Shown one piece after another: positions 1 through 64,000 of a DNA stretch of 64,000 nucleotides. Source of the stretch: Acidobacteriota bacterium. GTDB taxonomy: Bacteria > Acidobacteriota > Vicinamibacteria > Marinacidobacterales > Marinacidobacteraceae. The notes under the pieces are model-generated. The model was not told the DNA's origin, ran no database searches, and saw nothing but the letters and a program-made list of their open reading frames with translations. Numbering within the stretch: position 1 is the first letter of the stretch; each line of letters starts with the position of its first letter. The position numbers and the translations under genes are program-made. The stretch covers positions 17,831 to 81,830 of the forward strand of contig JAJEAO010000005.1 in assembly GCA_022822745.1 (NCBI GenBank), given 5' to 3'.

Positions 1-5
1 GGAAT

Positions 6-1928
6 GTGATCGCCGGCAACTCGCTCTTCGGCGTGGCTGACCGAGACTTGGTGATCTCGCCGGGGACCTTCGAGGCCGCCGGGCTCCGCCAGTGGCTTGA
101 TCTCGCGAGCGACGCCGCGGCCGAAGTTGCTGAAGGGCTTGATCGTACGAGGCAGGAGTATTCCCGAAGTGAGGCAGCCGACAAGAGCGCCAAGAGGGCT
201 CTGTCGGGGCTTGCCCGCGTGTACGACTTGTGGGCGGCGGAGTCGTTCGGCCACTTCGGCGGACGCCACCTGATCGAGCGCTACGGTGCAAGGATTGCTA
301 CGGAGACGTTGCACCCGGACCGGGAGGCGGAGATCGCGGCGGCGCAGGCCACCGCGGAGAAACACCGGTTCCTCCACTGGCCGCTGGCTTTCCCGCTCCA
401 GTTCCACCGGGACCGACCCGGATTCGACGCCGTGGTCGGGAATCCGCCATGGGAGGAGGTCACGATTGAGGAACTCGGGTTCTATGTGCTCTACCAGCCG
501 GGGCTGAACTCGATGCCGGAGGCGGAACGGGAACAGGCGATCACCGAACTTCTCCAGCGGCGGCCGGAACTAACGGAGCGCTTCGAAGACGAACAGGAGC
601 GCGTCGCAGCGGCGCGCGCCGCGCTCGCGGCTAGCGGCTATGCCTCGACCGTGGGCGACCCGGATCTCTACAAGTCCTTCTGCCAGCGCTACCGGGCGCT
701 CCTGCGGCAGGGCGGACGCCTGGGCGTGGTGCTGCCTCGGTCGGCATTCAACGCGAAGGGATCAAGGGCTTTCCGGAAGTGGCTCCATCGTGAGACCACG
801 GTCGAGCGCGTGGACTTCCTGCTGAACAAGGGGCGTTGGGCTTTCGACGCGGAGCCGCGCTATTCGGTGGGCCTCCTTGCCGCCCGAAACCAGGTGCCCG
901 CCTCGAAGCACCGCATCGAGATCGCGGGCGTGGCGGACTCTCCGGAGGCCTGGGAGGAGCAAGGGACGCTCCCGGGGGTCCGCATCCCCGACTCGGGGCT
1001 CGGGCCGGACCTCCAGATCCCGCTGCTCGAATCCCAGGCGGAAGCCGATCTTCTCGCCAAGCTGCGTCGGGGGACGCCGTTCCCGCTCGGCGGCGGCCGC
1101 TGGCGCTGCTTCGCCGTCCGGGAACTCGACGAGACGAACGACAAGCGGCTCTGGAACGCCGTCGTCCGGTCCGACGCGACGCTTCTGCCCCTGTGGAAGG
1201 GTGAGAGCTTCGATCAGTACGACCCGCACGGGGCCGGGGAGCGGCGCTGCCCGGACAGCGAGGCGCTCCAACGGAAGATCCGGAAGCCGCGTCCGGGCAG
1301 CGGCCAGCTTGTCGGCAAGAAGATAAGCCTTGCAGTGCGGCGGCGGGCGGTGCTTCGAGAACTCCAACGGGCGCGGGTGGCATTCCGGGATGTGACGAAC
1401 CGCACGAACTCACGAACGGTCCTTGCTTGCTTGGTCCCACCGCGAACGCTCCTGACGAACACGGCTCCCTATGTTGCTTTCGTGGGCGAGGAGGAGATCG
1501 CTCAGTCTGCTGCACTGGGTGTGATGAACAGTCTGACATTCGACTGGCAGGCGCGGCGATACGTCGAAATCCACATGAGCTTCTTCCTGCTGAACTCACT
1601 CACGATCCCCAACCTTGATCACGAGGACTTCGCAGCCATCGCGGAATCCGCAGCACGGCTCTCCGCGCCAGACGAGCGCTTTGCCGACTTTGCCGCTACC
1701 ACCGGGGTCGAGGTCCGCGACCTGTCCGAGGAGGAGCGACAGCGCCTCCGGGTTGACATCGACGCCCGGGTGGCGCGCGCCTGGAATCTGAACCTGGACG
1801 ACCTCGAAGTCATGCTCGACGACTTCACGGAGCGGGCCGTTCCGCCTGCCTACCGCACTGCCCTTCGCCGCAGGCTGCGAGAGCTTCGCGACGGGGCCGA
1901 TTCGGGCGCCGCCGGGAGGACTCCCTGA
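6..1928 (+). CDS. N6-adenine DNA methyltransferase, C-terminal ~640 aa (5-prime end cut by the window edge); DrmMI / PglX / type IIG-like
   Basis: ORF is open to the window start. Motif IV DAVVGNPPW (gamma-class amino-MTase) lies ~140 aa in, followed by a long C-terminal region. Its TGA stop overlaps the next ATG (TGATG). GC3 bias is weaker than in neighbouring native genes. Confidence 0.7.
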   Translation: MIAGNSLFGVADRDLVISPGTFEAAGLRQWLDLASDAAAEVAEGLDRTRQEYSRSEAADKSAKRALSGLARVYDLWAAESFGHFGGRHLIERYGARIATETLHPDREAEIAAAQATAEKHRFLHWPLAFPLQFHRDRPGFDAVVGNPPWEEVTIEELGFYVLYQPGLNSMPEAEREQAITELLQRRPELTERFEDEQERVAAARAALAASGYASTVGDPDLYKSFCQRYRALLRQGGRLGVVLPRSAFNAKGSRAFRKWLHRETTVERVDFLLNKGRWAFDAEPRYSVGLLAARNQVPASKHRIEIAGVADSPEAWEEQGTLPGVRIPDSGLGPDLQIPLLESQAEADLLAKLRRGTPFPLGGGRWRCFAVRELDETNDKRLWNAVVRSDATLLPLWKGESFDQYDPHGAGERRCPDSEALQRKIRKPRPGSGQLVGKKISLAVRRRAVLRELQRARVAFRDVTNRTNSRTVLACLVPPRTLLTNTAPYVAFVGEEEIAQSAALGVMNSLTFDWQARRYVEIHMSFFLLNSLTIPNLDHEDFAAIAESAARLSAPDERFADFAATTGVEVRDLSEEERQRLRVDIDARVARAWNLNLDDLEVMLDDFTERAVPPAYRTALRRRLRELRDGADSGAAGRTP

Positions 1929-4900
1929 TGGCTCGGCCCGAGCTCGTGGACAACCGCGGGGCGAACACTCACGCCCACGCCCTCCACGCGCTCGCGGACG
2001 ACCACGATTCACGCCACCCGCTGGCCGCGGCCACCGCGTACTTCAACCTCATCGGGCTCCACCACCTCGCGCAGGCTACGCGGGATGGGCGATCCGGGCG
2101 GCTCCTCCTCGGCACTTCCCGCCCCACTGGAGGGAAGTCCAGCACCCTCGACGTCTTCGGCGCCTGCATGGAGGAGTTTCGTCGGGATCGAGACCACGCC
2201 TCGTTCCCGCCCAGCCGCGCCTCGAAGACTCTGAGCGACGTGCTGGCCTGGCTTCAGCGCGACGACATCGAGGTCCGCCGCTATCTGAAGCAGTTCCTTC
2301 ACGGCAAGGCTTATCTTCTTGGCGAGATCGCTGACGCCCGCGCGGCGCTGGTCACCTCGGCGAACCTGACCGCCGCCGGACTCGCCCGGAACCTCGAGCT
2401 GGGCGTCGCCGACTACCAGCCCCACGTCGCCCGCAGCGCCATCGAGTGGTTCGACCGTCTGTGGGAGGAGGCGCCCGATTTCAAGGGAGACCTCATCGAA
2501 ATTCTCGGCAGCGCCCGTCTGAATCTGGAGGATCCGTGGACGGTCTTCCTCCGGGCGCTGCTCGAACTCTTCGGGGACGACGAGGAGGAGATCGCCAAGC
2601 CCGGGAAGGTGAACCTCGCGCCGTTCCAGTGGGACGGCTATCGCCGCGCTCTCAAGATCCTCCGCCGCCACCACGGCGTGGTCTTCGCCGACGGCGTGGG
2701 CACCGGCAAGACCATGATCGGCCTCGCCTTCCTCGAGGAGTACGCACTGCGCCGGGGCCAGCTCGCGATCGTCATCGCCCCCGCCCAGCTCCGCGAGCGC
2801 TGGCAGGACGACATTGCCCAGCGTGGACTGCCAGCCAAGGTGCTGAGCTACCACGAGCTGGCCTCCGACATCCAGCTCGCCCCGAAGGATGTCGCGAACC
2901 GCAAGCGCCACCTCTCCGCCGACAAGGACGCCTACCGCCTCGTCCTCGCCGACGAGGGCCACGCGTTCCGCAACCCGGGCACGACCTGGCACCGGGCGCT
3001 CTCCCGCCTGCTCGGCGGCGAGCCGAAGGATCTGGTGCTCCTCACCGCGACGCCGATCAACAACGGTCTCTGGGACCTCTACCACCTGGTCATGGCGTTC
3101 GCCCGCCACGATCGGGCCTTCGCCAACTGGCGTATCCCCTCGCTCCGGGAGCTGTTCGAGCGCGCCGGAGCGAGTGCGCGGAAGGCCGCGGATCTCGACC
3201 CCGATGTTCTCTTCGCGCTCGCGGATCTGGTGAGCGTCCGCCGTGATCGGCGTTTCCTCGTCGAGCGCTACAAGGGCGAGACTTTCCCCGATGGCACGGT
3301 CGTCCGCTTCCCCGAGCCGGAGCTGCATACCGCCCGCTACGACCTCGATTCGGCGGATCCCGGTCTCGTCCCCACGATCACCGAGGCGATCGAGGGGCTC
3401 ACCATGGCCCGTTACGTCCCGAGCCGCTATCTCGTCGCCGGGAACGAGTCGAAGCGGGAGGGGCAGCTTTCCGGGCTGCTCCGCTCCGGCATCCTGAAGC
3501 GCTTCGAGTCCTGCTGGCATGCCTGCCGGCTCACCGTGAAGAGGATGATGCGGGCGCACGAGGCCTTTCTCGTGGCCTGGGACGAGGGTTGGGTGCTCGG
3601 AGGGCAGGCGCTCAAGGAGGCGGCGGAAGGAGAGGAAGAGGTTTCGGGCCTGGCCGAGACGCTGGCCGAGGACAGCTTCGGCGACGATCGGATCCCCTCG
3701 TCCGAGTTCGATCCCTCCTACCGGAAGGACGTCGAGCGCGATCTGGCCGCGCTCCGGAAGATCGAGGCGCGGCTCGACCGGCTGACCCCGGAGGACGACC
3801 CGAAGCTGGCCTGCCTCACCGACCTGATCGAGAAATCGCCATCGCAGAAAGTCATCGTCTTTTCCACCTTCGCCGACACGATCCGATATCTCGACGAACA
3901 GCTCCCGGAGAAGATCAGGGGCCGCGAGCGCATCACCGTGATCGGCGACGAGGCGGACCCGGACCAGCGCACCGAAATGCTCTCCCGGTTCGCTCCGAAG
4001 TCCGTGATCGGTCCGGACCATCTGCCCGAGGACGGCGAGGTGGATCTGCTCCTCAGCAACGATGTCCTCTCCGAAGGTCAGAACCTCCAGCAGGCCGCCG
4101 CGGTCATCAGCTACGACATGCCGTGGAACCCGCAGCGCGTCGTTCAGCGCTACGGGCGGGTCATCCGGCTGAAGAGCGAGCACAGGCGCGTCTTCCTGAC
4201 CACCATGCTTCCCGCGCCGGGAGAACTCGAACCCATCCTGAAGCTGGAAGTCGCCATCCGACGCAAGATGGCGGCGGCGGGCGTTTACGGGATGGAGGTG
4301 GAGGTCGTCGAGGATGCGCCGGCGTCGGAAGTCCGCGCCTTCGCCGATCGCCTCCAGGCGGGAGACGCTTCGCTCCTCGACGAGGCCGCGGATGGCGACG
4401 AGGGCCAGTTGTTCAGCGGCGAGGGACTTCGCGCCGAGCTGGCCCGCTGGATCCACGAAATGGGGATCGAGAAGTTGAAGAAGCTGCCGTGGGGGACGGG
4501 AGCGGTGTTCCAACGCCAGTCCGACGACCCGCGCCGCGAGGAGGGGGGCTGGTTCTTCGCCTGCCGCACGCGAAGGGACGAGCGCTACTGGCGCTGGGTG
4601 GAGCGCGATCGTTCCACCCGACCCGAGCCCGACGCCGCCATCCTGCGCCGCATCCACCCGCGCGGTGCGGAGGGCCTGATGGACGGCGACTACCAGCCCG
4701 ACGAAGCGCTCGAAGCGGCCTGGAGCGCAGCGGCGGCCTCCATCGTCTCCGAACACAACGGACTGGTGGAGGCGGCGGAAGACGGTGATTCCATCGGTCC
4801 GCTCCAGACCTGGGCGATCCGGGACATCCTCGAGGATCCGGATGTGCGCCTGCCCGACGGGGCGAACGCTGCCGCCGAAGCGCTCGCAGTCGGACGCGGC

Positions 4901-5107
4901 ACGATCGTCCGCCGCGCGCTGGGCGCGATCCGGAAGCGCGTGGAGAGCCGGGAGATCACGAGAGACCGCGCGGCCATCGAGATCGTGGAGCTGGTGCGAA
5001 CCGAAGGGCTGCGGCCGGTGGAGGAGCTCGCGCGACTCGAACCGATCACCGAGGAGGATCTGGGCGTCGTCTGCTGGATGGAGATCCGCCCCACCGACCC
5101 GACCTGA
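1928..5107 (+). CDS. PLD/HKD-type nuclease domain fused to an SNF2-family (DEGH-box) helicase
   Basis: N-terminus has FLHGKAYLL...ALVTSANLTAAGL, which parallels the HxK...GSxN PLD/Nuc motif. Helicase motifs: GVGTGKT (I), LVLADEGHAFRN (II), LLTATPINNGLWDLYHL (III), VIVFSTF (IV), LLSNDVLSEGQNLQ and QRYGRVIRL (V/VI). Confidence 0.85.
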   Translation: MARPELVDNRGANTHAHALHALADDHDSRHPLAAATAYFNLIGLHHLAQATRDGRSGRLLLGTSRPTGGKSSTLDVFGACMEEFRRDRDHASFPPSRASKTLSDVLAWLQRDDIEVRRYLKQFLHGKAYLLGEIADARAALVTSANLTAAGLARNLELGVADYQPHVARSAIEWFDRLWEEAPDFKGDLIEILGSARLNLEDPWTVFLRALLELFGDDEEEIAKPGKVNLAPFQWDGYRRALKILRRHHGVVFADGVGTGKTMIGLAFLEEYALRRGQLAIVIAPAQLRERWQDDIAQRGLPAKVLSYHELASDIQLAPKDVANRKRHLSADKDAYRLVLADEGHAFRNPGTTWHRALSRLLGGEPKDLVLLTATPINNGLWDLYHLVMAFARHDRAFANWRIPSLRELFERAGASARKAADLDPDVLFALADLVSVRRDRRFLVERYKGETFPDGTVVRFPEPELHTARYDLDSADPGLVPTITEAIEGLTMARYVPSRYLVAGNESKREGQLSGLLRSGILKRFESCWHACRLTVKRMMRAHEAFLVAWDEGWVLGGQALKEAAEGEEEVSGLAETLAEDSFGDDRIPSSEFDPSYRKDVERDLAALRKIEARLDRLTPEDDPKLACLTDLIEKSPSQKVIVFSTFADTIRYLDEQLPEKIRGRERITVIGDEADPDQRTEMLSRFAPKSVIGPDHLPEDGEVDLLLSNDVLSEGQNLQQAAAVISYDMPWNPQRVVQRYGRVIRLKSEHRRVFLTTMLPAPGELEPILKLEVAIRRKMAAAGVYGMEVEVVEDAPASEVRAFADRLQAGDASLLDEAADGDEGQLFSGEGLRAELARWIHEMGIEKLKKLPWGTGAVFQRQSDDPRREEGGWFFACRTRRDERYWRWVERDRSTRPEPDAAILRRIHPRGAEGLMDGDYQPDEALEAAWSAAAASIVSEHNGLVEAAEDGDSIGPLQTWAIRDILEDPDVRLPDGANAAAEALAVGRGTIVRRALGAIRKRVESREITRDRAAIEIVELVRTEGLRPVEELARLEPITEEDLGVVCWMEIRPTDPT

Positions 5108-5183
5108 CCCGGTCGAGCCGGCGTCGGCGGCCTGCAAGGGTTGCCGCGGGGCTATCCTCACGCTTCCCGTCGGAAGTTCCGCG

Positions 5184-6389
5184 ATGAAGGTCCAGGTGAA
5201 TCCCGAGCTCCTTGTGTGGGCCCGGCGCACGGCGGGACTGGGGGTCGAGGAGGCGGCTCACCTGCTCCGGTTCGAGGACACCCGACGCCGAACAGCGGCG
5301 GAGCGGCTGGCCAGTCTCGAACGAGGGGCCGAGGCGCCGTCCCTTTCGGTGCTCGATCGGATGGCGCATCGCTACCACCGGCCTGTCCTCGCGTTCTACC
5401 TCGAGCACGCTCCCGAAGAAGAGGAGAGCGCCGCGCGGCTTCGTTCCGCCCCCGGAGACCTGACTCGCCGGGAGGCCGGCTTGCTGGATGCCTTTGTCCG
5501 ACGAATGCGCGAGCGCCAGCGTCTGCTGCGTGAGGCGCTCGAGGACGGTGAAGAGGGTGAGGTCGTCCCGTGGGTGGGGTCGGCGGATGTCCGCGACGGC
5601 GCGACGGCGCTCGCGGCTCGCATCCGTCGCCTTCTCGATCTGAATCTCACCGAGTTCCGCTCCCGGCGCGATGCGAGAGCAGGGTTCGAGTGGCTCCGGG
5701 GGAAGGTCGAGACCACCAGAGCGGTTGTTCTGCTCGAAGGCGACCTGGGCTCCCACCAGACGGCGCTAGAGCTCCACGTATTCCGCGGCCTCTCGCTTGC
5801 CGATCCGGTGGCGCCATTCATCGTCATCAATCCGGGGGACGCGGACGCTGCCTGGTCGTTCACGCTGCTCCACGAGCTGACGCACCTCGTTCTGGGACAG
5901 AGCGAGTTCGCGAGTCTGACGAGCGACGACCGCATCGAACGTCTTTGCAACGACGTGGCTGGGGAGCTGCTCGTGCCAGCGCGGGACCTTCAGGGACTCG
6001 GGCCGATGCGCGCACGCGATCTGGATCAGCTCCGCGACAGCATCTCGGATCTGGCCCAAGCCTGGCGCGTCAGCCGTTCGATGGTCGCCTACCGCATGTT
6101 CCGCACCGGGCTCATTCACCGCGATGAATTCCTATCGCTCCTGAGCACCTTCGAGCGGCGCTGGCAGAAAGCCAAGGAAGCTCGAAGAGCCGCGAATCGT
6201 ACGCGCCCGAGTGGTCCGGATTTCTATGCGGTGCGGCGCTATCGCTTGGGAAAGGCGATGATCCGACGGACGAAACGGTTGTGGCGGAGCGGGTCGTTGT
6301 CCACGACAGAGGCCGGGCGGATCCTCGGTGTGCGTGGCGGCAGCGTTCACGCTCTACTGGATGTCGCGAGCGAGCGAGCACGACGTTGA
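5184..6389 (+). CDS. HTH (XRE-like) + ImmA/IrrE-family zinc metallopeptidase regulator
   Basis: ATG at 5184 lies inside the longer track ORF 4785..6389, whose upstream part overlaps the helicase 3-prime end and looks non-coding. HEXXH motif in LLHELTHLVLGQSEF; helix-turn-helix-like N-terminal segment. Confidence 0.75.
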   Translation: MKVQVNPELLVWARRTAGLGVEEAAHLLRFEDTRRRTAAERLASLERGAEAPSLSVLDRMAHRYHRPVLAFYLEHAPEEEESAARLRSAPGDLTRREAGLLDAFVRRMRERQRLLREALEDGEEGEVVPWVGSADVRDGATALAARIRRLLDLNLTEFRSRRDARAGFEWLRGKVETTRAVVLLEGDLGSHQTALELHVFRGLSLADPVAPFIVINPGDADAAWSFTLLHELTHLVLGQSEFASLTSDDRIERLCNDVAGELLVPARDLQGLGPMRARDLDQLRDSISDLAQAWRVSRSMVAYRMFRTGLIHRDEFLSLLSTFERRWQKAKEARRAANRTRPSGPDFYAVRRYRLGKAMIRRTKRLWRSGSLSTTEAGRILGVRGGSVHALLDVASERARR

Positions 6390-6593
6390 TCTATCTTCTG
6401 GACGAGAACTTCGGACTGGAGGAATCCGTGACGCATGAATGGGAAGGGCTCCGCGATGACAAAGCTGATTCTGCTGTGGCGCGTCAATCAGGGTGAGACG
6501 AGCGCGACAAACAGGATAGGACGGAGTCGGACGGTCGGCGGAGTCGTGAGCCGTCGTTGAGGGGGCTCGCGACAAGGACGACCGGACGGCGCT

Positions 6594-6614
6594 GAGCCCC
6601 GGCTCGCCGGGGCT
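6594..6614 (+). terminator. GC-rich hairpin (agccccggc-tcg-ccggggct) downstream of the ImmA/IrrE gene; possible intrinsic terminator without a U-tract
   Basis: Perfect 9-bp stem seen in the sequence; no T-run follows. Confidence 0.25.
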
Positions 6615-6632
6615 TCTCCGCCGGGGTCGGGG

Positions 6633-9600
6633 GTGTGTGGCGCGCCGGGATGGGCGTGTTGGCGGGAGGGTGAAGCCGGGTTGGAGGCGGGGCGCATACC
6701 ATCGCGCCATGTCGTGGCGGCGCGGGGGGAAGCGCAGGGCGCGGATCCGCGAGAGGGCGGCTCCGTGACGCAACTCGGTGTGCGTCCGGACTCGGGCCGC
6801 AGCCGGTCCGAGCCGGCGTCATCCACCCCCGGCGTTCTGGTCCAGGAGCTGGATCGCATCGCGCGGGAAACCGGGAGAGCCCGCAAGATCCTGATCGGTC
6901 GCACGCGTGGCGAGGGGAAGGAGCTGCTGCGGCAAGTGGCGCTGCGTGGCCGCTCGTGGACGGGGTTCGAGGTCGAGACGTTACGACCCTTCGCTTCCCG
7001 AATCGCTGCGCCCCGCCTCGCCCGGGATGGCCTCGCGGTGATGGATTCGGTCGACGAGCACGCTCTCGTCGAGCGCGCCCTGGACTGCGTGATCCCGCGC
7101 TTCCCCGACTTCTCGGAACTCGCGGAGAAGACCGGGTTCCGGGAGGCGGTGCGCCACTCGGTGGCGGCGCTGCGAAACGCCGGCGTCCGGCCGGACGCCG
7201 TGGAGCCCCGTGGCGGAGATTCGCAGGGGTTCGACAAGACCTCGCTGGTGACGCAGGTTCTGGCGGCGTACGAGTCTCTGATGCGGGAGGCGAACCGAAC
7301 GGACACGGCGGGGATCCTCCGGAGGGCGACCCGGAGTCTCGACGGCGGCGAGCGCCCTCGCTGGCTCGCGGATGCCCGGATCTTCCTGCTCCCCGGGCTT
7401 CCCGACCGGGGACTCGAGAGAGGCTTTCTGGCTGCACTGCAGGGCCTCGGGGCGGAAGTTCTCCGGACCGACGCTGTGGAGGGCCTGAATGTCCCGGATG
7501 GAGTCCTCTGGGAGGCGGCGCCGCCGGAATCCTGGGGCAGTTGGCTCCACGCCGTGGATCGGTGCGAGGCGGGCGCTCGGTCCGACCGCATCGAGCTGTT
7601 CCGCGCGGCTTCGGTTTCCGACGAGTTGCGAGGTGTGCTGCGAAGGGCGCTGGACATGGGAGCCCGCTGGGATCAGGTCGAGATCGTCGCCGCCGACCCC
7701 TGGTCGTACGGGTCGGCGCTCCACGCGGTGGCTGAGGCGAAGGAGATCCCGGTCAACTTCGCGGTCGGCCTGCCGGTCGAGCGAACCCGTCCCGGAAGGG
7801 TCGTCTCGACCTGGTTCCGCTGGATCGAGAGCGGTTTCCAGGAGTCGCTCTTCCGGGCGCTCGTCGAGGCCGGCGATGTGACGCCGCCGGGGAAGACGCG
7901 ATCCAGGGGGTTGTATGGCCCGTCTCTTGCCCGGGCGCTGCGGCGGCTCCGGATCGGGTGGGGCAGGGAACGAACGCTCGAGAGGATCGAGCAGGGGCTC
8001 GAGGGCGTCAGCGCGCTTCGGCCCAAGCCCACCGAGAGCGAGGCGAAGTTCGAGGAACGCAGGAAGTGGGAGCGCAGGAAGTGGGAGCGCAGGAAGTTGA
8101 TGGCGCTGCGGGACCTTCTCCGTCCCGTGCTCGAGGCGACGCCGGCGACCGACGGTCAGGCCTCGCCGTCCGAGGTTGCGAGCGGCGTGAAGAGTCTGCT
8201 GAAGCGAGCGACAAGCGGCACCGCCACCGACGGCATGGCGAGGCAGCGGCTCCTGGGTCAACTCGATCGCATCGAGGCCACGTTGACGCGTCCCACCGAC
8301 TTCGCTTCGGCCTGCGCGATCGTCCAGGCCCGCCTCCAGATCCGCATCCCGGCGCCGGGAACGAAGGGGCTGGCGCGGTGGAGCACTGCGCCCGGCGCCA
8401 TCTACCTGACGGATCGGCGGCATGGAGGCGCCACCGGCCGCCGCTTCACCTTCATCGTCGGTCTCCATGCGCGGTCCGTGGTCGGCTCGCTCCACGAAGA
8501 TCCGCTGCTCGGCGACGAGGAACGGCGTCGCATCGGCGAGGGTGAACTGCCGCTCGCGTCTGACCGGGCGGATGAGGCCCGCTTCGACTTCGCCCAGCTC
8601 TTCGCTCGATTGCGGGGCACGGTCGTCGTCAGCTACCCGTGCTGGGATCCCGTCCAGAGCAGGAAACTGGCGCCGGCTCCCGAAATGCTTCAGGCGCTTC
8701 GGCTTCGCGAGTGCGATGCGGCCCTCGGCTTCGAGAAGCTGGAGAAGGCAATCGGCGTGGCCGAGTCGCGTGCGCCGCGTCAAGAAATCACCGCCGACCT
8801 CGACCGCAGCGATGCGTGGCTACGCGCTCTCACGAGGGAGCCAGGCCGATTCCGCGACGGACTGGCTGCCGTTTCGCGATCGTTTCCCCAGCTTGGCGCG
8901 GGCCTCGCCGTCGCTCGGGCCCTCGAGCGCGACGAGCCGTCGGTGCATACCGGTTTTCTCGGTGTCCATTCTCCGCCTCTCCCCTACCAGGATGTCTCGG
9001 GCTGGAAGTTCTCGGCGAGCGGTCTCGAGACCCTGGGTACCTGTCCCCGACGCTTTCTCTTCAAGTACATCATCAAGGCGTATCCGCCCGACGACCCCGA
9101 GTTCGATCCCGGCCGGTGGCTGAATGCGCTAAAGAAGGGAGGACTGCTTCATCGGGTGTTCGAGAAGACACTCAAAAAGGCTCGGTGCCGCGGGATCGAA
9201 CCTCTCGACTCCCAGTTTGAGATTCTTGCTCAAAAGGTGCTGGCGCTCGAGGGTCAGAAGGAGCTCCGGAACACACCTTCCCCGAGCCAGGCGGTGCACC
9301 GCTGGCAGATGGAGGAACTCCAGGAGGACGCTCGCTCCTTCGTCGAGATGATTCGCAAGCGGGAGCCGCAGTGGCTGAAGCTCGAATGGCCGTTCGGGCG
9401 GGACACGGATCTGAAGATCCAGGCCGGGCGTCGGTCCGTTCTAGTGCGCGGTTCCGTGGACCGGGTTGACGACCATGGCAGTCACCTGCTCGTGGTGGAC
9501 TACAAGACCGGCAGCGATTACAAGTACCAAGGTGAAACCAAGACCCACGACGGTGGACGGCGCCTGCAGCACTTCCTGTACGCCCGCGTGGTGGCCGACG

Positions 9601-9932
9601 AAATGGATCCTGTGGACGCCATGGAGTACCACTTTCCCACCGTCAAGGGCGAGAATCGGATCCGGCGCTACGAGGCCTCGCAACTCCACACAGGTGGCGA
9701 CCTCGTCGAAACTCTCCTGGAGGGCGTGGAGGAGGGATCGTTTCCCGCCACGGATGCCCATGAGGACTGCAGGTTCTGCGACTACAAGGAGAGCTGCGGC
9801 GTTCAGACCGACAAGCGGGGTAATGCGGTTGGCGGCATCCCCGATTGGACGAAACGCAACAAGACATCCGTCGCCGCGCTGGAGCGGTTGCGGAACGTGC
9901 GCGACTGGGACAAGAAGAAGACAGCTTCGTGA
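6633..9932 (+). CDS. addB: AddB-like helicase-nuclease subunit (RecB-type PD-(D/E)xK nuclease with C-terminal Cys cluster)
   Basis: 1099 aa. Degenerate P-loop-like GRTRGEGKE near the N-terminus. C-terminus has VDRVDDHG...LLVVDYKTGSDYKY...EDCRFCDYKESCG. Exact start uncertain: GTG at 6633, or GTG near 6765. Confidence 0.7.
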   Translation: MCGAPGWACWREGEAGLEAGRIPSRHVVAARGEAQGADPREGGSVTQLGVRPDSGRSRSEPASSTPGVLVQELDRIARETGRARKILIGRTRGEGKELLRQVALRGRSWTGFEVETLRPFASRIAAPRLARDGLAVMDSVDEHALVERALDCVIPRFPDFSELAEKTGFREAVRHSVAALRNAGVRPDAVEPRGGDSQGFDKTSLVTQVLAAYESLMREANRTDTAGILRRATRSLDGGERPRWLADARIFLLPGLPDRGLERGFLAALQGLGAEVLRTDAVEGLNVPDGVLWEAAPPESWGSWLHAVDRCEAGARSDRIELFRAASVSDELRGVLRRALDMGARWDQVEIVAADPWSYGSALHAVAEAKEIPVNFAVGLPVERTRPGRVVSTWFRWIESGFQESLFRALVEAGDVTPPGKTRSRGLYGPSLARALRRLRIGWGRERTLERIEQGLEGVSALRPKPTESEAKFEERRKWERRKWERRKLMALRDLLRPVLEATPATDGQASPSEVASGVKSLLKRATSGTATDGMARQRLLGQLDRIEATLTRPTDFASACAIVQARLQIRIPAPGTKGLARWSTAPGAIYLTDRRHGGATGRRFTFIVGLHARSVVGSLHEDPLLGDEERRRIGEGELPLASDRADEARFDFAQLFARLRGTVVVSYPCWDPVQSRKLAPAPEMLQALRLRECDAALGFEKLEKAIGVAESRAPRQEITADLDRSDAWLRALTREPGRFRDGLAAVSRSFPQLGAGLAVARALERDEPSVHTGFLGVHSPPLPYQDVSGWKFSASGLETLGTCPRRFLFKYIIKAYPPDDPEFDPGRWLNALKKGGLLHRVFEKTLKKARCRGIEPLDSQFEILAQKVLALEGQKELRNTPSPSQAVHRWQMEELQEDARSFVEMIRKREPQWLKLEWPFGRDTDLKIQAGRRSVLVRGSVDRVDDHGSHLLVVDYKTGSDYKYQGETKTHDGGRRLQHFLYARVVADEMDPVDAMEYHFPTVKGENRIRRYEASQLHTGGDLVETLLEGVEEGSFPATDAHEDCRFCDYKESCGVQTDKRGNAVGGIPDWTKRNKTSVAALERLRNVRDWDKKKTAS
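8058..8102 (+). repeat. In-frame tandem 15-bp repeat (cgcaggaagtgggag, 2 full copies + 1 partial) encoding ERRKWERRKWERRKL inside the addB-like gene
   Basis: Direct tandem copies read from the sequence. Confidence 0.6.
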
Positions 9933-12900
9933 GCGACGAGCGATCCGGACTCCGGTCGGTGACTGAGCGGTCCGTCACGCCTCGACGCCCAACGGCCCGG
10001 TACAGCGAACCCGGTGAGTCTCGCACCGACGTAGTCCCGGATGGGGAGGCGCGACGGCGCATCCGCAAGAACCTGGAGCGCAACTTCCTCGTGGAGGCGG
10101 GGGCGGGCTCAGGCAAGACGAAGTCGCTGGTGGACCGCATGGTGGCTCTGGTGAGCAGCGGCGCCTGTCAGGTGGAGGACATCGCAGCGGTTACCTTCAC
10201 GCGCATGGCTGCAGCGGAACTCCGCCAGCGCTTCCAGGAGGAACTGGAGAAGAAAATCGAGTGCGCGCACAAGCGCTCCCAAGCGGATGATCGGAAGCGC
10301 CTCGAACGAGCGCTCCGGAACATCCACCAGGCGTTTCTCGGAACCATCCACGCCTTCTGCGCCAGGCTGCTGCGCGAGCGACTGGTGGAGGCAGGGCTGG
10401 CTCCGGATTTCCGGGAACTGGAGGAGACCGAAGCGGAGCGCTCGAAGCAGGTGTTCTGGAACGACTTCCTGGAGAAGCTGGCGGTGAATGAGGATCCCGT
10501 TCTGCTCAAGCTCAAGCGCTTGGGGATCCGCCCCAGCACGCTTCAGGGAGCCTTCGGCAGCTTGGTCGAGAATCCGGACGTGGATTTCGTCGCCGAGAGG
10601 GTCGAGCGGCCGGATCCGGATGATGTCGCGGCGCTACGGGCCGAATTCGATGCTCTCCTCTACCGGGCAGAGGTGATGATGGAGGGCCTGCAGCCCAAGG
10701 AAGGGTGGAAGTCCCTTGGACAGGGATTCCGCACGGCGCTGTATTGGCACCGGTCGCCGAACTGGAAGGATCCGGCGGTCTTCTTTGAGGTCGTTGCCAA
10801 GTTTCACAGGATCAGAGAGAAGGAGACTGGGAAAATCCTGACGCTGAAACGGTGGGCCCGCACTCGCTCCGGCCAAAAAGAGGCGAAGAAGCTGGCCGAG
10901 GATTCCCAGGCCTTCGGGTGTAAGGCGGACAAACTGCTACGACAGTGGTGGGCTTACCGATATCCGGTGGCGGTGGATCTGGCCGGCAGGGCGGCGGAAG
11001 AGTACGCGTACGAGCGGAAGGCTCGGGGCGAGGTCACGTTCGACGATTTGCTCGTTTTCTCCACCGAGCTGCTTCGCAAGAACGACGAGGCGCGCCGCGA
11101 TCTGGGGCGCCGCTACCCGCGGATCCTCGTGGACGAGTTCCAGGACACCGATCCGCTGCAGGCCGAGATCCTGCTTCTCCTGTCCAGCGACCCCGAGTCG
11201 GGTGACGACTGGAGGAGAGTCACTCCCCGGCCCGGTTCGCTCTTCGTCGTCGGTGATCCCAAGCAGAGCATCTACCGATTCCGCCGCGCCGACATCTCGC
11301 TCTACGAGATGGTGAAGCGCCGCTTCAAGAAGTTCGGCGAGGTCCTGCGCCTCGAAGCGAACTTCCGCTCGCTGCCGGACTTCGAGAAACTGGTGGAGGG
11401 CGTCTTCAACGATGGGCAGCACTTCCCGAGCGCGAGTTCAGACCGCCAGGCCTCGTTTGCGCCGCTGCGGGCCCAGATGCAAGGGCGCGGTCTGCTGGCC
11501 GCCTACCGGGTTCAGGGCGCGAACCAGGACGATGTCGCCGAGGACGATGCCGCCCGCATCGCCTCTGAGATTTCGCGGCGGGTTCGATCGGGAGAGCGTC
11601 GGCCCGGCGCGTTCATGATCCTGACCGGGCGACGCAAGTTCCTGTCGGTTTATGTTCGAGCGCTCGAGAGGCGCAACCTCCCGGTCGAGGTGTCGGGCGC
11701 GGGCGTGGGTTTCGAGGACGAGTCGCGGGCGTTTCTGACGCTCTTCCGGTGTCTGGCGGACCCCCAGCACGAAGTGCACGTTCTTTCGGTGTTGACTGGG
11801 CCCTTCTTTGGCATGACCCTCGACCGCATCGTGCGGTACAGGGACAGCGGTGGCTCGCTTGTCGCCGATTGCCGGCCGGAGGGCGACTGCGAGGTCGCAG
11901 AGGCGATCGGGAGTCTCCACCGGTGGTGGTGTCTTGCGCGCCGCGAGCCCGCGGACATCACGGCCGAGAGGCTCGTGGAGAAGATCGGCCTCTTCCCCCT
12001 CGCGGCGGCGGCGCCCTTGGGAGGGATGCGTGCCGGGACTCTGGCGTACCTGCTGGACGCCGTGCGGGACCGGGCGCGAGCGGGCGATTCCTCGCTCGCG
12101 GGCGCCGTGGACGCCATGGAGACAGCGCTCGAAAACAAGGAAGCCGAACCGTCGTTGATCCCGACGCAGCCCGATTGCGTGCGCGTCCTGAATCTGCACC
12201 GCGCCAAGGGTCTCGAAGCTGACGTGGTCTTCCTGGCCGCGCCGTTTGGCGCCTCCGATCCCGATCCGCGGATGCACGTGTCGCGCCGTGAAAAGGGCAG
12301 CCCCGAAGGCCATCTGGCCGTCGGACTCAAGGTCCGATTTTCGTGGGAGACCATCGCGCAGCCCCTCGACTGGGAGGAGAAGAAGCGCAAGGAGGTGGAG
12401 TTCGCGAAGGCGGAACAGATCCGGCTGCTCTATGTCGCGGCGACGCGCGCAAGGCACGAACTCTGGATCGCGTGCCGCCCCGCCGAGATGTCCTGGCAGT
12501 CGAGGCCGTCACCGTGGGCGGATGTGGAGGAATGGGTGGTGGAGAGGGCCGGCAAGGACCGAGAGGCGGACTCGTCGTGCCACTGCGTTGTCCTGGACGA
12601 ACTGCCGAAGGACTGCGTGCCCAAGCCGGCCCGCCTGGAACCCGGGGAGGGTCTCACCGGGAGGATCAGGGCTGCCAAGGCGGGGGTGCGTCGGAGCCGC
12701 AAGGCGACCTACGCCGTGGAGAAGGTCACGGACCTGGCGAAACAGAACCGGCCGGAGGGAGAGGTCAACGTCTCCACGGAGCCGAGGGAGGCCGATACGG
12801 ACGACAAGGCTCACGCGCCGCTCGATCCCGGAACCAGGGGACGCGAATGGGGCACCGTAGTGCACGAGGTGCTTGCCGAGGCGGGCGAGGGGGTCGAAAG

Positions 12901-13333
12901 GGAAGCGCTGGAAGCGTTCGCCCGCGCCCGCCTCGTCGAGCGCGAGCGCCCGCTGGATCGGACCGGAGCGCCGACCGAGCTGGCCGCCCTCCTGGATCTG
13001 GTGGAGCGGGTGCGCGAGATGGACATTTGGAAGCGCGCCATGGCCAGCAAGGAACGCCACACCGAAATGCCCTTCGCCGTGCACCGGCCGCGCCCCGATG
13101 GCGGCCCCGGGGTTCTCGAAGGCGTGATCGACCTCGTCTTCCGGGAAGGGGACCACTGGGTGGTGGCCGACTACAAGACCGACCGTGGCGACGACCCCGG
13201 TTTTCTCGCCAGGACGGGCAGGCACCGCGCGCAGGTGGACCTCTACGCGGAATGCTGGGAACAACTCACCGGCGAAGTCGTCGGCGAGCGGGCGCTGGTT
13301 TACACCTCGCAGGGAAGGACCAGCACCTGGTGA
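9929..13333 (+). CDS. addA: AddA-like UvrD-family helicase with C-terminal RecB-type nuclease domain
   Basis: Walker A GAGSGKT, motif II ILVDEFQDTDPLQ, C-terminal VIDLVFREGDHWVVADYKTD (PD-(D/E)xK). Proposed GTG start overlaps the addB-like stop (GTGA). The track ORF opens at 9845, but that would overlap addB by 88 nt. Confidence 0.75.
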   Translation: MSDERSGLRSVTERSVTPRRPTARYSEPGESRTDVVPDGEARRRIRKNLERNFLVEAGAGSGKTKSLVDRMVALVSSGACQVEDIAAVTFTRMAAAELRQRFQEELEKKIECAHKRSQADDRKRLERALRNIHQAFLGTIHAFCARLLRERLVEAGLAPDFRELEETEAERSKQVFWNDFLEKLAVNEDPVLLKLKRLGIRPSTLQGAFGSLVENPDVDFVAERVERPDPDDVAALRAEFDALLYRAEVMMEGLQPKEGWKSLGQGFRTALYWHRSPNWKDPAVFFEVVAKFHRIREKETGKILTLKRWARTRSGQKEAKKLAEDSQAFGCKADKLLRQWWAYRYPVAVDLAGRAAEEYAYERKARGEVTFDDLLVFSTELLRKNDEARRDLGRRYPRILVDEFQDTDPLQAEILLLLSSDPESGDDWRRVTPRPGSLFVVGDPKQSIYRFRRADISLYEMVKRRFKKFGEVLRLEANFRSLPDFEKLVEGVFNDGQHFPSASSDRQASFAPLRAQMQGRGLLAAYRVQGANQDDVAEDDAARIASEISRRVRSGERRPGAFMILTGRRKFLSVYVRALERRNLPVEVSGAGVGFEDESRAFLTLFRCLADPQHEVHVLSVLTGPFFGMTLDRIVRYRDSGGSLVADCRPEGDCEVAEAIGSLHRWWCLARREPADITAERLVEKIGLFPLAAAAPLGGMRAGTLAYLLDAVRDRARAGDSSLAGAVDAMETALENKEAEPSLIPTQPDCVRVLNLHRAKGLEADVVFLAAPFGASDPDPRMHVSRREKGSPEGHLAVGLKVRFSWETIAQPLDWEEKKRKEVEFAKAEQIRLLYVAATRARHELWIACRPAEMSWQSRPSPWADVEEWVVERAGKDREADSSCHCVVLDELPKDCVPKPARLEPGEGLTGRIRAAKAGVRRSRKATYAVEKVTDLAKQNRPEGEVNVSTEPREADTDDKAHAPLDPGTRGREWGTVVHEVLAEAGEGVEREALEAFARARLVERERPLDRTGAPTELAALLDLVERVREMDIWKRAMASKERHTEMPFAVHRPRPDGGPGVLEGVIDLVFREGDHWVVADYKTDRGDDPGFLARTGRHRAQVDLYAECWEQLTGEVVGERALVYTSQGRTSTW

Positions 13334-13421
13334 AGCGAAGGCGTACGCGCCCGATCCTCCGACGCTCCTCGCCTCTCGCCGCTCGCCACCGATCCGGGCG
13401 GCGCCCCGGGAGGAGGCCGGA

Positions 13422-13943
13422 ATGAGGCGCTGTCTCGAAGCCTGCGGCGGAACACCGGTGCTTGGCGCGACCGGAGTCGCGACCCTGATCCTTCTCGTGG
13501 TCGGGTTTCCGGCCCTGCCGATCGGCGGAGAGATGCTCGATGTCCGGGGGGCCTACACCCATTCGGAGGCGCTCGCTGCGCTCGAAGGCTACGGCGAGGC
13601 CGGTCGGCGCGTCTATTTCTGGGCGAGCGTGACCCTGGACACGCTGCTCCCGGTCCTCTACGCCAGCTTCCTGGCCGGACTCCTCTACCGGTTCCGGCCC
13701 GTGGAACGGCTGTGGGGCCTCGCCTTCCTTCCGGTCGCGGCGGGACTGGTTGACCTGGGCGAGAACATCCAGATCCTCCTCATGCTTGCCCGGTATCCCG
13801 ACATCTCGGCGGGACAGGTGGCCGTCGCATCGCTCTTCACCTCGGCCAAGGGGGCCGCGGTGCTGGTCTGCCTGGGGCTCGCGCTCGCGTTCGCGCTCGT
13901 CGCAGGCGTTCGCCGGCTGCGGGCCGGAAGCCGGGGTTCGTAA
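13422..13943 (+). CDS. small integral membrane protein, unknown function
   Basis: ATG preceded by AGGAGG at the right spacing; ~4 hydrophobic segments. The in-frame upstream extension from 13185 is judged non-coding. Confidence 0.5.
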   Translation: MRRCLEACGGTPVLGATGVATLILLVVGFPALPIGGEMLDVRGAYTHSEALAALEGYGEAGRRVYFWASVTLDTLLPVLYASFLAGLLYRFRPVERLWGLAFLPVAAGLVDLGENIQILLMLARYPDISAGQVAVASLFTSAKGAAVLVCLGLALAFALVAGVRRLRAGSRGS

Positions 13944-14081
13944 CCGTGGTCGCGTGCCGGGCAGGGCCGCTACCGGGAGAACCGGCCCGGCGCGCCGGCA
14001 GGGGCCGCGCTGGCGGCGGCGGGAGGAACGCGATGCCGGGTGGGGGGCCCGCGGGTGGACCGACCAGAGCCGCACCGGCGG

Positions 14082-14510
14082 CTACCCCTCCCCGACGACC
14101 GCTTCCGCTTCGATTTCGACCAGATACTCCTCGCCGATGAGATGGGCGAAGACGAGGGTGCACGCGGGACGGGTCGCCGCGAAGGCCTCGCCGTGGACCC
14201 GGGCGACAGCTTCCCAGTCGGCGCCCGGCTTGACGTAGATCCGGGTGCGGACGACATCCTCGAGCGTGCCGCCGAGGGCTTCGATCGCGGCCCGAACCTT
14301 CCCGAGGGCGTAGCGGGCCTGGGCGCCGGCGTCGCCGAGGTGAACCGGGCCATCGGGGCCGGTGGCCGTCGTGCCGGAAACGAGGATGCGGTTTCCGGCG
14401 CGCACGGCGCGGGAGTAGGCGAAGTCGTCCTCCCAGGACACGCCGCTTCCCACCCGACGGCGCTCGGCATGGCGCTCTGTCATCGCTTCCTCCTGGAGGA
14501 TCTGCTTCAT
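14082..14510 (-). CDS. RidA/YjgF-family reactive-intermediate deaminase
   Basis: 142 aa with Rid-family blocks (ILVSGTTA, RTRIYV). ATGA overlap with the stop of the upstream gene. Confidence 0.8.
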   Translation of the reverse strand: MKQILQEEAMTERHAERRRVGSGVSWEDDFAYSRAVRAGNRILVSGTTATGPDGPVHLGDAGAQARYALGKVRAAIEALGGTLEDVVRTRIYVKPGADWEAVARVHGEAFAATRPACTLVFAHLIGEEYLVEIEAEAVVGEG

Positions 14511-15541
14511 CGGCGCTCCGCTCCCGGGTGCTGGCTCAGGTCCCCGGTCGCGGTCAGGTAGGGCGGCCGCCGGTACTCGTCGCCGCAGTCCCCCGGGATC
14601 GGGTCGAGTTCAGAGGCGGCGTCCTCGAGTTCGGCGAGCGCTCTCCTGTCGAGCCGCAGCGACGCGAGCCGCCGGTTGTCGTGGAGGTGATCGGATCTGC
14701 CCGGCCGCGCTCCCAAGATGACGCCGGCGACGCCGGGCTGTTCGAGCGGGAAGCGCGCCGCCACGTTCGCGATCGACAGGCCGCGCCGGTCGGCCACCTG
14801 CCGGGCGACGCGGAGCACTCCCTGAAACCGCTCCCAGCCGCCGGCGACGGCGATGAACCGCCGGTACTTCGCCTGCGACCAGGTGAGCCCGTACGTCAGA
14901 CGCGGGTCGAAGGCGCACAGCCACCGGTCGGTGAGCAGGCCACCGGCGAGCGAACCGTAGGCGAGGAGCCGGACGCCGTGGGTCTCGCAGACCAGACGCA
15001 TCGCTCCGGCCGCGCGACGGTCGAGCAGCGAGAACGAGACCTGGTTCGAGACCAGCGGAAATCCGGACCGGAGCGCGAGGTCGAAGTGGGCGGCGTCGAA
15101 GTTCGTGACCCCGAGCTGGCCGATCAGCCCGTCGTCCCGCAGGCGCGTCAGGTGTTCGAGGCACTTGCGCCACGCCGGATCCTCGTAGCGCCAGGCGTGG
15201 AATTGCAGGAGGTCCAGCCGGTCGGTCCCGATCCGCTCGCGGGACCGATCCACTGCCGCTCGCACCGCGTCCATCGAGGAAACGCCGGGGTCCGCGACCC
15301 ACTTGGTCAGGATCCGCGCCTCGGGATGGCGACGGAGCACTCTCCCCGCGATGATCTCGGCGCTCCCGTAGTGGTCGGCGACATCGAAGGTCGTGAATCC
15401 CGCCTCCACCATCGGTTCGAGGGCATCGGCAGCCCGCTCCGGATCCAGCAGAGCGCCGTCCTTTTCCTGATCGGCGACCTGCCAGAGCCCAGTCAGGATC
15501 CGCGAGATCCGCAGCTCCGGCGCCAGTTCGATCGTCTCCAC
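14507..15541 (-). CDS. aldo/keto reductase family oxidoreductase
   Basis: TTFDVADHYGSAEIIAGRVL and the overall AKR pattern. GTG at 15541 is preferred over ATG at 15586, which would overlap the permease gene by 37 nt. Confidence 0.8.
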   Translation of the reverse strand: METIELAPELRISRILTGLWQVADQEKDGALLDPERAADALEPMVEAGFTTFDVADHYGSAEIIAGRVLRRHPEARILTKWVADPGVSSMDAVRAAVDRSRERIGTDRLDLLQFHAWRYEDPAWRKCLEHLTRLRDDGLIGQLGVTNFDAAHFDLALRSGFPLVSNQVSFSLLDRRAAGAMRLVCETHGVRLLAYGSLAGGLLTDRWLCAFDPRLTYGLTWSQAKYRRFIAVAGGWERFQGVLRVARQVADRRGLSIANVAARFPLEQPGVAGVILGARPGRSDHLHDNRRLASLRLDRRALAELEDAASELDPIPGDCGDEYRRPPYLTATGDLSQHPGAERR

Positions 15542-15548
15542 CGGCGCG

Positions 15549-17039
15549 TCACCCCGGGGGCAGGGTGGAGAACAACTTCTCGGCATCCACGCGCTGCCGA
15601 AGCCGGCGGTAGCGGGTGAAGAAGATGGACGAGGCCACCCCCATGACCAGCAGCCAGACCCAGGTGGAGTGGAAGTACCAGGCGGGAACCTCGGAGTTCA
15701 GGTCGCGCACGGTGTGAAGCACGAGGAAGAGTCCGAGGAGAGCGGCCCCGGCCCCGGCCACGAGCCGCTGGACCGGGGGTGACAGGAGCGTCATCCGCTG
15801 GGCGAGCGCCGGGTTGCGGCGGGGCAGCCAGAGCACGGAGAGGCACATCAGGCCGAAGTTGACCAGCATCGAGGTCACGAGGATGTCGATGCCGAGGAAG
15901 AAGTCGCCGGCGAGATGGCTCCCGAGGATCCCCACCGTGGCCATCCCGCCGCTCGCGAGGATGGCGACCCAGGGCGTCGCGAAGCGGGGGTGGATCGCGG
16001 CGGCGCTACGGGGGAACACGCCGTCCTCGGCCCAGGCGAACATGAGCCGCGAGACGGCGAGCAGCATCGCCGGGAGGTCGTTGATGAGCGCGACCGCCGC
16101 CGCGAGCACGATGGCCGCGGTCCCCACCGGAGGAAGGAGCACGCCGAGCAGCCCGGGGGCGGTCACGTCGCGGACCTGCGCCTCCGCCGCGACGTACTGC
16201 CAGGGGACGGCGTGGAAGACGGCCGCGGTGAACAGCATGTAGAAGCCGCCCACCGAGACGATGGCGATCCCGATGGCGAGCGGAATGTTGCGGCGCGGGT
16301 TCTTTGCCTCGCCGCCGGCCTGTGCGATGGAATCGAACCCGATGAATGTGGCGAACAGCAGCACCGAGGCGGCGAGCAGGGGGACGAGCCCCAGCGGTGT
16401 CTCGGGCGTCGCGGGAACGGCGCCGCCGCCGGTGGAACCCAGCGCGGCAGCGAAGTCGGCGTGATCGAACGCGAACCCGGCGACGATCACGACCCCGCCC
16501 AGCAGGAACATCAGCGCCATCATCGGGAGGAGCGTCCGCTCGTAGAGCTTCAGTCCCCGGATGTTCACGAGGACGAAGGTCCAGAGGAAGGCGAGCGAGA
16601 TCGTGAGGCGCACCGCCCCGGTCTCGAGCAGCGCGGCCAGTCCGTCCATGCCGAGCGTCAGGACGAAGTCGCGAAGGAACGGGACGATGAGATACGAGAC
16701 GACTCCGATGGCGATGGAGAGGCCGAACCACTGCGAGAAGCTGGCCGCGAAACCCCAGAACGGGCTCAGTGCCCGGCTCGCGTACACGTAGCTGCCGCCC
16801 GCGCGGGGCATCGCCGCGCCGAGGGAGGCGTAGGCGAGCGCGGCGAGGAGCGCCGGGACCGCCGCGAGCGCGTAGGCGCCGAGGACATGGGGGCCGATCC
16901 CGGGAACGCTGCGACTGAGCGTGAACGGCATCACGTTGATCGCGGCCCCGAGCATGGAACAGATGCCGGTGGCCGCCAGCCCGGCGAGGCCGAGCGTCCG
17001 GGTGAGGCCGGATCGGTTCGCGGGATCGGAGGTCATCAA
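15549..17039 (-). CDS. APC-superfamily amino acid permease
   Basis: 496 aa, ~12 predicted TM segments, N-terminal GLAGLAATGICSMLGAAINVMPF block. Confidence 0.85.
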   Translation of the reverse strand: MMTSDPANRSGLTRTLGLAGLAATGICSMLGAAINVMPFTLSRSVPGIGPHVLGAYALAAVPALLAALAYASLGAAMPRAGGSYVYASRALSPFWGFAASFSQWFGLSIAIGVVSYLIVPFLRDFVLTLGMDGLAALLETGAVRLTISLAFLWTFVLVNIRGLKLYERTLLPMMALMFLLGGVVIVAGFAFDHADFAAALGSTGGGAVPATPETPLGLVPLLAASVLLFATFIGFDSIAQAGGEAKNPRRNIPLAIGIAIVSVGGFYMLFTAAVFHAVPWQYVAAEAQVRDVTAPGLLGVLLPPVGTAAIVLAAAVALINDLPAMLLAVSRLMFAWAEDGVFPRSAAAIHPRFATPWVAILASGGMATVGILGSHLAGDFFLGIDILVTSMLVNFGLMCLSVLWLPRRNPALAQRMTLLSPPVQRLVAGAGAALLGLFLVLHTVRDLNSEVPAWYFHSTWVWLLVMGVASSIFFTRYRRLRQRVDAEKLFSTLPPG

Positions 17040-17282
17040 AGGAGGGGGGGAGGCTGTGGCAGGGCTCGACTCGGGCGAGTGCCCGGGCGATTATCCCCGT
17101 CCTCGGATCTCCGCGTCGGGGGCCGCATCCGCTTCGGCGACGGCGGCACCGGGTCAGATGGATCGAGTGAGGATGATCGTTGAGCGCCAGGATCCGGGCG
17201 CGGCGCGTAAGCCAGAAGAGGCTCGATCCGCTTGGAGGATCCACGGCTCCGCAAACTGGCGTGAGCCTGCTCCGCGGGAGCT

Positions 17283-17324
17283 TGAGGTTGCAGGGACATA
17301 GCGGATACGCTATAAATCGTCGGT
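17283..17324 (+). promoter_or_regulatory. Candidate sigma-70-type promoter (TTGCAG-N17-TATAAA) with an embedded palindrome TAGCG-GATA-CGCTA (17299..17312) just upstream of the higB-like GTG. Probable autoregulatory operator and possibly a leaderless transcript.
   Basis: Hexamers and the perfect 5+4+5 palindrome read directly from the sequence; it is an AT-rich island in GC-rich context. Confidence 0.4.
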
Positions 17325-17646
17325 GAGCTGGACTGTCGAGACCGTGCCTGCCGTCGTTTCCGAACTCGAGGCCTTGCCAACTGCGTTGCGCGCCAAGATG
17401 GTTCGGCTGTTCGAAGTGGTGGAGAATGTCGGAATCGAGGGCCTGCGCGCACCGCATGCCCGGCACCTCGAAGGCAGGCTGTGGGAAGTTCGGGTGCGGG
17501 CCGACCGGGCCATCGCACGAGGAATCTACGTGACGGCAGCAGGCCGACGGTTGGTCGTGCTGCACGTCTTCGCGAAGAAATCGCGCAAGACGCCGCTCCG
17601 TGCGCTTGTAACCGCCCGGCAGCGAATGAGGCAGGTGACGACATGA
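17323..17646 (+). CDS. higB: type II toxin, RelE/ParE superfamily, Gp49-like HigB
   Basis: 107 aa with conserved W-x-V...ELEALP...RAK...LHVFAKKSRKTP. Stop overlaps the antitoxin start (ATGA). Confidence 0.7.
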   Translation: MSWTVETVPAVVSELEALPTALRAKMVRLFEVVENVGIEGLRAPHARHLEGRLWEVRVRADRAIARGIYVTAAGRRLVVLHVFAKKSRKTPLRALVTARQRMRQVTT

Positions 17647-17927
17647 CGAAACTGAGAGATCTGAAGGAGCGCTTCATGCGGGACCCTGAGTTCCGCGAGG
17701 AGTATGCGCGCGCCGACGAGGACTACACGCTCGTCGAGGCCCTCGTCCGGGCTCGCCAGGCGGCGAACCTGACGCAGGCAGCTCTGGCTCGACGCCTGGG
17801 CACGACCCAGTCGGCGGTCGCGCGACTCGAGGGGGGCAGGGTATCGCCTTCCGTTGCCACGCTTCGCCGCTACGCCGAGGCAACGGACACTCGGCTGATT
17901 GTGGATTTCGTGTCGCGCGGCGGCTGA
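17643..17927 (+). CDS. higA: HTH XRE-family antitoxin (HigA-like)
   Basis: 94 aa; HTH LTQAALARRLGTTQSAVARLEGG; 4-nt overlap with the toxin gene. Confidence 0.75.
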   Translation: MTKLRDLKERFMRDPEFREEYARADEDYTLVEALVRARQAANLTQAALARRLGTTQSAVARLEGGRVSPSVATLRRYAEATDTRLIVDFVSRGG

Positions 17928-17997
17928 TTCTCGCCGGGGGGCGCCGGCAAGTGGCGCGCCGGCCGGGGGGAGCGCCGGCAAGTGGCGCGCCCGGAGG

Positions 17998-18309
17998 TCA
18001 GACGGTGGCGGTGGCCTTGGCGAGTCTCCGGGCGAGGTGTTCCTCGACCGCCGCGCAGGGGACGAACATCGGCTTATGATCGAGCTCGATGCGAATGGAG
18101 CAGCCCCCGCTCCCGGTCTCCGCGATCTCCCAGATCCCGGCGAACTCGCCGAGCGGCGTCGGCAACGAGAACTCCCCGAATCCGGGCCCCGCGCCGGGAC
18201 CAACGTCCCCGGTGATCGTGCCCCCGAATCGTGCGAAGTCGGCGCGGAGCGCGGGAAGGAGTCGGTCCGGCGTCACCGAGAGCCGGAAGTCGAATTCGCA
18301 CGCAGCCAT
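17998..18309 (-). CDS. hypothetical protein
   Basis: 103-aa ORF with strong GC3 bias, 18 bp downstream of the M20 peptidase gene on the same strand. No recognisable motif. Confidence 0.4.
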   Translation of the reverse strand: MAACEFDFRLSVTPDRLLPALRADFARFGGTITGDVGPGAGPGFGEFSLPTPLGEFAGIWEIAETGSGGCSIRIELDHKPMFVPCAAVEEHLARRLAKATATV

Positions 18310-18327
18310 GGAACGGGAACCGGTGCG

Positions 18328-19629
18328 CTACGGGGCCTGCGGCTCGAAGCCGGCTTCGGCGAGGATCAGGAGCATCGCCTTCTGGATTCCGAGATGCCCG
18401 TCCCGGTTCGCCCACCACTCGTGGAGCGAGTGGGCGCCGAACCCCTCGCCGCCGCTCCCGATCGTGGTGGCGGGAATGCCGAGCGAGATCGCCACGTTGG
18501 AGTCGGTGGAGCCCATGCTCAGCTCGGGCTGGGCGCCGACCGCCCGGGTCGCGGCGAATGCCCGCTGGATGAGCGGAGTGTCCACCGGGACGATGCCCGA
18601 CGGGCGGTTTCCGATCATCTCGATATCCACGGTCAGCTCCTGGCCGTCGCGACGGAGCTCGTTCTGCTCGGCGAGGGCGTCGCGCATCGCCGTCTGGAAG
18701 ATGGCGTCTATCTCGTCGAGGCGGCCCGGCTCCATGGAGCGCATGTCCACCTCCATCCAGTTCTCGGCAGGGATCGAGTTGATCGAGGTGCCGCCTCCGA
18801 TGCGGCCGATGTTGTAGGTCGTCTTCGCCCCGGAGGTCACGTACTCGCCGGCGCGGTCATCGAAGAGCTTGATCGCCCGGGCCATCGCGTGGGCCGGGTT
18901 GCCGAGCCCGAACGCGCCCCAGGAATGTCCGCCGGGCCCGCGGAAGCTCACCCGGTAGCGGTGCGAGCCGATCGCGTGGTTCAGGACCCGGGTGTTGCTC
19001 GTGCCGTCTATGGCGATGAAGGCGTGGATCTCGGGCGCCCCTTCCCGGAACAGGTGCTTCACGCCGCGGAGATCGCCGAGCCCTTCTTCGCCGACCGACC
19101 CGACGAACAGCACATCGTCGCTGGTCTCGAGACCGTGGCGGTCCATCAGCTCCATGATCGTGAGCATCGTGACCAGGCCGCGCGTGTCGTCGGCGATCCC
19201 CGGAGCCATGAGCTTGTCGCCCTCGCGGCGGACGGTCACATCGGTCCCCTTCGGGAACACCGTGTCGAGGTGAGCCACCACTGCCACGGTGCGGGCGCCA
19301 CCGGAACCGGCGCGCCGCGCGATCACGTTGCCGACGCCGTCGAGATCGGCTTCGAGCCCCAGACCGCGGATCATGCCGCGGTAGTGCGCGGCCCGTTCCT
19401 CCTCCATGAACGGCGGCGCCTCGATCTCGGTGAGCTCGATCAGCCGCCGCTCGTTCTCCGGGTCCATGGCGAGGACATCGTCGAGCGCGGCGCCCACCCT
19501 CGGGTCGGCGCGGATCGCATCCAGCTCCGCCTGGTACTGCGGCAGGATCTCGATGCCCTGCGCCGAGGCGTCCATCGGGATCACGGCGCAGGCGAAGAGG
19601 AGAATCGGGAGGACGCGGCGCTTGGGCAT
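18328..19629 (-). CDS. M20-family metallopeptidase (ArgE/DapE/peptidase T-like), secreted
   Basis: Signal peptide LLFACAVIPMDASAQG. HLDTV, GIADDTRG and VGSVGEEGLGDLRG metal-binding blocks. Confidence 0.85.
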   Translation of the reverse strand: MPKRRVLPILLFACAVIPMDASAQGIEILPQYQAELDAIRADPRVGAALDDVLAMDPENERRLIELTEIEAPPFMEEERAAHYRGMIRGLGLEADLDGVGNVIARRAGSGGARTVAVVAHLDTVFPKGTDVTVRREGDKLMAPGIADDTRGLVTMLTIMELMDRHGLETSDDVLFVGSVGEEGLGDLRGVKHLFREGAPEIHAFIAIDGTSNTRVLNHAIGSHRYRVSFRGPGGHSWGAFGLGNPAHAMARAIKLFDDRAGEYVTSGAKTTYNIGRIGGGTSINSIPAENWMEVDMRSMEPGRLDEIDAIFQTAMRDALAEQNELRRDGQELTVDIEMIGNRPSGIVPVDTPLIQRAFAATRAVGAQPELSMGSTDSNVAISLGIPATTIGSGGEGFGAHSLHEWWANRDGHLGIQKAMLLILAEAGFEPQAP

Positions 19630-19775
19630 GGGCGCCGAATGCTATCCGAGGGTCCGTTCGCTTCCGCGCTTCGAACGGTCCTCTCCGCGGGGCCCCGGCG
19701 AGGGCGTGGGGCCGTCACGCGCGGCCCGAAGGCCTCCGAGGCTGACGCGCGGTTCACCGGCCGCAGAATAGGGAC

Positions 19776-22700
19776 ATGAATGGATCGTCCCGCCCCCGGA
19801 TCCCGAAGCCCGTCCGGCCGCGCCGGAAGTCGGAGGGTCTGTCGCTGCCCGCGCTCCTCGCCGCCACCGGACTGATCGCCGGCTCCGCCTTCGCCGGCGC
19901 CCGGGAACCGCTCGCGCTGCTGCCGCCCCTGGAGTGGCGCTCGATCGGGCCGGATCGCGGGGGCCGTTCGATCGCGGTCGCCGGCCATGCCGACCGGCCC
20001 TTCGAGTACTACTTCGGGGCGACCGGCGGCGGGTTGTTCAAGACCACGGACGGGGGGATCACCTGGGCGCCGGTCACCGACGGACAGATCGGGAGCGCCT
20101 CGGTGGGGGCCGTCGCCATGGCGCCCTCCGACCCCGACATCGTGTACATCGGCATGGGCGAGGTCCAGCTTCGGGCGAACGTCCTCCAGGGAGACGGCGT
20201 GTACCGCTCGGACGATGGCGGCGGAACCTGGCGGCATCTCGGTCTCGCCGAGACCCAGGCGATCGGGCGCATCCGCATCCATCCGACGGACCCGGACCGG
20301 GTGTGGGTGGCGGCGCTCGGCCACCCGTTCGGATCGAATCCGGAGCGGGGCGTCTTCCGGACCGGAGACGGCGGAGCCACCTGGGAGCGGGTGCTCTTCC
20401 GCGACGAGCGCACCGGCGCCGCGGATCTGATCCTGAGTCCGACCGATCCGGAGATCCTCTACGCGACGCTGTGGGAGGTTCATCGGCGGCCGTGGCATCT
20501 CTCGAGCGGAGGCGTGGGATCCGGGATCTTCAAGTCGAACGACGGCGGCGACACCTGGCGGGAGATCACGCGCAACCCGGGCCTTCCCGGGGGCCTGCTC
20601 GGCAAGATCACGGTGGCTGTCTCGGGCGCCGATCCGGACCGGGTCTGGGCCAATCTTGAGGCCGAGCGGGGCGGGCTCTACCGATCCGACGACGGGGGCG
20701 CGTCGTGGGAGTTCGTGAACGGCCACCGGGACATCTGGCAGCGCGCCTTCTACTTCCAGCGCCTCGTGGCCGATCCGGTGGAGCGCGACACCCTCTACAT
20801 CCTGAACTTCCGCCTGATGCGCTCCACGGACGGCGGCAGGACGCTCGAAAGCGTGCCCGAGACCCACGCCGACCACCACGACCTCTGGATCGATCCGACG
20901 AACCCGCGACGCATGATCAACGGCAACGACGGGGGAGGGGTGGTCACGGTGAACGGGGGCCGCACCTGGACCTCGATGCGCTATCCGACGGCGCAGATCT
21001 ACCGGCTTTCCACGACCCCTGACTTCCCGTACCACGTCTGCGGGGCACAGCAGGACAACACGACCGTGTGCGTCTCTTCCGAGGCCTCCCCGATGCGGAA
21101 TCCCCGCAGCCCGCCCACGGAATGGATGTACGCGGTGGGCGGCGGCGAGAGCGGTTACGTCACCCCGCACCCGTCGCAGCCGGGGATCTTCTACGCGGGC
21201 GCGACGAACACGCTCACGCGCTACGACCGGGCGACCGGCCGGATCGCCGACATCCAGCCGTGGCCGCGCATCGTCATGGGCGAGCCCGCCCGCGGGATGC
21301 CCGAGCGGTGGAACTGGACCTACCCGATCGCGGTCGCGCCGGACCCGCCGCACGCGCTCTACGTCGGGTCCCAGCACCTGTGGCGGTCCGCCGACGAGGG
21401 CGCCTCGTGGGTCCGGATCAGCCCGGATCTGACCCGCGCCGAACCCGAGACGCTCGACGACTCCGGCGGACCCATCGTGAAGGACCAGGACGGGCCGGAG
21501 ATCTACGGCACGCTCTACTCGATCGGGCTCTCTCCCCACGACCCGCAGACGATCTGGACCGGATCGGATGACGGCCTCGTCCACCTCTCCCGCGACGGCG
21601 GCGGGGTCTGGCGGGATGTCACGCCTCCCGACCTGCCGCCCCACACCCGCGTCATGAGCGTGGAGGCGTCCCCGCACGATCCGGCCGGGGCGCTGGTGGC
21701 CGGGATCCGCTACGAGATGGACGACCGCTCGCCGTACGCATGGAAGACCGAGGACTACGGCGCGACCTGGACGCGGATCGGGGACGCCATCCCGGATGGC
21801 GCCTTCGTGCGCGTCCTCCGGGAGGACCCGGCCCGCGCCGGGCTCCTCTACGCCGGAACCGAGCGCGGCGTGTTCGTCTCCTTCGACGCGGGTTCGCACT
21901 GGAGCGACCTCTCCCTCCGGCTGCCCGACACGCCGGTCACCGGGATCGTCGTGGAGGAGCGCGACCTGGTCATCAGCACCCACGGGCGCTCGTTCTGGGT
22001 GCTCGACGACATCGAGACGCTGCGCCAGCTCGACGAGGGAGTCGCCGCCGCCGAGGCGCACCTCTTCCGGCCCGCCGCCGCCGTCCGGCGATCGGTTCCC
22101 GCGGTGCTGGATTTCCACCTGGGCGGCTCCGGGGGTCCGGCGCGGCTCGAGATCCTCACCGAGGACGGCGAGCCGGTGCGAACGCTGGTGGACGAACGGC
22201 TCGAGGGGGGCGTCCATCGGGCCCGCTGGAATCTCCGCTATCCGGGCGCCGTGACCTTCGACGGGATCGTGCTGGAGGGCGGCAATCCGGCGGTGGGGCC
22301 GTGGGCGCCGCCGGGGCGCTACCGGGCGCGGCTTACCGCGGCCGGGGTCACCCGGGAGCAGGTCTTCGAGGTTCGACGCGACCCCGCTCTCGCGGATCTG
22401 CCGGAGGCCGCGTTCACCGATCAGTTCCGACTCGCGATTGCGATCCGGGACGCCGAAAGCCGGGCGAACGAGGCCGTCGTTCTGGCGCGGGACCTGAGCT
22501 GGCAGATCGAGCGGGTTCTCGCCCGGACCGGGCGGGAGGAGCTCGGGGCGGAGGCGTCCCGCTTCGCCGCCGAGGTCGAGGCGGTCGCGGGGGAGCTCTA
22601 CCAGCTCCGGAACCAGAGCCCCAAGGACAAGATCGCGTTCCCGATCCAGCTCAACGACCGGCTCACCGGCCTCCGCAGCCACCTGGAGCGGGGCGACGGA

Positions 22701-22877
22701 ACCCCGCTCGCTGCCTACCGCGCGGTCTTCGAGGAGCTCTCGGTCGAGCTGGACGCCCACCTCGGCCGCATGGGTCGCCTGCTCGGGGAGGATCTGCCGC
22801 GTCTGAACCGTCGGCTTGCCGCGGCGGGGCTCCCTTCCGTCCGGATCGAGCGCCTGTCTCCGGACCCCGGTGGGTAA
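19776..22877 (+). CDS. secreted BNR/Asp-box repeat protein (sortilin/VPS10-like, GH74-like fold)
   Basis: 1033 aa; signal peptide. Many S/T-x-D-G-G-x-T-W Asp-boxes (TTDGGITW, SDDGGGTW, TGDGGATW, SNDGGDTW, SDDGGASW, STDGGRTW). Confidence 0.8.
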   Translation: MNGSSRPRIPKPVRPRRKSEGLSLPALLAATGLIAGSAFAGAREPLALLPPLEWRSIGPDRGGRSIAVAGHADRPFEYYFGATGGGLFKTTDGGITWAPVTDGQIGSASVGAVAMAPSDPDIVYIGMGEVQLRANVLQGDGVYRSDDGGGTWRHLGLAETQAIGRIRIHPTDPDRVWVAALGHPFGSNPERGVFRTGDGGATWERVLFRDERTGAADLILSPTDPEILYATLWEVHRRPWHLSSGGVGSGIFKSNDGGDTWREITRNPGLPGGLLGKITVAVSGADPDRVWANLEAERGGLYRSDDGGASWEFVNGHRDIWQRAFYFQRLVADPVERDTLYILNFRLMRSTDGGRTLESVPETHADHHDLWIDPTNPRRMINGNDGGGVVTVNGGRTWTSMRYPTAQIYRLSTTPDFPYHVCGAQQDNTTVCVSSEASPMRNPRSPPTEWMYAVGGGESGYVTPHPSQPGIFYAGATNTLTRYDRATGRIADIQPWPRIVMGEPARGMPERWNWTYPIAVAPDPPHALYVGSQHLWRSADEGASWVRISPDLTRAEPETLDDSGGPIVKDQDGPEIYGTLYSIGLSPHDPQTIWTGSDDGLVHLSRDGGGVWRDVTPPDLPPHTRVMSVEASPHDPAGALVAGIRYEMDDRSPYAWKTEDYGATWTRIGDAIPDGAFVRVLREDPARAGLLYAGTERGVFVSFDAGSHWSDLSLRLPDTPVTGIVVEERDLVISTHGRSFWVLDDIETLRQLDEGVAAAEAHLFRPAAAVRRSVPAVLDFHLGGSGGPARLEILTEDGEPVRTLVDERLEGGVHRARWNLRYPGAVTFDGIVLEGGNPAVGPWAPPGRYRARLTAAGVTREQVFEVRRDPALADLPEAAFTDQFRLAIAIRDAESRANEAVVLARDLSWQIERVLARTGREELGAEASRFAAEVEAVAGELYQLRNQSPKDKIAFPIQLNDRLTGLRSHLERGDGTPLAAYRAVFEELSVELDAHLGRMGRLLGEDLPRLNRRLAAAGLPSVRIERLSPDPGG

Positions 22878-22887
22878 TCTCGCCGCC

Positions 22888-25023
22888 ATGCGCCTTCCGG
22901 GTTCCGTTCCTCTTCTCCTCCCGCTCTTTCTCGCGCTCGCTCCGCCGACCGTCCTGGCGGGGCAGGGGAGGGCGCCCGGCCCGGAGCGGGTCATGGTGCT
23001 CGGGTTCGACGGCGCCGACCCGGACACGATCGCGGCCATGATCGCCGACGGAGAGCTGCCTCACCTCGCCGCCCTCGGCGCGCAGGGGACGCTGGCGCCG
23101 CTCGAGACGACGAGGCCCTCGGAGTCCCCGGTGGCCTGGGCCACCTTCGCCACCGGCATGAACCCGGGGCGCACCCGGATCTTCGACTTCCTCGAGCGGG
23201 GAGAGGGGGGGTACGCGCCGCGGATCGCGCTCGTGCGGCAGGGGACGCTGCGTCTTCCGGGAATGCTCACGCGCGTCGCGCTGCTCGGGCTCCTTGCAGC
23301 GCTCGCCGCGGTGGTCGGGGGTCGGCTCGCGGGGAACCGCTTCGGTGCGGCTCGGGTGCGGGCCGTCGCCGGCCTCCTCGTCCTCGGGATCCTCGGTCCG
23401 GTCGCGATCTTCCTGCCCGACGCGGCGCCGCAGGCGGTCCGGGCCCGGCAGGGGCCGGCGTTCTGGGCGGTCGCCGGCGCTGCCGGCGTGCCTGCCGTCG
23501 CGCTCATGGCGCCCATGGAGTTTCCGGTGACCGAATCGCCCGGCGCCCGGATCCTCGCGGGGTTCGGGACTCCCGACGTCCGCAAGTCGTTCGGCCTCTG
23601 GTCCGTGTACACGACCGACCTGCTCGATGAGGAGTCCACCGAGACCGGAGGGACGCGTTTTCCGATCCGGTTCGAGGATGGAGTCGCCCGCAGCATCGTC
23701 CGCGGCCCGCGGGATTTCACGGAGTCCCCCGACGAGCGGGAGCAGTCCGAGGTCGAGATCCCCGTCGTCTTTCGCCGGAGCGGGGAAACGCTCTCGATCG
23801 AGGTGAGCGGGACCACGGTCGGGCTGGCGGTCGGGGAGTGGTCCGACTTCGTTCCGGTCTCCTTCGCCCTGAACCCGATGGTCCGGGTGTACGGGCTGAC
23901 CCGCTTCCGGTTGCTCGCGCTGGAACCGAACACGACGGTTTACATGGAGCCGATCAACTTCGACCCCGAGCGACTGCCGCCGATCGTGGATCTGTCGTGG
24001 CCTCCGGGGTTCGCCGGAGACCTCGCGGAGCGCTCCGGACGCTACGAGACGATCGGCTGGAAGATCGTGACGAATCCACTTCGCGACGGAGATCTCGACT
24101 TCGAGGCCTTCCTCGAGGACACCCGTTTCGCCCGGGAGACGAACGAGCGGCTGCTCCTGGATGCGATCCGGGAGGAGGACTGGAAGCTGCTGGTCTCGGT
24201 GTTCCTGTTCCCCGACCGGGTCCAGCACATGATGTTCCGGTTCGCCGACGAGGAGCATCCGAACCACGACCACGAGCTCGCCGAGCTCTACGGCGGCGAG
24301 ATCGCAGAGGCCTACCGGGACATGGACCGCATCGTGGGCGAAGCCGTCGCCGCGGCGCCGCCGGGAACCCGCTTCCTCGTCGTCTCGGACCACGGCTTCC
24401 ACTCGTTTCGCAAGCAGTTCAACGTGAACACCTGGCTGGCGCAGAACGGCTATCTCCGGCCGCCCGCCGAGTCGGAGGAGAGGAGACTCGAGGACCTGTT
24501 CGACCCGGATGCGCTGTTCTTCCCCGGAGTCGAATGGAGCCGGAGCGAGGCGTTCGCGCTGGGGTTGTCGGGGATCTACTTCAACCAGCGGGGGCGCGAG
24601 CCGCAGGGCGTCGTCGAGCCGGGGGCGGGCCGGGATGATCTTGCCGAGCGGCTGATCCGGGACCTCCTCGCCTTCCGTGATCCCGAGACCGGAGAGCCGG
24701 TGGTGCGCGTCGTCCACCGGCGGGAGGACATCTACGAAGGAGAGTTCGTCGAGGAGGCGCCCGATCTGATCCTCGGGCTGGAGCCGGGTTACCGCATCGG
24801 CTGGCAGAGCACGCTTGGGGGTTTCCCGGAGGCGGCGATCACGCCGAACCTGGACGACTGGAGCGGCGACCACTGTTCCATGGAGGACACCGCGGGCGTG
24901 CTGGTGTCGGACCTGCCTCTCGCCGCCCCCGCCGCGCTCCGGGACATCGCCCCCACGGTGCTGGATCTGCTCGGCGTCCCGCCGCCGCCGGACACCGACG
25001 GCCGGTCCCTGTTCGGTCCATGA
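22888..25023 (+). CDS. alkaline-phosphatase-superfamily type I phosphodiesterase / nucleotide pyrophosphatase-like protein
   Basis: ATG at 22888 (the track ORF opens at 22816). LGFDGADPD and SESPVAWATFATGMNPG metal-site blocks; N-terminal signal peptide. Confidence 0.7.
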   Translation: MRLPGSVPLLLPLFLALAPPTVLAGQGRAPGPERVMVLGFDGADPDTIAAMIADGELPHLAALGAQGTLAPLETTRPSESPVAWATFATGMNPGRTRIFDFLERGEGGYAPRIALVRQGTLRLPGMLTRVALLGLLAALAAVVGGRLAGNRFGAARVRAVAGLLVLGILGPVAIFLPDAAPQAVRARQGPAFWAVAGAAGVPAVALMAPMEFPVTESPGARILAGFGTPDVRKSFGLWSVYTTDLLDEESTETGGTRFPIRFEDGVARSIVRGPRDFTESPDEREQSEVEIPVVFRRSGETLSIEVSGTTVGLAVGEWSDFVPVSFALNPMVRVYGLTRFRLLALEPNTTVYMEPINFDPERLPPIVDLSWPPGFAGDLAERSGRYETIGWKIVTNPLRDGDLDFEAFLEDTRFARETNERLLLDAIREEDWKLLVSVFLFPDRVQHMMFRFADEEHPNHDHELAELYGGEIAEAYRDMDRIVGEAVAAAPPGTRFLVVSDHGFHSFRKQFNVNTWLAQNGYLRPPAESEERRLEDLFDPDALFFPGVEWSRSEAFALGLSGIYFNQRGREPQGVVEPGAGRDDLAERLIRDLLAFRDPETGEPVVRVVHRREDIYEGEFVEEAPDLILGLEPGYRIGWQSTLGGFPEAAITPNLDDWSGDHCSMEDTAGVLVSDLPLAAPAALRDIAPTVLDLLGVPPPPDTDGRSLFGP

Positions 25024-25070
25024 AGCCGGCGCCTTCGGGGCGCTACACTGACAGGGAGGAACCACAACTC

Positions 25071-25379
25071 ATGGAAGTTGCGAAGCAGGCGACCGGCGCG
25101 GCGGCCGCTGACCCACTCGCCCGGGAGAGGGCCTTCCTCCAGGCGAACGTGGAGGATCTTGCGGCCCGATATCCGGGCCGCTATCTCCTGATCCAGGGTG
25201 AGCGAGTGTACGGAGCGTTCGAGACATTCAACGCCGGAGTGGACGCGGGACTCGATCGTTTTCCCACGAGCGATTTTCTCGTGCGCTCTGTGCTGGAGCC
25301 CGACGATCCGCCACCCTTGAACATCCCGGCTCTGTCGCTCGGGTTTCCTCTCGTTGCCGATCCTCAACAGTCGCGTTGA
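25071..25379 (+). CDS. small hypothetical protein
   Basis: ATG with AGGGAGGA 12 nt upstream; 102 aa. 3-prime end overlaps the next gene by ~26 nt. Confidence 0.45.
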   Translation: MEVAKQATGAAAADPLARERAFLQANVEDLAARYPGRYLLIQGERVYGAFETFNAGVDAGLDRFPTSDFLVRSVLEPDDPPPLNIPALSLGFPLVADPQQSR

Positions 25380-25812
25380 GGCAGAAGGCGGCGGGCGCGC
25401 CGCCGCCCTGACTCACGTCGGTCCCCGTTGCCAGATTGCGCTGCGGCCCGCGGAAGCGCAGGTTCGATCCCTGACGAAGCGCGGCCTGCCCGTACCGGCT
25501 CCGGTGACCGGATGGGCCATGATCGACACGGGGGCCGCCTTCACCTGCGTTGACGTGGAGGCGGCGGAGTGGGCGGGTCTTCGCACGGTCGATACCGGCC
25601 GGATCACGTCGGCAACGCATGAGGGTGAGCCGACCCCCATCTATGCCTGTCGTCTCGAATTCGTCGGCTGGGACATCAGCCTGACGAAACACCGCGCCTA
25701 CGGGGCGAGACTGGCTCCCCAGGATCTGGTCGCTCTGATCGGGCGAGATGTGCTCTCCCAGTGCGTCCTGATTTATAACGGCGCGGACGGCGCGTTCTCC
25801 CTGGCGCTCTGA
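25354..25812 (+). CDS. retropepsin-like (clan AA) aspartic protease
   Basis: AMIDTGAAFTCVD (D-T-G-A catalytic loop) and C-terminal LIGRDVL...LIYNG..GAFSL region typical of retropepsin dimers. Confidence 0.65.
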   Translation: MPILNSRVEAEGGGRAAALTHVGPRCQIALRPAEAQVRSLTKRGLPVPAPVTGWAMIDTGAAFTCVDVEAAEWAGLRTVDTGRITSATHEGEPTPIYACRLEFVGWDISLTKHRAYGARLAPQDLVALIGRDVLSQCVLIYNGADGAFSLAL

Positions 25813-25938
25813 TCGGATCCGAGCCTCCGCTGGCCGGCCGACCAGCGCCCCTGCCGTCGCGGGTCGGCGTCCGCCGCCGACGAAGACTGTGGCGCCGACG
25901 AGGGTTGCGGTCTCGACGGTGATCCGGTCTCGACCGGA

Positions 25939-27117
25939 TCAGGGGCGCGGCGTCCCGCCGGCGGCGATTCGTCGCACGTACGAGATGAAGCTCGGGATCC
26001 CGGGCTCCCAGCCGGCCGCGCTTCGCCACAGGACGCCGAGGTCGGAGAGGGTCTCCAGGAGCCGCGACGGGTCGCCGGGGGGTGTGGTTTCGGCAGCGAG
26101 TTCGCGCATGAGCGGTCCGACTTCCAGCGCCGACAGAGGGCGGCCGCCGCGACGGTGGAATCGCGCGGCCAGTGACGGCAGAACGGACTCGACCGCTCGG
26201 GAGCGAGCCTCGTCGAGCCGCTCCTCGTAGAGCTCCCCGATTTCCGGCGCGACGGCCGCGATGCCCGCTTCCGCGTGTTCGGGCGCGATCCGTCCCGTTC
26301 CCGATCGGGCGGCGGTGTCCCACGCGGCGCGGCCCAGGAGCTGAACGAAGAACGGGTAGTCCCGGGATTCGGCCGCCAGTCGCCCGGCGGCGCGGTCTTC
26401 GAGGGGGCGCCCGCTGTTCCGGGCCGGTTCGACGAGAGCGCGAAGGGTCTCCGGCCTGGCGAGACGACCGATGCCCACGCGCTGGAGCATCCGCTCGGTG
26501 AACGCGCCGCAGGCGCGGATTCGGCGGGGCGCATCGGGAGTGCCGGCGGCAATCAGGAGGAACGGCAGCTCGCGGGCCGTCGCGCGCTGGACGGCGCGGA
26601 AGAAGGCGCCGCCCGCCTCCGGATGGATGACGTGCGCCTCGTCCAGCAGGAGAACCAGAGGAGAGCTATCGAGTTCGATCCAGCGCAGCAGCATCTCGGG
26701 GATGTCCGGGGTCGGCTCGGAAAGCGCCGTGGAGATGCCGAAGCCTGCGACCTGTGCTCCTGTGATGCGCTCCTCCGCCAACCCGGCGCGTTCGCGCAGG
26801 CATCGAACGAGTTCTCCCTTCGACTCGATGCATTCCGCGGGAAGTTCCTCGGCTCTCATGCCCCGCCGACGGGCCTGATGGGCGATGTGGACCAGCAGAG
26901 TCGTCTTTCCGTTCCCCCGGGGACCGAACAGGAGGAGGCCGCGGGGCGGGCGGCGTCCGGTGGCGAGGAGATCGAGGGCCTCCCGGGCCAGCGCCAGTTC
27001 CCGGTCGCGACCGGCGAGGACCGGCGGGAGCGCTCCGGCGCCGGGCTGGAACGGATTCGCCGAGGGCGCCAGGGAGTCTGGTCGCGGGATCCCGCGACCG
27101 CGGGGGGGACCGGGCAG
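25939..27117 (-). CDS. AAA+ ATPase (archaeal-ATPase / DUF234-like)
   Basis: Walker A LLLFGPRGNGKTTLL, Walker B LVLLLDEAH. There is no ATG/GTG/TTG in frame between the upstream permease stop (27120) and Walker A. Start is uncertain; the only candidate is CTG at 27117. Confidence 0.6.
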   Translation of the reverse strand: MPGPPRGRGIPRPDSLAPSANPFQPGAGALPPVLAGRDRELALAREALDLLATGRRPPRGLLLFGPRGNGKTTLLVHIAHQARRRGMRAEELPAECIESKGELVRCLRERAGLAEERITGAQVAGFGISTALSEPTPDIPEMLLRWIELDSSPLVLLLDEAHVIHPEAGGAFFRAVQRATARELPFLLIAAGTPDAPRRIRACGAFTERMLQRVGIGRLARPETLRALVEPARNSGRPLEDRAAGRLAAESRDYPFFVQLLGRAAWDTAARSGTGRIAPEHAEAGIAAVAPEIGELYEERLDEARSRAVESVLPSLAARFHRRGGRPLSALEVGPLMRELAAETTPPGDPSRLLETLSDLGVLWRSAAGWEPGIPSFISYVRRIAAGGTPRP

Positions 27118-27119
27118 AG

Positions 27120-28895
27120 TTACCGGTTCGGCCGCTGGTGGCGGGCGATCCAGATCGCGGCGCCGACGAAGATGGCGACGACGACGACGGTCCCGGCGTT
27201 GATCAGGCCGCGGGTCGCGGACCAGAGGATCGAGTAGCCGAGCGCGCCGGGCAGCAGCGCGTAGTAAACGAACGGAACCAGCGTGCGGCGGATCACCGCG
27301 CCTTCCCGCCCGATCAGCCCGACGACGGCGGAGGCGGCGACCACGTTGTGGACGCAGATCATGTTGCCCGCCGCGCCCCCGACCGCCTGGAGCGCGACCA
27401 CCCAGCCCGGGTCCACGCCGAGCCGCTCGCCGACCCCGAACTGGAACAGCGAGAACATCATGTTGCTCACCGTGTTGCTGCCCGCGACGAAGGCGCCGAG
27501 GCCTCCGATGAACGTGGAGAAGAAGGGCCACGCCGACCCGGCGATCTGCGCCGCGCCCTCGGCCAGCGCGATGGGCATGGAGGCGAAGCCCGCCGTTCCG
27601 TTCCCGGTGTTCAGGAAGACCTGGACCATGGGCACGGTGAAGACGAGCGCCACCGAGGCGAGCCCGGTGCTGGAGAGCGAGTGCGAGAGGGCGCTTCCGA
27701 ACTGCGCGCCGCGCATCCGATGGAAGACGACGGCGAACAGCGAGGCGACGACGAAGGTCGTTCCCGGGAGGAAGAACGGGGCGGCGCTGGCGCTGATCCC
27801 GCTGCCGAGAATGTCGGGCCAGCCGACCACGATCCCGGAGAGCCAGCTTCGGAGCGGCAGGGCCGGGAGCCGCGTGATGACGAGGAGCAGCCCGACGACG
27901 GCGTAGGGCATCCAGGCCGCGACCGGCGAGATGGGACGGCTCGGAACACCATCGGCCATCGTGGTCTCCCGGTCGGCGGTCCAGTCAGCCTCCCACGCGT
28001 TGCGGGGCGGGAACTCGAAGTGGTCCTCCGGAGGCGGCATGAAAAGACCCCGCCGGGCCCCGGTCACCACGATGCCGAGACCGATCAGGCCGCCGAGCAG
28101 GGAGGGGAACTCCGGACCGAGTACGACCGCCAGGATCAGGTAGGGGACCGTCATCGCGAGGGCGGCGAACAGCGCGAACCGCCAGACCCGCAGACCTTCG
28201 GTGAAGCTGCGGCGCTCCCCGAAGAACCGGGTCATCGTGGCCACCACGATCAGCGGGACGAGTGTGCCGGCGACGGCATGCAGAATGCCGATGCGGATGC
28301 CGATGAAGTGGAGGAACGCGGTCCAGTCGCTGTAGCCGAGGCTCTCCGCGTAGGCCATCACCGCCTCCGAGCCGCTCAGACCGGTCGAGACGCCGATCAG
28401 GATCGGGGTCCCCGCGGCGCCGAAGGAGACGGAGGTGGACTGGATCAGCATCCCGGCCACGACCGCGGAGAGCGGAGGGAAGCCGAGGCCCACGAGCAGC
28501 GGCACGCAGACGGCGGCCGGGGTGCCGAACCCGGCGGAGCCCTCGATGAAGGCGCCGAAGAGCCACGCGATCAGGAGAACCTGGATCCGGCGGTCCGGGG
28601 TGATGCCGATGAAGCCCTGCCGGATCACCGCGAGAGCGCCGCTCTCCCGCAGGGTGTGGAGGAGCAGAAGCGCTCCGAAGATGATGTAGAGGAGCGTCGC
28701 CGCGACCCAGAGGCCGTTGATCGAGGCGGCGGCGATCCGGGTGCCGGTGACGCCCCAGACCCCCCACGCCAGCACGACGGCGGCGAGCCAGCTCAGCGGC
28801 ATGGCCCGCGAGGCGGGCCACCTCAGGCCCACGAGGAAGACGGCGACGACCAGGATCGGAGTCAGCGCTACGGCTGCGAGTCCCAGGGTGCCCAT
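27120..28895 (-). CDS. lctP: L-lactate permease (LctP family)
   Basis: 591 aa, multi-TM, LctP-like N-terminal blocks. Confidence 0.8.
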
Positions 28896-28933
28896 GGCGG
28901 CTCTCCTTCCCCGCGCTGACTAGACTCCCGCGG

Positions 28934-30235
28934 ATGCCGCGAGCCTCTTTCACCTCGCTGGGTTGTCGTCTCAACCACACCGAAGCCGCCGTGTGGGCGG
29001 GCCAATTTTCCGCGAAAGGCTACACGATCGCCCGGTGGGGCGAACCCACCGATGTCGCGGTCATCAACACCTGTTCCGTGACCCACCGGGCCGAGGCGAG
29101 CTGCCGGAACATGGTCCGGCGCACGCTGCGGCGCTCGCCGGAAGCCTTCGTCGTGGTGGCGGGTTGCTACGCCCAGTCGGGACTCGATGCGATCCGCGAG
29201 ATCCCCGGCGTGGACATGATCGTCGGGACCGAGTTCAAGGACACGTTCGCGGACTACCTGCTGCGGCCGCGGAAGCTGCCCGAGCCGGTCGTCCTCCACT
29301 CGGCCCGGATCTCCCGCCACGAGTTCGAAGTGCCTTCCACCGGGCGCTACGACGCCACCCGCGCGAACCTGAAGGTCCAGGACGGCTGCGACTTCTTCTG
29401 CTCGTTCTGCATCATCCCCTACACCCGGGGGCGCGAGCGGAGCCGCCGGTTCGAGGACATCCACCGCGAGGCCGACGAGCTGGCGGCGGGGGGCTACCGG
29501 GAACTGGTCCTGACCGGAGTGAACATCGGCCGCTACCGGAGCGGAGGGCGCACTCTCGCGGACGTGGCCGACGATCTCGAGACCATCGCGGGCGTCGAGC
29601 GGATCCGGATCACCTCGATCGAACCGACGACGGTCGAGGATCGGCTCTTGGAAGGCATGGCGGCCGGGCGCGCGCTCTGCCCGTACCTCCACCTGCCGAT
29701 CCAGTCGGGGGACGACGAGGTTCTCGAGCGCATGGGTCGGCGCTACACCACGAAGGACTACCGCGATTTCGTGGAGCGCGCCGCGGCCGGGATCCCCGGA
29801 CTCGGGCTCGGAACCGACGTGATCGTGGGTTATCCGGGCGAGACCGACGAGGCGTTCGACCGGACCTGCCGGTTCCTCGACGAGCTGCCGTTCGCCTACT
29901 ACCACGTGTTCAGCTACTCGAAGCGCGCGGGGACGCGGGCGGTCGGCCTGCCGGGACACCTTCCGCCCCAGGTCATCGCCGAGCGGAGCCGCGAGCTGCG
30001 GGCGCGTTCGGACCGGAGGCGCCGGGAGTTCGCGCGCCGGCACCGGGGTCAGACTGTGGATGTCCTGTTCGAGCAGCAGGACGCCACCGGGCGGTGGACC
30101 GGGCTGACGCCGAACTACCTGCGGGTCGCCGCCGTCTCGGAGGCGCCGCTCGCGAACCGGATCCGCCCGGTGCGGGTCACCGGCGCCGACCCCGGGGTTC
30201 CCGGACTCGCGACCGGAGCGCTCCTCCCCGAATAG
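28934..30235 (+). CDS. radical-SAM methylthiotransferase, MtaB-like (MiaB/RimO family)
   Basis: MTTase N-domain (SLGCRLNHTE, INTCSVT), radical-SAM CDFFCSFC, C-terminal TRAM-like segment. Confidence 0.85.
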   Translation: MPRASFTSLGCRLNHTEAAVWAGQFSAKGYTIARWGEPTDVAVINTCSVTHRAEASCRNMVRRTLRRSPEAFVVVAGCYAQSGLDAIREIPGVDMIVGTEFKDTFADYLLRPRKLPEPVVLHSARISRHEFEVPSTGRYDATRANLKVQDGCDFFCSFCIIPYTRGRERSRRFEDIHREADELAAGGYRELVLTGVNIGRYRSGGRTLADVADDLETIAGVERIRITSIEPTTVEDRLLEGMAAGRALCPYLHLPIQSGDDEVLERMGRRYTTKDYRDFVERAAAGIPGLGLGTDVIVGYPGETDEAFDRTCRFLDELPFAYYHVFSYSKRAGTRAVGLPGHLPPQVIAERSRELRARSDRRRREFARRHRGQTVDVLFEQQDATGRWTGLTPNYLRVAAVSEAPLANRIRPVRVTGADPGVPGLATGALLPE

Positions 30236-30276
30236 TCCGCTTGCGGACTGGAATCCGGCATACGGAGGCTCTCCTC

Positions 30277-30561
30277 ATGGCCACTTTCGATGTGCGTGAA
30301 GCCCGGACGCACCTCTCCCGTCTCCTGCTGGACGCCGAGAGGGGAAGGGAAGTCGTGATCGCCCGGAACGGCAGACCCATCGCCCGGCTCGTTCCGCTCC
30401 GGCCCCGGGGGAGGCGGCAGTTCGGCGCCCTCCGCGGTCAGGTCCGGGTTCCGGACCGCTTCTTCGATCCGCTTCCCGAGAGCGAGCTGGAGCGGTGGGA
30501 GGAAGAGGTCGGCGCGGCTCCTGCCGGACACTCCCGCGTGGCTGGAGTGGCTGACGAGTAG
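30277..30561 (+). CDS. Phd/YefM-type antitoxin (VapB-like), apparently orphan
   Basis: MATFDVREARTHLSRLL...VVIARNGRPIARLVPL; C-terminus FFDPLPESELERWEE. No PIN-domain ORF is adjacent. Confidence 0.65.
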   Translation: MATFDVREARTHLSRLLLDAERGREVVIARNGRPIARLVPLRPRGRRQFGALRGQVRVPDRFFDPLPESELERWEEEVGAAPAGHSRVAGVADE

Positions 30562-30651
30562 CCGCAATCTCTCCCCGGAGGCCGCGCCGCGATCCCGGAC
30601 TGGTCCAGCGGGGGGCGTCCAGCGGGGGAGCCCGGCGTGCGCCCGCGGGAG

Positions 30652-31563
30652 TCAGTCGCTGAAGCGGAGGGCCGGGAGCGGCGAACCGGTGAGGCGCTCG
30701 TAGATCGAGAGGTACCGCTCGGTCGTGCCGCGGACCACCCGGTCGGGCAGGTGCGGCGGGGGCGGCTCCTTGTTCCAGTCGAGCGTGTCGAGGTAGTCCC
30801 GCACGTACTGCTTGTCGAAGCTGGCCTGAAGTCGCCCGGGGGCGTAGTCGTCGGCGGGCCAGAACCGCGAGGAATCCGGCGTGAGCACCTCGTCGATGAG
30901 ATGGAGCTCGCCGTCCTCGTCGAGGCCGAACTCGAACTTCGTGTCCGCGATGATGATGCCCCGCTCGGCGGCCCATTCCACCCCGCTCTCGTAGATGTCC
31001 CGCGAGACCCGGTGGAGGCGCTCGGTCAGCTCGCGACCGAGTTCGTTCGCCATGTACTCCTCGCTGACGTTGATGTCGTGCCCTTCGGTGGCCTTGGTGG
31101 CGGGCGTGAACAGCGACTCGGGGAACCGTTCGGCGAGCTGCATCCCCTTCGGGAGCTCGATGCCGCACACGCCGCCCTCCCGCTGGTACTCCCTCCATCC
31201 GGAGCCGTAGAGGAACCCCCGCATCACGCACTCGAACGGCACCGGGCTGAGCTTCCGGACCAGCATGGAGCGACCCTCGAGCACCGCCTTCCCCGGCGCC
31301 AGCGCATCGGGGTATTCCCCGACGTCGTCCGAGATCAGGTGGTTGCTGACGATTCCGGCGGTCTTGCGCAGCCAGAACCCGCTGATGCTGTTCAGCACCC
31401 GGCCCTTGTCCGGGATGCCCTCGGGGAGCACGACATCGAAGGCCGAGACCCGGTCGGTCGTGACGAGCAGGAGGTTGCCTTCCACCTCGTAGATGTCGCG
31501 GACCTTGCCGCGATTGAGGAGGGTGGCGCCCTCGAGGTCGGTGTGGCGAATGGCTTGGGACAT
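30652..31563 (-). CDS. purC: phosphoribosylaminoimidazole-succinocarboxamide synthase
   Basis: Starts MSQAIRHTDLEG...GKVRDIYEV; SAICAR synthetase blocks throughout. The track ORF extends upstream to 31647 as low-complexity read-through. Confidence 0.9.
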   Translation of the reverse strand: MSQAIRHTDLEGATLLNRGKVRDIYEVEGNLLLVTTDRVSAFDVVLPEGIPDKGRVLNSISGFWLRKTAGIVSNHLISDDVGEYPDALAPGKAVLEGRSMLVRKLSPVPFECVMRGFLYGSGWREYQREGGVCGIELPKGMQLAERFPESLFTPATKATEGHDINVSEEYMANELGRELTERLHRVSRDIYESGVEWAAERGIIIADTKFEFGLDEDGELHLIDEVLTPDSSRFWPADDYAPGRLQASFDKQYVRDYLDTLDWNKEPPPPHLPDRVVRGTTERYLSIYERLTGSPLPALRFSD

Positions 31564-31573
31564 CAACCGAATT

Positions 31574-32518
31574 CTACGGTCTGCGGCGGCCGGCGCCGCG
31601 CCGCGCCTCCCCGTCCTCGCCGCTGCGGCGATCCAGACGGGCTTCATGGCCCGACCCGGGCCGGAGCAGCACGCGGGCGGCGGGGCCCTCGCCGAATTCG
31701 GCGAACCGGACCGCAGCGCGCTCTTCCCAGTCGTCTCCGTTCCCCGTCTCCTCGTCCTCGTCGGGCTCGCCCGCGGCCGAGACCAGGGCGGCGGCCTCGG
31801 CGGGAAGCGTCAGGCGCACCGAGCCGTCCGCCGATCGGAGTTCCCAGACGCCCCGGGGAGCGGGCGCCGCGGCGGACCGAGCCGTCACCGTGACCCGGCC
31901 GTCGCCCGAGACCGCCCGAACCTGCTGGAGCCGACCGGCGAGGCCGATTCTTCCGTCCGCCGTCTCCGCGACGAAGCGACCCTCGAGATCCTTCCCGTCG
32001 ATCCGTCCGTCTCCGGTTCGGAGTTGCGCCGGGGAGGCCCCGGCGCGAAGCGACTCGGCTTCGATCGGCCCGCTCGCCGTCACCGCCTCCACCGGGCCGG
32101 TCAGCCCGGACAGCTCGATGCGTCCATCCCCGGTCCACGCCTTGATTGCCGTTCCCGGGGCGGTGCGGATCGTGAGCCGCAGCCCGACGGACTCCCCGAG
32201 CCGGAAGGCGCCGCCGAGCAGGTTCCGGCCGCGGATCCGGAGCGTTTCCGCATCCTCCCCGTCGGTCTGGACGACGATCGCCGGAAGGGCGGAGGCTGCC
32301 GCCTCGCGCGAAAGCGCCCTCGACCACCGCTCGACTTCGATCTCCACTTCGGGGAGCGCGTGCTCCCGGATCTCGAGATCCCCCTGATCGAGTCGGATCT
32401 CGATCGAGGGAGCGGCGGGAAGCCGCCGGATCTCCACCGATGTCTCGACGACTGGTTCGACGCACCCCGCGGTCAGCGAGAGCGCCACGGCGGGCGTCGT
32501 GAGCCAGCGACAGCTCAT
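31574..32518 (-). CDS. DUF4097-like beta-strand-repeat lipoprotein
   Basis: Lipobox LSLTAGC; repeated short G-D-G-R/S-I/V beta-strand units. ATGA overlap with the upstream stop. Confidence 0.6.
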   Translation of the reverse strand: MSCRWLTTPAVALSLTAGCVEPVVETSVEIRRLPAAPSIEIRLDQGDLEIREHALPEVEIEVERWSRALSREAAASALPAIVVQTDGEDAETLRIRGRNLLGGAFRLGESVGLRLTIRTAPGTAIKAWTGDGRIELSGLTGPVEAVTASGPIEAESLRAGASPAQLRTGDGRIDGKDLEGRFVAETADGRIGLAGRLQQVRAVSGDGRVTVTARSAAAPAPRGVWELRSADGSVRLTLPAEAAALVSAAGEPDEDEETGNGDDWEERAAVRFAEFGEGPAARVLLRPGSGHEARLDRRSGEDGEARRGAGRRRP

Positions 32519-34347
32519 GGCTTCTCCTGCGGGTCTTCGGGAGTCGTGATCCGGCCAGACGAGGCGCCCCGGGGGGGCTCTCCTCCCGAAATCCCCACGA
32601 CCAGGATCTCGCCCCCCTCGGTGGTCGCGAGAACCGGAGGGCCCCCGCCGCCGACCGAGGCGACGAGCCTGGAGTCATCCGCGGACGATTCGAGCTCGAA
32701 GTGGCTCGTCACGTCCTCCGGCTCGGCGCGCACTGCGAGCTGGAAGGACCCCGCCGTCGGCAGTTCGAGGTGGATGTCTCCGCCGCGGCTCGAAACCGAG
32801 ATGCTCCCTCCGACTCCCGAAGTCGAGACCCGCAGGTCTCCATCGCCGCCGGAGAGGCGCAGCGCGCGAGCGAAGGTCTCGACCGACGCCATCCCGTCAC
32901 CGACCGAGAGGACTGCGGCGCCGCCGAGCCCGCGGGCGAAGAGGTCGCCCCCGCCGGTCACGACGGTGAGCGCGCCGGCTACCTGCTCGACGATCACATC
33001 CCCCGATCCCGCATCGAGGTCCACCGCTCCTTCGGCGTCTCGCACCTCGATCAGGGCGCGTTCGCTTCGGATCTCCACCGGCCCGAGGACGCGTTCCACG
33101 ACCACCGGGCCGAAACTGGCGGCCACCTTCGCCGCCCCGCCGATCCGCCGCAGCGTCACGGGGAGGAACCGGCTGTTGACCTGGACCGCCTTCGCCGCGT
33201 CCTCGATCGCGATCACGCCGGTCGGGCCGACAGCCTCGACGGCGACGACCCCGGCCGCTCCGGCGATCCGCACCGGGCCTCCATGGGAATCCACCGAGAC
33301 CGCGTCGCCGGCGGCGGCCACATCCACGACCGCCCGGTGCGCCCGCACCGTGACCGCGCCCGCGATGTCGTCGGCGACGATGGCCCCGTCCCGGCCGGCG
33401 AGATGGGCGGCGCCGGCGGCGCCCCGAACCTCGACCGGGCCGTGCGAGCCCTCGGCGGTCACCGCGGCGAAGGCGCCCTCGACGCGGACCGGCCCCCGGC
33501 CGGTGACCGCCGAGACGCTCACGTCGGGCGGAACCTCGAGGACGAGGTCGAAAGCGGCGTCCGACTCGCCCTCGTCCACGACGGTGACGCGGAGCCGGCG
33601 GCCTTCCCGTGAGTCTTCCGTCCGATCTCCCCCGGGGGAGACGACCAGGCGCGCCTCGTCGGCGCGCCGCTCGGCGAGCGCCGGCGTCGCCGCCCAGATC
33701 CGCTTTCTCAGCGTGATCCGTGCGACTCGCGGCGCCTCTTCGACCTCGCGCGTCTCGAGGTTGGTCGCCGAAGCGTCCGCGCCCCCAGCCTCGGTCTCCG
33801 AGGCCTCCGCCCGGGGCGGCGAAGAGGCCTCGACCACGATGCCTCCGGCATCCAGCTCCACGACGAGATCCGTGATTTCCGGGGGCAGGGGCGCCTCGAG
33901 CTCCGTCGCGAAGGCGTGCTGCGGAACCGGGTTGACCTGCTCGCGCACCCAGCGATGGACCTCGTGGACCCGGTCCGCGACGCCCCAGCGCTCCACGATC
34001 TGGCGGCCGAGGCTGAGCCCCAGTCCGACGAACAGGACGAAGAGCAGCAGCAGGATCTCGAAGAACCCGAAACGCGCCCTGCCGGTCACGAATCGCTGAA
34101 CGATCTTGCCGAGCCCCCACGCGATCAGGACGACCGGCCACCAGACCGAGGCCACCGGGATCAGGTCCACCAGGACGACGAGGAGACGGGCGCCGTGGAC
34201 ATTGACGGCCAGGGCGAGCGCGCCGACGAGGATCAGGACGATGCCGAGCGCGGTGGCGCATCCGGAGCCCCGCCGCGGCTTCTCTTCCGGCGCCGGATCG
34301 GACGCCGCTTCGGTCGGACGCGCTGCTGGCGTCGTCGTATCGCTCAT
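32515..34347 (-). CDS. membrane protein: LiaF-like N-terminal TM region + DUF4097-like beta-helical repeats (YvlB-like)
   Basis: N-terminus ALGIVLILVGALALAVN...WWPVVLIAWGLG; long Gly/Val/Asp repeat region (GPVEV, GDVIV, GPVRI...). Confidence 0.6.
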   Translation of the reverse strand: MSDTTTPAARPTEAASDPAPEEKPRRGSGCATALGIVLILVGALALAVNVHGARLLVVLVDLIPVASVWWPVVLIAWGLGKIVQRFVTGRARFGFFEILLLLFVLFVGLGLSLGRQIVERWGVADRVHEVHRWVREQVNPVPQHAFATELEAPLPPEITDLVVELDAGGIVVEASSPPRAEASETEAGGADASATNLETREVEEAPRVARITLRKRIWAATPALAERRADEARLVVSPGGDRTEDSREGRRLRVTVVDEGESDAAFDLVLEVPPDVSVSAVTGRGPVRVEGAFAAVTAEGSHGPVEVRGAAGAAHLAGRDGAIVADDIAGAVTVRAHRAVVDVAAAGDAVSVDSHGGPVRIAGAAGVVAVEAVGPTGVIAIEDAAKAVQVNSRFLPVTLRRIGGAAKVAASFGPVVVERVLGPVEIRSERALIEVRDAEGAVDLDAGSGDVIVEQVAGALTVVTGGGDLFARGLGGAAVLSVGDGMASVETFARALRLSGGDGDLRVSTSGVGGSISVSSRGGDIHLELPTAGSFQLAVRAEPEDVTSHFELESSADDSRLVASVGGGGPPVLATTEGGEILVVGISGGEPPRGASSGRITTPEDPQEKP

Positions 34348-34372
34348 GGGCTCGGTGGGCGGGTGGCGCGGC

Positions 34373-34603
34373 TCAGGTGGAGGGTGGCGGCTCGGGCGGT
34401 TGCGGCGCCCGGGGGCGAGGCCGGCGGCTGTCGCTCACCATCTTCACGCCGATGGCAATGAGGATCAGCGGCCACCAGTCCCGCAGGGAACGGAGGATGT
34501 CGCGGATGTCGAAGAGGTCCAGGCTGTTCGCGAGAAACACGGCGCCGATGACGATCAGCACGATGCCGGGCGTCGCGGCGCTGCGACGGGACCGATGGCT
34601 CAT
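34373..34603 (-). CDS. small membrane protein with LiaF/LiaI-like TM hairpin
   Basis: PGIVLIVIGAVFLANSL...WWPLILIAIGV; ATGA overlap with the upstream gene. Confidence 0.5.
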   Translation of the reverse strand: MSHRSRRSAATPGIVLIVIGAVFLANSLDLFDIRDILRSLRDWWPLILIAIGVKMVSDSRRPRPRAPQPPEPPPST

Positions 34604-35157
34604 GAGGTCCTTTCTCCTTCCGCGGTCGAGCCGCGATCCGGGTCGGCGCCGTTCGCCTCGATTTCGATGTCTTCATCCGGCGCCGGCGGGGGAGGGGGGG
34701 CTTCCGGCGCCGGTCGTCGGTTCACCAGCCCGGCGAACGCGGAGCCGTCGGGCACGATGGGCTGGCCGCGCAGCATCTGCACCCCGGCCCACACGAGGGC
34801 CAGCGGCCACAGGTGGATCACCCACGCGAACTCCTCCACCAGCGACAGCACGCCGACGGTTCCGGCGAACACGAGCCCCAGCGCCCACCGCCGGTCGAAC
34901 CCGATGTCCGGCTCCTCGCCGGCGGCCCGGGCGCGGACGCTCGCCTCGGTGACCCGGATCGCGTCCACGATCCCGAACAGCCAGACGAGCAGGAGGGCGG
35001 GCGCGGCGATGTTGGTGGCGTGGTGCACCGCTCCCTGCAGGAAGGCGAGGAAGCCCCCGGCGAGGGCGAAGCCGCGAGCCGTGGCCCCGGCGTAGAAGTG
35101 CCCCAGTCCGGGAAAGACAACCGAGAGGATCCCGGCGATGCCCGGAGAACGGTTCAT
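34600..35157 (-). CDS. integral membrane protein, unknown function
   Basis: 185 aa, 3-4 TM segments, Pro-rich acidic C-terminal tail. ATGA overlap with the anti-sigma stop. Confidence 0.5.
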   Translation of the reverse strand: MNRSPGIAGILSVVFPGLGHFYAGATARGFALAGGFLAFLQGAVHHATNIAAPALLLVWLFGIVDAIRVTEASVRARAAGEEPDIGFDRRWALGLVFAGTVGVLSLVEEFAWVIHLWPLALVWAGVQMLRGQPIVPDGSAFAGLVNRRPAPEAPPPPPAPDEDIEIEANGADPDRGSTAEGERTS

Positions 35158-35744
35158 GGCGCCACTCCTTCCACCGGAGGATTCGCAGGGTCGGGAGGAG
35201 TCTGCCGGGGGTCGTCCGGTGACGCCGGCCCCCGGGTCGCGCGCTCGAAGTCGCGAACGCGATCCTCGAACTCGACGATGCCTCCCTCGATGGCGACTCC
35301 CAGCGAGGCGCGAAGCAGCTCGAAGTCGTAGCGCGCCCGGTCGCTCTGCTGCGCCGCGATCTGACGCAGCCCGGCGATCGCGGCGGAGGCCTGCGGGAAC
35401 GCGGCGGCGAGATCCTTCACCGGGCCCGGCTGGAGGATCCCCACGACGAGCATCGCGGCGGCCGCCGCCGCCCAGGTCGGCCAGTAGGCGGTCCGCCGCC
35501 CGTAGAGCCTGCGGAATCGGGGCAGCGTGGCCGCGAGGATCCGCGCATCGAGGCCCGGCGCCGGCCGGGGGGCGGTGTCCCCGAAGTCGGCGAGCGCGCG
35601 ATGGATCCCCCGCATCTCTCCGTAGAGGCGGGCGAGGCGGGGGTTCGACGCCAGCTCCCCTCGCAGCGCCGCGGCGTCCTCGCTGCTCAGCTCCCCCGCG
35701 GCGAGAGCCGTCACCCGCGCTTCGGTGAACGGGTCGGTGGTCAT
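35154..35744 (-). CDS. anti-sigma factor (single TM)
   Basis: N-terminus MTTDPFTEARVTALAAGELSSEDAAALRGELASNP; one TM (AAAAAAMLVVGIL). ATGA overlap with the sigma-factor stop. Confidence 0.6.
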   Translation of the reverse strand: MTTDPFTEARVTALAAGELSSEDAAALRGELASNPRLARLYGEMRGIHRALADFGDTAPRPAPGLDARILAATLPRFRRLYGRRTAYWPTWAAAAAAMLVVGILQPGPVKDLAAAFPQASAAIAGLRQIAAQQSDRARYDFELLRASLGVAIEGGIVEFEDRVRDFERATRGPASPDDPRQTPPDPANPPVEGVAP

Positions 35745-36342
35745 CGGATCGCCCTCCGGCGGCGCGACGCGGCGCGGCCCGGTTTCGGGTGTTTCCCGGC
35801 GGCGACGGCCCGGCGCGCCCGGACCAGGGCGCGGCGCCCCCGGTGGATGCGGGACTTCACCGTCCCGAGGGGGATGCCCAGGCGCTCGGCGATCTCCGGG
35901 TAGCTGAAGTCCATCATGTCCCGGAGCAGGACCGGCTCGGCGAGCTCGGGCTGGATCTGGTCGAGGAGCCCCCGGACCAGCGCGGCTTCCTCGCGTCGCT
36001 CCGCGATGGACTCCGGACTCCACCACACCGGAACGCGGGTCTCGGGCGCGTCCTCCTCGGGGATCGTCAGTGGAGTCCGCGCCCGCTTGCGGTAGTGATC
36101 GATCCCGGCGTTCGTCGCCACCCGGCGGATCCACGCGCCCAGGGCGCCTCCGGAGGGCCGGTACGCCGGAAGGACAGTCAGGAGGCGCATGAAGATGTCC
36201 TGGGTGAGTTCGTCGGCGTCGTCGGGCGTGGCGGTGAAGCGATAGGCGATATGCCAGATGGGTTGTCGAAAGCGGCCCACGAACTCGCGCCAGGCCTCGG
36301 CGTTCCCGGCGAGACACTGGCTGGCGAGTTCGGCATCGGAGA
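35741..36342 (-). CDS. ECF-type (sigma-70 family) RNA polymerase sigma factor
   Basis: Region 2 (DADELTQDIFMRL; AWIRRVATNAGIDHYRKR) and region 4 HTH (DFSYPEIAERLGIPLGTVKSRIHRGRRAL). N-terminal boundary uncertain: there is no canonical in-frame start between the nrdR stop (36437) and region 2.1. Confidence 0.8.
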
Positions 36343-36436
36343 GTCCTCCGGTCGGGAAGTGTGGTGGCGCTTTCTGGTTCCCCCGGTGGCGCTTTCCCTT
36401 ACGCGACTTGCGCCGCAGCGGTTCTCGGTGGGGGGC

Positions 36437-36922
36437 TCAGCCGTCGTCCGGAGGCCCGGCGCCCGCCGGCGCGCGGCGGTGGAGCAGGGAGCGGATCTCG
36501 GTGACGAAGTCGTCCGTGTCCTGGAAGTCCCGGTACACCGAGGCGAACCGGACGTAGGACACGTGGTCCTCACGCTTGAGCGCTTCCATCACGAGCTCGC
36601 CGATCTCGGCCGTCGAGAGCTCGCGCTCCGGGCTCCGGCTCACCCTGCGCCGGATCGAGGCGGCGATCGCCTCGATCGTGGCCTCCGCGATTCGGGTTCC
36701 GCAGGCGCGGCGGATGCCGGTGAGCACCTTCTCCCGGTCGAAGGGCTCGCGGGCGCCGTCCTTCTTCACGACGACGAGCGGCACTTCCTCGACCGTCTCG
36801 TAGCTGGTGAAGCGGCGCGAGCAGCGGGCGCACTGCCGGCGGCGGCGAATCACCGCCCCTTCGCGGCTCTCGCGCGAATCCACGACCCGATTCTCGCCGC
36901 TGCCGCACCACGGACACCTCAC
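36437..36922 (-). CDS. nrdR: transcriptional repressor NrdR
   Basis: Zinc ribbon (CPWCG...CARC) plus ATP-cone. GTG at 36922 gives a GTGA overlap with the upstream stop. The track ORF opens at 36961. Confidence 0.9.
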   Translation of the reverse strand: MRCPWCGSGENRVVDSRESREGAVIRRRRQCARCSRRFTSYETVEEVPLVVVKKDGAREPFDREKVLTGIRRACGTRIAEATIEAIAASIRRRVSRSPERELSTAEIGELVMEALKREDHVSYVRFASVYRDFQDTDDFVTEIRSLLHRRAPAGAGPPDDG

Positions 36923-37857
36923 GTCGCAGCCCTCACGAGGGCAGGGTACAACGGCGCACAACGGCCTTGCCCGGCGGCGAGAGCCGATTCGACGGTGCGC
37001 GGCGGCCCCGCCAGCCCCAGATCTCGCTCCATTCCCGGCCAGGTCGCCGCGGCCGGGATCAGCCCCACGATCTCCGAGCTCCGGACGCCGGCCCCCCGCC
37101 GCCTCGCCTCGGCCTCGACCCGGTCGAAGGCCTCCTTCACCGAGGTCCGGCGGAAGTCGAGGAGGTTCATGGAGACCTGAACTTCCCCGGGGGCGGCGAG
37201 CCGCACTCCGATGGCGCGGAGCGAGGGGCGGGGGTCGTCCGGGCGGTTCCGGATCCGGGCCGCGATGCGGCGGGCCACCCGCAGCCCGCCACCCTCGAGA
37301 TTCACGTTGAACGCGATCAGGAAGTCCCGCGCTCCGACGACGACCGCTCCGGCGGTGGGGTGGAGGCGACCCGGCCCGTAGTCCGGGGTCATCTCGCCGC
37401 GGGCGACCCGTCGAGCCAGTCCGGCCGGACCGCCGCGCCGGATCCGCGGCAGGGCTTCCCGGGTCGGGGAAGCGTGGCCGTAGAGGAAGACCGGGAGGTC
37501 GCCGGTCGCTGCGAGCTCGGCGCCGATCCGCCGGGCGAGGCGGGCGGCGTCCTCCAGGCTCGCCGTCCCCAGCGGAACGACGGGGAGGACGTCGAGCGCG
37601 CCGACCCTCGGATGTTCGCCGCGATGGCGCCGGAGGTCTATGCGTTCCATGGCGGTCCGGAGGAGCGCGCGGCTGGCGACGGCGAGCTGCCCGCCCCGTC
37701 CGGCGAGGGTCAGGACCGCCCGGTGGTGCGCGGCGTCGTGATGGAGGTCGAGGAGGAGATCCCCGGCCGCCTCCGCGAGAGCGGCGAGGGTCTCGGGAGA
37801 GCGCCCTTCGCTGAAGTTGGGAACGGCTTCGAAGCGAAGGGGCGGGTCCGGGTTCAC
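36919..37857 (-). CDS. glutamate formimidoyltransferase-like protein (FTCD N-terminal domain)
   Basis: N-terminus PPLRFEAVPNFSEGR; ~312 aa; GTG start at 37857. The track ORF 36919..38730 includes an upstream shadow extension. Confidence 0.7.
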   Translation of the reverse strand: MNPDPPLRFEAVPNFSEGRSPETLAALAEAAGDLLLDLHHDAAHHRAVLTLAGRGGQLAVASRALLRTAMERIDLRRHRGEHPRVGALDVLPVVPLGTASLEDAARLARRIGAELAATGDLPVFLYGHASPTREALPRIRRGGPAGLARRVARGEMTPDYGPGRLHPTAGAVVVGARDFLIAFNVNLEGGGLRVARRIAARIRNRPDDPRPSLRAIGVRLAAPGEVQVSMNLLDFRRTSVKEAFDRVEAEARRRGAGVRSSEIVGLIPAAATWPGMERDLGLAGPPRTVESALAAGQGRCAPLYPALVRAAT

Positions 37858-38035
37858 GGGTCCAGGGCTCGTTGATTTGCGACAGGGATCGAGGCGAACA
37901 CCGCCTCCTGGAGAGGGCGCGCCGCCGCGCCGGCCCCGGTTATAGTGTCCCGGTTTCGCCCGTGCCGGTTCCCTCCTCGCGTTTCGCCGCGCCCGCGCTC
38001 GCCTCGCCGGCTCCCCCGGCAGGAGGCTCGCCCCG

Positions 38036-39061
38036 TTGACCGAACCGGAGCGCCGCGATTCCGGCTCGCCGGGCCCGGCCCCGTCGAGACCGGCGCCGGA
38101 GCGATCGAAGGGCGAAGCAGAAGACCCGCGCGCGGCGGCTCGCGCCCGGATCGAACAGGCGCTGAACCGGGCGCGGCCGCGGCCGGTTCCTTCCGATCCG
38201 GGCCCGGGAGGGGCCACGCGCTCCGGTGCGCCGGCGACGCCGCCGGCGCACCACTGGAGCCAGGCGATCCGCCAGCGGGTCTCGGATCCGGCGCCCGGAT
38301 CCGCTTCCGCCTCGACTCCGCCCGAACCCTCCGGGAGCGCGGTCCCGGAGACCCCGCCGGCCGAAGCGGACGGCGAGTCCGGCGAGAGCGCGCGGGACCG
38401 GATCCGCCAGCGCATCGAGGCCCGGCTCACGGAGGCGGACGCCCGCCGCCGGGAGCCTCCCCCGGAGGAGCCGAAACCTGCGGCCGAGGAACGCCGCGCC
38501 TCCCCGGAGGAGGGCGACGGGAGCGGGACGAGCGAGGCCGGGGAGACGGCCGACGAGCCCCCGGATGAGGGCTGGTCGCTTCCGGACAACCCGCCGGCGG
38601 GGCGTCCGCTCCGACGGCGGAGGCGGTCGCGCCTCGCCGAGCTCGTCGCGACCTGCCTGCTCGTCGGGCGCTCGCCCGTCGCTCCGGGGACGATCGGCGC
38701 GCTCCTCGGCCTGTTCGCCTTCGCGGTCACCCGGGGACTGTCCGCTCCGGTTCAGATCGGACTCTTCGTCGCCGTGGCCCTCTTCGGAGGATGGGCCGCC
38801 CATCGCCACGCCCATGACCTGAACGCCCACGATCCGCGCTCCGTCGTCGTGGACGAATTCGTCGGGATGTGGCTGGCGCTCATCGCCCTGGATCCGTCGT
38901 GGATCGGCGTCGTGGGCGCCTTCCTCGCGTTCCGCGCGCTCGACATCCTCAAGCCGCCGCCGGTGAGCTGGGCGGAGCGGCTGCCCAACGGGTTCGGGAT
39001 CATGGGCGACGACCTGGTCGCCGGGGGTCTCGTGCGCCTCGCCTTCTACTTCATCGGCTGA
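38036..39061 (+). CDS. pgpA: phosphatidylglycerophosphatase A, with a ~185-aa Pro/Ala/Glu/Arg-rich N-terminal extension
   Basis: C-terminal 155 aa has PgpA blocks (PGTIGALLG, VVDEFVGMWLAL, FRALDILKP, GFGIMGDDLVAG). No internal start before the domain, so the extension may be real or the true start is non-canonical. Confidence 0.7.
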   Translation: MTEPERRDSGSPGPAPSRPAPERSKGEAEDPRAAARARIEQALNRARPRPVPSDPGPGGATRSGAPATPPAHHWSQAIRQRVSDPAPGSASASTPPEPSGSAVPETPPAEADGESGESARDRIRQRIEARLTEADARRREPPPEEPKPAAEERRASPEEGDGSGTSEAGETADEPPDEGWSLPDNPPAGRPLRRRRRSRLAELVATCLLVGRSPVAPGTIGALLGLFAFAVTRGLSAPVQIGLFVAVALFGGWAAHRHAHDLNAHDPRSVVVDEFVGMWLALIALDPSWIGVVGAFLAFRALDILKPPPVSWAERLPNGFGIMGDDLVAGGLVRLAFYFIG

Positions 39062-39077
39062 GGCGGGCCCCCGGCGC

Positions 39078-40409
39078 TTGCCTCCCGCCCCGCTTCCGAT
39101 CTCGGGGGCGGCTGTCGTCGCGGTCGGCGCCGAGCTGCTGGCGCCGGACCGTGAGGATCGGAACACTCCGGCGCTGAAGCGGCTCCTCGCCGAGCTGGGG
39201 ATTCCGGTCGAGTTCGCCGCCGTCGCTCCCGACGGGGAGACGGCGCTGGTCGAGACGCTGCGCCTCGCGATGCGCCGCGCGCCGCTGGCCTTCGCCGCCG
39301 GCGGGCTCGGGCCCACGACGGACGACCGGACCCGGTTCGCGGCGGCTCGGGCGCTCGGCGTGGAGCTCCGCGAGCACGCGCCGTCGGTCGAGGCGATTCG
39401 CGCGCGTTTCGAGCGCCGCGGTCTGCCCATGCCGGAGGTGAACCGCCTCCAGGCGCTCCTGCCCGAGGGAGCGGAGGCGCTGCCCAACCCGGCCGGGACC
39501 GCCCCCGGCGTGCTGGCGCGCGCCGGCGGGTCGGCTCTCGTGCTGCTCCCCGGTCCGCCGCGGGAACTCGAAGCGATGTTCGCGGCCGAGGTGGCTCCCC
39601 GGCTCCGCGCCTCCGGTGCGGGGGCCGCCGGTCGCGTGACCGAGACGCTGCTCGTCGCCGGGCTCACCGAGTCCTCTCTCCAGGAGCGCATCCTCGATCT
39701 GACGCCGGCCGCCGCGGCGGCCGAGGACCTCGCGATCCTCGCGCACGGGGGCGAGATCGAACTCCGGGTCGTCGGCCCCGCCGCCCGGGCGGGGGCGGTG
39801 CGAGGGCTGGCGGACCGGATCGCGGCCCGGCTGGGGGCCGCGGTCTTCAGCCGCTCCCCCGGAGAGGGCCTCGAACACGCCGTGGGACGGCTGCTGACGG
39901 AGCGCGGGGAGCGGGTCGCGGTCGCCGAATCGCTGACCGGCGGCCGGATCGGGGACCGGATCACCCGGGTGCCCGGCTCGTCGGGCTGGTTCGACGTCGC
40001 CGTCGCGACCTACGCCAACCAGGCGAAGGAAGCGGTGCTCGGCGTCCCGCGCCCTACGCTCGCCTCGGTCGGCGCGGTGAGCCGGGAGACCGCGATCGCG
40101 ATGGCCACCGGGGTCCGGCGGCTCGCCGAGGACCGGGTCGGAAGCCCGGCGGGGCGGACCTGGGGGCTCGCCGTGACCGGCATCGCCGGCCCCACCGGCG
40201 GGAGCGCACAGAAACCGGTGGGCCTCGTCTGGATCGCGGTGTCGGGCCCCCGGGACGCGGCGCGGCGCTTCGTGTTTCCGGGGGACCGGGACCTGATCCG
40301 GCAACTCGCCTCGGCGGCGGCGCTGAACCTGCTGCGGCGCACCGTCGAGAGCCATCGCCAGGGCGCCGGCGGCGTGGAGCCGCTCGGTTTCGAGACTCCG
40401 ACGCGGTGA
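39078..40409 (+). CDS. cinA: competence/damage-inducible protein CinA (MoCF-like domain + CinA C-terminal deamidase domain)
   Basis: VAVAESLTGGRIGDRI C-domain block; N-terminal MoCF-type domain. Confidence 0.85.
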   Translation: MPPAPLPISGAAVVAVGAELLAPDREDRNTPALKRLLAELGIPVEFAAVAPDGETALVETLRLAMRRAPLAFAAGGLGPTTDDRTRFAAARALGVELREHAPSVEAIRARFERRGLPMPEVNRLQALLPEGAEALPNPAGTAPGVLARAGGSALVLLPGPPRELEAMFAAEVAPRLRASGAGAAGRVTETLLVAGLTESSLQERILDLTPAAAAAEDLAILAHGGEIELRVVGPAARAGAVRGLADRIAARLGAAVFSRSPGEGLEHAVGRLLTERGERVAVAESLTGGRIGDRITRVPGSSGWFDVAVATYANQAKEAVLGVPRPTLASVGAVSRETAIAMATGVRRLAEDRVGSPAGRTWGLAVTGIAGPTGGSAQKPVGLVWIAVSGPRDAARRFVFPGDRDLIRQLASAAALNLLRRTVESHRQGAGGVEPLGFETPTR

Positions 40410-40981
40410 CCGAGCCCCGACTCTTCGTCGCCCTGCCGTTCCCGGGCGCCGCGCGTCGGGCGCTGGCGCGGGTGGGGGCGGATCTGGCCGCTCGGTGGAA
40501 GCCCGGGCGCTCCCGCGTCGTCCCCGAGGAACAGATCCACCTGACCCTGCGCTTCTTCGGCCCCGGCCCCGACCCGGAGCGGATGGAGGAGCGTCTCCGG
40601 GCGGCGCTCCCGGTCGGACCCGACCCGATGCGGCTCGCCGTCACCGGGCTGGGGGCGTTCCCGTCACCTCGCCGCGCCCGGGTCGCGTTCGCGGCCGTCG
40701 CGGAAAGGGACGGAGATCGCCTCCCGAACCTCCACGCGGCCTGCGAGCGGGTCGCGAGGGAGGCCGGCCTACCCGCTGCGAGGCGGCGCTTCGCGCCCCA
40801 CGTCACCCTGGTTCGCCTGCGGCGCCCGCTCGCGCTTCGCCGGGCCGTCCGGGAGGAGGCGGCGCGCGGGCTGCCGCGAGAGGAGATCCCGGTTCCGGAG
40901 GCGCGGCTCGTCGCGAGCACGCTCACGCCCGCCGGCGCGATCCATCGGCTGGTGGCCCGCTTCCCGCTCGCAACTCCCTGA
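40406..40981 (+). CDS. thpR: RNA 2-prime,3-prime-cyclic phosphodiesterase (2H phosphoesterase, LigT/ThpR)
   Basis: Two H-x-T/S-x motifs (HLTLRF, HVTLVR); ATGA-type overlap with cinA. Confidence 0.85.
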   Translation: MTEPRLFVALPFPGAARRALARVGADLAARWKPGRSRVVPEEQIHLTLRFFGPGPDPERMEERLRAALPVGPDPMRLAVTGLGAFPSPRRARVAFAAVAERDGDRLPNLHAACERVAREAGLPAARRRFAPHVTLVRLRRPLALRRAVREEAARGLPREEIPVPEARLVASTLTPAGAIHRLVARFPLATP

Positions 40982-40994
40982 CCGGCCGCCGGAC

Positions 40995-41612
40995 TCAGGA
41001 TCCCGGCGGGAGTCGGCCGAGCGAGGCCGCCGCCTGCGCGACGTACTTCGCCAGGATGTCGTACTCGATGTTGATCCGGCCGCCGGAGCGAAGGCTTCCC
41101 AGCGTGGTGACCTCGCGGGTGTGCGGGATGAGCATGACCTCGAAGCGTCGCCGGGCCGGCTGCGCCGCAGCCACGGTGAGGCTCACGCCGTCGAGCGCGA
41201 CCGAACCCTTCTCCACGATCCAGCGGGGTTCGGGATGCGAGACCACGAGGCGGTAGTCCTCGTCGGTCCCCCCGGCGTCGAGGATCTCCCCGACGGCGTC
41301 CACGTGGCCTTGCACGAAGTGCCCCCCCAGTCGGTCGCCGGCGCGAAGCGGCAGCTCGAGATTCACGCCGGCGCCGGGACGGAGCGCCTCGAGCGTCGAG
41401 CGGGCGAGCGTCTCCGCCGCCAGGTCGAAGTGGGCGAGGCGTCCGGCTTCGGCGCGCGAGACCGCGGTCAGGCAGACGCCGGAGACCGCCACGCTGTCCC
41501 CGGGTCGGGTCTCGCTCAGGAGCTCGGCGCGCACGGCGATGCGGCGCACGCCGTTCGCGACCCGCTCGACTTCGGTGATTTCCCCGAGGGCGGCGACGAG
41601 GCCGGTGAACAT
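40995..41612 (-). CDS. ribE: riboflavin synthase
   Basis: Starts MFTGLV...; two lumazine-binding repeats (GDSVAVSGVCLT / GSVALDGVSLT). The track ORF extends to 41915 as read-through. Confidence 0.85.
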   Translation of the reverse strand: MFTGLVAALGEITEVERVANGVRRIAVRAELLSETRPGDSVAVSGVCLTAVSRAEAGRLAHFDLAAETLARSTLEALRPGAGVNLELPLRAGDRLGGHFVQGHVDAVGEILDAGGTDEDYRLVVSHPEPRWIVEKGSVALDGVSLTVAAAQPARRRFEVMLIPHTREVTTLGSLRSGGRINIEYDILAKYVAQAAASLGRLPPGS

Positions 41613-41680
41613 GAGGGAAAGCCTGCCCGCGGGCGCGCCCCGGCGCAACCCCTGGCGCATCCCCCGTAGGATGGCGTTCC

Positions 41681-42874
41681 GTGGACGCACGCTTCCTGCG
41701 CCGCGCGCTCGAGCTCGCCGAGCTCGGCCGCTACACCGCGCCGCCCAATCCGGCTGTCGGCGCGGTTCTGGTGCGGCGGGGCCGGGTGCTCGCCCAGGCC
41801 TTCCATGCCCGCACCGGCGGGCCGCACGCCGAGGCGCAGGTGCTCGCCGCCTCGCCGCCCGAGGACTCGACCCTCTACGTGAACCTCGAGCCGTGCTGCC
41901 ACACCGGCCGGACACCCCCCTGCGTCGAGCGCATCATCGCCTCGGGGGTGCGCCGCGTCGTCGCCGCCCATCCGGACCCCGACCCGCGGGTCCGGGGCGG
42001 GGGATTCCGGCGCCTCGCGGCCGCCGGGGTCGAGGTGCGAACCGGCGTCCTCCGGGAGGAGGCCGAGGCCCTCAACGCGCCGTTCTTCCGGTACCACCGG
42101 ACCGGCCGACCGTGGGTCACCGTGAAGGCGGCCATCTCCGCCGACGGCGTCATGGCGCCGCCCGGCGTCCGCTGGATCACGAGGCCCGAGTCGCGCCGGC
42201 ACGGGCGGGTCCTGCGCCGCGAGAACGACGCTCTGCTGACCGGAATCGCCACGGTCGTCGCCGATGATCCCCGCATGACGGCCCGGCCGCATCGGGAGGC
42301 GCGCCCGCTGCTCCGCGTGGTTCTCGACCCGCGGCTGCGGTTTCCGGCGGCGGCGAGGCTCCTCGAGAACCGGGACCGGGATCCCCTGCTCATTCTCACC
42401 TCGCCGCGGTCGTCTCGCGCTGCGCGCCGACGGCTCGAACGGCGCGGCGTGGAGGTCGTCGTCTCGCCGCTCGCCGGCCCGGCGCCACCGGGAGTCCCGA
42501 GCGCGCTGGCGCTGCCTGCCGCGCTCGCCGAGCTGGGCCGGCGGGGGGTCCACACCCTGCTCGTCGAGGCCGGACCGCGGTTGACGTCGGCGTTTCTCGA
42601 AGAAGGTCTCGCCGACCGCCTGGTGCTCTACATGGCGCCGCGGTTCCTGGGCCGGGGCGACGGCACCGGCCTCTTCGATCCGGCGCGCGCCGCCCGCCCT
42701 CCGGGCGCCGGCCGCGCGGTTCTCCCGGCGTGCCAGCCCGATCGGAGAGCGGCGCGCTACGCCTGCCTCGGGCGCGACCTGCTCGCGGAGTTCCGCCTGC
42801 GGACCCCGGCGGACCGGGCGCGATTCGGACGCTCTCCCCGGTCCGATACGACTCGGACGCGGGGCGGGGCATGA
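41681..42874 (+). CDS. ribD: bifunctional riboflavin biosynthesis protein RibD (deaminase + reductase)
   Basis: CMP/dCMP-type deaminase HAE...PCCHTGRTPPC, then the reductase domain. Confidence 0.9.
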   Translation: MDARFLRRALELAELGRYTAPPNPAVGAVLVRRGRVLAQAFHARTGGPHAEAQVLAASPPEDSTLYVNLEPCCHTGRTPPCVERIIASGVRRVVAAHPDPDPRVRGGGFRRLAAAGVEVRTGVLREEAEALNAPFFRYHRTGRPWVTVKAAISADGVMAPPGVRWITRPESRRHGRVLRRENDALLTGIATVVADDPRMTARPHREARPLLRVVLDPRLRFPAAARLLENRDRDPLLILTSPRSSRAARRRLERRGVEVVVSPLAGPAPPGVPSALALPAALAELGRRGVHTLLVEAGPRLTSAFLEEGLADRLVLYMAPRFLGRGDGTGLFDPARAARPPGAGRAVLPACQPDRRAARYACLGRDLLAEFRLRTPADRARFGRSPRSDTTRTRGGA

Positions 42875-42945
42875 GGACTCCGGGCTAGACTCCGCTGTTC
42901 TCTCCCGGGTCGGACCGCGGAAAACCTCCGGGAGACGGGGACAAC

Positions 42946-44211
42946 TTGCCGGAGACCCGACAGCCGATGGATCGAGACGAAGGTCGGGCAGGAAGCCGTC
43001 CGCCGACCCCGCCGATGCTCGGCGTCGGGCAGGCGGTGGCCGAGATCGCCGCCGGCCGGATGGTGATCGTCGTGGACGACGAGGATCGCGAGAACGAGGG
43101 GGATCTCACGATCGCGGCCGAGAAGGTGACGCCGGAAGCGATCAATTTCATGGCCACGCACGGGCGCGGTCTGATCTGCATGCCGATGACCGGGAATCGG
43201 CTGGACGAGCTCCAGATCCCGCTCATGGTTCAGGAGAACACCTCGAGCCTCGAGACAGCGTTCTGCGTGTCCGTGGAGGCCCGGCGCGGCGTGACCACCG
43301 GGATCTCGGCGGCCGACCGGGCGCGGACGATCCGGGTCGCCATCTCTCCCGAAGCGCGGCCTGCGGATCTGGCGCGGCCGGGCCACGTGTTCCCCCTGCG
43401 GGCCCGTCCCGGCGGCGTGCTGCAGCGGGCCGGACAGACCGAGGCGGGGGTGGACCTCGCTCGCATCGCCGGCCTCTATCCGGCGGCGGTGATCTGCGAA
43501 GTGATGAACGAGGACGGCTCCATGGCCCGTCTGCCCGATCTGGTCGCCTTCGCCGAGACGCACGGAATGGGGATCGTGAGCGTCGCCGACCTGATCAGGC
43601 ATCGGCTCCGCCACGAGTCGCTCGTCCGGCGGCTCGCAGAGACCGTGCTTCCCACGGAGTTCGGCATCTTCCGCACCCTGGCCTACGAGAACACCCTGGA
43701 TGGCTCGAACCACCTGGTTCTTCAGTTGGGGAAGGCCGCGCCGGAGCGTCCGGTGCTGGTCCGGGTCCACAGCCAGTGCCTCACCGGAGAGGTGTTCGGT
43801 TCCATGCGGTGCGACTGCGGGCCCCAGCTTCGGGCGGCGCTCGCGGCCATCGGCGAGGAGGGCAACGGAGTTCTGCTCTACCTGAACCAGGAGGGTCGGG
43901 GCATCGGCCTCGTGAACAAGCTGCGCGCCTACGCCATGCAGGACACCGGGCTCGACACGGTGGACGCCAACACGCATCTCGGTTTCCGGGCCGATCAGCG
44001 CGAGTACGGGGTCGGCGCGCAGATCCTCCGTCACCTCGGGGTCGGGCGGATCCGGCTGCTCACGAACAACCCGCGCAAGTTCGTCGGGCTCGAGGCGCAC
44101 GGCCTCCACATCGAGGAACGGGTTTCCATCGAGGTTCCCGCCAACGAGCATTCCCGCGCCTACCTGCGAACCAAGAAGGAGCGGATGGGGCACTTGCTCA
44201 CGGAGGTATGA
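42946..44211 (+). CDS. ribBA: bifunctional 3,4-dihydroxy-2-butanone-4-phosphate synthase / GTP cyclohydrolase II
   Basis: [17 protein letters not shown] (DHBP synthase) and [16 protein letters not shown] (GTP cyclohydrolase II zinc site). Start is 42946 or ATG ~43015. Confidence 0.9.
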
Positions 44212-44220
44212 CAGCGCCCC

Positions 44221-44720
44221 TCTATGGAGCGCCGGTCTCCAGACCGGCACCGCAATGGAATCCGGCTGGAGTCGAGAATTGCCACTCTGGAGAGTGGCGC
44301 TCCATAGGAACGGCGCTGCGCACTGCCGGCGCGCCGGGCCGGTTCTCGCGGTAGCGGCCCCGCCCGGCAGTGCGTACGATGGCGATGCCGAGAGGTAGCG
44401 CGAATTGCCGCTCTGGAGAACCCCTACCGGGAGAACCGGGGCGCTCCACACGAAAGCACCTGCTGCATGACACGCGGTGCCGCTCTGGAGAACCCCTACC
44501 GGGAGAACCGGGGCGCTCCATAGGAACGGCGCTGCGCACTGCCGGCGCGCCGGGCCGGTTCTCGCGGTAGCGGCCCCGCCCGGCACGCACGAACTGCCGG
44601 CCTCCGCCGGCTCTCCCGGTACCGGCCCTGCCCGGCACGTTGCCGGCGCGCCGGGCTCCCGCCCGGCACGATGACGCCGGCGGCGGGGCGCCACCCTGAC
44701 TGGCCGCGGCCGACTGGTAC
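44221..44720. repeat. Cluster of nested direct and inverted GC-rich repeats / stem-loops in the ribBA-efp intergenic region
   Basis: A ~72-bp unit (cgctccataggaacggcgctgcgcactgccggcgcgccgggccggttctcgcggtagcggccccgcccggca) occurs at ~44298 and ~44514. A 41-bp unit (ccgctctggagaacccctaccgggagaaccggggcgctcca) occurs at ~44408 and ~44479. A shorter variant (gccactctggagagtggcgctcca) is at ~44281, and an inverted copy (tatggagcgccggtctccagaccgg) at ~44222. The palindromic core tgccggcgcgccgggc appears 3 times, and the cccggcac motif is reiterated up to ~44670. Confidence 0.7.
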
Positions 44721-44744
44721 GATCGCCCAACAAGGAGTCTCCGC

Positions 44745-45317
44745 TTGGCCATCACCTACGCGACGAACGAATTCCGGACCGGACTCAAGGTTCTCCTCGA
44801 CGGCGACCCCTGCGTTCTCGTCAAGTGCGAGTTCGTGAAGCCGGGAAAGGGGCAGGCGTTCACCCGCATCCAGTACCGGAACCTGAAGACGGGCCGCGTC
44901 CTGGACAAGACGCTGCGTTCCGGCGACAAGGTGGAGGCCGCCGACGTCGTGGACACCGAGATGCAGTACCTCTACAGCGACGCCTCCGAGTGGCACTTCA
45001 TGGATCCGAACACCTACGAGCAGTACTCCGCCACCCGGGAGGCGTTCGGGGGGTCGGAGAAGTGGCTGCAGCAGGGCGTCAACTGCGGCGTGACCCTCTA
45101 CAACGGCGCCGTCCTCCTCGTCGCCCCGCCCCACTTCGTGGAACTTCGGGTCGTCGAGACCGAGCCGGGGATTCGCGGCGACACCGCGACCGGAGGCTCC
45201 AAGAACGCCACGCTCGAGACCGGCGCAGTGGTCCGGGTGCCGCTCTTCATCGAGGCCGATGAGACGCTCCGGATCGACACCCGGACCGGCGAGTACGTCT
45301 CCCGGGTGAAGAGCTGA
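44745..45317 (+). CDS. efp: elongation factor P
   Basis: 190 aa with a KPGKGQAF loop (the modified Lys); TTG start. Confidence 0.95.
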   Translation: MAITYATNEFRTGLKVLLDGDPCVLVKCEFVKPGKGQAFTRIQYRNLKTGRVLDKTLRSGDKVEAADVVDTEMQYLYSDASEWHFMDPNTYEQYSATREAFGGSEKWLQQGVNCGVTLYNGAVLLVAPPHFVELRVVETEPGIRGDTATGGSKNATLETGAVVRVPLFIEADETLRIDTRTGEYVSRVKS

Positions 45318-46270
45318 GCCGTCCGCCCCGCTCGGGGCCGACCACGGACTGGCGCCCGTCGGCGCCCCTCGCGAACCTGCGGGAGCGCGCCCGCATCGTC
45401 GCCCGGCTCCGACGTTTCCTCGCCGCCCGCGGCTATCTCGAGGTCGAGACTCCCCTTCTCGGCCCCTTCCCGACGCCCGACCGCCACCTCGAGTCGGTTC
45501 CGGCGGGGGGCGGCTTTCTCCACACCTCGCCCGAGTTCGCGCTCAAGCGGCTGCTGGCGGCGGGCAGCGGTCCGGTGTTCTCCATCGTCAAGGCCTTTCG
45601 CGGCGGCGAAATCGGACCGCGTCACGGCGTCGAGTTCACGATCGCGGAGTGGTACCGGCTCGGGCCGCTCGCCGGACTGCTCCGGGAGATGGATCTCCTG
45701 CTCGGCGACCTGGCGGCCGCTCCCCGCGCCCGGGTGCGTCCCTACGCCGAGCTGTTCCGCGAAGCGGTGGGGGCGGATCCGCTCGCCGCGCCCGACGACC
45801 TCCTCTTCCGGCTCGCGGAAGCGCACGGGCATCCGGGCCCTCCGGACGACCGGGCGGGCGCTCTCGACTTCCTGTTCACCCGGCTCGTGGAGCCCGGTCT
45901 CGCGCACGGGCCGCCCACGCTCGTGACCCGGTACCCGGCGCCGCTCGCCGCACTCGCCCGGCTGGCGGATGACGATCCCCGGACCGCCGAGAGGTTCGAG
46001 CTCTTCTGGAAGGGACTCGAGCTCGCGAACGGCTACGACGAGCTCCAGGATGCCGCCGAGCACCGCCGCCGGTTCGCCCGCGAGAACGAGGTCCGGGCGC
46101 GTCTCGGACTGCCGCCCGCCACTGCGGACCCGAGGCTTCTCGCCGCGCTCGAAGGCCCGGGACTGCCCCGGTGCTCCGGAGTGGCGCTCGGCGTGGATCG
46201 GCTCGTCATGGCGATCCTCGATGCGGAGACGCTCGACGAGGTCGTCGTCTTCCGCGAGGGCTCGCGCTGA
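45314..46270 (+). CDS. epmA: EF-P--(R)-beta-lysine ligase EpmA (truncated class II LysRS paralog)
   Basis: DWRPSAPLANLRERARIVARLRRFLAARGYLEVETP aligns with the EpmA N-terminus; FTIAEWYR and GVALGVDRL class II motifs. The frame is open from 45263 with no ATG/GTG/TTG upstream of these blocks. The only candidate start is CTG at 45314, overlapping the efp TGA. Confidence 0.8.
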   Translation: MSRPPRSGPTTDWRPSAPLANLRERARIVARLRRFLAARGYLEVETPLLGPFPTPDRHLESVPAGGGFLHTSPEFALKRLLAAGSGPVFSIVKAFRGGEIGPRHGVEFTIAEWYRLGPLAGLLREMDLLLGDLAAAPRARVRPYAELFREAVGADPLAAPDDLLFRLAEAHGHPGPPDDRAGALDFLFTRLVEPGLAHGPPTLVTRYPAPLAALARLADDDPRTAERFELFWKGLELANGYDELQDAAEHRRRFARENEVRARLGLPPATADPRLLAALEGPGLPRCSGVALGVDRLVMAILDAETLDEVVVFREGSR

Positions 46271-46326
46271 CCGGCCCCGGTAAACTTGCCGGTTCGTTTG
46301 CCCCCCAGCATCCGGAGGTCCGCCCA

Positions 46327-49300
46327 ATGAGAACCGTCGCGCCGTTCGCGCTCGTGGTCGCACTGCTTCCCGCATTCGCCCTCGCCCAGGGCAGTCACCG
46401 GGACTACGACGAGCACTTCGATGAGGCCAACGTCACCGTCCCGTCGGAATACACCGAAGGGCTCCGATTCCGCAACGTCGGGTTCACGCGGGGAGGACGC
46501 TCCACCGCTGTGGCTGGAGTCGTGGGGGATCCGCTGACCTACTACTTCGGGGGAACCGGGGGCGGTGTCTTCAAGACGACCGACGCCGGCCATTCGTGGC
46601 ACAACGTGAGCGACGGGTTCTTCGGCGTGGGCTCGGTGGGTTCCATCCGGGTCGCCCGTTCGGACACGAACGTCATCTATGTGGGCACCGGCTCGGCCTC
46701 GCCGCGCGGAAACATCTCGGTCGGTGACGGCATGTACCGCTCCGACGACGCGGGCAGGACCTGGGCGCATGTGGGACTCCGGCACGCCGGACAGATCGGC
46801 GCCCTGGCGATCCATCCGGACGATCCCGACCTCGTCTATGCGGCTGCGCTGGGGTACATCTTCGGCCCCAACGACGAACGGGGCATCTACCGGACGAAGG
46901 ACGGCGGCGAGACCTGGGAGCAGGTGCTCCATGTCTCCGACCGCACCGGCTTCGTGGAGATCCAGATGGATCCGAACAACCCGCGGATTCTCTACGCCGG
47001 AGCGTGGCGCGCCGAGCGGAAGCCGTGGACCATGATCTCCGGCAGTGAGGACGGCGGGATCTTCCGCAGCCGCGACGGTGGGGACACCTGGGAGCGCCTC
47101 GACGAGAACGGGCTGCCCCCCGGCATGATCGGCAAGACGGCGGTCGCCATTTCTCCAGCGAACTCCGACCGCATCTGGGTTCTCCTCGAAGCCGAGGGCG
47201 AGCGCGGGGGGCTGTACCGGTCGGATGACGGCGGAGAATCCTTCACGCGCATCAACGGCGACGCGGCTCTCCGGCAGCGTCCCTGGTACTACATCCACCT
47301 CTACGCTGATCCCCAGGACGAGAACACGGTGTACGTGCTGAACGTGCAGTTCCACAAATCCATAGACGGCGGCCGCACCTTCCCCGAGCGCATCCGGGTG
47401 CCCCACGGCGACAACCACGACCTGTGGATCAATCCCGACAACCGGATGAACATGATCAATTCCAACGACGGCGGCGCCAACGTCAGCTTCGACGGCGGGA
47501 AGAGCTGGACCGATCTGATGGGACAGGAGACCTCCGAGATGTACCGGGTCTATGTGGACGACCAGTGGCCCTATCGCATCTACGGATCCCAACAGGACAA
47601 CAGCACGATCTCGGTGCCCTCCCGCTCCGGATTCGGGGTGGTACCCGACTGGTATCAGGTCGGCGGCTGCGAGAGCGGCCACATCGCCGTGGATCCGCGC
47701 GATCCCGACATCATCTACGCCGGTTGCTACGGCGGCTCGATCACTCGGGTCAACCGCAAGACCGGCGAGGTCCGCCAGATCCTCCACTACCCGCAGCTCC
47801 AGCTCGGGCAGGCGGCCCGCGATCTCGACTACCGGTTCCAGTGGAACGCGCCCATCCGGCTTTCGCCCCACGATCCGGACATCCTCTACCACGCCTCGCA
47901 GGTGGTCCACATGTCGGGGGACGAGGGACAGAGCTGGCGGATCATCAGCCCCGACCTCACCACCAACAACCCGGAGCAACAGGACTACGCGGGCGGCCCG
48001 ATCACCCAGGACGGCACCGGAGTCGAGGTGTACAACACGATCTTCTCCTTCGAGGAGTCGCCGCACACTCCGCGGGAGCTGTGGGCCGGCAGCGACGACG
48101 GCCGGATGCATATCTCCCGCGACCGTGGCGAGACCTGGTCCGAGATCACGCCCGAGGACATGCCCGAGGGCGGCACCGTCAACGCGATCGAGATCTCGTC
48201 GCATGACCCGGCGCGAGTCTTCATCGCGGTGTACCGCTACCGCGAGAACGATTTCCGGCCGTACATCTTCCGCACCAACAACTCCGGGGAGGACTGGGAC
48301 CTGCTCACCGACGGGACCAACGGGATTCCGCCGACCCACCCCACCCGGGCCATCCGCGAGGATCCGGACCGGAAGGGGCTGCTCTACGCGGGCACCGAGT
48401 TCGGCCTCTACGTCTCTTTCGACGACGGCGCCCACTGGCAGCGCTTCCAGAACAACCTCCCCGTGACCCCGATCACCGACCTCCAGGTCCACCGCCAGGA
48501 TCTGGTCATCGCCACCCAGGGCCGTTCCTTCTGGGTGCTCGATGACCTCACGCCGCTGCACCAGATCACCGACGAGGTGATGGCCGCCGATTCGTGGCTC
48601 TACGCTCCGCGCACGGCGTACCGCGGCGGTTTTCTGACCGGCGCCGACATCCGGTATCACCTCAGGGAGGAGCCGGAGTCGGCCATCACGCTGGAGATCC
48701 GGGATTCGGAGGGGAACACCGTGCGGCAGGTCACGGGCCAGCCCGGTGACGCCGCGCCCACCGGTCCGACCTCTCCCTTCGCCTTCTTCTTCGGCGGGGG
48801 CGGAGGCGCCCGGCTGCCGGCGACCGCCGGCCTGAACTCCTTCCGCTGGAACCTCCGGGAGGAGGGCATCCAGCGGCCGGCCGGGGTGGTGCATTGGGGC
48901 GGGACGCCCGGACTCAGTGTCGTCCCGGGAACCTACGAGGTCCGGCTCACCGTGGGGGACGAGACCCGCACCCAGGAGCTCGAGGTGGGCATCCGGCCGA
49001 ACCTCTCGATCGAGGCGGACGACCTCCAGAAGCAGTACGACCTGGGCCAGGAGGTGGCCGGCGAGGTCACGAAGCTCTTCGACGCGCTCAACCGGGTCCG
49101 TGACGTGAAGACCCAGGCGAGCGACATCGTGTCCCGGCTGAACAAGGCGAACCGCGGCGACGAGGATCTGGCTGCGCTCGCGAAGGCGCTCGGCGACCGG
49201 CTGACCGAGATCGAGGAGACGATCACCCAGACCCGGAGCAAGTCGTCGCAGGATCCGATCAACTTCCCGCCTCAGATCGACAATCAGCTCGTGACGCTCT

Positions 49301-49497
49301 ACGGCTACATCGTCCAGGGCAACGACGAGCCCACGGCAGGCGCCTTCGAGCGCTTCAACGACCTGAAGCCCGATCTGGACCAGATCCACAGCGACCTCGA
49401 CGCCGCGATCGCCGAGCATCTGACTCCGTTCAACGCCCGCGTCGCCGAGCTCGACATTCCCGCGATCATCCTCTCGGCGGAAACCTCCGGCTCCTGA
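46327..49497 (+). CDS. secreted BNR/Asp-box repeat protein (sortilin/VPS10-like), paralog of 19776..22877
   Basis: ATG at 46327 with signal peptide (the track ORF opens at 46171). Asp-boxes TTDAGHSW, SDDAGRTW, TKDGGETW, SRDGGDTW, SDDGGESF. ~45-50% identity to the first paralog over the alignable region. Confidence 0.8.
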   Translation: MRTVAPFALVVALLPAFALAQGSHRDYDEHFDEANVTVPSEYTEGLRFRNVGFTRGGRSTAVAGVVGDPLTYYFGGTGGGVFKTTDAGHSWHNVSDGFFGVGSVGSIRVARSDTNVIYVGTGSASPRGNISVGDGMYRSDDAGRTWAHVGLRHAGQIGALAIHPDDPDLVYAAALGYIFGPNDERGIYRTKDGGETWEQVLHVSDRTGFVEIQMDPNNPRILYAGAWRAERKPWTMISGSEDGGIFRSRDGGDTWERLDENGLPPGMIGKTAVAISPANSDRIWVLLEAEGERGGLYRSDDGGESFTRINGDAALRQRPWYYIHLYADPQDENTVYVLNVQFHKSIDGGRTFPERIRVPHGDNHDLWINPDNRMNMINSNDGGANVSFDGGKSWTDLMGQETSEMYRVYVDDQWPYRIYGSQQDNSTISVPSRSGFGVVPDWYQVGGCESGHIAVDPRDPDIIYAGCYGGSITRVNRKTGEVRQILHYPQLQLGQAARDLDYRFQWNAPIRLSPHDPDILYHASQVVHMSGDEGQSWRIISPDLTTNNPEQQDYAGGPITQDGTGVEVYNTIFSFEESPHTPRELWAGSDDGRMHISRDRGETWSEITPEDMPEGGTVNAIEISSHDPARVFIAVYRYRENDFRPYIFRTNNSGEDWDLLTDGTNGIPPTHPTRAIREDPDRKGLLYAGTEFGLYVSFDDGAHWQRFQNNLPVTPITDLQVHRQDLVIATQGRSFWVLDDLTPLHQITDEVMAADSWLYAPRTAYRGGFLTGADIRYHLREEPESAITLEIRDSEGNTVRQVTGQPGDAAPTGPTSPFAFFFGGGGGARLPATAGLNSFRWNLREEGIQRPAGVVHWGGTPGLSVVPGTYEVRLTVGDETRTQELEVGIRPNLSIEADDLQKQYDLGQEVAGEVTKLFDALNRVRDVKTQASDIVSRLNKANRGDEDLAALAKALGDRLTEIEETITQTRSKSSQDPINFPPQIDNQLVTLYGYIVQGNDEPTAGAFERFNDLKPDLDQIHSDLDAAIAEHLTPFNARVAELDIPAIILSAETSGS

Positions 49498-49719
49498 CTT
49501 CCCTCCGGGCGCCCTGGTCCTCGGACCGGCGCGCCCGGCCTCGGTTCCGTCGCGATGGACTCCCGGTGGCTGCGCACCCGGGCGGCGCCGGTCTGCTCTC
49601 CCGCTGTCCCGGACTCGAGGCGACCGCCCGCGCGACTCGACCGCCGCGCGCGTCATGGGATCTCCGGGCTGGACTCCCGTTCCACTGGATTCACTCGGCG
49701 TCGAAGGAGGCTCGGTGTC

Positions 49720-50067
49720 ATGCCGACCGAGCAGCGCGTCGCCCCGGTCCGGGGCGCCCACCGCCTGAGCCCGGAGTTCTGGGCCATCATCGGGATCGGG
49801 GTCACCGTCCTGATCGGCCTGGGGGCCGGGCAGATGGGCATCCGGGACGAGTTTCGGGGCGAGATCAAGGGCGTCCGGGGGGAGATCCAGGGCGTCCGGG
49901 GGGAGGTTCAGAGTCTCCGGGACGATCACCGCGAAGACTTCATGCTGCTCCTTCAGGAGATCAGGGAAGTGAGAGAGTTGGTCGTCGCCAACGGGAAGGT
50001 GCTCGCCCGCATCGAGCAGGCGCTCTTCGGTCCCCCCGCGAAAGTCACGCCCGCTGACCGGGAATAG
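49720..50067 (+). CDS. small membrane-anchored coiled-coil protein
   Basis: AAGGAGG 8 nt upstream of the ATG; one TM (FWAIIGIGVTVLIGLGAG), then heptad repeats GEIKGVR-GEIQGVR-GEVQSLR. Confidence 0.5.
   Translation: MPTEQRVAPVRGAHRLSPEFWAIIGIGVTVLIGLGAGQMGIRDEFRGEIKGVRGEIQGVRGEVQSLRDDHREDFMLLLQEIREVRELVVANGKVLARIEQALFGPPAKVTPADRE
49861..49923 (+). repeat. three tandem 21-bp units (gagatcaagggcgtccggggg and variants) encoding the heptad repeats
   Basis: Direct repeat read from the sequence. Confidence 0.6.
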
Positions 50068-50205
50068 GCCTCGGCGCACCGCGGGCCACGGCGCGGTGTT
50101 TCCGCGCCGGCTCGCGAAGGCCGCAGCTCTCGGCTGAATGCGCCACGGCGCCGTGGCGCGTGGTGGTAGCGTCCCGCCCGGCTTCACGAGGGGGCGGCTG
50201 AATCG

Positions 50206-50940
50206 GTGGACGGGATCCAGGACGGCGACGCGCCGCTGCTCGAACTCGACCGGGTCACGAAGCGGTTCCCGCAGGCGGACGGCTCCCGGCTGACGGTCCT
50301 GCGGGAGGCCTCGCTCACGCTCCGCAGCGGGGCGACCTGCGCGGTGGCCGGTCGCTCCGGCAGCGGCAAGAGCACGCTCCTGCATCTCGCCGCGGGTATC
50401 GAGACCCCGAGCGAGGGCGCGGTGCGGCTCGCGGGACGCGATCTGGGAGCGCTCTCCGATCGGGCCCGCAGCCGCCTGCGCGGCCGGATGGTGGGGCTGG
50501 TCTTCCAGTCCTTCCACCTCCTTCCCTACCTCACCGTGCGGGAGAACGTGCTCCTGCCCGCGCGCATCCACGGCGTGCGCGAAGTCGTCGGGGCGCCGGA
50601 GGGTCGCGCCGACCCCGGCGCCGCCGCCGATCGCCTGCTCCAGGAGGTGGGCCTCCGGGACCGGAGCGGCGAACCGGCCCGAACCCTCTCCGGGGGCGAG
50701 ATGCAGCGGACCGCGATCGCCCGCGCCCTCCTCCTCGGACCGCCGCTGGTCCTCGCCGACGAACCGACGGGCAGCCTCGACGCCGCCTCGGCGCACGCCG
50801 TGACCGACCTCCTGTTCCGGCTCGTCGGCGAGCGTCGCATAGGTCTGATCCTCGCCACGCACGCCCCCGAACTCGCGGCGCGCTGCGCGATCCGGCTCCG
50901 GCTCCTCGCCGGACGCCTCCTGCCCGGACCGGCGGATTGA
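50206..50940 (+). CDS. ABC transporter ATP-binding protein (MacB/LolD-like)
   Basis: Walker A GRSGSGKST, signature LSGGEMQR, Walker B LVLADEPTGSLD. Confidence 0.85.
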   Translation: MDGIQDGDAPLLELDRVTKRFPQADGSRLTVLREASLTLRSGATCAVAGRSGSGKSTLLHLAAGIETPSEGAVRLAGRDLGALSDRARSRLRGRMVGLVFQSFHLLPYLTVRENVLLPARIHGVREVVGAPEGRADPGAAADRLLQEVGLRDRSGEPARTLSGGEMQRTAIARALLLGPPLVLADEPTGSLDAASAHAVTDLLFRLVGERRIGLILATHAPELAARCAIRLRLLAGRLLPGPAD

Positions 50941-53528
50941 TCCGCCTCGCCCTCCGGACGGCGGCGGCCCGGTTCCGCGCCGCCCCGGCGCTGACGGCGC
51001 TCACGGTGGTCGCGATCGCTCTCGGATCGGCGGCGGTGCTCTCGGTCCAGCTCCTGAACCGGGCGTCGCTCGCAGCCCTCGACGCGAGTCTCGAAGCCGT
51101 TTCTCCGGGCGCCGACCTCCGCCTGGAGGCGGTCACGACGGGCGAGGGGATGCTGCCCGACGAGGCCTGGCTCCATGCTCTCGCGCTCCCGGGCGTCGAG
51201 AGCGCGTCGCCGATCGTGCGTCTCCGCCGGGTCGCGGTGAGCGCGGGCGAGGCCTCGCCCGAGGTCCCGCTCGAGATCCCGCTCGAGATCCCTGTCGTCG
51301 GCGTGGATCTGATGTCGGCCGGCTTCGCCTTCGCAGCGGCGCCGGGCGAGGCGGCAACCGCGTTTTCCGCCGACTCCTTCCTCACCGGCGGCGTCACGCT
51401 GCCACGATCCGCGGCGGACCGATTGGGAGTCGTTCCGGGCGAGGAGGTTCGTCTGGACCATCGCGGCCGCATTCGGAGTGTCCCGGTCGCGGGGATCCAC
51501 GGGACGGCGGACGGGGAGGAGACGGCGGGCGAGGCCGCATTCCTGGATCTCGCATGGGCGCAGGCGCTTCGCGGCGCTCCCGGGCTCGACCGGATCGAAA
51601 TCGCGATCCGGGGCGGCGCGGACGCCGCCGCGGTCACGGACGGCCTCGAAACCGCGATCCCGGGGGCGCGGGCCACATCGGGAGCAGCACTCCGGGAAGA
51701 GGGAGCGGATCTCTTCGCCGCGTTCCGACTGACCCTGACGGCGCTCTCGACGGTGAGTCTGCTCGTCGGTTCGTTTCTGGTGTATGCGAGCGTGCGGGCC
51801 GGGCTCGCGGCGCGCCGACGGGAGATCGGCCTCTACCGGTCGCTCGGCGCTCCGGTGCGCTCCGTGGGCGGGCTTCTCGCCGCCGAGGTCGCGCTCACCG
51901 CGCTCGTCGGCGGAGGGATCGGGGTCCCTCTCGGCGCCGCGGCGGCCGGGCTGTCCCTCGGACGGGTCGAGTCCGTGCTCACGAGCTTCTACCTGCTGGA
52001 TCGCATCGGGCAGGTGGGCGTCACGCCGGGCGTCGCGCTGGCATCCGTAGGCCTCGCCCTCGGCGCGGCGCTCCTCGGGGCGCTCCCGGAGATCGTCTCC
52101 GCCGCCCGCCGCCCCCCGGCCGCGCTGCTCGCACCGGGGCGCTCCGTCGCGCTGCGCCTCCGGAAATCGAGTCGGCGGTGGCCGACCTGGGTCGGCGCGG
52201 CGCTCGCGGTCTTCGGCATCTCGGCGCTCGCGCCGGAGTCGTGGCCGTGGCTTCCGGCGTCGCTCGGAGGAGGGTTCGCGGCGGCTGGCGCTGTCCTGCT
52301 GGGGGCCGCCATCCTGTGTCGTCCGGCGCTCGCGCTCCTCTCCCGGCTGTCGGCCCGTCTCGAGGGCCGCTCGCCCTTCGCGCGGGGTCTCCGGGCCGCG
52401 GTGCGGGAGCCCGGCGCCACCGCCCCTCCGGCCACGGCTCTCCTGATCGCAGTGGCCATGCTCGTCGGCGTCTCCTCCATGATCGCGAGTTTCCGCACGA
52501 CGCTGGAGGTGTGGCTCGACGAGACGCTGGTGGCCGACCTCTATGTGGCGCGGCCCGGGCGCTTCGGCGAACCCGGCGGCGTCCCGCTCCCGCTTGCTCC
52601 GGAGAGCGTGGAGATTCTCGCCGGCGATCCGGCGGTGGCCCACCACGACACCCTGCGGGCGCTGCGCGTCCGGCTCGATGGCCGGCTGACCTCGGTCGCG
52701 GGCGTCCGGACGGAGATCCCGGGGGCCGGGGAGCGGTTCTCGTTTCTCGGCGATCGGGACGCGGCTCTCGCCGGTCTGCTCCGCGGGGATGCGCTGGTGT
52801 CCGAACCACTGGCCCGCCGCCTCGAGCTGTCCCCCGGAGCCACGCTCCTCCTGCCGACTCCCGGAGGCGCGAGGCCGGTGCGGGTCGCCGGGGTCTATCG
52901 GGACTACGGCAACGAGGGAGGCGGCGTCATCCTCGATCGGGCCCGGGTGAACGCCCTGTTTCCGACGCCCGGGCCGCCTCCGGTCCACGGCGTGGCGCTG
53001 ACCCTGCGCCCGGAAGCGGAGCCGGCCGCCGTCGCCGCCGGCCTGCGGGAGCGCCTCCCGGTCGCCCTGGACATCGTCGAGAACGATGCGCTGCGAGCTC
53101 GGGCCCTCGTCATCTTCGACGAGACCATGGCGGTCACCGGGCTGCTCCGCCGGTTCGCGCTGTTCATCGCGGCGCTCGGGGTCGCCCTCCTGCTGTGGGC
53201 GCTGGCGCGGGAGCGGGCGGCGGAGACCGCGCTGCTCCGGGCGCTGGGCGCCAGTCGCGCTCAGGCCGCCGGGGAGTTCTTCGGGCGGGGCGCCGTCGTC
53301 TCGCTGGTTGCGCTGGGCCTCGGCGGCGCCGCCGGCGCGGCGCTCTCGGCTCTTCTGGCGCTCGTGGTGAATCCCGCGTGGTTCGGCTGGACGGTGGATC
53401 TCCACTGGCCGATCGGGGCGTTTGCCGGGCAGGCGGCGGTCGTGCTCGTCGCGGGACTTCTCGCCGCCGCCCTGCCGGCTCGCCTCGCCGCGCGGGTCAG
53501 CGCGACCTCCCTGGTGCGCGAACTGTGA
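50937..53528 (+). CDS. ABC transporter permease with duplicated FtsX domains (MacB-like, ~860 aa)
   Basis: TTG start overlapping the ATPase stop (TTGA). Two 4-TM FtsX modules separated by large extracytoplasmic domains. Confidence 0.85.
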   Translation: MIRLALRTAAARFRAAPALTALTVVAIALGSAAVLSVQLLNRASLAALDASLEAVSPGADLRLEAVTTGEGMLPDEAWLHALALPGVESASPIVRLRRVAVSAGEASPEVPLEIPLEIPVVGVDLMSAGFAFAAAPGEAATAFSADSFLTGGVTLPRSAADRLGVVPGEEVRLDHRGRIRSVPVAGIHGTADGEETAGEAAFLDLAWAQALRGAPGLDRIEIAIRGGADAAAVTDGLETAIPGARATSGAALREEGADLFAAFRLTLTALSTVSLLVGSFLVYASVRAGLAARRREIGLYRSLGAPVRSVGGLLAAEVALTALVGGGIGVPLGAAAAGLSLGRVESVLTSFYLLDRIGQVGVTPGVALASVGLALGAALLGALPEIVSAARRPPAALLAPGRSVALRLRKSSRRWPTWVGAALAVFGISALAPESWPWLPASLGGGFAAAGAVLLGAAILCRPALALLSRLSARLEGRSPFARGLRAAVREPGATAPPATALLIAVAMLVGVSSMIASFRTTLEVWLDETLVADLYVARPGRFGEPGGVPLPLAPESVEILAGDPAVAHHDTLRALRVRLDGRLTSVAGVRTEIPGAGERFSFLGDRDAALAGLLRGDALVSEPLARRLELSPGATLLLPTPGGARPVRVAGVYRDYGNEGGGVILDRARVNALFPTPGPPPVHGVALTLRPEAEPAAVAAGLRERLPVALDIVENDALRARALVIFDETMAVTGLLRRFALFIAALGVALLLWALARERAAETALLRALGASRAQAAGEFFGRGAVVSLVALGLGGAAGAALSALLALVVNPAWFGWTVDLHWPIGAFAGQAAVVLVAGLLAAALPARLAARVSATSLVREL

Positions 53529-54712
53529 TGCCGGCTCGGTCACCCGTCGCGCTCGTGCTCGCGACGGCGATCTTCGTCGCGGCTGTCCCGCTCGCCGGCC
53601 AGGAGCCGCAGGAACCCGCGTTCCGGCCCACCGATCCCGGCCACGTGTGGCAGTTTCCGCGCGATCACTGGTTCCACGACGGCTACCGAACCGAGTGGTG
53701 GTACTTCGTCGGATTCCTGTCTGCGGACGACGGAAGCCGCCGCTTCGCCTGGCAGCTCACGCTCTTCCGCAGCGGCCTCCCTCCGGCGGACGGCTCGCCG
53801 GCCCCGTCCCGGTGGGCGGCGAGGAGCACGGCCATGGGGCACCTCGCCCTCGCCGACCTCGATTCGGGAGAGCGCGAGTTCGTCCAGGTGGTGTACCGCG
53901 AGGCGCCGGGGCTCGCCGCCTTCCATCCCTTCCCGGGTGGAGCTGGGGGCGAGATCGCTCGAACCCCGGGTCCGCCGGGCACGGCGTCGCGGTGGGAGCT
54001 GGCCTTCGACCCGGACCGGCGGGCATTCACGATGGCGGCGGCGGACGGTGCCGCCGGAGTCGGTCTGGAGCTGACCGCCCGCATCACCGCTTCGCCGCTC
54101 TTCCACGGTCCCCGCGGCTACCACGAGAAGTCTCCCGGCGGGGGGGCGAGCCTCTACTACAGCCACACCCGGCTCGAGGTCTCGGGCCGGGTTCGCCTCG
54201 GCGGCGCGATGATCGCGGGCTCGGGGACCGGCTGGCTGGACCGCGAATTCGGCTCGTCGTGGCTCGCAGCGGAACAGATCGGCTGGGACTGGTTCGGCCT
54301 CACGCTCGATGACGGCCGGGATCTGATGGTCTATCTCCTCCGCCGCGAGGACGGCTCCGTCTCCTGGGCCAGCGGCACCCTGCGCGACCCGGCGGGAGAC
54401 ACGATCGAGCTGGAGGGCCCGGAAGTCGAGGCTCTCGGGGAGTTCCGTCCGGAGGATCTGGAGGAGGGCGGCCGGCCCTATCCCGCCGGATGGCGCCTCC
54501 GGGTCCGGTCCGAAGAGCTCGACCTGCGCGTGCTGCCGCTCCTCGCCGATCAGGAAAACCGCCTCGGGGCAGGGGAGTCGGGACCCGACATCCCCTACTG
54601 GGAGGGCGCCGCCGAGGTGCTCTCGTGGGACCGGGGGGCCGTTCTCGGTCGGGGCTTCGTCGAGCTCACCGGCTACCGCACACCGATCCCGGCTCTTCTC
54701 GGCGGCCAATAG
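53528..54712 (+). CDS. AttH-like secreted protein (lipocalin-like / CrtC hydroxyneurosporene-synthase-like domain)
   Basis: ATG overlaps the permease stop (TGATG); signal peptide; HWFHDGYRTEWWYFVG block typical of the AttH/CrtC family. The track ORF 51554..54712 is mostly a shadow of the permease. Confidence 0.65.
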   Translation: MPARSPVALVLATAIFVAAVPLAGQEPQEPAFRPTDPGHVWQFPRDHWFHDGYRTEWWYFVGFLSADDGSRRFAWQLTLFRSGLPPADGSPAPSRWAARSTAMGHLALADLDSGEREFVQVVYREAPGLAAFHPFPGGAGGEIARTPGPPGTASRWELAFDPDRRAFTMAAADGAAGVGLELTARITASPLFHGPRGYHEKSPGGGASLYYSHTRLEVSGRVRLGGAMIAGSGTGWLDREFGSSWLAAEQIGWDWFGLTLDDGRDLMVYLLRREDGSVSWASGTLRDPAGDTIELEGPEVEALGEFRPEDLEEGGRPYPAGWRLRVRSEELDLRVLPLLADQENRLGAGESGPDIPYWEGAAEVLSWDRGAVLGRGFVELTGYRTPIPALLGGQ

Positions 54713-54756
54713 AATCGTCGCCGGGCGGCCCCAGCCGACTCCCACCGAGCAGCGCC

Positions 54757-55971
54757 ATGAGGATCGAGAGCATCGAGCTCCGCAACTACCGGGTCTTTCG
54801 TCGGGCGCGGCTCGATCACCTGCCCCGGATGGCGGTCGTCGTCGGGGCCAACGGCTCGGGAAAGAGCACGCTGTTCGATGCCTTCAGCTTCCTGAAGGAT
54901 GCCCTCCAGGACAACGCCCGGGTGGCGGTCGCCCGGCGGGGAGGGTTCCGGGAACTCGTGAGTCGGGGCGAAAGGGGCCCGATCGCCGTGATTCTCAAGT
55001 TTCGGGAGAGCGGAGGTCGGCTGGCCACCTACTCGCTCGAGGTCGGCGAGGCGGGCGGGAGAGTCGTCGTCGAGCGCGAGATCCTGCGCTACCGGCGCGG
55101 CCAGAAGGGCAAGCCGTGGCACTTCGTGGACTTCCGTCGAGGGGAGGGGACCGCCATCACGAACGAGGCTCTCTATGGGCAGACGGGTGTGGAAGAGGAG
55201 CGTGAGGAGTTCTCCCTGGAAGACCCGAGCATCCTCGCGATCAAGGGCCTCGGCCAGTTCCGCAGTTTCCCCGTCGTCGCCGAGTTTCGGAACCTGATCG
55301 AGAACTGGCACATTTCCGACTTCCGGATCGCCGATGCTCGGGTGAGTTCCGAGGCGGGATTCGCGAATCATCTGTCGGCGCGAGGCGACAACGTGGCGCT
55401 TGTAGCCCAGCATCTCCACGAATCGCACCCGGACCGATTCGAGGCGGTCCTTCGAGCGATGCGGCTGCGGGTTCCCGGAGTGCGGGATGTCGAAGTCCGA
55501 TCCACCGAGGATGGCCGGATGGTGCTGCGGTTCCGCGACGGGGAGTTCAAGGACCCGTTCATCGCCCGATACGTCTCCGACGGGACGATCAAGATGTTCG
55601 CGTACCTGGTTCTGCTCCACGATCCCAAGCCGCATCCCTGCCTGGCGGTGGAGGAGCCGGAGAACCACCTGTATCCGGTGTTGCTCCGCGAGCTTTGCGA
55701 GGAGTTCCGCGACTACGCCGGCGGCGGAGGACAGGTGTTCGTGTCAACCCACTCGCCCGAATTCCTGAACGCGGTGGAGCTCGACGAGATCTACTGGATG
55801 GGAAGACGCGGTGGGTTTTCGATGGTGCGTAGAGCCTCCGAAGACGAGATCCTCCGGAACCTGATCGAGGCGGGCGATGTTCCGGGCGACCTCTGGCGAC
55901 GGGGCTGCTTCGACGATGTCCGTGCCTGGCAGGGCGCATCGCCGGTCGTTCCATGGGCCGAGGTGACGTGA
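54757..55971 (+). CDS. AAA_21/OLD-family-like ATPase (SMC/RecF-type ABC ATPase fold), no partner gene
   Basis: Walker A VVVGANGSGKSTLFDAF; D-loop/Walker B LAVEEPENHLYP; H-loop STHSPEFL. Stop overlaps the ldcA ATG (TGATG). Confidence 0.7.
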   Translation: MRIESIELRNYRVFRRARLDHLPRMAVVVGANGSGKSTLFDAFSFLKDALQDNARVAVARRGGFRELVSRGERGPIAVILKFRESGGRLATYSLEVGEAGGRVVVEREILRYRRGQKGKPWHFVDFRRGEGTAITNEALYGQTGVEEEREEFSLEDPSILAIKGLGQFRSFPVVAEFRNLIENWHISDFRIADARVSSEAGFANHLSARGDNVALVAQHLHESHPDRFEAVLRAMRLRVPGVRDVEVRSTEDGRMVLRFRDGEFKDPFIARYVSDGTIKMFAYLVLLHDPKPHPCLAVEEPENHLYPVLLRELCEEFRDYAGGGGQVFVSTHSPEFLNAVELDEIYWMGRRGGFSMVRRASEDEILRNLIEAGDVPGDLWRRGCFDDVRAWQGASPVVPWAEVT

Positions 55972-56990
55972 TGACCCGACGTTCTCTGCTTGCTCTCGTT
56001 GGCTCCATCGGGCTCGGTTGGAGCCGAGGCACAGCAGCTCAGCTTCCCGGCACGCTCACGCGTCCGCCACGGCTTCGCGACGGGGACGTGATCGGGTTGA
56101 CCAGTCCGGCGACGGCGGCCTGGGAGACAGACCCGATGGAGGTGTTCATGGACGCCTTCCGCGAGATCGGCCTCGAACCGCGGCTCGGGCCGAACTTCTA
56201 CGGGAGGCGCGGCTACTTCGCGGGGACCGACGAGCAGCGGGCGTCCGACATCATGGGCTTCTTCGAGGATCCCGGAGTGCGGGGCATCTTCGCCCGCGGC
56301 GGCTGGGGCTCGGCGCGCGTCCTCCCGCTCCTCGACTACGACGTGATCCGGGCGAACCCGAAGGTGCTCCTCGGCTACTCCGACGCCACCGCCCTCATCA
56401 CCGGCGTCCATGCGAAGACGGGCCTGATCACGATGCACGGTCCCGGCCCCGGAAACCGGTTCTCCACCCAGCACTTCCAGAGTGTGCTGATGGAAGGAGA
56501 CGCGGATCTGCTGGTGAACCTGGCCGCCGACCCGGGCGACCACATCGTGAACCGCGAGCACCGCACTCGCACGATCACGCCTGGCGTCGCGCGGGGCCGG
56601 CTCGTCGGCGGCAACCTGACCGTCCTCTCCGCGATCGTGGGCTCGGACTACCTGCCCGACTTCACCGGGGCCATCCTGTTCCTCGAAGATGTGGACGAAG
56701 CGGTGTACCGGGTGGATCGGATGCTCACGACGCTCCGCCTCGCGGGCCTCCTCGACCGAATCGCAGGCTTCGTCTTCGGTCGCTGCACCAACTGCGACCC
56801 GTCTTCGGGCTTCGGCTCGCTGACGCTCGAAGAGGTCCTCGCGGACCACATCGCTTCGCTCGGCATCCCCGCCTTCCGGGGCAGCATGATCGGCCACATC
56901 CCCGAGCAGTTCACCCTCCCCATCGGCGGCCTCGCCGAAGTGGATGCCGACGCCGGAACGATCCGCCTTCTCGAACCCGCCGTCATCTGA
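55971..56990 (+). CDS. ldcA: LD-carboxypeptidase (peptidase S66)
   Basis: Tat/Sec-like signal MTRRSLLALVGS; nucleophile block LLGYSDATALI; catalytic His region near the C-terminus. Confidence 0.8.
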   Translation: MTRRSLLALVGSIGLGWSRGTAAQLPGTLTRPPRLRDGDVIGLTSPATAAWETDPMEVFMDAFREIGLEPRLGPNFYGRRGYFAGTDEQRASDIMGFFEDPGVRGIFARGGWGSARVLPLLDYDVIRANPKVLLGYSDATALITGVHAKTGLITMHGPGPGNRFSTQHFQSVLMEGDADLLVNLAADPGDHIVNREHRTRTITPGVARGRLVGGNLTVLSAIVGSDYLPDFTGAILFLEDVDEAVYRVDRMLTTLRLAGLLDRIAGFVFGRCTNCDPSSGFGSLTLEEVLADHIASLGIPAFRGSMIGHIPEQFTLPIGGLAEVDADAGTIRLLEPAVI

Positions 56991-57020
56991 CCGATCTCTC
57001 CACCCGATGCCGATTGCCAT

Positions 57021-58757
57021 TTGGGCCGAGCGCTTACGATCCCTGCTTCTCGCTCCGAATCCCCCCAGCCGATCGTGACCAGCCCGCAAGGTTCCAATTC
57101 GGCTTCGTCAGGCGACGCCGTGACGGAGGCGGTGCTCGCGGTCCGCGATGGCCTTGAGCGAGAGATCTACCAGCGCAGGTCCGACGTTGCCAGCGCGGTG
57201 GGCCGGCTCCTTACGGCGCTTGGATGGGATGTCTTCGATCCGAGGCAGGTGAGTCGCAACTACCCGACCGGCAACCAGCGGCTCGATTTCGCACTCTTCC
57301 CTACCGCGGATCGGCCCCTCGTGGTCATCGACACCAGGAAGGGCACCGGTCCGCGAGTTGGCGGCGCCACGATCCTGCTCGAGTTCTGTCGCGGCCAGGA
57401 CATTCCGCTTGCTGTGCTCACGAATGCCCGCAGGTGGCTCCTCTACTCCGCGAGTGGCAGCGCCGGGAATGGTGACGGCTGCTTCCTCCAGCTCGATCTT
57501 CTCGACGAGGCACCGCCGGATGTCGCTCAGCACTTGACACGCCATCTCGCACGGAGTCAAGTGGAGTCTGGCCGCGCACAGGCCGCGGCCGAGGCAGCCC
57601 TGGAAGAGATCCGCGGGCAGAGCCGAGCTGCCCGCTCCTTCGAGCCGGTCCTCAGGACGATGGTGGAGGGGCCGGACGACTCTCTAGTCGATCTGTTCTG
57701 TGCGCGCGTGGAAGAGACGAGCGGAGCTCGGCCCGCTCGCGACGCTGCGTCCGTGTTCCTCGCGCGGACACTCGACGTCACAACCTCGTCCTCAAGGTCG
57801 CAAACAGAGACACGCTCTGCGAAGTCCGCTCCGCCGTCATCAGACGGATCGCGAAGTCCGGAGCTGACCATGTTCGGCCGGACGTCTCATCCGTCATCCG
57901 GTAAGGACCTTCTGGTCGATGTGTTCGCCGAGCTGGCGCGGCGCGACGAGGGCTTCTGTCACCGGTTTGCGTCGGCGCACCGGGGTCGGACCCGGCGTTA
58001 CTTGGCGCGCGCCCGAGCTCGGCTCTACCCGGGGAATCCCGAGTTCGCCAGGAAGTTTGCAGAAGAGCTACCGGGCGGCTGGTGGATCGCAACCCAGAAC
58101 AGTAATCGAGGAAAGCGCCAACTCATTCAGAAGGCGTGCGCGGTGGCGGGCGTCGGATTCGGAACCGACGTCATCGTTCGGCTCCCGACGATTCGGCGAA
58201 GCGCGGGGAGCAGAAGTAGTCGGGGATCGAAGGTCGCGACACCGCCGGCGTCTGGAGGAGGAGGCGTCGCCCCCAAGTCTCCGCAGCCTGGTCAGATCAG
58301 ACCGACGGGGACCGGCCGTTTCGTGCTCACTCTCGAAGGAAGTGTCCGACGATTCCCGAGCGGAGTGGCAGCCCTGGTGGCCGCGTTCGAGTGGTTCGCA
58401 TCCCGGGATGCCGGATTCCTGGAGCGGTTCGCCCGTGAAGTCCGAGGGACTTCCGTCCACTACGTGGCGCGCGATCGAATGCGGATGTACCTGAGCCGAC
58501 CGAAGGCAGGGCCGAAGAACTCGGCGGCCCTGTCCCGTGGCTGGTGGATCGCCACGCAGAACAGCAGTGCCCAGAAGAAGAGTCTGATCCGACGCGCCTG
58601 CGAACTGGCGGGCCTGAAGTGGGGACAGGACGTTCTCGTGGATTTCCCGGCCCATCACCGCTATCGCAAGAAAAAGGGCCCTACCGCCAAGCACTCCTCC
58701 AACGAATCCGCCGAGGCGATTCTCGAGGCTCTCCGTTCGCGCCGCAGCGTCCGCTGA
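57021..58757 (+). CDS. HsdR_N-like PD-(D/E)xK nuclease-fold protein with a tandemly duplicated C-terminal domain of unknown function
   Basis: N-terminal block RLDFALF...LVVIDTRKG...LAVLTNARRWLLY matches the type I HsdR N-terminal / Mrr-like PD-(D/E)xK pattern. Two ~105-aa repeats share F.RFA...Y.AR.R.YL...GWWIATQNS..K..LI..AC..AG. Start uncertain (TTG 57021, or GTG 57072 / 57117). GC3 clearly lower than in native genes. Confidence 0.6.
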   Translation: MGRALTIPASRSESPQPIVTSPQGSNSASSGDAVTEAVLAVRDGLEREIYQRRSDVASAVGRLLTALGWDVFDPRQVSRNYPTGNQRLDFALFPTADRPLVVIDTRKGTGPRVGGATILLEFCRGQDIPLAVLTNARRWLLYSASGSAGNGDGCFLQLDLLDEAPPDVAQHLTRHLARSQVESGRAQAAAEAALEEIRGQSRAARSFEPVLRTMVEGPDDSLVDLFCARVEETSGARPARDAASVFLARTLDVTTSSSRSQTETRSAKSAPPSSDGSRSPELTMFGRTSHPSSGKDLLVDVFAELARRDEGFCHRFASAHRGRTRRYLARARARLYPGNPEFARKFAEELPGGWWIATQNSNRGKRQLIQKACAVAGVGFGTDVIVRLPTIRRSAGSRSSRGSKVATPPASGGGGVAPKSPQPGQIRPTGTGRFVLTLEGSVRRFPSGVAALVAAFEWFASRDAGFLERFAREVRGTSVHYVARDRMRMYLSRPKAGPKNSAALSRGWWIATQNSSAQKKSLIRRACELAGLKWGQDVLVDFPAHHRYRKKKGPTAKHSSNESAEAILEALRSRRSVR

Positions 58758-58775
58758 TTGACGCGAGGAGCTCGC

Positions 58776-61238
58776 ATGCAAGCACAGCACATTGACTTTC
58801 TTGAACTCCTGGATGGGAAGGTGCACTATGTCGTGCCCCGATGGCAGCGTCGCTACCGATGGGGCTACACCGACATCGAGCGCCTCGTGGAGGATCTGGT
58901 AACGATCGCTGCCGTGGATCGTCCCCACGCGGCGCACTATGGGGGGACGCTTCTCACGTTCACGGAAACAGGGGCTGCGGGCGTGGTCAAGACCATCAGA
59001 GTCGTGGACGGCCAGCAGCGCCTCACGACGGTGAGCCTGCTTCTGGACTGTATTTCGGATGCGATCGGCCCGGACGGGAGCATTGGCGAGTGGACTGCGG
59101 CAGAGATTCGTGACTGCCTGTTCAACCCCAAGGTCAAGCGCGGTCCCAAGCGTCTCAAGCTGAGGCTGCAGACGGGGGACGCCGAGGAGTATCGACGCTG
59201 CCTCAACGGAGATCGGAATGGGCCCGGGACGGTGGCGGCAGCGTGGAGGATCGCCCGCAGGTTGTTGGTGCGCAAGAGGGGCGCGGCGTCAGTGCTTCGC
59301 GGACTCCAGCGGTTTCGGGTCGTCAGCATCGGGCTCGAATCGCCCGAGGATCCACAACAGATCTTCGAGAGTCTGAATGCCACCGGCCGTCCGCTGACCG
59401 AGACCGAGAAAATCAAGAACTGGATCCTCATGGGCCTGTCGGACGTGGAGCAGGAGGAGGTGCACGATGACTCGTGGTTGGCCTTCGAGCGGCGCCTCGG
59501 GGCCCGGCATACGACGGAGCCCTCTGACCTGTTCTTCCGCGACTTCCTGCGGTGGAAGACCGGGCAGGTTCGCGGGACGAGCCGAGTCTACGAGGACTTC
59601 CGGCGATGGGCGGTCGGCCGGCAGCTCGACCGGAGCAGGCCAGCGCTCTGTCGGAGACTGGCACGGCTCGCCGGACTCTACGGGAAACTCACGGGGGCCA
59701 ACGGGTCGTACGCGGACGATGGCGTGGAGAAGCAGCTCGTTCACCTGCGTGACATGGGGTTGCATGTCCACCGACCGATGACCCTGCGGCTCCTCCACGA
59801 TGCGTCACAGAACGCGGGCCCGGTCTTGACCGGTGACGAGCTGGCTGCCGTGCTCGCCGGGGTCGGCACCTGGCTCACGCGCCTCTGGCTTGCGGATCGG
59901 CCGTTGAATGCCGTAAACCGCGCCGCGACCCACCTCGCCAAGGCGGGGGGGCCGGGAGAGAGTGACGCGCCGGTGGAATACTGGCTGGAGCGGATTCGCC
60001 GCCTGCAAAACACCCGAGCGGAAGTTCCGGATGACGACGCCGTGCGTCAGGGGATCCGTACTCGGAAGGCGTACGGAGGCAGGTCGACTGGCTCTGCGTC
60101 CGCGGTCTTGTGGGCGCTCGTGGACCACGAGCACGGAAAGGAGCGCCTGTCACGGCAAGGCATAACGATCGAGCACGTGATGCCGCAGAGACTCACGGCG
60201 GGCTGGCGGCGCGACCTAGGACCGACCGCCGAGGAGGTTCACGGTCTCTACCGGGATCGGCTGGCGAATCTGACGCTGACGGGCTACAACCCGGAGCTTG
60301 GCGCGCAGCAGTTCGAGTCGAAGCGGGCGCTGTATGAGAAGAGTGCCATCCACATGACGCGGCGCGTGGCGCGCTCCGACCAGTGGGGCAGAAACGAGAT
60401 GGAGCAGCGCGCGGAAGATCTGACCGAGCGAGCCCTGAAACTATGGAGATGGAGTGGGCCGGGGCACGAGCGCTCCCCGGACTCCTCCGCACTGCGCTGG
60501 AGGATCGATCAGGAGCCGTGGAGGACCGAAATGGCCGCCAGTCAGATGGTGCTGAACGTGGTGTCCGCCTTGCTGACCATGGATCCGGCGAACGCGCAGA
60601 AGCTCACTGGACCCGCAGTCACGGTGGACCTGCATTCGGCCGGTGATCTGCCCAAGGGGCATAGCCAGACCCTTCGTTCCGTGCCGGGACATGCGGGCTA
60701 CGTTCTGTATCCCTACGACCAGAACCACCCGCAGAGTGCGAGGCGTTGTGAGGAGTTCGGCCAGCGGTGCGATGTTCGGGTCGAAGTGGAGCATCGCAGA
60801 CAGAGTCATCCGGAGAGCCTCTGGCAATTCATCAAGAGGCGAACCGGCAGACTGCCTGGGCAGAAGGACACCTGGAAGGGCCCCTCCCAGTGGACTGGAC
60901 CTTACGAGCCACTCGGGGACTGGATTCTCGTGTACGTAGGGAACCCCGATTGGATCTGGTTGTTCATCCGCGCCGATGAGGGCGAGGCAACCCCTGAGCG
61001 ATCAGCGAGAATGCTGCGCTATTCGCGAGCGATCCGTTCCGAGATGGGAGACCAGACTCCGGGATGGGAGACGCAGGAAAAGGGGGCAGCGCACGGACGC
61101 TCTCTATCGGTCAGGCGGGCTTGGGATCGGGATGACCGGGATGCCTGGCCTGAAGCCGTGGACTGGCTCGCCGAACAGCTCGGACGCATGCGACAAATCC
61201 TGGAGCGGATTGGGGCGGCGGCGGACCGAGCCGAGTGA
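58776..61238 (+). CDS. GmrSD-family type IV (modification-dependent) restriction endonuclease, DUF262 + DUF1524
   Basis: GAGGAG 6 nt upstream of the ATG. DUF262 motif VVDGQQRLTTV; C-terminal His-Me finger region ITIEHVMPQ (DUF1524). 820 aa; lower GC3. Confidence 0.85.
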   Translation: MQAQHIDFLELLDGKVHYVVPRWQRRYRWGYTDIERLVEDLVTIAAVDRPHAAHYGGTLLTFTETGAAGVVKTIRVVDGQQRLTTVSLLLDCISDAIGPDGSIGEWTAAEIRDCLFNPKVKRGPKRLKLRLQTGDAEEYRRCLNGDRNGPGTVAAAWRIARRLLVRKRGAASVLRGLQRFRVVSIGLESPEDPQQIFESLNATGRPLTETEKIKNWILMGLSDVEQEEVHDDSWLAFERRLGARHTTEPSDLFFRDFLRWKTGQVRGTSRVYEDFRRWAVGRQLDRSRPALCRRLARLAGLYGKLTGANGSYADDGVEKQLVHLRDMGLHVHRPMTLRLLHDASQNAGPVLTGDELAAVLAGVGTWLTRLWLADRPLNAVNRAATHLAKAGGPGESDAPVEYWLERIRRLQNTRAEVPDDDAVRQGIRTRKAYGGRSTGSASAVLWALVDHEHGKERLSRQGITIEHVMPQRLTAGWRRDLGPTAEEVHGLYRDRLANLTLTGYNPELGAQQFESKRALYEKSAIHMTRRVARSDQWGRNEMEQRAEDLTERALKLWRWSGPGHERSPDSSALRWRIDQEPWRTEMAASQMVLNVVSALLTMDPANAQKLTGPAVTVDLHSAGDLPKGHSQTLRSVPGHAGYVLYPYDQNHPQSARRCEEFGQRCDVRVEVEHRRQSHPESLWQFIKRRTGRLPGQKDTWKGPSQWTGPYEPLGDWILVYVGNPDWIWLFIRADEGEATPERSARMLRYSRAIRSEMGDQTPGWETQEKGAAHGRSLSVRRAWDRDDRDAWPEAVDWLAEQLGRMRQILERIGAAADRAE

Positions 61239-61283
61239 ATTGGCCATGCGTGAGGCGGACGCATCGGCGCCGCTTGATACCGG

Positions 61284-61565
61284 TCAGGGCCGAGATGGTG
61301 TTCGGGGGCGGGCCCGGCTCGAGTCGTAGGAGGCCTGCCGTCGGAGCCAGAAGGCCGTGTTGGACCACCCGGCCCTCTCCAGACGCGCCGCCACATCCGG
61401 TGAAATGGCGGCGTGGCCACCCAGGATCCGCGAGAGTGCGTCGCGGGCGACGCCGAGCATCTGCGCCGCTTCGTCCACGCTGAGACCCATGGCGTCCATG
61501 CAGTTCTCGCGGATACTCCGACCGGGGTGGGGTGGGTGGCGCATGGTGATGGCCGGTTGCCTCAC
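61284..61565 (-). CDS. HigA-family HTH antitoxin
   Basis: MRHPPHPGRSIRENCMDAMGLSVDEAAQMLGVARDALSRILGG...FWL matches the HigA (antidote) family. First ATG gives an ATGA overlap with the upstream ORF; an alternative ATG lies 21 nt downstream. Confidence 0.7.
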   Translation of the reverse strand: MRQPAITMRHPPHPGRSIRENCMDAMGLSVDEAAQMLGVARDALSRILGGHAAISPDVAARLERAGWSNTAFWLRRQASYDSSRARPRTPSRP

Positions 61566-61810
61566 TTCTTCCAGACCTTGGCCACATCGGGCTTCACGGT
61601 GACGTATGCCGCCAGCTTGCGTCCGTCGGCGATCTGAGCCGAAGCGTTCGGAGGACCAGCCAGTGCGGCGATGCGAGCAGCGTTCGTGCCTGCTTCCATG
61701 ATGTCCCGATCGAAGAGCGTTCCGTACAACTGCTCGTGCGCCGTCTTGTGGCCGGCCGGTGCGGAGCGTCGCATCGTTTGGAACTTGGTGACGAGGTCTG
61801 ATTCGGTCAT
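61562..61810 (-). CDS. hypothetical 82-aa protein, candidate toxin partner of the HigA-like gene
   Basis: Position and 4-nt overlap only. The sequence does not resemble canonical HigB/RelE. Confidence 0.35.
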   Translation of the reverse strand: MTESDLVTKFQTMRRSAPAGHKTAHEQLYGTLFDRDIMEAGTNAARIAALAGPPNASAQIADGRKLAAYVTVKPDVAKVWKK

Positions 61811-62171
61811 CGGTAGAGTCTCCGGGGTCGCGGCGAGGTGGTCGTGGCCGGAGTTCGCCGACTCTTTCCGGCTGGCGTTCCGCTGTGGCTCTGGTCGTAC
61901 AGCTCCGTACCGGGCGATGTCATCCTCTTCGAACAGAGCTCGTGTCTTGTCGATGTTCCGGCGCGGGCCGGAGCCGACCGGCGGCCCGTCGAGCGGCCCG
62001 TCCCAGTGGGAGCAATGGAGGAAGTGTACTGCGCGCCGTGGCGAATCAGTGCGTCATTCCGGCCGTGACGCGGCTTTCGGGGGCACCTCGCGCCGCCGTC
62101 TGGTTCCCGCTTTCGGGGGCGTCTCAGGGTGAGTGGATGCGGTTGGCCGCTCGATCCCGGAGACGGCTCGT

Positions 62172-62675
62172 TCAGCTCGGGTCCGGGTCGTGCAGCGTGT
62201 GGAGGAAGCGCTCGAACCGCTGCAGGTCGCGCAGGACGAGAGGGTGGACCTGATGGAGCTTGGCGATCAGGAAGTCCATGCGATCCCAGTCGTACTCCAT
62301 CTCGAAGTAGTAGCGCTTGAAGTGCCGGAAACGCAGCAGTTCCAGGAGCAGCGGCAGCGCCTCGTCCGACACCGCCGCCACGCGGACGCCCTCGATCTCG
62401 AGGTTCATTCGCTCGAGAAGATCGCGATGCCAACGCTCAGGCCGAAGCCGGTTCTCGAAGTGCTGCGAGATGCGCACGAAGGCAGTTTCCAGGCAGGTGT
62501 AGTAGTTCTCCAGGAGGCTTGCGGCAATCAGGGCCGAGACCGGTGTCCTTCCGAGGCGCGGAATCTCGTCGGCGAGGGCGCTCTCGAGCGCGTCGCGGAC
62601 CTGGTCGAGCCGTCGCCGGTGGAGCCGGACCTGGGCGAGCAGCTCAGCCGTCGCCGCGTTCATGGACCAGCGCAC
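62172..62675 (-). CDS. HEPN-like nucleotidyltransferase substrate-binding protein (HI0074-like)
   Basis: 167 aa, all-helical. Putative R-x(4-6)-H in ELLRFRHFKRYY. Overlaps the upstream MNT gene by 32 nt. Confidence 0.6.
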   Translation of the reverse strand: MRWSMNAATAELLAQVRLHRRRLDQVRDALESALADEIPRLGRTPVSALIAASLLENYYTCLETAFVRISQHFENRLRPERWHRDLLERMNLEIEGVRVAAVSDEALPLLLELLRFRHFKRYYFEMEYDWDRMDFLIAKLHQVHPLVLRDLQRFERFLHTLHDPDPS

Positions 62676-63033
62676 CTCGGGTGCGGATCTGTTCGGCGAT
62701 TTCCTTCGGCACCTTCTCCATCTCGATCACGTCCACCGGGAGGGTCGTGCCGTCCATCGCGATCCCGAGCACGCGGAAGAACTCGGCGGGGCCAGAGAGT
62801 CCCTCGACGGCGAGATCGATATCCGAGATCTCGCTGAAACGCGACCGATCGAGGAGCGATCCCCACTGGTAGATGCGGCGCGGGTTCACCTCCTCGACGA
62901 TCGCTGCGATGATCTCTTTCGCATCCCGGTTCGCCCGCTCGAAACGGGCCTCGATCCGGGCTTGGCGCCGTTCCTCCTTGCGTGCGAGGAAGGCTCGCGC
63001 CTGATCGAGATCAATGCCGAACTCGCTGTTCAC
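62644..63033 (-). CDS. minimal nucleotidyltransferase (MNT, Pol-beta superfamily)
   Basis: GS...D.D motif in YQWGSLLDRSRFSEISDIDLAVEG. Confidence 0.75.
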   Translation of the reverse strand: MNSEFGIDLDQARAFLARKEERRQARIEARFERANRDAKEIIAAIVEEVNPRRIYQWGSLLDRSRFSEISDIDLAVEGLSGPAEFFRVLGIAMDGTTLPVDVIEMEKVPKEIAEQIRTRGALVHERGDG

Positions 63034-63049
63034 GGCCGGCTCGGCCCGA

Positions 63050-64000
63050 TCAGACGATCCGGCTACGGAGCGCCTTCAGGCCGCCGAGGGCGCGCTGGAT
63101 GTGCTCCTCGGTGTTGTAGATGTGCGGCGACAGCCGGAAGCCGCCGGAAGTGGAGCCGGCGATGCCGTGGTCGTCGTACATCCGCGAGAAGACCTCGCGC
63201 TGGTTGTCCGGGTTCACTTCGATGATGACGACGCCGCCGGAGAGGTCGTCGGCCATCGGGGTGACGAGCGGGATGCCCATGTCCCGGATGCCTTCCTTGA
63301 GGCTGCGGGCGAGCTGGAGGACGCGCTGTTCGACGCGCTTCGGCGTGATCTCGGCGTGGAAGGCCGCGGTCGTCTCCATCGCGGCGAGGCACGGATCGTC
63401 GCGCTGTCCCATGGACTCGAACTTCCTCGCTCCGGTCGGGTCGGGATCGGCGTCACCGCCCCAGCCGGGGGCGACTTCGGCGGGCCAGATCCTCGGGATG
63501 TGCTCGGCTCGGACGGCGAGGACGCCGCACTCCTTGGGCCCGCAGTACCACTTGTGGGAGCTGGACGAATAGGTGTCGGCGCCGAGGGCGGGCAGGTCGA
63601 TCACGATTGCGCCGAGGCTCTGCGCGCCGTCGAGGTGGAGGTGGACGTCGCGCCCGGCGAGTCCGTCGGCGATCCGTCGCACCGGGAGTCGGATGCCGGA
63701 GACGTTCGAGACGTGGGTGATGGCGAGCACTTTGGTCTGCGGCGTGATTGCCTCGAGGAAGGGAGCGGCGAGCGCTTCTTCGCTCTCGGCGCGCTTCGGG
63801 GTCGCGACCTTCTTCACCGAGAACCCGTAGCGGGCGGCGCGAACTTCCCACGCCACGTGGTTCGTGGGGTGGTTCTGGTCCCACAGGACGACCTCGTCGC
63901 CGGGGCCGAGCGGCACGCCCGCGTTCACGATGTTGTTCGCTTCGCTGGTGTTGCGGACGAGGGCGACTTCATCGGGGGTCACGCCGAGCTGGGAGGCGAC
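63050..64000 (-). CDS. class V aminotransferase / cysteine desulfurase-like PLP enzyme (N-terminus lies beyond the window)
   Basis: PLP-lysine region YSSSSHKWYCGPKECG; the ORF continues in frame to the window end. Confidence 0.75.
   Translation of the reverse strand, partial: VASQLGVTPDEVALVRNTSEANNIVNAGVPLGPGDEVVLWDQNHPTNHVAWEVRAARYGFSVKKVATPKRAESEEALAAPFLEAITPQTKVLAITHVSNVSGIRLPVRRIADGLAGRDVHLHLDGAQSLGAIVIDLPALGADTYSSSSHKWYCGPKECGVLAVRAEHIPRIWPAEVAPGWGGDADPDPTGARKFESMGQRDDPCLAAMETTAAFHAEITPKRVEQRVLQLARSLKEGIRDMGIPLVTPMADDLSGGVVIIEVNPDNQREVFSRMYDDHGIAGSTSGGFRLSPHIYNTEEHIQRALGGLKALRSRIV

Follow-up and report, generated by a model that had tools for sequence, protein, structure and literature searches.

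Methylation-based defense by MANTIS/Gao_RL (Gao_29), which corresponds to BREX-related (BR) type 2 (MtsA-D), uses an N6-adenine methylase for specificity and an effector in which an N-terminal HKD/PLD nuclease is fused to an SF2 (Swi2/Snf2-type) motor, an architecture described for MtsD and for BR type-2 effectors (PMC12839542; bioRxiv 10.64898/2026.09.23.753747). BR systems are defined by a DUF499 gene in the locus (PMC12839542). Class 1 DISARM (DrmD, DrmMI, DrmA, DrmB, DrmC) contains a large gamma-class N6-adenine methylase, an SNF2 helicase and a PLD nuclease, with DrmA and DrmB as its defining genes. Type III restriction-modification (RM) systems are two-gene operons of a methylase and a motor nuclease, in which a beta-class Mod dimer is paired with a Res helicase bearing a C-terminal PD-(D/E)xK domain. 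Type IIG/IIL enzymes (MmeI, DrdV, Cj0031) and the BREX protein PglX combine the methyltransferase and the target-recognition domain in one large polypeptide, and both Cj0031 and PglX are phase variable through poly-G tracts and inversion (PMC9881135). PLD nucleases are also coupled to SF2 motors in SauUSI and in CglI/NgoAVII-type enzymes; SauUSI is a PLD plus SF2 type IV enzyme, and both SauUSI and MtsD are described as dimers with a single PLD active site (bioRxiv 10.64898/2026.09.23.753747). Among Cj0031-like methylases, Table 3 of PMC9881135 includes the entry "Type II RM CDS with adjacent PLD + SNF helicase CDS". Such a pair of methylase and PLD-SNF2 genes is widespread, unnamed and uncharacterized, and has been mentioned in the literature in passing.

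The window analyzed here, a stretch of 64,000 nucleotides, begins inside a pair of this kind (Table 1). We consider it likely that positions 1-5107 carry the distal portion of a conserved RM-like defense system that consists of two genes, is ATP-dependent and phase-variable, and does not include the adjacent ImmA/IrrE gene. The original prediction described three consecutive genes on the same strand, all of which were found as open reading frames (ORF1 to ORF3), and a TGATG coupling of the first two, which corresponds to a stop/start overlap at positions 1926-1930. It had also suggested horizontal acquisition on the grounds that GC3 is weaker in these genes than in their flanks. This does not hold: GC3 is 0.81 in the methylase, 0.87 in PLD-SNF2 and 0.76 in ImmA, compared to 0.81 and 0.82 in the AddB/AddA-like neighbors and 0.75-0.93 (most above 0.78) in the other long open frames of the window. 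The genes at positions 6633-13333 were considered as members of the system and rejected, as they are AddB/AddA-like repair genes.

Table 1. Features of the locus in window coordinates; the last three rows give amino acid positions in the PLD-SNF2 protein.
Feature	Position	Strand	Basis or content
3' part of methylase gene (ORF1)	1..1928	+	ORF 3..1928; gene start upstream of window
NPPW catalytic motif IV of methylase	441..452	+	Invariant in 18 orthologues (N847-W850 of orthologue L001)
Left arm of 26-nt inverted repeat	1312..1337	.	In methylase gene; codes VGKKISLAV
Segment between arms, 962 nt	1338..2299	.	Last ~195 methylase codons, gene junction, first 124 PLD codons
Right arm of inverted repeat	2300..2325	.	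Catalytic HKD codons, H125 G K A Y L L G
PLD(HKD)-SNF2 fusion, 1,059 aa (ORF2)	1928..5107	+	ORF call, domain matches
HTH-ImmA/IrrE (M78, HELTH), 401 aa (ORF3)	5184..6389	+	Most likely start chosen
Probable remnant of DUF4411 partner	6386..6409	+	First 8 codons, LIYLLDEN; E = 8.7, weak alone; syntenic position
HKD single-motif nuclease	aa ~20-190		Domain of ORF2
SWI2/SNF2 ATPase core	aa ~225-790		Domain of ORF2
C-terminal region	aa ~800-1059		Uncharacterized region of ORF2

The fusion of a PLD nuclease to a complete SNF2 core in one protein was confirmed by Pfam matches and intact motifs. The N-terminal domain is PLD-like in HMM searches (PLDc_2 covers aa 44-179 and scores 36.4 bits, with a cut-off of 27), followed by SNF2-rel_dom (aa 240-389) and Helicase_C (aa 626-748). 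The PLD motif (H125-G-K127...S144-A-N146), Walker A (GVGTGKT, 256-262) and DEGH (342-345) are invariant in 27 homologues, and the protein has the features of both the PLD/HKD superfamily (HxK...(G)SxN, PLD fold) and SWI2/SNF2 proteins (Walker A, DEGH, motif VI, bilobed core). We presume that it is an ATP-driven restriction effector. It does not resemble a standard type III Res protein, since the only nuclease detected is the N-terminal PLD domain, without a C-terminal PD-(D/E)xK domain; a ResIII Pfam match covers the ATPase core only (aa 228-377). The original prediction did not recognize this arrangement from any described system, but it is the layout of the MtsD and BR type-2 effectors. The best PADLOC match was "C3a139 HKD+Snf2" (6.8e-41, aa 104-785), at a low HMM similarity of 138 bits over ~680 aa, and the top Foldseek match of the structure model, which has a moderate confidence (pLDDT 73), was RapA, a likeness also reported for BR helicases (PMC12839542). 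PADLOC matches to DrmD (2e-27) and DrmC (1e-8 at aa 102-181) were found as well, and NCBIfam scored 112 bits for NF038317 (DISARM_DrmD; cut-off 610) and 86 bits for NF038318 (cut-off 950).

The first gene had been described as a large gamma-class N6-adenine methyltransferase with an NPPW motif. The class is supported by that motif and by a match of ORF1 to Pfam Eco57I (46 bits, cut-off 25), but ORF1 has no start within the window. With full-length orthologues, which lie directly 5' of the helicase gene in related loci, as a guide, ORF1 encodes the last 641 of about 1,320 aa of the methylase, and motif I (the AdoMet site) and a ~540-aa N-terminal region would lie upstream. On sequence and structure comparisons, the protein is a predicted single-chain, PglX/MmeI-like gamma-class N6-adenine DNA methyltransferase. 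An AF2 model of the N-terminal 889 aa of an orthologue gave PglX/BrxX, DrdV and MmeI as best Foldseek matches, and BsaXI too, and the PADLOC type IIG model PDLC03620 (1,378 aa) matched an orthologue at 4e-119 over aa 58-1305. The PADLOC DrmMI match on the orthologue (5.4e-68) is confined to the catalytic core (aa 529-854), and among the BR/BREX methylase models the best, PglX/PglXI, reached only 3.9e-10. The full methylase had no match in the PDB by sequence search, and a profile search gave CamA, BsaXI and PglX, all weak. The C-terminal region is presumed to be the target-recognition region; unlike classical target-recognition domains, the C-terminal third shows no hypervariability among 46 intact methylase orthologues.

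The end-to-end match to the type IIG model and the MmeI/DrdV-like fold could also indicate two independent, co-localized enzymes, one a type IIG/IIL restriction-methylase that works by itself, the other a PLD-helicase of type IV that, like SauUSI, depends on modification. SauUSI itself is a precedent for a type IV enzyme built from PLD and SF2 domains (bioRxiv 10.64898/2026.09.23.753747), and the helicase ends in ~260 uncharacterized aa. However, a type IIG/IIL enzyme carries its own nuclease, and the nuclease-like N-terminal region of the methylase appears to have no conserved catalytic triad: in an alignment of 21 sequences, none of the acidic or lysine residues within the first 300 aa is invariant, and no member of the family has a Pfam nuclease domain on record. 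The nuclease here comes from the partner gene. SauUSI acts alone, is modification-dependent and carries a target-recognition domain of its own, whereas the PLD-SNF2 protein is obligately paired with a methylase.

This pairing was evaluated in 82 loci (the window and 81 related loci) by clustering all ORFs within about ±10 kb. The PLD-SNF2 gene is present in 82 of 82 loci and the methylase in 78, and no third gene is conserved. Of 73 loci, 51 have at most 20 nt between the methylase stop and the helicase start, and in nine of these the ORFs overlap by one base, as they do in the window. The original proposal of an RM-like, methylation-based defense module is supported by this strict pairing and by the domain content. 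The pair occurs in Acidobacteriota, Actinomycetota, Gemmatimonadota, Chloroflexota and other phyla, and plasmid-borne copies with 32-37% identity were found in Euzebya pacifica DY32-46 (pEDY32-46I), Rhodococcus erythropolis R138 (pCRE138) and the archaeon Halalkalicoccus; Mycobacterium gallinarum is another cultured carrier. A search of phage genomes for the PLD-SNF2/methylase family gave distant SNF2 matches only. Its loci sit in defense islands, and in ~19 of them defense-type genes are inserted between the two members (GmrSD, AbiEii-like AAA_21, ABC-3C, Schlafen/Fic, Dam, DUF5131).

Because the components resemble DrmMI, DrmD and DrmC by HMM, and because the window begins inside the methylase gene, the locus could be a class 1 DISARM system seen from its distal end, in which DrmC is fused to DrmD and in which DrmA/DrmB, and perhaps more genes, lie just upstream. 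The original prediction was DISARM-like and expected DrmA/DrmB there. The domain resemblance stands, but membership in DISARM is not supported: no DrmA/DrmB-like gene recurs within about ±10 kb in the 81 related loci, including the closest relatives (L001-L004, L058, L002), and the DrmD score is far under its curated cut-off. A further difference is the fusion of PLD to SNF2. The nearest relative has Fic, metabolic genes and a toxin-antitoxin pair 5' of the methylase. We therefore regard a DISARM locus as extremely improbable. A similar argument applies to MANTIS/Gao_RL, of which the locus could be a member with the genes for the DUF499 ATPase and the DUF3780 partner at another place in the genome. 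The shared effector architecture, the HKD+Snf2 match and the RapA likeness favor this assignment. Yet no DUF499 (MtsA) or DUF3780 (MtsB) gene forms a recurring cluster in the 82 neighborhoods, a DUF499 gene in the locus is what defines BR systems (PMC12839542), and the methylase, which has 1,320 aa, is of the PglX/MmeI type and carries a long N-terminal region, fits the type IIG model over its full length and not the BR/BREX methylase models; we find this assignment very improbable. Pfam-annotated genes around L001, L085 and L086-L088 likewise contain no DrmA/DrmB, DUF499 or DUF3780. With only two conserved genes and none of these partners linked to them, the pair is neither DISARM nor MANTIS; it is related to both, as a minimal system of two genes. 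It also differs from BREX, as PglZ and BrxC are absent from the conserved neighborhood of the 82 loci. It resembles type III RM in its two-gene operon of methylase and motor nuclease, but has an SNF2 motor with an N-terminal PLD nuclease and a single-chain gamma-class methylase.

The third gene was predicted to be an ImmA/IrrE regulator of the module with HTH and HEXXH motifs. The peptidase part is clear (Peptidase_M78, 47 bits against a cut-off of 22; HELTH at aa 230-234), and the HTH is weakly seen (PADLOC HTH_VI, E = 0.003). Its proposed role in the module is not supported by its distribution, as it is present in only three of 82 loci, the window and two close relatives (L058 and L002). In both relatives, ImmA is followed by a DUF4411 toxin-like gene, which points to a separate spr1629-type pair; NCBIfam spr1629 scored 27 bits on the window protein against a cut-off of 335. 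A probable DUF4411 remnant overlaps the ImmA stop codon in the window, the remainder of the gene apparently having been replaced by the AddB/AddA-like genes. The ImmA/IrrE gene is thus probably outside the methylase/PLD-SNF2 system, as the antitoxin/repressor half of a degenerate HTH-ImmA/DUF4411 module. HTH-ImmA fusions have been seen beside actinobacterial DISARM (bioRxiv 10.1101/2022.04.27.489752).

Two new findings bear on how the pair is regulated: an inverted repeat associated with an inversion, and simple repeats that occur in the methylase gene and not in the helicase gene. The 26-nt arms of the inverted repeat are 92% complementary, and such a repeat arose in only two of 300 Markov shuffles. 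The left-arm peptide is not conserved in the consensus of the wider methylase family. The right-arm codons AAG GCT TAT CTT CTT are unique among about 80 relatives, where others use GCC/GCG TAC CTG TTC, so that the arm differs by four T-ending codons and an F-to-L change; the arms have co-adapted codons. By blastn, positions 1309-2325 of the window align at 70-71% identity to the minus strand of four related loci (L002, L086, L087, L088) while both flanks align to the plus strand, and tblastn agrees; the segment is inverted in the nearest relative species. The crossover lies within a 17-nt identical core. In two strains, both inverted, the broken gene pieces have no in-frame stops and a pN/pS of 0.13-0.36, and are still under purifying selection.

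We interpret the ~1-kb segment as probably an invertible on/off switch in this lineage. Cj0031 and PglX inversions swap copies of the methylase target-recognition region, whereas this inversion joins two different genes. Alternatively, the inversion may be a single event, because a homology of 17-26 nt is short by the standards of RecA-dependent recombination. The segment is inverted alike in all three assemblies of the relative species, and both orientations were not found within one species; the partial relative L085 has neither the inversion nor the inverted repeat. A tblastn search for a recombinase near the locus in the window, L002 and L058, with the tyrosine recombinase of L001 and an approximate Hin sequence as probes, gave nothing. 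We advance only tentatively the fuller proposal of a reversible switch that has its arms in two genes, one of them on the HKD codons, and toggles methylase and nuclease jointly in a relative of MANTIS and DISARM that is free of an AAA+ loader.

Simple repeats suggest a second kind of switch. The methylase genes (295 kb) contain 13 frameshifting repeat tracts, which lie at 11 loci other than the window and mostly at aa ~1000-1085, compared to none in 269 kb of helicase genes and one in 1,071 kb of flanks. Tracts in methylase genes were seen in both in-frame and out-of-frame states. Together with the inversion, these methylase-only tracts point to phase variation and to methylase-directed restriction. 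A cell would tolerate switches that affect the methylase, and never the nuclease alone, only where restriction requires the methylase, as it does in type III RM, BREX and MANTIS; restriction is thus probably methylase-dependent here as in type III RM, where repeats also lie in the methylase gene. The confinement of repeat-tract switches to the methylase gene, an inversion that disables both genes together in the window lineage, and the near-obligate pairing with overlapping or abutting ORFs speak against two independent enzymes, which we consider unlikely.

Phase-variable methylases can serve as regulators (phasevarions), and transcription complexes are a target of SNF2 proteins such as RapA. 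On these precedents, the pair could be mainly an epigenetic phasevarion or chromatin-type regulator without a role in defense, with PLD-SNF2 acting in DNA repair or remodeling. The invariant catalytic H, K and N residues of the PLD domain, the location in defense islands with embedded defense genes, and the plasmid carriage and patchy spread over phyla, which are typical of defense genes, make such a role distinctly improbable. The two-gene defense system that we favor would operate as follows. The methylase would most likely recognize a short asymmetric motif and methylate host DNA. By analogy with MtsD and SauUSI, it may recruit PLD-SNF2 proteins that dimerize to form one PLD active site, translocate on double-stranded DNA with ATP, and cut unmethylated DNA. 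Inversion of the ~1-kb segment would break the C-terminus of the methylase and simultaneously part the PLD N-terminus from the catalytic HGK motif, and the window would show the pair intact, in the ON orientation. A frameshifting simple-repeat tract in the methylase gene would serve as the switch in other lineages.

Current annotation mislabels this pair. PADLOC picks up only the methylase, with its type IIG model, and the plasmid copies in RefSeq are named "hypothetical protein" and "helicase-related protein"; counts of the pair are therefore too low, above all in sponge-symbiont and soil lineages. If two genes suffice, the pair would be the simplest known defense that combines a methylase with a PLD motor, given that MANTIS needs extra ATPases and DISARM needs DrmAB, and a tractable model in which to study how unmethylated sites pass from a PglX-type methylase to a translocating nuclease. 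The repeat tracts and the inversion provide a genetic argument for methylase-dependent restriction. The repeat-tract hot spot and the two-gene inversion would also extend phase-variable restriction to high-GC environmental phyla.

The methylase and the PLD-SNF2 helicase form an obligate, operon-structured pair. More than 1,400 relatives of the helicase are found in databases, and the best 120 of these are mostly full-length (about 1,055 aa) with at least 54% identity. One genome per species was pattern-scanned, yielding 222 loci; 80 of these were kept, and one further locus (L001) was added separately. Open reading frames (ORFs) were called and all products clustered for these 81 related loci (flanks up to ±10 kb) and the window's first 20 kb. 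Exactly two families are conserved among the 82 loci, the PLD-SNF2 protein (82/82) and a methylase of ~1,300 aa (78/82); where checked, loci without a methylase match were cut by a contig end or contained an ORF missed by ORF calling. The next commonest neighbour cluster occurs in only 10 of the 82 loci, and the methylase stop lies within 20 nt of the helicase start in 51 of 73 scorable loci. The pair is also plasmid-borne in Euzebya pacifica, Rhodococcus erythropolis R138 and an archaeon, Halalkalicoccus, with 32-37% identity over both full-length proteins, which RefSeq names "hypothetical protein" and "helicase-related protein". Eco57I/N6_Mtase domains are detectable in the methylases of these plasmids, which come from cultured strains, despite the former label.

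The window (68% G+C) begins within the methylase gene. As originally predicted, three ORFs lie on the same strand, the stop of the first overlaps the ATG of the second (1,059 codons), and all named motifs were located. Pfam matches above gathering cut-offs are Eco57I in ORF1, PLDc_2, SNF2-rel_dom and Helicase_C in ORF2, and Peptidase_M78 in ORF3. The PLD and ATPase motif residues of ORF2 are invariant in an alignment of 27 sequences. Of the first gene's product, a protein of ~1,320 aa, the window holds no more than the C-terminal 641 aa. Weaker GC3 than in flanking genes, the original argument for horizontal acquisition, is not seen: the three genes have values of 0.81, 0.87 and 0.76, and the two genes after them 0.81 and 0.82. 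A 1,073-codon antisense ORF covers the whole helicase gene, as expected in GC3-rich coding DNA.

Features in the window and in related loci (L handles)
Feature	Locus	Position	Strand	Remark
ORF1, methylase (3' part)	window	1-1928	+	
NPPW	window	441-452	+	ORF1 motif
Methylase C-terminal third	window	870-1928		aa ~990-1325
TGATG	window	1926-1930		ORF1/ORF2 overlap
ORF2, PLD-SNF2	window	1928-5107	+	
PLDc_2	window	aa 44-179		ORF2
HGK...SAN	window	aa 125-146		ORF2 PLD motif
GVGTGKT, DEGH	window			ORF2 ATPase motifs
Antisense ORF	window	2009-5230	-	
ORF3, HTH-ImmA/IrrE	window	5184-6389	+	most plausible start 5184
HELTH	window			ORF3 motif
DUF4411-like codons	window	6386-6409		
AddB/AddA-like pair	window	6633-13333		
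Genes at the AddB/AddA-like position	L002	14061-16847		
DUF4411 gene	L058	11436-11930		
DUF4411 gene	L002	14073-14576		
Inverted repeat arms	window	1312-1337 / 2300-2325		26 nt, 92% complementary
Inverted repeat arms	L002	8983-9011 / 10001-10029		
Plasmid methylases, ~1,320-1,360 aa	L082; L083; L084	4904-8995; 4838-8875; 5030-8983		
Repeat tracts	L004, L013, L017, L022, L026, L031, L035, L044, L059, L060, L078	methylase aa ~930-1270		
Tandem RELDETNDK stretch	L017; L031	9150-9250; 6880-7040		
Inserts between the partners	L014, L015, L022, L031, L032, L034, L035, L037, L059, L065, L068, L072, L080, L081			

Membership of the ImmA/IrrE gene in the module, as its predicted third gene, was not borne out. 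Only L058 and L002 (the latter from the nearest relative species), both among the closer relatives, have homologues downstream of the pair, each directly followed by a DUF4411 (PIN-like) gene. About eight DUF4411-like codons are left in the window, overlapping the ImmA stop, which suggests deletion of this toxin-like partner. Given this restricted occurrence and the partner found there, the ImmA gene most plausibly represents what is left of a separate module of two genes. Its best NCBIfam match, well below cut-off, is the spr1629 repressor/antitoxin family. Further downstream, the window carries AddB/AddA-like repair genes, an aldo-keto reductase and an amino-acid permease; the last two are common to L002, indicating the same chromosomal site. 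Upstream of these shared genes, the AddB/AddA-like pair stands at the position that in L002 and L087 (same species) holds DUF4411, DUF6364, AbiEii/AbiEi, Pyr_excise and RidA-like genes, a local replacement in one lineage or the other. CapH-CapP fusions adjoin actinobacterial DISARM (bioRxiv 10.1101/2022.04.27.489752), and by analogy ImmA may have a regulatory link to the pair, although conservation does not support one.

The closest described systems are class 1 DISARM and MANTIS / Gao_RL / BR type 2 (PMC12839542; bioRxiv 10.64898/2026.09.23.753747), and the pair lacks the defining features of both. Class 1 DISARM has the same three domains, as originally noted, but is defined by DrmA/DrmB. 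MANTIS shares an HKD plus Swi2/Snf2-type effector with the pair but additionally depends on a DUF499 ATPase and DUF3780. None of DrmA/DrmB, DUF499, DUF3780, PglZ or BrxC is linked to the pair in the 82 clustered neighbourhoods or among called genes at sampled loci. The defining features of type III, type IIG and BREX systems are likewise absent from the pair. One passing mention of the bare gene pair exists: Table 3 of PMC9881135 lists Cj0031-like "Type II RM" genes beside a PLD + SNF helicase gene as programmed-inversion targets. We found no functional description or name for it in the literature. Other genes (0.5-9 kb) separate the partners in about 19 loci, and sampled inserts are defence-type (GmrSD, AbiEii-like AAA_21, an ABC-3C component (DUF2326), Schlafen/Fic-like, Dam methylase, DUF5131, DUF2335), resembling the embedded cargo of BREX and Hma loci. 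Since the plasmid loci are also flanked by further restriction-type genes, the pair behaves like a defence-island anchor.

The PADLOC "type IIG" model (1,378 positions) covers a methylase orthologue end to end (4e-119), and the DrmMI and PglX models align to its catalytic core only. PDB sequence searches were nearly empty. An AF2 model of an orthologue's first 889 aa (pLDDT 87) best matches BREX PglX/BrxX, then DrdV, MmeI and BsaXI. The first ~300 aa make up two alpha/beta domains, with no invariant acidic or lysine residue among 21 aligned sequences that include the distant plasmid copies, and no nuclease Pfam domain is recorded for any family member. We take the "type IIG" match to reflect shared architecture and no more; the PLD-SNF2 partner most likely provides the nuclease in trans. 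The C-terminal third, presumed to recognise the target, differs from a classical target-recognition domain: among 46 intact orthologues from several phyla it contains no hypervariable block, and its conservation is similar to that of the remaining protein.

The pair shows two kinds of phase-variation signal that the original finding did not include. The first is a hot spot of simple repeats: 13 frameshifting tracts (poly-G/C of 10-52 nt, (AG)18, (TC)14, (CCAG)30 and (CCCA)16) occur in the methylase genes of 11 loci (295 kb), compared to none in 269 kb of helicase genes and one in 1.07 Mb of flanks. The majority fall at aa ~1000-1085, immediately ahead of a conserved RELDETNDK motif. Both in-frame and out-of-frame states are seen, and frame breaks coincide exactly with tracts, in Illumina and long-read assemblies alike. 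Near the tracts of two loci, the "ELHET.DK..W / RELDETNDK" coding stretch is tandemly duplicated, with frame changes between copies.

The second is an inversion. The window's strongest inverted repeat, equalled in only 2 of 300 Markov shuffles, joins a methylase arm coding VGKKISLAV, in a stretch without conservation in the family, to a helicase arm coding HGKAYLLG, the catalytic HKD motif. Among 84 loci, the repeat (26-29 nt) is confined to the window and L002, a Vicinamibacteria chromosome with helicase DNA 81% identical to the window's. The helicase-arm codons AAG GCT TAT CTT CTT are used by no other relative; the others have GCC/GCG TAC CTG TTC. In L002 the repeat bounds the same ~1-kb segment in the opposite orientation, and chimeric arm sequences place the crossover within a 17-nt identical core. 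Two further assemblies of this species (loci L086-L088; 96.6% identical) are likewise inverted; all three of its assemblies are in this state, and both orientations were not seen within one population. Sample ERZ21861969 yielded the locus twice, in a 3.8-Mb chromosome and a 15.8-kb contig (L086 and L088), both inverted; a YoeB/Phd pair ahead of the methylase distinguishes their called genes, indicating that strain variants coexist. Apart from a single 1-nt insertion in the helicase gene of L086, the four gene pieces of the inverted state are free of in-frame stops. Long "fusion" ORFs open in inverted L002 are expected of GC3-rich coding DNA and are not evidence of function. Between two inverted-state strains, pN/pS is 0.16 for the methylase N-terminal part, 0.13 for the helicase and 0.36 for the inverted methylase C-terminus. 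Genes that look "broken" yet stay under purifying selection fit the prediction of a reversible switch, without proving reversibility. Probing with tblastn found no recombinase near the locus. On this comparative evidence, the locus is a candidate two-gene inversion switch with nuclease catalytic codons as one arm, an arrangement that, as far as we found, would be undescribed.

A genetic argument suggests that restriction is directed by the methylase: if the nuclease found targets unaided, turning OFF the methylase gene alone, as the recurrent switches do, would lead to self-restriction. In type III systems, cells tolerate such switching of the methylase (mod) gene, as restriction needs the methylase subunit. 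A dimer and translocation scheme has been proposed for the MANTIS effector MtsD and for SauUSI (bioRxiv 10.64898/2026.09.23.753747), and the same may apply to the pair. We infer that the methylase would recognise a short asymmetric site and methylate one adenine, as PglX, MmeI and the MANTIS methylase MtsC do, and would recruit or license the PLD-SNF2 protein at unmethylated sites. The latter would dimerise via its single-HKD domains, which together would make up one active site, with ATP-driven translocation serving to reach or trigger cleavage.

Follow-up and report, generated by a model that had tools for sequence, protein, structure and literature searches.

A PLD-SNF2 helicase-nuclease gene paired with an N6-adenine DNA methyltransferase gene in an Acidobacteriota genome: a candidate two-gene restriction-modification-like module

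The association of a PLD nuclease with a translocating motor is already established among defence and restriction-modification enzymes, including SauUSI, MtsD/Gao_RL, PbeA, the BR type-2 helicases and CglI/NgoAVII. SauUSI (PDB 7CLG) is a single-gene, Type IV modification-dependent enzyme in which an acidic, disordered and flexible linker joins an N-terminal PLD domain to an SF2 motor, and the C-terminus carries an SRA-like target-recognition domain; its HKD motif is the non-canonical H-x-K-x4-E, yet it is an active nuclease, its crystal dimer is held through the PLD domains, and it also represents a precedent for translocation (PMC7913695). In the MANTIS, Gao_RL and BR type-2 systems, the effector MtsD carries an N-terminal single-HKD PLD domain followed by an SF2/SNF2 motor, and an N6-adenine methyltransferase gene adjoins it (PMC12839542; bioRxiv 10.64898/2026.09.23.753747). 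The cryo-EM structure of MANTIS MtsD displays a dimer whose two PLD domains constitute one active site, and the protein is required to restrict unmethylated DNA, its cleavage of DNA in vitro being not yet demonstrated (bioRxiv 10.64898/2026.09.23.753747). MANTIS further requires a DUF499 AAA+ ATPase (MtsA) and a small co-regulator (MtsB), the latter designated DUF3870 in bioRxiv 10.64898/2026.09.23.753747 and DUF3780 in PMC12839542.

Other systems combine similar domains in distinct arrangements. Class 1 DISARM includes the methyltransferase DrmMI, the SNF2 protein DrmD and the PLD protein DrmC, together with a DrmA/DrmB core (YprA helicase and DUF1998). PbeA couples an HKD nuclease to an SF2 helicase and is accompanied in PbeABCD by an ABC ATPase and DndE, while in CglI/NgoAVII the PLD R-subunit and the SF2 ATPase H-subunit are separate polypeptides and a B3 target-recognition domain is present (PMC10853773; PMC7913695). 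The single-HKD nucleases Nuc and BfiI have neither a motor nor ATP dependence, and BfiI carries a B3-like DNA-binding domain. In Type III systems, Res joins an SF2 helicase to a PD-(D/E)xK nuclease, and Mod carries the target-recognition domain. Finally, Milman et al. (2023) described Cj0031-like type II genes next to PLD (cd09178)-SNF genes, with programmed inversions that target the methyltransferase (PMC9881135).

In this work, we analysed a window of 64,000 nucleotides from an Acidobacteriota genome, which begins within a methyltransferase gene followed by a gene encoding a PLD-SNF2 protein (Table 1). We consider it fairly probable that ORF 1928-5107 encodes the restricting partner in a compact, ATP-dependent defence module of two genes that resembles a restriction-modification system. 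As an earlier note on this DNA had stated, the protein tethers a nuclease to a translocase by means of a PLD rather than a PD-(D/E)xK fold; this description is correct, although the architecture is already known and the protein is an additional member of it.

Table 1. Position of the features discussed in the text (window coordinates).
Feature	Position	Strand	Remarks
Gamma-class N6-adenine DNA methyltransferase (Eco57I / DrmMI / type IIG-like)	6..1928	+	C-terminal 640 of ~1310 aa
Methyltransferase catalytic motif IV, NPPW	441..452	+	
Inverted-repeat arm 1, in the methyltransferase gene	1312..1337	.	Encodes VGKKISLAV in a clade-variable loop
Invertible segment	1338..2299	.	blastn breakpoints, hybrid junctions
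PLD-SNF2 helicase-nuclease gene, proposed restriction subunit	1928..5107	+	1059 aa
Single-copy PLD/HKD nuclease domain	1928..2572	+	aa 1-215
H125-G-K127, catalytic HxK motif	2300..2308	+	Invariant superfamily-wide; aligns with the HxK of SauUSI, BfiI and Zucchini
Inverted-repeat arm 2	2300..2325	.	Codons for H-G-K-A-Y-L-L-G-E (HxK)
T143-S144-A-N146, (G/T)SxN half of the HKD motif	2354..2365	+	S144 and N146 invariant
E157, downstream Glu of the PLD domain	2396-2398	+	Invariant
Acidic linker GDDEEEIAKPG between nuclease and motor	2573..2605	+	Asp/Glu-rich in the family alignment
SNF2-type SF2 motor	2612..4297	+	Pfam SNF2-rel_dom, Helicase_C
Walker A, GVGTGKT	2693-2713	+	Invariant in 29 homologues
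DEGH motif (motif II, DExH)	2951-2962	+	Invariant in 29 homologues
Motif III, LTATP	3041-3055	+	TATP invariant in 29 homologues
Motif VI, QRYGRVIR	4145-4168	+	QRxGRxxR invariant in 29 homologues
C-terminal alpha+beta and helical domain	4295..5104	+	aa 790-1059
HTH(XRE)-M78 (ImmA/IrrE-like) gene	5184..6389	+	Pfam Peptidase_M78; start mapped against L058

The stretch FLHGKAYLLGEIADARAALVTSANLTAAGL, which corresponds to residues 123-152 of ORF 1928-5107 (nt 2294-2383, within 1928-2560), had been noted as an N-terminal PLD motif, and our results confirm that the helicase gene starts with a genuine single-copy PLD-type nuclease domain. Pfam PLDc_2 scored 36.4 bits with the whole protein and 40.5 bits (E = 3e-10) with residues 1-211, above its curated gathering cutoff of 27 bits, and PF13091 is precomputed for nearly all homologues. 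A profile built from 25 diverse N-terminal domains matched the solved PLD nucleases SauUSI (1.1e-13), BfiI (1.6e-8), Zucchini (2.8e-7), Nuc (1.1e-5) and NgoAVII (4e-5), far above chance. The AlphaFold2 model of residues 1-226 (pLDDT 86, pTM 0.83) displayed the PLD alpha/beta fold, and all top Foldseek matches in the PDB were PLD-superfamily proteins; SauUSI was the best match by both sequence profile and structure. An unrelated fold and the lack of any PLDc hit, which the earlier note had given as grounds for refutation, were both excluded by these results. The HxK, the (G/T)SxN and the downstream Glu are all present and can be aligned with their counterparts in SauUSI, BfiI and Zucchini, with H125, K127, S144, N146 and E157 invariant among 25 representatives sharing 25-49% identity. 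The claim of only one HKD copy also holds, as the PLDc_2 match is a single stretch (aa 44-179) and the sole PLD stretch in the protein. Likewise, the canonical Asp is indeed absent: its position in HxK(x)4D is occupied in this clade by Gly (G132), which never varies in an alignment of 29 sequences and is conserved to at least 90% in one of 56. Since active SauUSI has Glu instead (PMC7913695), and the sister clades of the same superfamily retain Asp at the equivalent position, this absence is not disqualifying.

The nuclease domain is followed by a linker that shares the acidic character of that of SauUSI, and residues 220-226 of the model have a pLDDT below 50. The SNF2 motor is intact, with its N-lobe, its Helicase_C lobe and motifs I, II, III and VI present, and with Pfam SNF2-rel_dom (41.4 bits, cutoff 24.9) and Helicase_C (63.9 bits) both above their cutoffs. 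The remaining 270 residues at the C-terminus may serve for docking on the methyltransferase or on DNA.

The linkage of the helicase-nuclease to the methyltransferase is tight and conserved. In the window, the stop codon of the methyltransferase gene overlaps the helicase start (TGATG), and the methyltransferase matches Pfam Eco57I (46 bits), PADLOC REase_MTase_IIG (194 bits) and DrmMI models. Of 81 related loci, which come from several phyla, about 79 carry a methyltransferase homologue; among 80 distinct loci, it lies upstream on the same strand in 76 and at 30 nt or less in 53, and in relatives the full-length genes directly upstream of the helicase encode 1300-1320 aa. The pair, co-diverged to 31-36% identity, is also found on Euzebya and Rhodococcus plasmids, and more distant PLD-helicases (Synechocystis, Lactococcus, Planktothrix, Thermococcus) are accompanied by a large methyltransferase as well.

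By analogy with the systems described above, the upstream, translationally coupled methyltransferase would presumably recognise a short sequence and methylate host DNA, so that self and non-self could be discriminated through methylation, and restriction would depend on this partner. Unmethylated sites on incoming DNA would license the SNF2-type dsDNA motor, whose ATP hydrolysis would drive translocation or remodelling. Two protomers could then pair their PLD domains, an arrangement demonstrated by experiment in SauUSI and MtsD, the two closest relatives of solved structure, forming one metal-independent active site with two His, two Lys and two Asn that would cleave both strands in turn via a phosphohistidine intermediate; in this lineage, a 26-nt inverted repeat would add switching by flipping the methyltransferase end together with the N-terminal half of the PLD domain. 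Points against this explanation include the Gly in place of the canonical HKD Asp, the need of MANTIS for two extra proteins, MtsA and MtsB, in methyltransferase loading, and the in vitro cleavage of DNA still to be demonstrated for MtsD. The two-gene version may work in a different mode or need host factors.

Several other readings were weighed. The window begins inside the methyltransferase gene, whose own upstream DNA is out of view, and the remaining genes of a larger system (BR type-2 / MANTIS / Hma or class 1 DISARM) could lie just to the left; BR type-2 indeed comprises an HKD-SNF2 helicase and an N6-methyltransferase (PMC12839542), an arrangement also found here, and partial PADLOC or NCBIfam matches were obtained to DrmD, DrmC, DrmMI, HmaA and PLD_Helicase / phospholipD_antiphage. 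The domain types of DrmMI, DrmD and DrmC are all represented, with the PLD and SNF2 domains fused in one chain, unlike in DISARM. Nevertheless, the scores are far under the curated cutoffs and not at equivalog level: 112 bits against 610 for DrmD, 39 against 133 for DrmC (DrmC_I), and 117 against 1100 for phospholipD_antiphage NF042964; PADLOC PLD_Helicase gave 72 bits, and DrmMI gave a partial match of 217-235 bits. The sequence relation to MtsD is distant, and the present methyltransferase is a 1310-aa, DrmMI / type IIG-like protein. Because the window's left edge cuts this gene, the absence of a third component rests on the relatives: when the ORFs of 80 related loci were clustered without bias over up to 10 kb per side, contig permitting, the methyltransferase proved to be the sole conserved neighbour, with no conserved DUF499, DUF3780, DrmA or DrmB (YprA/DUF1998) genes. 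Upstream of the pair, the closest relatives have genes for Fic, FAA hydrolase, RlmN, gyrase and hypothetical proteins, and in L058, L193 and L194 a housekeeping gene immediately precedes the methyltransferase start. Membership in a larger system is thus very improbable. Equally, a Type III assignment was rejected, given the SNF2-type motor and the PLD nuclease; the two-subunit logic is analogous only. A 45-bit match to PADLOC PbeA covered aa 120-311, although the partner here is a methyltransferase instead of the ABC ATPase and DndE of PbeA or the B3 domain of CglI/NgoAVII.

The resemblance of the nuclease domain to SauUSI in sequence and structure, together with an uncharacterised C-terminal domain that could read modified bases, would fit an autonomous, modification-dependent Type IV enzyme with a merely co-inherited methyltransferase or type IIG gene. 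However, no C-terminal SRA / DUF3427 modified-cytosine reader was found in the PLD-SNF2 protein, the overlapping stop and start codons, together with a single methyltransferase family that accompanies the protein almost everywhere and has diverged along with it, point to a functional pair, and a self-methylating partner would be toxic beside an m6A-dependent nuclease, which makes this reading quite improbable. The methyltransferase could alternatively be a complete type IIG enzyme with its own N-terminal nuclease, leaving the PLD-SNF2 protein as an auxiliary or backup effector or as a protein-clearing remodeller; its best PADLOC model is REase_MTase_IIG (371-386 bits), Cj0031-like type II genes lie beside PLD+SNF genes (PMC9881135), and BREX-like systems often have auxiliary nucleases in their vicinity (PMC12839542). 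We regard this as unlikely, as the model aligns only from its position 270 on, leaving the first ~260 residues of the methyltransferase uncovered and the nuclease region omitted; its N-terminal 530 residues contain no invariant Lys, and therefore no HxK-type motif, nor any PD-(D/E)xK-like signature or PDB sequence match; and the catalytic residues of the PLD domain are all strictly conserved. Judged on sequence, the methyltransferase probably lacks a nuclease of its own. The structural relatives include Zucchini and PLD3/4, and some HKD-SF2 effectors have been suggested to act suicidally (PMC10853773), so that the PLD domain might act on ssDNA or RNA, or might attack host DNA to bring about abortive infection; the linkage to a DNA methyltransferase, the dsDNA-translocase-type motor and the closest matches, which are restriction nucleases, favour classical restriction and render this improbable too.

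Returning to the two-gene module, a particular trait of this lineage is an inverted repeat whose 26-nt arms are complementary at 24 of 26 positions, with an 18-nt perfect core. The segment between the arms spans the junction of the two genes, from the final ~195 methyltransferase codons through codon 124 of the PLD domain. In the closest relative (L002), blastn breakpoints place this segment in the opposite orientation, with reciprocal hybrid junctions at the repeat arms, and in-silico re-inversion restores both ORFs; as the breakpoints carry inverted repeats and the window and L002 show the two opposite orientations, an inversion between the two arms is essentially shown. The coding capacity of the inverted segment is undecayed (dN/dS 0.17-0.19), and this, along with its orientation and junctions in L002, suggests an inversion switch disabling both genes. 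We tentatively put at slightly below even chance that, in this Vicinamibacteria-like lineage, the HxK codons double as a recombination arm, conferring a reversible ON/OFF phase switch of the whole restriction-modification-like system. If so, a single flip would cost the methyltransferase its ~195 C-terminal residues and the PLD nuclease its N-terminal half, the recombination site being embedded within an active-site motif and its partner arm installed in a variable methyltransferase loop. The two-gene context, a large Eco57I-type methyltransferase gene beside a PLD-SNF2 gene, is that of Milman et al., whose inversions target the methyltransferase, while the arms described here lie in the methyltransferase and in the nuclease catalytic motif (PMC9881135). 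The inversion may be programmed, reversible and selected; no recombinase was present among the 25 families listed, of 56 detected in the rest of the window, and no lineage members were found beyond the window and L002.

Downstream of the pair, the HTH(XRE)-M78 gene belongs to the cassette only among the closest relatives and may encode a regulator; the region that the window has in common with L002 ends at position 6412.

The N-terminus of the helicase, a PLD-SNF2 protein and the proposed restriction subunit, had been described in the earlier note as carrying a single HKD motif of the Nuc/BfiI type, and this assignment was borne out by profile searches. Against Pfam-A, the type of HMM search that the note had named as able to refute it, PLDc_2 matched the whole protein at 36.4 bits and residues 1-211 at 40.5 bits (E = 3e-10), above the gathering cutoff of 27, and a weak additional match to the NgoFVII N-terminal PLD domain was obtained; the same search returned SNF2-rel_dom (41.4 bits), Helicase_C (63.9 bits) and ResIII. 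A profile built from 25 diverse N-terminal domains matched SauUSI (1.1e-13), BfiI (1.6e-8) and Nuc (1.1e-5), as well as Zucchini and NgoAVII; the profile was needed, since phmmer with the single sequence of residues 1-211 gave no match among PDB sequences. Structure prediction, proposed in the same note as a check, also yielded a PLD fold: the AlphaFold2 model of the first 226 residues, aligned with 55 homologues, reached a pLDDT of 86 and a pTM of 0.83, and its top Foldseek matches in the PDB belonged exclusively to the PLD superfamily, led by SauUSI (7CLG, E = 7.8e-7) and followed by phosphatidylserine synthase, Nuc, Zucchini, BfiI, PLD3/4 and Tdp1. The domain is followed by an acidic linker, resembling the disordered acidic linker of SauUSI. 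The coordinates of these and other features of the locus are collected in the table.

Features of the PLD-SNF2 helicase locus and its right flank (window positions unless stated otherwise)
Feature	Position	Strand	Description
Methyltransferase ORF	6-1928	+	Truncated by the window edge, leaving the C-terminal half; Eco57I-type gamma-class adenine methyltransferase with NPPW motif
Inverted repeat, arm 1	1312-1337		Within the methyltransferase gene; encodes VGKKISLAV
Helicase ORF	1928-5107	+	1059 codons
Peptide quoted in the earlier note	2294-2383		Helicase residues 123-152
Inverted repeat, arm 2	2300-2325		Exactly the codons for H-G-K-A-Y-L-L-G-E, including HxK
Acidic linker	aa 216-226 of helicase		GDDEEEIAKPG, after the PLD domain; pLDDT <50 at aa 220-226
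Fused HTH(XRE)-M78 gene	5184-6389	+	ImmA/IrrE-like; 76 nt 3' of the helicase
Large gene, first of adjoining pair	6633-9932	+	PD-(D/E)XK
Large gene, second of adjoining pair	9845-13333	+	UvrD-helicase and PD-(D/E)XK

Ten residues (R117, H125, K127, S144, N146, T148, G151, E157, W179 and P203) are invariant among 25 representatives with identities down to about 25%, and from established family knowledge and the profile alignments we take H, K, S, N and E to be the Nuc/BfiI-type active-site set. As had been noticed from the sequence, the canonical Asp is absent: its position is occupied by Gly132, which is invariant in a 29-sequence alignment and at least 90% conserved in a 56-sequence alignment, and sister clades carry Asp there. 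SauUSI, an active enzyme, has Glu at this position (PMC7913695). The HKD copy also proved to be single, with one PLDc_2 stretch at aa 44-179; as the first 530 residues of the methyltransferase contain no invariant Lys, no cryptic second half-site is apparent in them.

When the N-terminal domain was searched exhaustively against 1.84 billion cluster representatives, 823 families were recovered at E <= 1e-3, whose full-length members are mostly of 1000-1200 aa with the PLD domain at the N-terminus. The reading of the protein as a nuclease of PLD fold tethered to a translocase is supported, as an architecture that was already known: HKD-SF2/SNF2 fusions have been described in type III-like restriction-modification operons (PMC2292703), in PbeA (PMC10853773) and among BR type-2 helicases (PMC12839542), CglI and NgoAVII are split versions of HKD and motor (PMC7913695), and Milman et al. 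reported the CDD domain cd09178 with an SNF helicase domain beside Cj0031-like type II methyltransferase genes, which undergo programmed inversion (PMC9881135). The best PADLOC match of the helicase was the 'HKD+Snf2' model (138 bits). Since such fusions have been documented repeatedly, the note correctly read an architecture that is known, although the family that carries it is uncharacterised, and the HKD domain by itself adds little, PLD-motor fusions being catalogued and the structures of SauUSI and of MtsD, the MANTIS effector, having been studied.

The nearly constant partner of the helicase is the Eco57I/DrmMI-like methyltransferase encoded immediately upstream, whose stop codon overlaps the helicase start (TGATG) and which reaches about 1310 aa in relatives. 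It scored 371-386 bits on the PADLOC type IIG model, only from model position 270 onward, and 217-235 bits on DrmMI, and a profile of its N-terminal 540 aa found no match in the PDB. A scan of species-representative genomes yielded 80 related loci, many of them in sponge-associated MAGs, distributed among Vicinamibacteria and other Acidobacteriota, Acidimicrobiia, Gemmatimonadota/Longimicrobiales, Solirubrobacterales, Gaiellales and others. The methyltransferase gene is present in about 79 of 81 loci, and in 53 of 80 its stop is at most 30 nt from the helicase start; when all flanking ORFs in the 80 loci were clustered without bias, no further conserved neighbour emerged, and the genes 5' of the methyltransferase in the closest relatives encode Fic, FAA hydrolase, RlmN, gyrase or hypothetical proteins. 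Euzebya pacifica and Rhodococcus erythropolis also carry the pair on plasmids, where it has co-diverged (31-36% identity for both proteins), and a large DNA methyltransferase is likewise encoded in the vicinity of more distant PLD-helicases from Synechocystis pSYSX, Lactococcus pJM1F, Planktothrix and Thermococcus. A search of positions 1-6700 gave neither a sigma-70-like promoter nor an intrinsic terminator.

The best-supported reading of these data is a two-gene, ATP-dependent restriction-modification-like system, in which the methyltransferase would provide recognition and self-marking, the PLD-SNF2 protein would provide translocation and cleavage, and single HKD domains would dimerise to build one active site. 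We infer this dimerisation by analogy with the two nearest relatives of solved structure: with SauUSI, which dimerises through its PLD domains and translocates on ATP (PMC7913695), and with MtsD, whose 2.2 A cryo-EM structure is a dimer with one site formed from two PLD domains; restriction of unmethylated DNA needs MtsD and its ATPase activity (bioRxiv 10.64898/2026.09.23.753747). Whereas MANTIS/BR type-2 systems contain a DUF499 ATPase and DUF3780 (PMC12839542) and DISARM contains DrmA/B, none of these was found as a partner of this helicase family by neighbour clustering and Pfam scans of the upstream ORFs in the relatives' loci, and every match to the curated equivalog models fell far under its cutoff. 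With the partners missing and the scores under the cutoffs, the system is not a member of MANTIS/BR type-2 or DISARM, although it most likely works like them. The protein is therefore an uncharacterised PLD-motor restriction effector in a minimal two-gene format, a widespread form of the methyltransferase plus PLD-motor theme that lacks the loader ATPase required by MANTIS, and for this reason it could reveal what BREX-related systems can do without in telling self from non-self.

A repeat scan of positions 1-6500 detected one outstanding inverted repeat, with two 26-nt arms complementary at 24 of 26 positions. Of 300 dinucleotide shuffles of this 6.5-kb stretch, 5 produced a 26-nt repeat with 2 mismatches, a modest significance when taken alone. 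The case for inversion therefore rests on how the window compares with L002, its closest relative, a Vicinamibacteria MAG chromosome that encodes a helicase of 83% identity. Alignment of the window with L002 is forward at 369-1337, reversed at 1309-2325 and forward again at 2300-6412; in L002 the arms lie at 8986-9011 and 10001-10029, and the intervening 1-kb segment is inverted. Both L002 junctions are reciprocal hybrids of the arms in the window, the expected product of a crossover within their common 18-nt core, CAAGAAGATAAGCCTTGC. On this sequence comparison, an inversion between the arms can certainly be taken to have occurred. The window and all other loci have the intact arrangement, and L002 the flipped one, in which the methyltransferase ends about 195 residues early and PLD residues 1-124 are removed; re-inversion in silico restores an uninterrupted methyltransferase ORF, with a gap-free, full-length helicase starting directly after its stop.

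Both lineages have kept the repeat, and there is no decay in the flipped genes, with dN/dS values of 0.19 and 0.17 in the two flipped coding parts (dS of about 1), not above those of the flanking parts; a reversible ON/OFF switch fits these observations, and may disable methyltransferase and nuclease together. Arm 1 lies within a stretch of 53 nt over which the window and L002 are perfectly identical, the second longest such run in the 6.4-kb cassette, in a region otherwise about 70% identical, at a methyltransferase loop that is variable and one residue shorter in other clades; arm 2 has AT-ending codons (GCT TAT CTT CTT), a sequence shared by the window and L002 and by no other of the loci compared, in a window of about 68% G+C. 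The alternative is that L002 may record a single recent inversion rather than a switch. No recombinase was seen among the 25 of 56 families listed for the 61 ORFs in the rest of the window. The repeat is ruled out as a family-wide feature, since all other loci show at least 7 mismatches over the 26 nt, and relatives at 69-73% identity lack it. In metagenome scans, the 26-mer had no match, the 18-mer core had 104 single unrelated matches, none of them encoding the system, and no additional members of the lineage were found in the collection. If the inversion is a switch, it would represent an unusual and compact means of shutting off a toxic nuclease along with the methyltransferase that is its antidote, with breakpoints in the methyltransferase gene and in the nuclease's catalytic motif, and its passage across catalytic-motif codons is the part that merits follow-up. 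A separate 16-nt GC-rich repeat in two other loci (L069 and L073) cannot be extended and appears to be a chance match.

Among the distant loci, that of the Lactococcus cremoris plasmid pJM1F (1737-10230) encodes a 1233-aa PLD-helicase, then an N6 methyltransferase, followed by a TaqI-like C-terminal specificity-domain gene in opposite orientation and an Mpi-family serine invertase; the arrangement suggests a two-gene PLD-helicase/methyltransferase system equipped with a specificity shufflon. With an invertase and an inverted specificity domain beside the methyltransferase, inversion control is at least familiar in the wider group. The locus of Enterococcus faecium pQL50 (8992-17939) places a distant PLD-helicase in a four-gene array (helicase-related protein, DUF4391, site-specific methyltransferase and DEAD/DEAH helicase), and is a different system around this effector type.

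In 19 of the 80 loci, including L008, L014, L015, L025, L031, L032, L035, L037, L059, L072, L080 and L081, inserted genes spanning 0.6-9 kb lie between methyltransferase and helicase, among them an AAA_15/AAA_21 ATPase with DUF4276, DUF2326 (ABC-3C), DUF5131, Schlafen/HATPase_c_4/Fic-like genes, a DUF4143 ATPase and GAF-EAL; the junction thus behaves as a hotspot for insertion of other defence-type cassettes. In the 62%-identical relative L001/L060 (Vicinamibacteria OY729431.1, locus 5886-9999), the methyltransferase is called as genes of 1097 aa and 171 aa, about 300 nt apart, and may be frameshifted or interrupted beside an intact helicase.

Downstream of the helicase, the HTH-M78 protein matches the PADLOC RmrA and CapP models, and its gene belongs to a block common to the window, L002 and L058, but this gene is missing from relatives further removed; the protein may regulate the cassette in response to damage or phage. 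The two large adjoining genes that follow look like an AdnA/AdnB- or AddAB-type helicase-nuclease repair pair, and mark the right boundary of the cassette, since the block common with L002 stops before them; beyond them lie housekeeping genes, including those for riboflavin and purine metabolism and EF-P. One of the 61 ORFs beyond 13 kb matches AAA_21 (AbiEii-type ATPase, E = 5.6e-34), and may thus represent a further, second defence-like gene in another part of the window. Finally, a GC-rich unit of about 25 nt (consensus CCGGCTCTCACGGTACCGGCCCTGC) is repeated in tandem about 3 times at 44555-44636, with additional copies nearby (about 44330-44640) and one in opposite orientation at 13952-13990, and resembles a REP-like dispersed repeat.

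Follow-up and report, generated by a model that had tools for sequence, protein, structure and literature searches.

A VapB52-like antitoxin gene left without its toxin gene, 3′ of a methyltransferase–helicase pair in Vicinamibacteria

Gene content of the locus

The whole stretch of DNA analyzed in this study (64,000 nucleotides, hereafter referred to as the window) carries the following genes and intervening features in the region of interest:

6–1928, + strand: gene of an Eco57I/type IIG-like N6-adenine methyltransferase (MTase), 3′ part, cut by the start of the window (genomic context)
1928–5107, + strand: gene of a PLD(HKD)+SNF2 helicase, 1059 aa (genomic context, profile matches)
5108–5183, + strand: gap of 76 nt between the helicase stop codon and the antitoxin start codon (promoter, terminator and repeat scans)
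5184–6389, + strand: VapB52-like antitoxin gene, 401 aa, with a predicted XRE-type HTH, an M78 peptidase and a helical C-terminal domain (sequence, alignment, AF2, Foldseek)
6386–6496, + strand: remnant of a DUF4411/VapC52-like toxin gene, a 36-codon ORF (BLASTN against the related locus L005, reading of the sequence)

The 401-aa reading frame extends from the ATG at 5184 to the TGA at 6387–6389 on the + strand. A longer ORF starting with a GTG at 4785 was considered an artefact, because the ATG at 5184 fits the N-terminus conserved among over 500 homologues (MKVQVNPE or MPxVNPE). A distance of 76 nt separates the gene from the stop codon of the helicase gene (5107), which has the same orientation, and the initial annotation of the locus was therefore right to place it 3′ of the MTase–helicase pair. 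At its full length, in locus L007, the MTase comprises 1313 aa.

Domain organization of the encoded protein

The following domains and motifs were assigned within the antitoxin gene:

5184–5408, + strand: predicted N-terminal XRE-type HTH domain, approx. aa 1–75 (AF2 helices 7–72, Foldseek, alignment with PDB 9vzy)
5439–5444, + strand: L86-R87, aligned with the FR motif (F75-R76) of VapB52 (alignment)
5871–5885, + strand: HExxH zinc-binding/catalytic motif, H230 E231 L T H234 (Pfam, alignment)
5937–5939, + strand: E252, third zinc ligand, equivalent to E245 of VapB52 (alignment)
6216–6374, + strand: predicted C-terminal helical domain (CTD), approx. aa 345–397 (alignment with the VapB52 CTD, AF2 helices)

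The middle part of the protein matches the Peptidase_M78 family (PF06114; aa 206–305, E 2e-12, 47.4 bits against a cutoff of 22), and residues H230, E231, H234 and E252 are unchanged across an alignment of 34 diverse homologues. The N-terminal HTH of the 401-aa protein itself gave no Pfam match at E<0.01; precomputed matches to PF01381 (HTH_3) and PF13560 (HTH_31) are available for its homologues. In the AlphaFold2 model (mean pLDDT 89.8, pTM 0.85), the five-helix N-terminal domain resembles DdrO, SinR, CylR2 and the controller proteins of restriction-modification (RM) systems (C.Csp231I, C.BclI and C.Kpn2I in the Foldseek list; probability approx. 1.0, TM(target) 0.6–0.8), and the middle domain resembles IrrE/PprI (Foldseek probability 1.0).

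The M78 score, the intact H230/H234/E252 triad and the HTH recognized by AF2, Foldseek and the alignment with 9vzy all agree with the original description of the product as a single polypeptide that joins an XRE-HTH to an ImmA/IrrE (HExxH) peptidase. With E-values of homologues reaching down to 1e-228, the predicted HTH–M78 feature at 5184–6389 stands far above chance.

Relation to VapB52 of Mycobacterium tuberculosis

A phmmer search with the full-length protein retrieved PDB entry 9vzy_A, labelled "HTH cro/C1-type domain-containing protein" (E 1.8e-11; residues 6–378 of the query aligned with 3–370 of the chain). The copy of the PDB library searched with Foldseek apparently did not contain 9vzy, and the link to this entry thus comes from the sequence search. 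Entry 9vzy was deposited for VapBC52 (Rv2515c/Rv2514c), to which 9vzz also belongs (Singh et al., NAR 2026; PMC13273310).

P0121 (415 aa) matches 9vzy with 100% sequence identity and shares 28% identity with the 401-aa protein (BLASTP, E 1e-15). A 153-aa DUF4411 gene starts 6 nt 3′ of P0121, and the same holds for the M. avium orthologue; the DUF4411 protein of L005 is in turn 28% identical to VapC52 (E 8e-13). The mycobacterial VapBC52 locus is a stand-alone toxin–antitoxin (TA) system with neither an RM neighbor nor an MTase plus HKD/SNF2 pair. By these alignments, the 401-aa protein is homologous over its full length to VapB52 of M. tuberculosis (Rv2515c, PDB 9vzy).

VapB52 is described as consisting of an HTH-like N-terminal domain (NTD), a middle M78 peptidase domain that includes an HTH motif of its own, and a CTD of four helices (PMC13273310). 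The 401-aa protein follows this order, with an XRE-like NTD, an M78 zinc peptidase in the middle, likewise with an internal HTH motif, and a helical CTD. One VapB52 molecule binds a VapC52 dimer, its NTD resting on the outer face of the toxin and its CTD covering the active site (PMC13273310), and the CTD of the 401-aa protein, as aligned, seems equivalent to this toxin-occluding domain. The VapB52 peptidase is reported to be activated by ssDNA, to lose its activity in the H216A/H220A mutant and, once activated, to remove its own NTD; the conserved FR motif (F75-R76) at the junction of the NTD and the middle domain was proposed as the probable cut site (PMC13273310). VapC52 cleaves tRNA, confers phage resistance in M. 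smegmatis and can be neutralized by several non-cognate VapB antitoxins, which rescue cells from its toxicity (PMC13273310). The toxicity of Rv2514c and its rescue by Rv2515c had been reported in earlier work based on TASmania (PMC6504116), and in the VapBC52 paper the fold of the NTD is likened to that of RM controller proteins (PMC13273310).

At the position of the FR motif, 90% or more of the family have F, and R is invariant; both the 401-aa protein and its L005 homologue have L-R. In the alignment, A243 takes the place of the cysteine-switch residue of VapB52 (C229, the fourth zinc ligand), and among the 34 aligned homologues no cysteine occurs in the family loop GQ[ST]GxSG; the control of autoinhibition and activation may therefore differ from that of VapB52.

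The conserved partner of the antitoxin gene

In close relatives, the M78 gene is followed by a gene encoding a DUF4411 protein (PF14367, PIN-like) of approx. 170 aa, at a distance ranging from a 4-nt overlap to 12 nt. Such a gene lies directly 3′ in L005 (91% identical), L090 (80%), L091 (72%) and L006–L009 (59%). L005 originates from another metagenome.

We then considered 80 loci from GTDB species genomes, fetched with the family alignment, in which DUF4411 was sought among six-frame ORFs with jackhmmer and HMM searches. The state of the gene was as follows:

65 loci of 80: DUF4411 intact, directly downstream
7 loci of 80: truncated
3 loci of 80: split by a frameshift
3 loci of 80: absent
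2 loci of 80: state hidden by a contig end

An intact DUF4411 partner is thus present in 65 of the 78 assessable loci (that of L010 was confirmed separately with Pfam), and the DUF4411/PIN toxin gene is the sole conserved neighbor across the 80 genome loci. In approx. 13 of the 78, the toxin gene is decayed or lost beside a full-length antitoxin gene. TA systems tolerate loss of the toxin and do not tolerate loss of the antitoxin alone; should the toxin be encoded by the downstream gene, loss of that gene beside an intact antitoxin gene is therefore to be expected, and the observed one-sided loss fits this assignment. Both genes of the pair are truncated in locus L024.

None of the PADLOC 2.0 models matched the DUF4411 proteins, and the VapB52-like/DUF4411 pair is therefore not catalogued as a defence system in that collection.

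Deletion of the toxin gene in the window

Comparison with L005 by BLASTN revealed two collinear blocks (L005 1–4109 corresponding to window 2304–6412, and L005 5099–9659 corresponding to window 6622–11161), between which the body of the DUF4411 gene (L005 approx. 4107–4576) is missing from the window. The missing segment comprises approx. 470 bp, which is not a multiple of three. The 36-codon remnant retains the TTG start and the first 8 codons (LIYLLDEN, from 6386) and then continues, out of frame, into the last approx. 25 nt of the gene, with the deletion junction near 6409/6410. The window likewise lacks a small RHH-like ORF that comes after DUF4411 in L005.

Four independent contigs, which come from two samples and two assembly pipelines, share the junction region with 100% identity, and the junction is therefore not an assembly artefact. 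An HMM search of the whole 64 kb window detected no DUF4411 gene. A deletion of approx. 470 bp has thus removed the toxin gene and left the antitoxin solo, without an effector; the gene at 5184–6389 is a member of the VapB52 family by descent and is not part of a complete TA system.

Mosaic structure and state of the antitoxin gene

The identity between the antitoxin gene and its L005 counterpart is 98–100% over the 5′ approx. 600 nt and 76–92% in the 3′ part, where it drops toward the 3′ end, the CTD being the most diverged section of the gene. The shift is also apparent from the substitution rates relative to L005:

5750–5900, no strand: recombination breakpoint zone within the antitoxin gene (shift in identity to L005, from 98–100% before the zone to 78–93% after it)
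Codons 1–200: approx. 99% nucleotide identity; dS approx. 0.02 (codons 1–130), no synonymous change (codons 131–200)
Codons 201–305: dS 0.28
Codons 306–397: dS 0.66

Of the flanking genes, that of the helicase is 96–100% identical to its counterpart in L005, and the AddB-like gene located downstream is 89% identical. Since identity changes sharply at approx. 5750–5900, the block comprising the MTase gene, the helicase gene and the 5′ part of the antitoxin gene has been exchanged recently between lineages. The crossover took place within the antitoxin gene, whose 3′ half, coding for the toxin-occluding CTD, goes with the downstream allele; this argues that the 3′ half and the toxin evolve as a unit, separate from the helicase.

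The antitoxin gene departs from the consensus in 3 of 109 strongly conserved columns, a value typical for the family, and contains no frameshift, premature stop codon or loss of a catalytic residue. Its product is probably still folded and catalytically competent, and possibly responsive to ssDNA. The dN/dS ratio relative to L005 (0.25 for the gene, approx. 0.2 within its diverged part) mostly reflects divergence of the recombinant 3′ allele that preceded the deletion, and as such can neither date the deletion nor serve as a measure of later constraint. The intact solo gene could have been kept for another role.

Genes located upstream

Homologues of the MTase and HKD/SNF2 genes were found upstream of the antitoxin gene only in the window, L005–L010 and L091; among the 80 genome loci, L010 (labelled Vicinamibacteria) is the single case. 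The linkage is hence limited to one narrow clade of Vicinamibacteria, in which the genes follow one another as MTase, HKD/SNF2, antitoxin and toxin at 59–100% identity and in at least two to three flanking contexts. Locus L090, 80% identical, has no helicase gene upstream.

No other neighbor family is common to more than 13 of the 80 loci. Pfam analysis of 77 immediately upstream genes yielded SecA (11 genes), RpsB (3), N6_Mtase (3) and SNF2 (1), in addition to single cases such as AlaS, ThiC, Dxs and NadE, so that outside the clade the upstream genes are mostly of the housekeeping type. Type I RM genes occur within 10 kb in approx. 8–9 of the 80 loci, in 6 of them directly upstream and on the same strand. 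We consider this a tendency to reside in defence islands, not an obligate link.

The upstream pair was also compared with DISARM. This assignment was rejected, as the matches to DrmD-, DrmC- and DrmMI-like models were far below the NCBIfam cutoffs, and neither DrmA nor DrmB is present in the visible region.

The initial annotation had regarded the gene as a switch of the MTase–helicase module. This proposal is not supported in a family whose conserved partner is DUF4411 and which has the MTase and HKD/SNF2 genes upstream in 1 of 80 loci. Within the Vicinamibacteria lineage itself, some functional coupling of the four genes is conceivable.

Search for regulatory signals

The gap between the helicase and antitoxin genes had been put forward as a place where a promoter or an operator might be found. 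No sigma-70 consensus promoter and no intrinsic terminator was predicted between 4800 and 6900, an outcome that carries no information in an acidobacterial genome of high GC content. A scan of positions 5050–5260 detected no inverted repeats within the gap (5108–5183) and a single weak pair of 9-nt repeats (5053–5061/5082–5090) inside the 3′ end of the helicase gene. A test of k-mer enrichment in the 150 nt that precede the gene in 68 family members did not reveal a shared operator, the only signal being lineage-specific (the 3′ end of secA in Caldilineaceae), and Rfam models gave nothing at E≤1 in the region 4900–6900. Consequently, neither element was located in the gap by the consensus, inverted-repeat and k-mer scans.

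Inspection by eye revealed a CTTCC-N4-GGAAG motif just before the ATG, as well as a TATCCT box. Both are conserved in the nearest relatives alone and were set aside as regulatory evidence. By these scans, the antitoxin gene may or may not be co-transcribed with the helicase gene.

Origin and possible role of the solo gene

The reading that we favor, with a probability of approx. 0.75, is that the gene encodes a VapB52-type antitoxin of an autonomous TA cassette whose toxin gene has been deleted, and that it is not a dedicated switch of the MTase–helicase pair. The homology, the domains, the conservation of the partner, the deletion and the mosaicism were observed directly; the mechanism is carried over by homology from VapBC52 of M. 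tuberculosis, across approx. 28% identity. In the intact system, one antitoxin molecule would clamp a dimer of the DUF4411/PIN RNase encoded downstream, its NTD bound to the outer side of this dimer and its CTD blocking the active site. Upon exposure to ssDNA, the peptidase would cut off its own NTD, probably at the FR motif, and the released toxin would cleave tRNAs and thereby arrest growth. The two-gene cassette is autonomous and mobile, residing beside many unrelated genes, and its position 3′ of the MTase and HKD/SNF2 genes in one Vicinamibacteria lineage represents co-location in a defence island, not a dedicated regulatory link. In the window, where the toxin is missing, the original output, i.e. 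toxin release, is gone.

Two suggestions made for the gene in the initial annotation can be retained in part. Triggering by stress or phage is in line with the ssDNA-triggered self-cleavage of the VapB52 homologue described in the VapBC52 paper (PMC13273310), but the output is the release of a toxin and not the transcription of neighboring genes. A function resembling abortive infection describes the intact family well; with the toxin gene deleted, it cannot operate in the window.

It is possible, although we regard it as a tentative explanation, that the solo gene no longer has a function, being left over from a TA system inactivated recently and bound to decay, and that its adjacency to the MTase–helicase pair is meaningless. 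The loss of the toxin gene, accompanied by that of the RHH-like ORF seen in L005, and the degraded pairs present in other lineages (L024, with both genes truncated, among them) are consistent with such a fate. However, the gene has so far suffered no frameshift, premature stop codon or loss of a catalytic residue.

We consider it unlikely that the solo antitoxin has been retained for anti-addiction, i.e. as a cross-neutralizer of homologous or non-cognate PIN toxins encoded by mobile elements or elsewhere in the genome. The intact ORF with its conserved residues and the recurrence of solo antitoxin genes (approx. 13 of 78 loci) would agree with this role, and cross-talk is known in the opposite direction, since rescue from VapC52 by several non-cognate VapB antitoxins is reported in the VapBC52 paper (PMC13273310). 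Nevertheless, there is no second DUF4411 gene within the 64 kb window, and the intactness of the gene may only reflect a recent deletion, the dN/dS relative to L005 being a record of pre-deletion history.

We are similarly skeptical of the idea that the HTH-protease acts as a signal-triggered derepressor of the MTase and HKD/SNF2 genes, following the logic of ImmR/ImmA, CapH/CapP or C proteins, and was for this reason retained after the loss of the toxin. The gene is intact and lies on the same strand as the helicase gene, 76 nt 3′ of it, with no terminator predicted in between; the four-gene order is kept in the Vicinamibacteria clade at 59–100% identity; type I RM genes immediately precede the antitoxin–toxin pair in approx. 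6 further loci of the 80; and the M78 domain has a weak PADLOC match to CapP (E 7.8e-9). Against this stand the 79 of 80 genome loci that have neither an MTase nor an HKD/SNF2 neighbor and whose upstream genes are mostly housekeeping ones, the 80% identical L090, which lacks the helicase, and the mycobacterial prototype, a stand-alone TA system with no RM neighbor. The position of the gene is also unfavorable to a regulatory role: known regulators of defence modules (CapH/CapP, BrxR, C proteins) are located upstream of, or divergently from, their module, whereas this gene lies downstream. Finally, the breakpoint is placed inside the gene, its 3′ half evolving with the toxin and apart from the helicase, and no shared operator was detected by the repeat scan or the 68-member k-mer test.

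Highly improbable, in our opinion, is a single co-inherited defence cassette of Vicinamibacteria, composed of the MTase, HKD/SNF2, an ssDNA-sensing HTH-protease and DUF4411, in which the protease would couple restriction at the DNA level, a source of ssDNA or fragments, to an abortive backstop that cleaves tRNA, and would have been kept here after the loss of the toxin to regulate or assist the MTase–helicase pair.

Comparison with known systems

The preferred reading, that of an antitoxin orphaned from an autonomous cassette, places the gene closest to VapBC52. The similarities comprise the full-length homology of the antitoxin, the order of its predicted domains (HTH-like NTD, M78 with HExxH and Glu, helical CTD), and the gene order of the relatives, in which a DUF4411 PIN gene homologous to that of VapC52 lies 6–12 nt 3′. 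The position of the FR motif is kept in the family, with its invariant R, and reads L-R in the 401-aa protein. The differences are the deletion of the toxin gene at the 5184–6389 locus, the replacement of C229 by A243 in the 401-aa protein, the host (Acidobacteriota/Vicinamibacteria as opposed to Actinomycetota), and the restriction-like MTase and HKD/SNF2 pair that adjoins the gene at 5184–6389 and is absent from the mycobacterial locus. The VapBC52 architecture is widespread well beyond mycobacteria, occurring in Chloroflexota, Proteobacteria, Acidobacteriota, Nitrospinota and others; cassettes of this type have repeatedly lost the toxin while the antitoxin gene stayed full-length. The cysteine switch of VapB52 and CapP is not conserved in the branch of the 401-aa protein, in which activation may work differently.

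A TA system predicted earlier, "Xre-COG2856 (DUF955) + PIN/DUF4411.1", described as three-component (Makarova 2009, PMC2701414; Matelska 2017, PMC5499597), has the same arrangement, with a fused HTH-DUF955 gene upstream of DUF4411.1. The 80 loci fit this prediction, but the copy in the window lacks the DUF4411 component.

RosmerTA and the D25 node of NetFlax combine ImmA-type antitoxins with variable toxins, including PIN-like ones (Millman 2022; Ernits 2023, PMC10440598). RosmerTA resembles the family studied here in its ImmA-type protease antitoxin, often with an N-terminal HTH, its swappable toxins (PIN-like ones included) and its anti-phage role, and RmrA models are the best PADLOC matches of the 401-aa protein. 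However, RmrA matches only the M78 core (aa approx. 204–334, at most 42 bits), and DUF4411 has no PADLOC match. Membership in RosmerTA was rejected on the grounds of this partial match and of the absence of an adjacent RmrT toxin gene at the window locus. The NCBIfam model of the spr1629 antitoxin scored 28 bits with the 401-aa protein, against a cutoff of 335.

ImmR/ImmA of ICEBs1, DdrO/IrrE of Deinococcus and CapH/CapP, a regulator of CBASS, share with the 401-aa protein the M78 peptidase fold and, presumably, the general logic of a damage or ssDNA signal that activates a protease, which removes an HTH domain. There, the target of the protease is an HTH repressor encoded by its own gene, whose cleavage switches on an adjacent operon or a regulon, whereas here HTH and protease are fused, and the characterized homologue cleaves itself and releases a toxin. 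A two-protein repressor/protease switch was also rejected at this locus, as there is no small separate HTH gene adjacent to it and the linkage with the module is confined to L010 and the metagenomic relatives of the clade.

The RM controller proteins C.Csp231I, C.BclI and C.Kpn2I share the XRE fold of the N-terminal domain, and an RM-like module adjoins the gene. In contrast to the 401-aa protein, C proteins have approx. 80–100 aa, contain no protease, are encoded upstream of the nuclease gene or overlapping it, and act on C-box operators. The candidate was rejected as a controller protein, being a 401-aa multidomain protein encoded downstream of the module, with no inverted-repeat operator found. 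In genome annotation, HTH-M78 genes located beside restriction-like genes are easily over-read as the regulators of the latter; the gene at 5184–6389 represents a known, recently characterized kind of TA system, caught here without its toxin.

Probable exchange of the methyltransferase-helicase block

Nucleotide identity between the window and L005, the relative with a 91%-identical antitoxin, is distributed unevenly. In the helicase gene and the antitoxin gene's 5′ half (approx. 2304-5750), the two loci are 96-100% identical. Within 5900-11161, the antitoxin gene shows 78-89% identity over its 3′ half, and the AddB/AddA genes 89%. The drop from 96-100% to 78-89% occurs inside the antitoxin gene, and this sequence pattern points to a horizontal exchange of the restriction-like block in the recent past, with a crossover within the antitoxin gene. 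The features surrounding this gene are as follows:

6-5107: large Eco57I/MmeI-like N6-adenine methyltransferase gene and PLD(HKD)-SNF2 helicase fusion gene
2009-5230 (−): long antisense ORF, 1073 aa, overlapping real genes
6488-7657 (−): long antisense ORF, 389 aa, overlapping real genes
6595-6614: perfect 9-bp GC-rich hairpin, AGCCCCGGC-TC-GCCGGGGCT, lying after the toxin remnant and before the AddB-like gene
6633-13333: AddB-like gene (PD-(D/E)XK, 1099-aa ORF) and AddA/RecB-like gene (UvrD helicase and PD-(D/E)XK)

The two antisense ORFs were rejected as genes, being shadow ORFs of the kind typical where GC content is high; a Pfam scan of the 389-aa ORF gave no match.

Spacer and downstream genes

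In L005, the DUF4411 toxin gene is directly followed by an 86-aa ORF (4622-4882), which looks RHH/CopG-like by sequence and has no Pfam match. When this segment was compared with 6447-6621 of the window, only the first few bases of the ORF (ATGAC...) were found to be retained, the remainder being replaced by unrelated sequence. This is a second difference between the window and L005 within the variable spacer. The hairpin, which is without a proper T-tract, falls just outside the L005-homologous region.

The two large genes that follow look like a housekeeping AddB-like and AddA/RecB-like pair, the AddB start varying among gene callers from 6633 to 6765. The PADLOC matches of these genes to GajB/Cas4 reflect generic domain similarity.

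The antitoxin-DUF4411 pair in other loci

In L090 (957-3616; 80%-identical antitoxin) the pair occurs without the upstream helicase, in whose place lies an unannotated ORF overlapping the start by 4 nt. The pair is followed by a 203-aa fragment that matches the Type ISP C-terminal specificity domain over its last half only, and thus adjoins restriction-modification debris there too.

In 11 Caldilineaceae genomes (L011, L012, L013, L024, L026, L039, L046, L055, L056, L057 and L074) the pair is located immediately 3′ of secA. The DUF4411 gene is apparently degraded in up to eight of these: it carries a frameshift in L011 and L074, is truncated in L024, L039, L055 and L056 (for L039, possibly an artefact of the start codon chosen), and is missing from L026 and L046. 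Most of the genomes retain a full-length antitoxin gene; in L024 both genes are truncated.

Further TA or abortive-infection genes (Fic/DOC, AbiEi/DUF6088 and AbiEii) flank the island in relatives (L010, 1203-2333 and 12376-13047; L091, 3333-4230), a pattern compatible with a defence/TA island in the Vicinamibacteria clade of the window.

Comparison with known systems

The methyltransferase-helicase pair is also present in L007 (2790-9892), where the methyltransferase comprises 1313 aa, and in L010 (2668-9920). It shows similarity to DrmMI/DrmD/DrmC and to the PADLOC "C3a139 HKD+Snf2" model, with every score far under the NCBIfam cutoffs, and neither DrmA nor DrmB was found beside it in the visible region. 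The pair may represent an uncatalogued, two-gene restriction-like system.

Follow-up and report, generated by a model that had tools for sequence, protein, structure and literature searches.

A coupled gene pair encoding a DUF5678-type small protein and a retropepsin-like aspartic protease, a possible mobile toxin-antitoxin-like module

Free-standing prokaryotic retropepsins are abundant, and only a few bacterial clan-AA enzymes, namely APRc, RimB, and RloA, have been characterised. APRc is a bacterial retropepsin of Rickettsia (PDB 5c9f; PMC4140852), and RimB and RloA have likewise been characterised in Pseudomonas, RimB working with a genetically linked partner (PMC12239564). In addition, small retropepsin-domain proteins such as Saci_1895 are associated with the type III CRISPR-Cas systems of Sulfolobales (PMC3973734). 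The protease described here is, like APRc, RimB, and RloA, a prokaryotic clan-AA aspartic protease with a single lobe. It is encoded by the second gene of an overlapping pair, and the first gene codes for a small protein of the DUF5678 type. The pair might be a mobile toxin-antitoxin (TA)-like module, with the protease as the effector and the tail of the small protein as its inhibitor, a reading to which we give slightly less than an even chance.

The pair is located in a window of 64,000 nucleotides, the whole stretch of DNA that was analysed, from an Acidobacteriota bacterium. The GC content of the window is 70%. The features are as follows.

25053-25059, forward strand: AGGGAGG, the Shine-Dalgarno (SD)-like sequence of ORF A, read from the sequence and 11 nt 5' of the ATG at 25071.
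25071-25379, forward strand: ORF A, the small partner gene, with an ATG start and 102 aa; a divergent protein of the DUF5678 family, judging from its relatives.
25323-25343, forward strand: codons of the tail motif IPALSLG (ORF A residues 85-91), the most conserved segment, 5' of the overlap.
25354-25379, forward strand: overlap of ORF A and ORF B, 26 nt, containing the TTG start of the protease gene.
25354-25812, forward strand: ORF B, the retropepsin-like aspartic protease gene, with a TTG start, 152 aa, and the N-terminus MPILN.
25525-25536, forward strand: codons of the catalytic D58-T59-G60-A61, invariant in the alignment (IDTGAA is residues 57-62).
25741-25749, forward strand: codons of G130-R131-D132, the second retropepsin signature, invariant in the alignment.
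25939 to about 27100, reverse strand: a convergent AAA_16/STAND-like ATPase gene (PF13191, E 7e-10).

The sequence-only reading had described the small gene with its strong SD, the 26-nt overlap, and the 152-aa protease gene with its IDTGAA motif, and direct reading of the DNA bore out the coordinates and lengths of both genes and each of these features.

The second protein had been taken for a clan-AA, retropepsin-like protease, and its motifs, the Pfam matches of its family, and the predicted fold all confirmed this assignment. The profile searches suggested for it were run. ORF B itself was below the gathering cut-offs of gag-asp_proteas (PF13975; E 1.2e-4, 23.1 bits against 28.2) and Asp_protease_2 (PF13650; E 5e-4, 21.1 bits against 24.3), and it also gave a sub-threshold match to Pfam RVP. 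Its family members match clearly, and 27 of 27 hit both gag-asp_proteas and Asp_protease_2 at E <=1e-3, with a best value of 1e-9. Two narrower families that had been proposed were rejected, both scores being far under the curated cut-off (TIGR02281, clan_AA_DTGA, 12.5 bits against 57.95; TIGR03698, clan_AA_DTGF, 12.3 bits against 57.35). The AF2 model of ORF B on the family alignment (pLDDT 88.8, pTM 0.81) was predicted to adopt the retropepsin beta-barrel fold. Its best PDB matches in Foldseek were HTLV-1 protease, Rickettsia APRc, RSV protease, and the RVP domain of Ddi1 (probability 1.0, lowest E 1.9e-4, TM on target ~0.6). Nearly all of the top 50 were aspartic proteases, most of them retroviral enzymes, APRc, or the Ddi1 RVP domain, along with several two-lobed enzymes of the pepsin family. 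Similarly, the family profile matched the sequences of HIV-1 PR (E 1e-6), HTLV-1 PR (E 1e-3), APRc (E 0.04), and also Ddi1.

The motif M-I-D58-T-G-A61 was invariant in all 27 aligned proteins, and DTGA was present in 88 of the 88 related ORF segments that covered the site. The second signature, I-G130-R-D132, was also invariant in the alignment, and GRD was found in 86 related ORFs. By its conserved residues, ORF B is an intact enzyme and not a pseudo-protease. Several features are specific to the family, including about 33 extra N-terminal residues ahead of DTG, a strongly conserved N-terminus MPIL(N/H), and a conserved SA(T/S)H motif in a hairpin at the putative flap position. The C-terminus of ORF B reads F-S-L-A-L, and the AF2 model has a C-terminal beta-strand. 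The family is large, with 7,825 clusters at 50% identity reached by the family profile at E <=1e-3 and 2,882 at E <=1e-10.

The start of the protease gene deserves comment. Public gene calls for this contig give a 97-aa protein that begins at M56 (MIDTGA), and thus miss the TTG and 55 N-terminal residues. This shorter form would lack the strands ahead of the catalytic Asp. Since homologues share the position of the MPIL start (24 of 26 begin with MPILN or MPILx at the same column), the 152-aa TTG call is better than the public one. The 152-aa form of ORF B was seen in only one Logan member.

The small protein had been described as having no recognisable family, and this proved wrong. ORF A alone gave no matches in Pfam, even at E values up to 10, or in NCBIfam. 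However, a profile search gathered 544 related proteins, and 42 of 57 aligned relatives matched PF18929 (DUF5678), with a best E of 9.6e-7. One relative is named DUF5678 domain-containing protein by NCBI, and some others carry precomputed PF18929 matches. At the family level, the sequence comparisons identify ORF A as a divergent DUF5678 member. No function has been published for DUF5678 in the literature searched, where the name turned up only in unrelated work. In the AF2 model (pLDDT 72), a helix (17-33), a hairpin (38-50), a second helix (53-63), and a strand (70-73) were predicted, suggesting that the core is a small alpha/beta domain. No Pfam DNA-binding domain and no fold match to RHH, AbrB, HTH, or Phd were found for ORF A, and no known effector or toxin resembled its core in fold and sequence searches. 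Likeness to ubiquitin could not be demonstrated either, the Foldseek ubiquitin matches having probabilities of <=0.1 and TM of ~0.2. The ORF A of this window departs from the family pattern in three ways. Its N-terminus is extended by 13 aa (MEVAKQATGAAAA), residue 65 is Pro where 76 of 81 relatives have Gly, and CAA stands in place of the usual stop codon, so that the protein gains 4 residues and the overlap is 26 nt instead of 14.

The tail of the small protein, from residue 74 to residue 102, was predicted to be disordered when modelled in isolation (pLDDT < 50). Within it lies the motif I85-P-A-L-x-L-G91 (IPALxLG), and no other part of the protein is so well conserved. In an alignment of 81 relatives, P86 was kept in 81, L88 in 80, G91 in 79, and A87 in 75, while the residues C-terminal to the motif were variable in both length and sequence. 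Since the motif sits 5' of the overlap, dual coding cannot account for its conservation. Its Gly codon contributes to the SD-like GGAG of the protease gene. A segment that is conserved yet predicted to be disordered would be the signature of a linear motif that binds a partner.

A co-occurrence search for the small protein had also been suggested, and it was carried out on one genome per species, the best 80 of 300 protease relatives being taken. A homologue of the small gene was directly 5' of the protease gene and on the same strand in 79 of the 80 genomic loci, and the lone exception was cut by a contig end. The small gene likewise adjoined the protease gene in all 8 viral contigs from IMG/VR and in all 8 further places that were looked up, including a thaumarchaeon. 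The gene pair is essentially obligate. Both proteins have many homologues, and the pair was kept in 79 of 80 independent genomes, which is far above chance. Distant variants of the protease (142-144 aa) also have a homologous partner (E ~1e-22). The idea that a tightly coupled partner is a substrate, an inhibitor, or a chaperone of the protease was strongly supported by this near-obligate co-occurrence and by the conserved overlap. The sequence-only reading was to be given up if no protease HMM matched and the pair was not conserved across genomes; HMM matches and a conserved pair were both found.

Two observations concern the margins of the family. In a shorter protease subfamily (142-144 aa; L097, 2743-3429, and L098, 2755-3435), about 19 N-terminal residues are missing, the partner has a tail without IPALxLG, and the genes are separated by short gaps with no overlap. 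The tail and the N-terminal region of the protease may co-vary. In L025, at 4044-4325, the small gene recurs as a partial copy about 1 kb 3' of a complete pair, with no second protease detectable.

The overlap was measured in 75 intact genomic loci and ranged from 13 to 53 nt, with lengths of 14, 13, 26, 47, and 32 nt in most of them. Of the 75 loci, 69 had a start codon exactly where the conserved MPIL begins (GTG in 35, ATG in 18, TTG in 16) and 6 had none there, and the GGAG-like SD of the protease gene sits within codons of the partner. These features indicate that the protease gene is translationally coupled to ORF A through the overlap. The two genes occur in both relative frames, about 60 loci having one and about 15 the other. 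The protease N-terminus is MPIL in both frames, while the last residues of the partner switch between ANP and CQS, and therefore the protease N-terminus is the selected feature of the overlap. A sigma-70 promoter scan upstream of the pair found none, and such a scan is uninformative at 70% GC.

The pair is horizontally mobile and patchy in distribution. Bacteria from more than 10 phyla carry it, as does a thaumarchaeon. The hosts include Acidobacteriota, Chloroflexota, Alpha- and Gammaproteobacteria, Nitrospirota, Binatia, and Ignavibacteria/Bacteroidota, and further Verrucomicrobiota, Planctomycetota, Armatimonadota, and a firmicute MAG. In the window, GC3 was 0.69 and 0.77 for the two genes of the pair versus 0.85-0.94 for the surrounding genes. 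In several individual loci transposases or TA-type genes (TacA/GNAT, MazE-PIN, BrnT/HicA or BrnA) lie near the pair, and in one (L012) a cox operon has the pair inserted into it. In one phage contig of IMG/VR (UViG_3300036819_000104, 584-6089; L110), the pair is 3' of a portal gene (phrog_21) and between genes for a head-maturation protease (phrog_53) and a major head protein (phrog_212), all on the same strand. There the pair could be cargo (moron) genes or, less likely, have a role in virion maturation. Searches by tblastn with three different family members found no relatives on 72,556 PLSDB plasmids. A tblastn search of 50,697 isolate phage genomes found none either, yet the 8 IMG/VR contigs carry the pair. 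Neither PADLOC nor PHROGs gave a match for either protein.

The two genes also differ in how they decay. A disrupted protease gene beside an intact small gene was found in 7 of 79 loci and the reverse in 0 of 79, a difference with p ~0.05 if disruptions fall in proportion to gene length. These counts come from seven loci, some of them MAGs with possible assembly errors, and from a sample found through the protease, which is biased against seeing protease-side decay. The protease was interrupted by a TGA replacing Arg in L032, by two stops in L066, by a TAA in L078, and by a frameshift in L036 that is possibly a sequencing or assembly error, and it was truncated beside a full-length small gene in L085, L087, and L090.

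The analysis established the identity and fold of both parts, their obligate pairing and coupling, the mobility of the pair, and purifying selection acting on the tail motif and the catalytic residues. The TA-like reading is favoured because the upstream gene has a strong start, the coupled enzyme gene has a weak one, the pairing is obligate, the disordered tail is invariant, the pair is mobile, and the enzyme gene decays. The toxin-binding tails of type II antitoxins are disordered and conserved, and expression of retroviral proteases is toxic to bacteria. In the proposed module, for which we infer the physical binding, the inhibition, the toxicity, and the trigger, the upstream gene would yield a cytoplasmic small protein with a folded core and a flexible tail carrying IPALxLG. 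This protein is probably made in excess, given its ATG start and strong SD. The downstream gene, usually with a weak GTG or TTG start and coupled through the 13-53-nt overlap, would yield the protease, and this would homodimerise to build the two-Asp active site, by analogy with all retropepsins. The small protein would bind the protease through its tail and hold it inactive. The tail could either fill the substrate cleft as a pseudosubstrate or imitate a beta-strand and so block the dimer-interface sheet formed by the N- and C-termini. Loss of the small protein, or its displacement by a competitor, would free the protease to cut proteins of the cell (or of a phage). The tail [I]-P-A-L-[S/T]-L-G resembles the protease termini M-P-I-L-N and F-S-L-A-L, and this likeness is a lead only. 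Somewhat less confidently still, the pair may represent the first recognised class of the TA or abortive-infection type with a retropepsin-like effector, held in check by a DUF5678 partner whose invariant IPALxLG imitates a substrate or a strand of the dimer interface. Some results speak against a classical TA system, since the partner has no detected DNA-binding or autoregulatory domain, no carriage by plasmids or isolate phages was found, which is uncommon among classical TA modules, no PADLOC or PHROG match was obtained, and the neighbours are mostly housekeeping genes.

Against the inhibitor role in particular, a genuine substrate would account equally well for the extreme conservation of the tail. 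The main rival explanation is an enzyme-substrate pair, in which the tail of a DUF5678 precursor is cut at or near IPAL/xLG by its cognate retropepsin, and the cleavage releases or activates the small protein, which would be the real effector. Such an arrangement would mirror the maturation of Gag by PR in a minimal, prokaryotic form. In its favour, the tail motif has the hydrophobic character and the predicted extended or disordered conformation of retropepsin substrates, and its conservation equals that of the active site. The variable residues beyond the motif are what would be expected of a discarded peptide, and production of the small protein in excess over the enzyme would also fit. However, the seven loci with an intact small gene and a broken protease gene, against no locus of the reverse kind, are hard to explain if processing is required, and the core of the small protein lacks similarity to known effectors or toxins. 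We consider the substrate role unlikely.

The small protein might also take part in regulated proteolysis that is not toxic, as an adaptor, chaperone, or assembly factor (ClpS-like) in an accessory stress response, where it would deliver substrates to the protease or stabilise it. The adaptor role is a weaker rival than the substrate role and seems rather improbable. A fusion of the Gag-Pro kind, in which programmed ribosomal frameshifting in the overlap gives one autoprocessing polyprotein, was suggested by ORFs that overlap in different frames and by a downstream enzyme that is a retropepsin. It was very improbable and was rejected, because both frame relations occur among the relatives, which rules out a fixed frameshift, the overlap has no constant length (13 to 53 nt), 69 of 75 loci have a start codon at the conserved MPIL position preceded by an SD-like GGAG, and distant relatives have genes that do not overlap. 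Finally, a three-component system of the pair and the convergent ATPase, whose proximity to the protease gene and weak PADLOC matches to mad8 and IetA (E 4e-4 to 1e-2) might suggest it, is scarcely credible and was ruled out by absent co-occurrence, as neither this ATPase nor any other third gene is conserved beside the pair.

No third conserved gene was seen in an all-against-all comparison of flanking ORFs, nor beside the pair across the 80 genomic loci, the 8 viral loci, and the other loci examined. The genes around the pair differ from genome to genome, and the 150 nearest flanking ORFs belonged to 121 different Pfam families. Most of the flanking genes are housekeeping genes, with a few GmrSD, DUF1156, EcoRI-methylase, and PIN genes among them, and defence, RM, or PIN genes made up only about 5% of the immediate neighbours. 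As no third gene is conserved, the ATPase of the window is incidental. The sequence-only reading was right about its position, as the gene is convergent and ends at 25939, 126 nt past the protease stop, and the ATPase is not part of the system.

Other features of the window near the pair were recorded. The public call for the ATPase (306 aa) is probably too short, as it would begin past the P-loop (GPRGNGKTT, at about residue 200 of a 530-aa ORF). About 4.5 kb from the pair, a gene for a 94-aa Phd/YefM-type antitoxin (30277-30561, forward strand; PF02604, E 4.9e-9, above the gathering score) has no evident toxin gene downstream, the next ORF being a convergent one of 331 aa (30652-31647). This could be either an orphan antitoxin or the remains of a TA locus. 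An imperfect direct repeat of 22 nt with 86% identity flanks the cassette (24969-24990 and 25945-25966, 976 nt apart), its copies sitting in the 3' ends of a phosphodiesterase gene and of the ATPase gene. This repeat may have arisen by chance in GC-rich DNA or may be the remnant of an insertion.

No publication on the gene pair was found in the literature on DUF5678, retropepsins, and aspartic-protease toxin-antitoxins. The components come from known superfamilies, and no description of the conserved arrangement of two genes, or of its TA-like properties, seems to exist in the literature searched. The obligate, coupled DUF5678 partner provides a testable handle on the function of free-standing prokaryotic retropepsins. 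Should the protease prove to be a toxin that the small protein inhibits, aspartic proteolysis would join the effectors of TA and conflict systems, and DUF5678 would gain a function, as would thousands of free-standing prokaryotic or phage-borne retropepsins. The small protein would then also be a natural inhibitor or dimerisation blocker for the fold that is targeted by HIV protease drugs. If the small protein is instead a substrate, the value of the pair would lie in its being a minimal model of Gag-PR maturation in prokaryotes.

Compared with known systems, the small protein is closest to the DUF5678 (PF18929) proteins, the family that its relatives match, although the ORF A of the window itself has no Pfam match. 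For the protease, APRc is among the top structural matches, with a marginal sequence similarity. ORF B has no signal peptide by eye, in contrast to the membrane association of APRc and the secretion of RloA. The partner of RimB is the ATP-grasp ligase RimK, while that of ORF B is a small DUF5678 protein, and none of APRc, RimB, and RloA is a mobile overlapping two-gene cassette. The Saci_1895-type proteins, likened here by description, are also small, free-standing, prokaryotic, and tied to conflict systems, but they have about 100 aa, are cas-linked, and have no DUF5678 partner described. The RVP domain of Ddi1 (UBL-RVP-UBA) is among the top fold and sequence matches of ORF B; unlike ORF B, Ddi1 is a eukaryotic multidomain protein.

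The type II TA systems (Phd/Doc, CcdAB) resemble the pair in having a small upstream gene that overlaps the effector gene, obligate pairing, a conserved disordered tail, a patchy and mobile distribution, and preferential decay of the effector gene. They differ in that the effector here would be an aspartic protease, and we know of no TA toxin that is one. In addition, the partner lacks a DNA-binding domain, and the pair has no PADLOC match and is absent from PLSDB. The retroviral proteases (MEROPS A2; HIV-1, HTLV-1, and RSV PR) have the predicted fold and the DTGA and GRD signatures in common with ORF B. The likeness extends to the termini, as ORF B begins with Pro after the Met and its modelled C-terminal beta-strand is like the dimer-interface strands of the retroviral enzymes. 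In contrast to these enzymes, ORF B is free-standing and initiates independently instead of being excised from a polyprotein, has about 33 extra residues before DTG and SA(T/S)H in the putative flap, and is partnered by a DUF5678 protein rather than by Gag.
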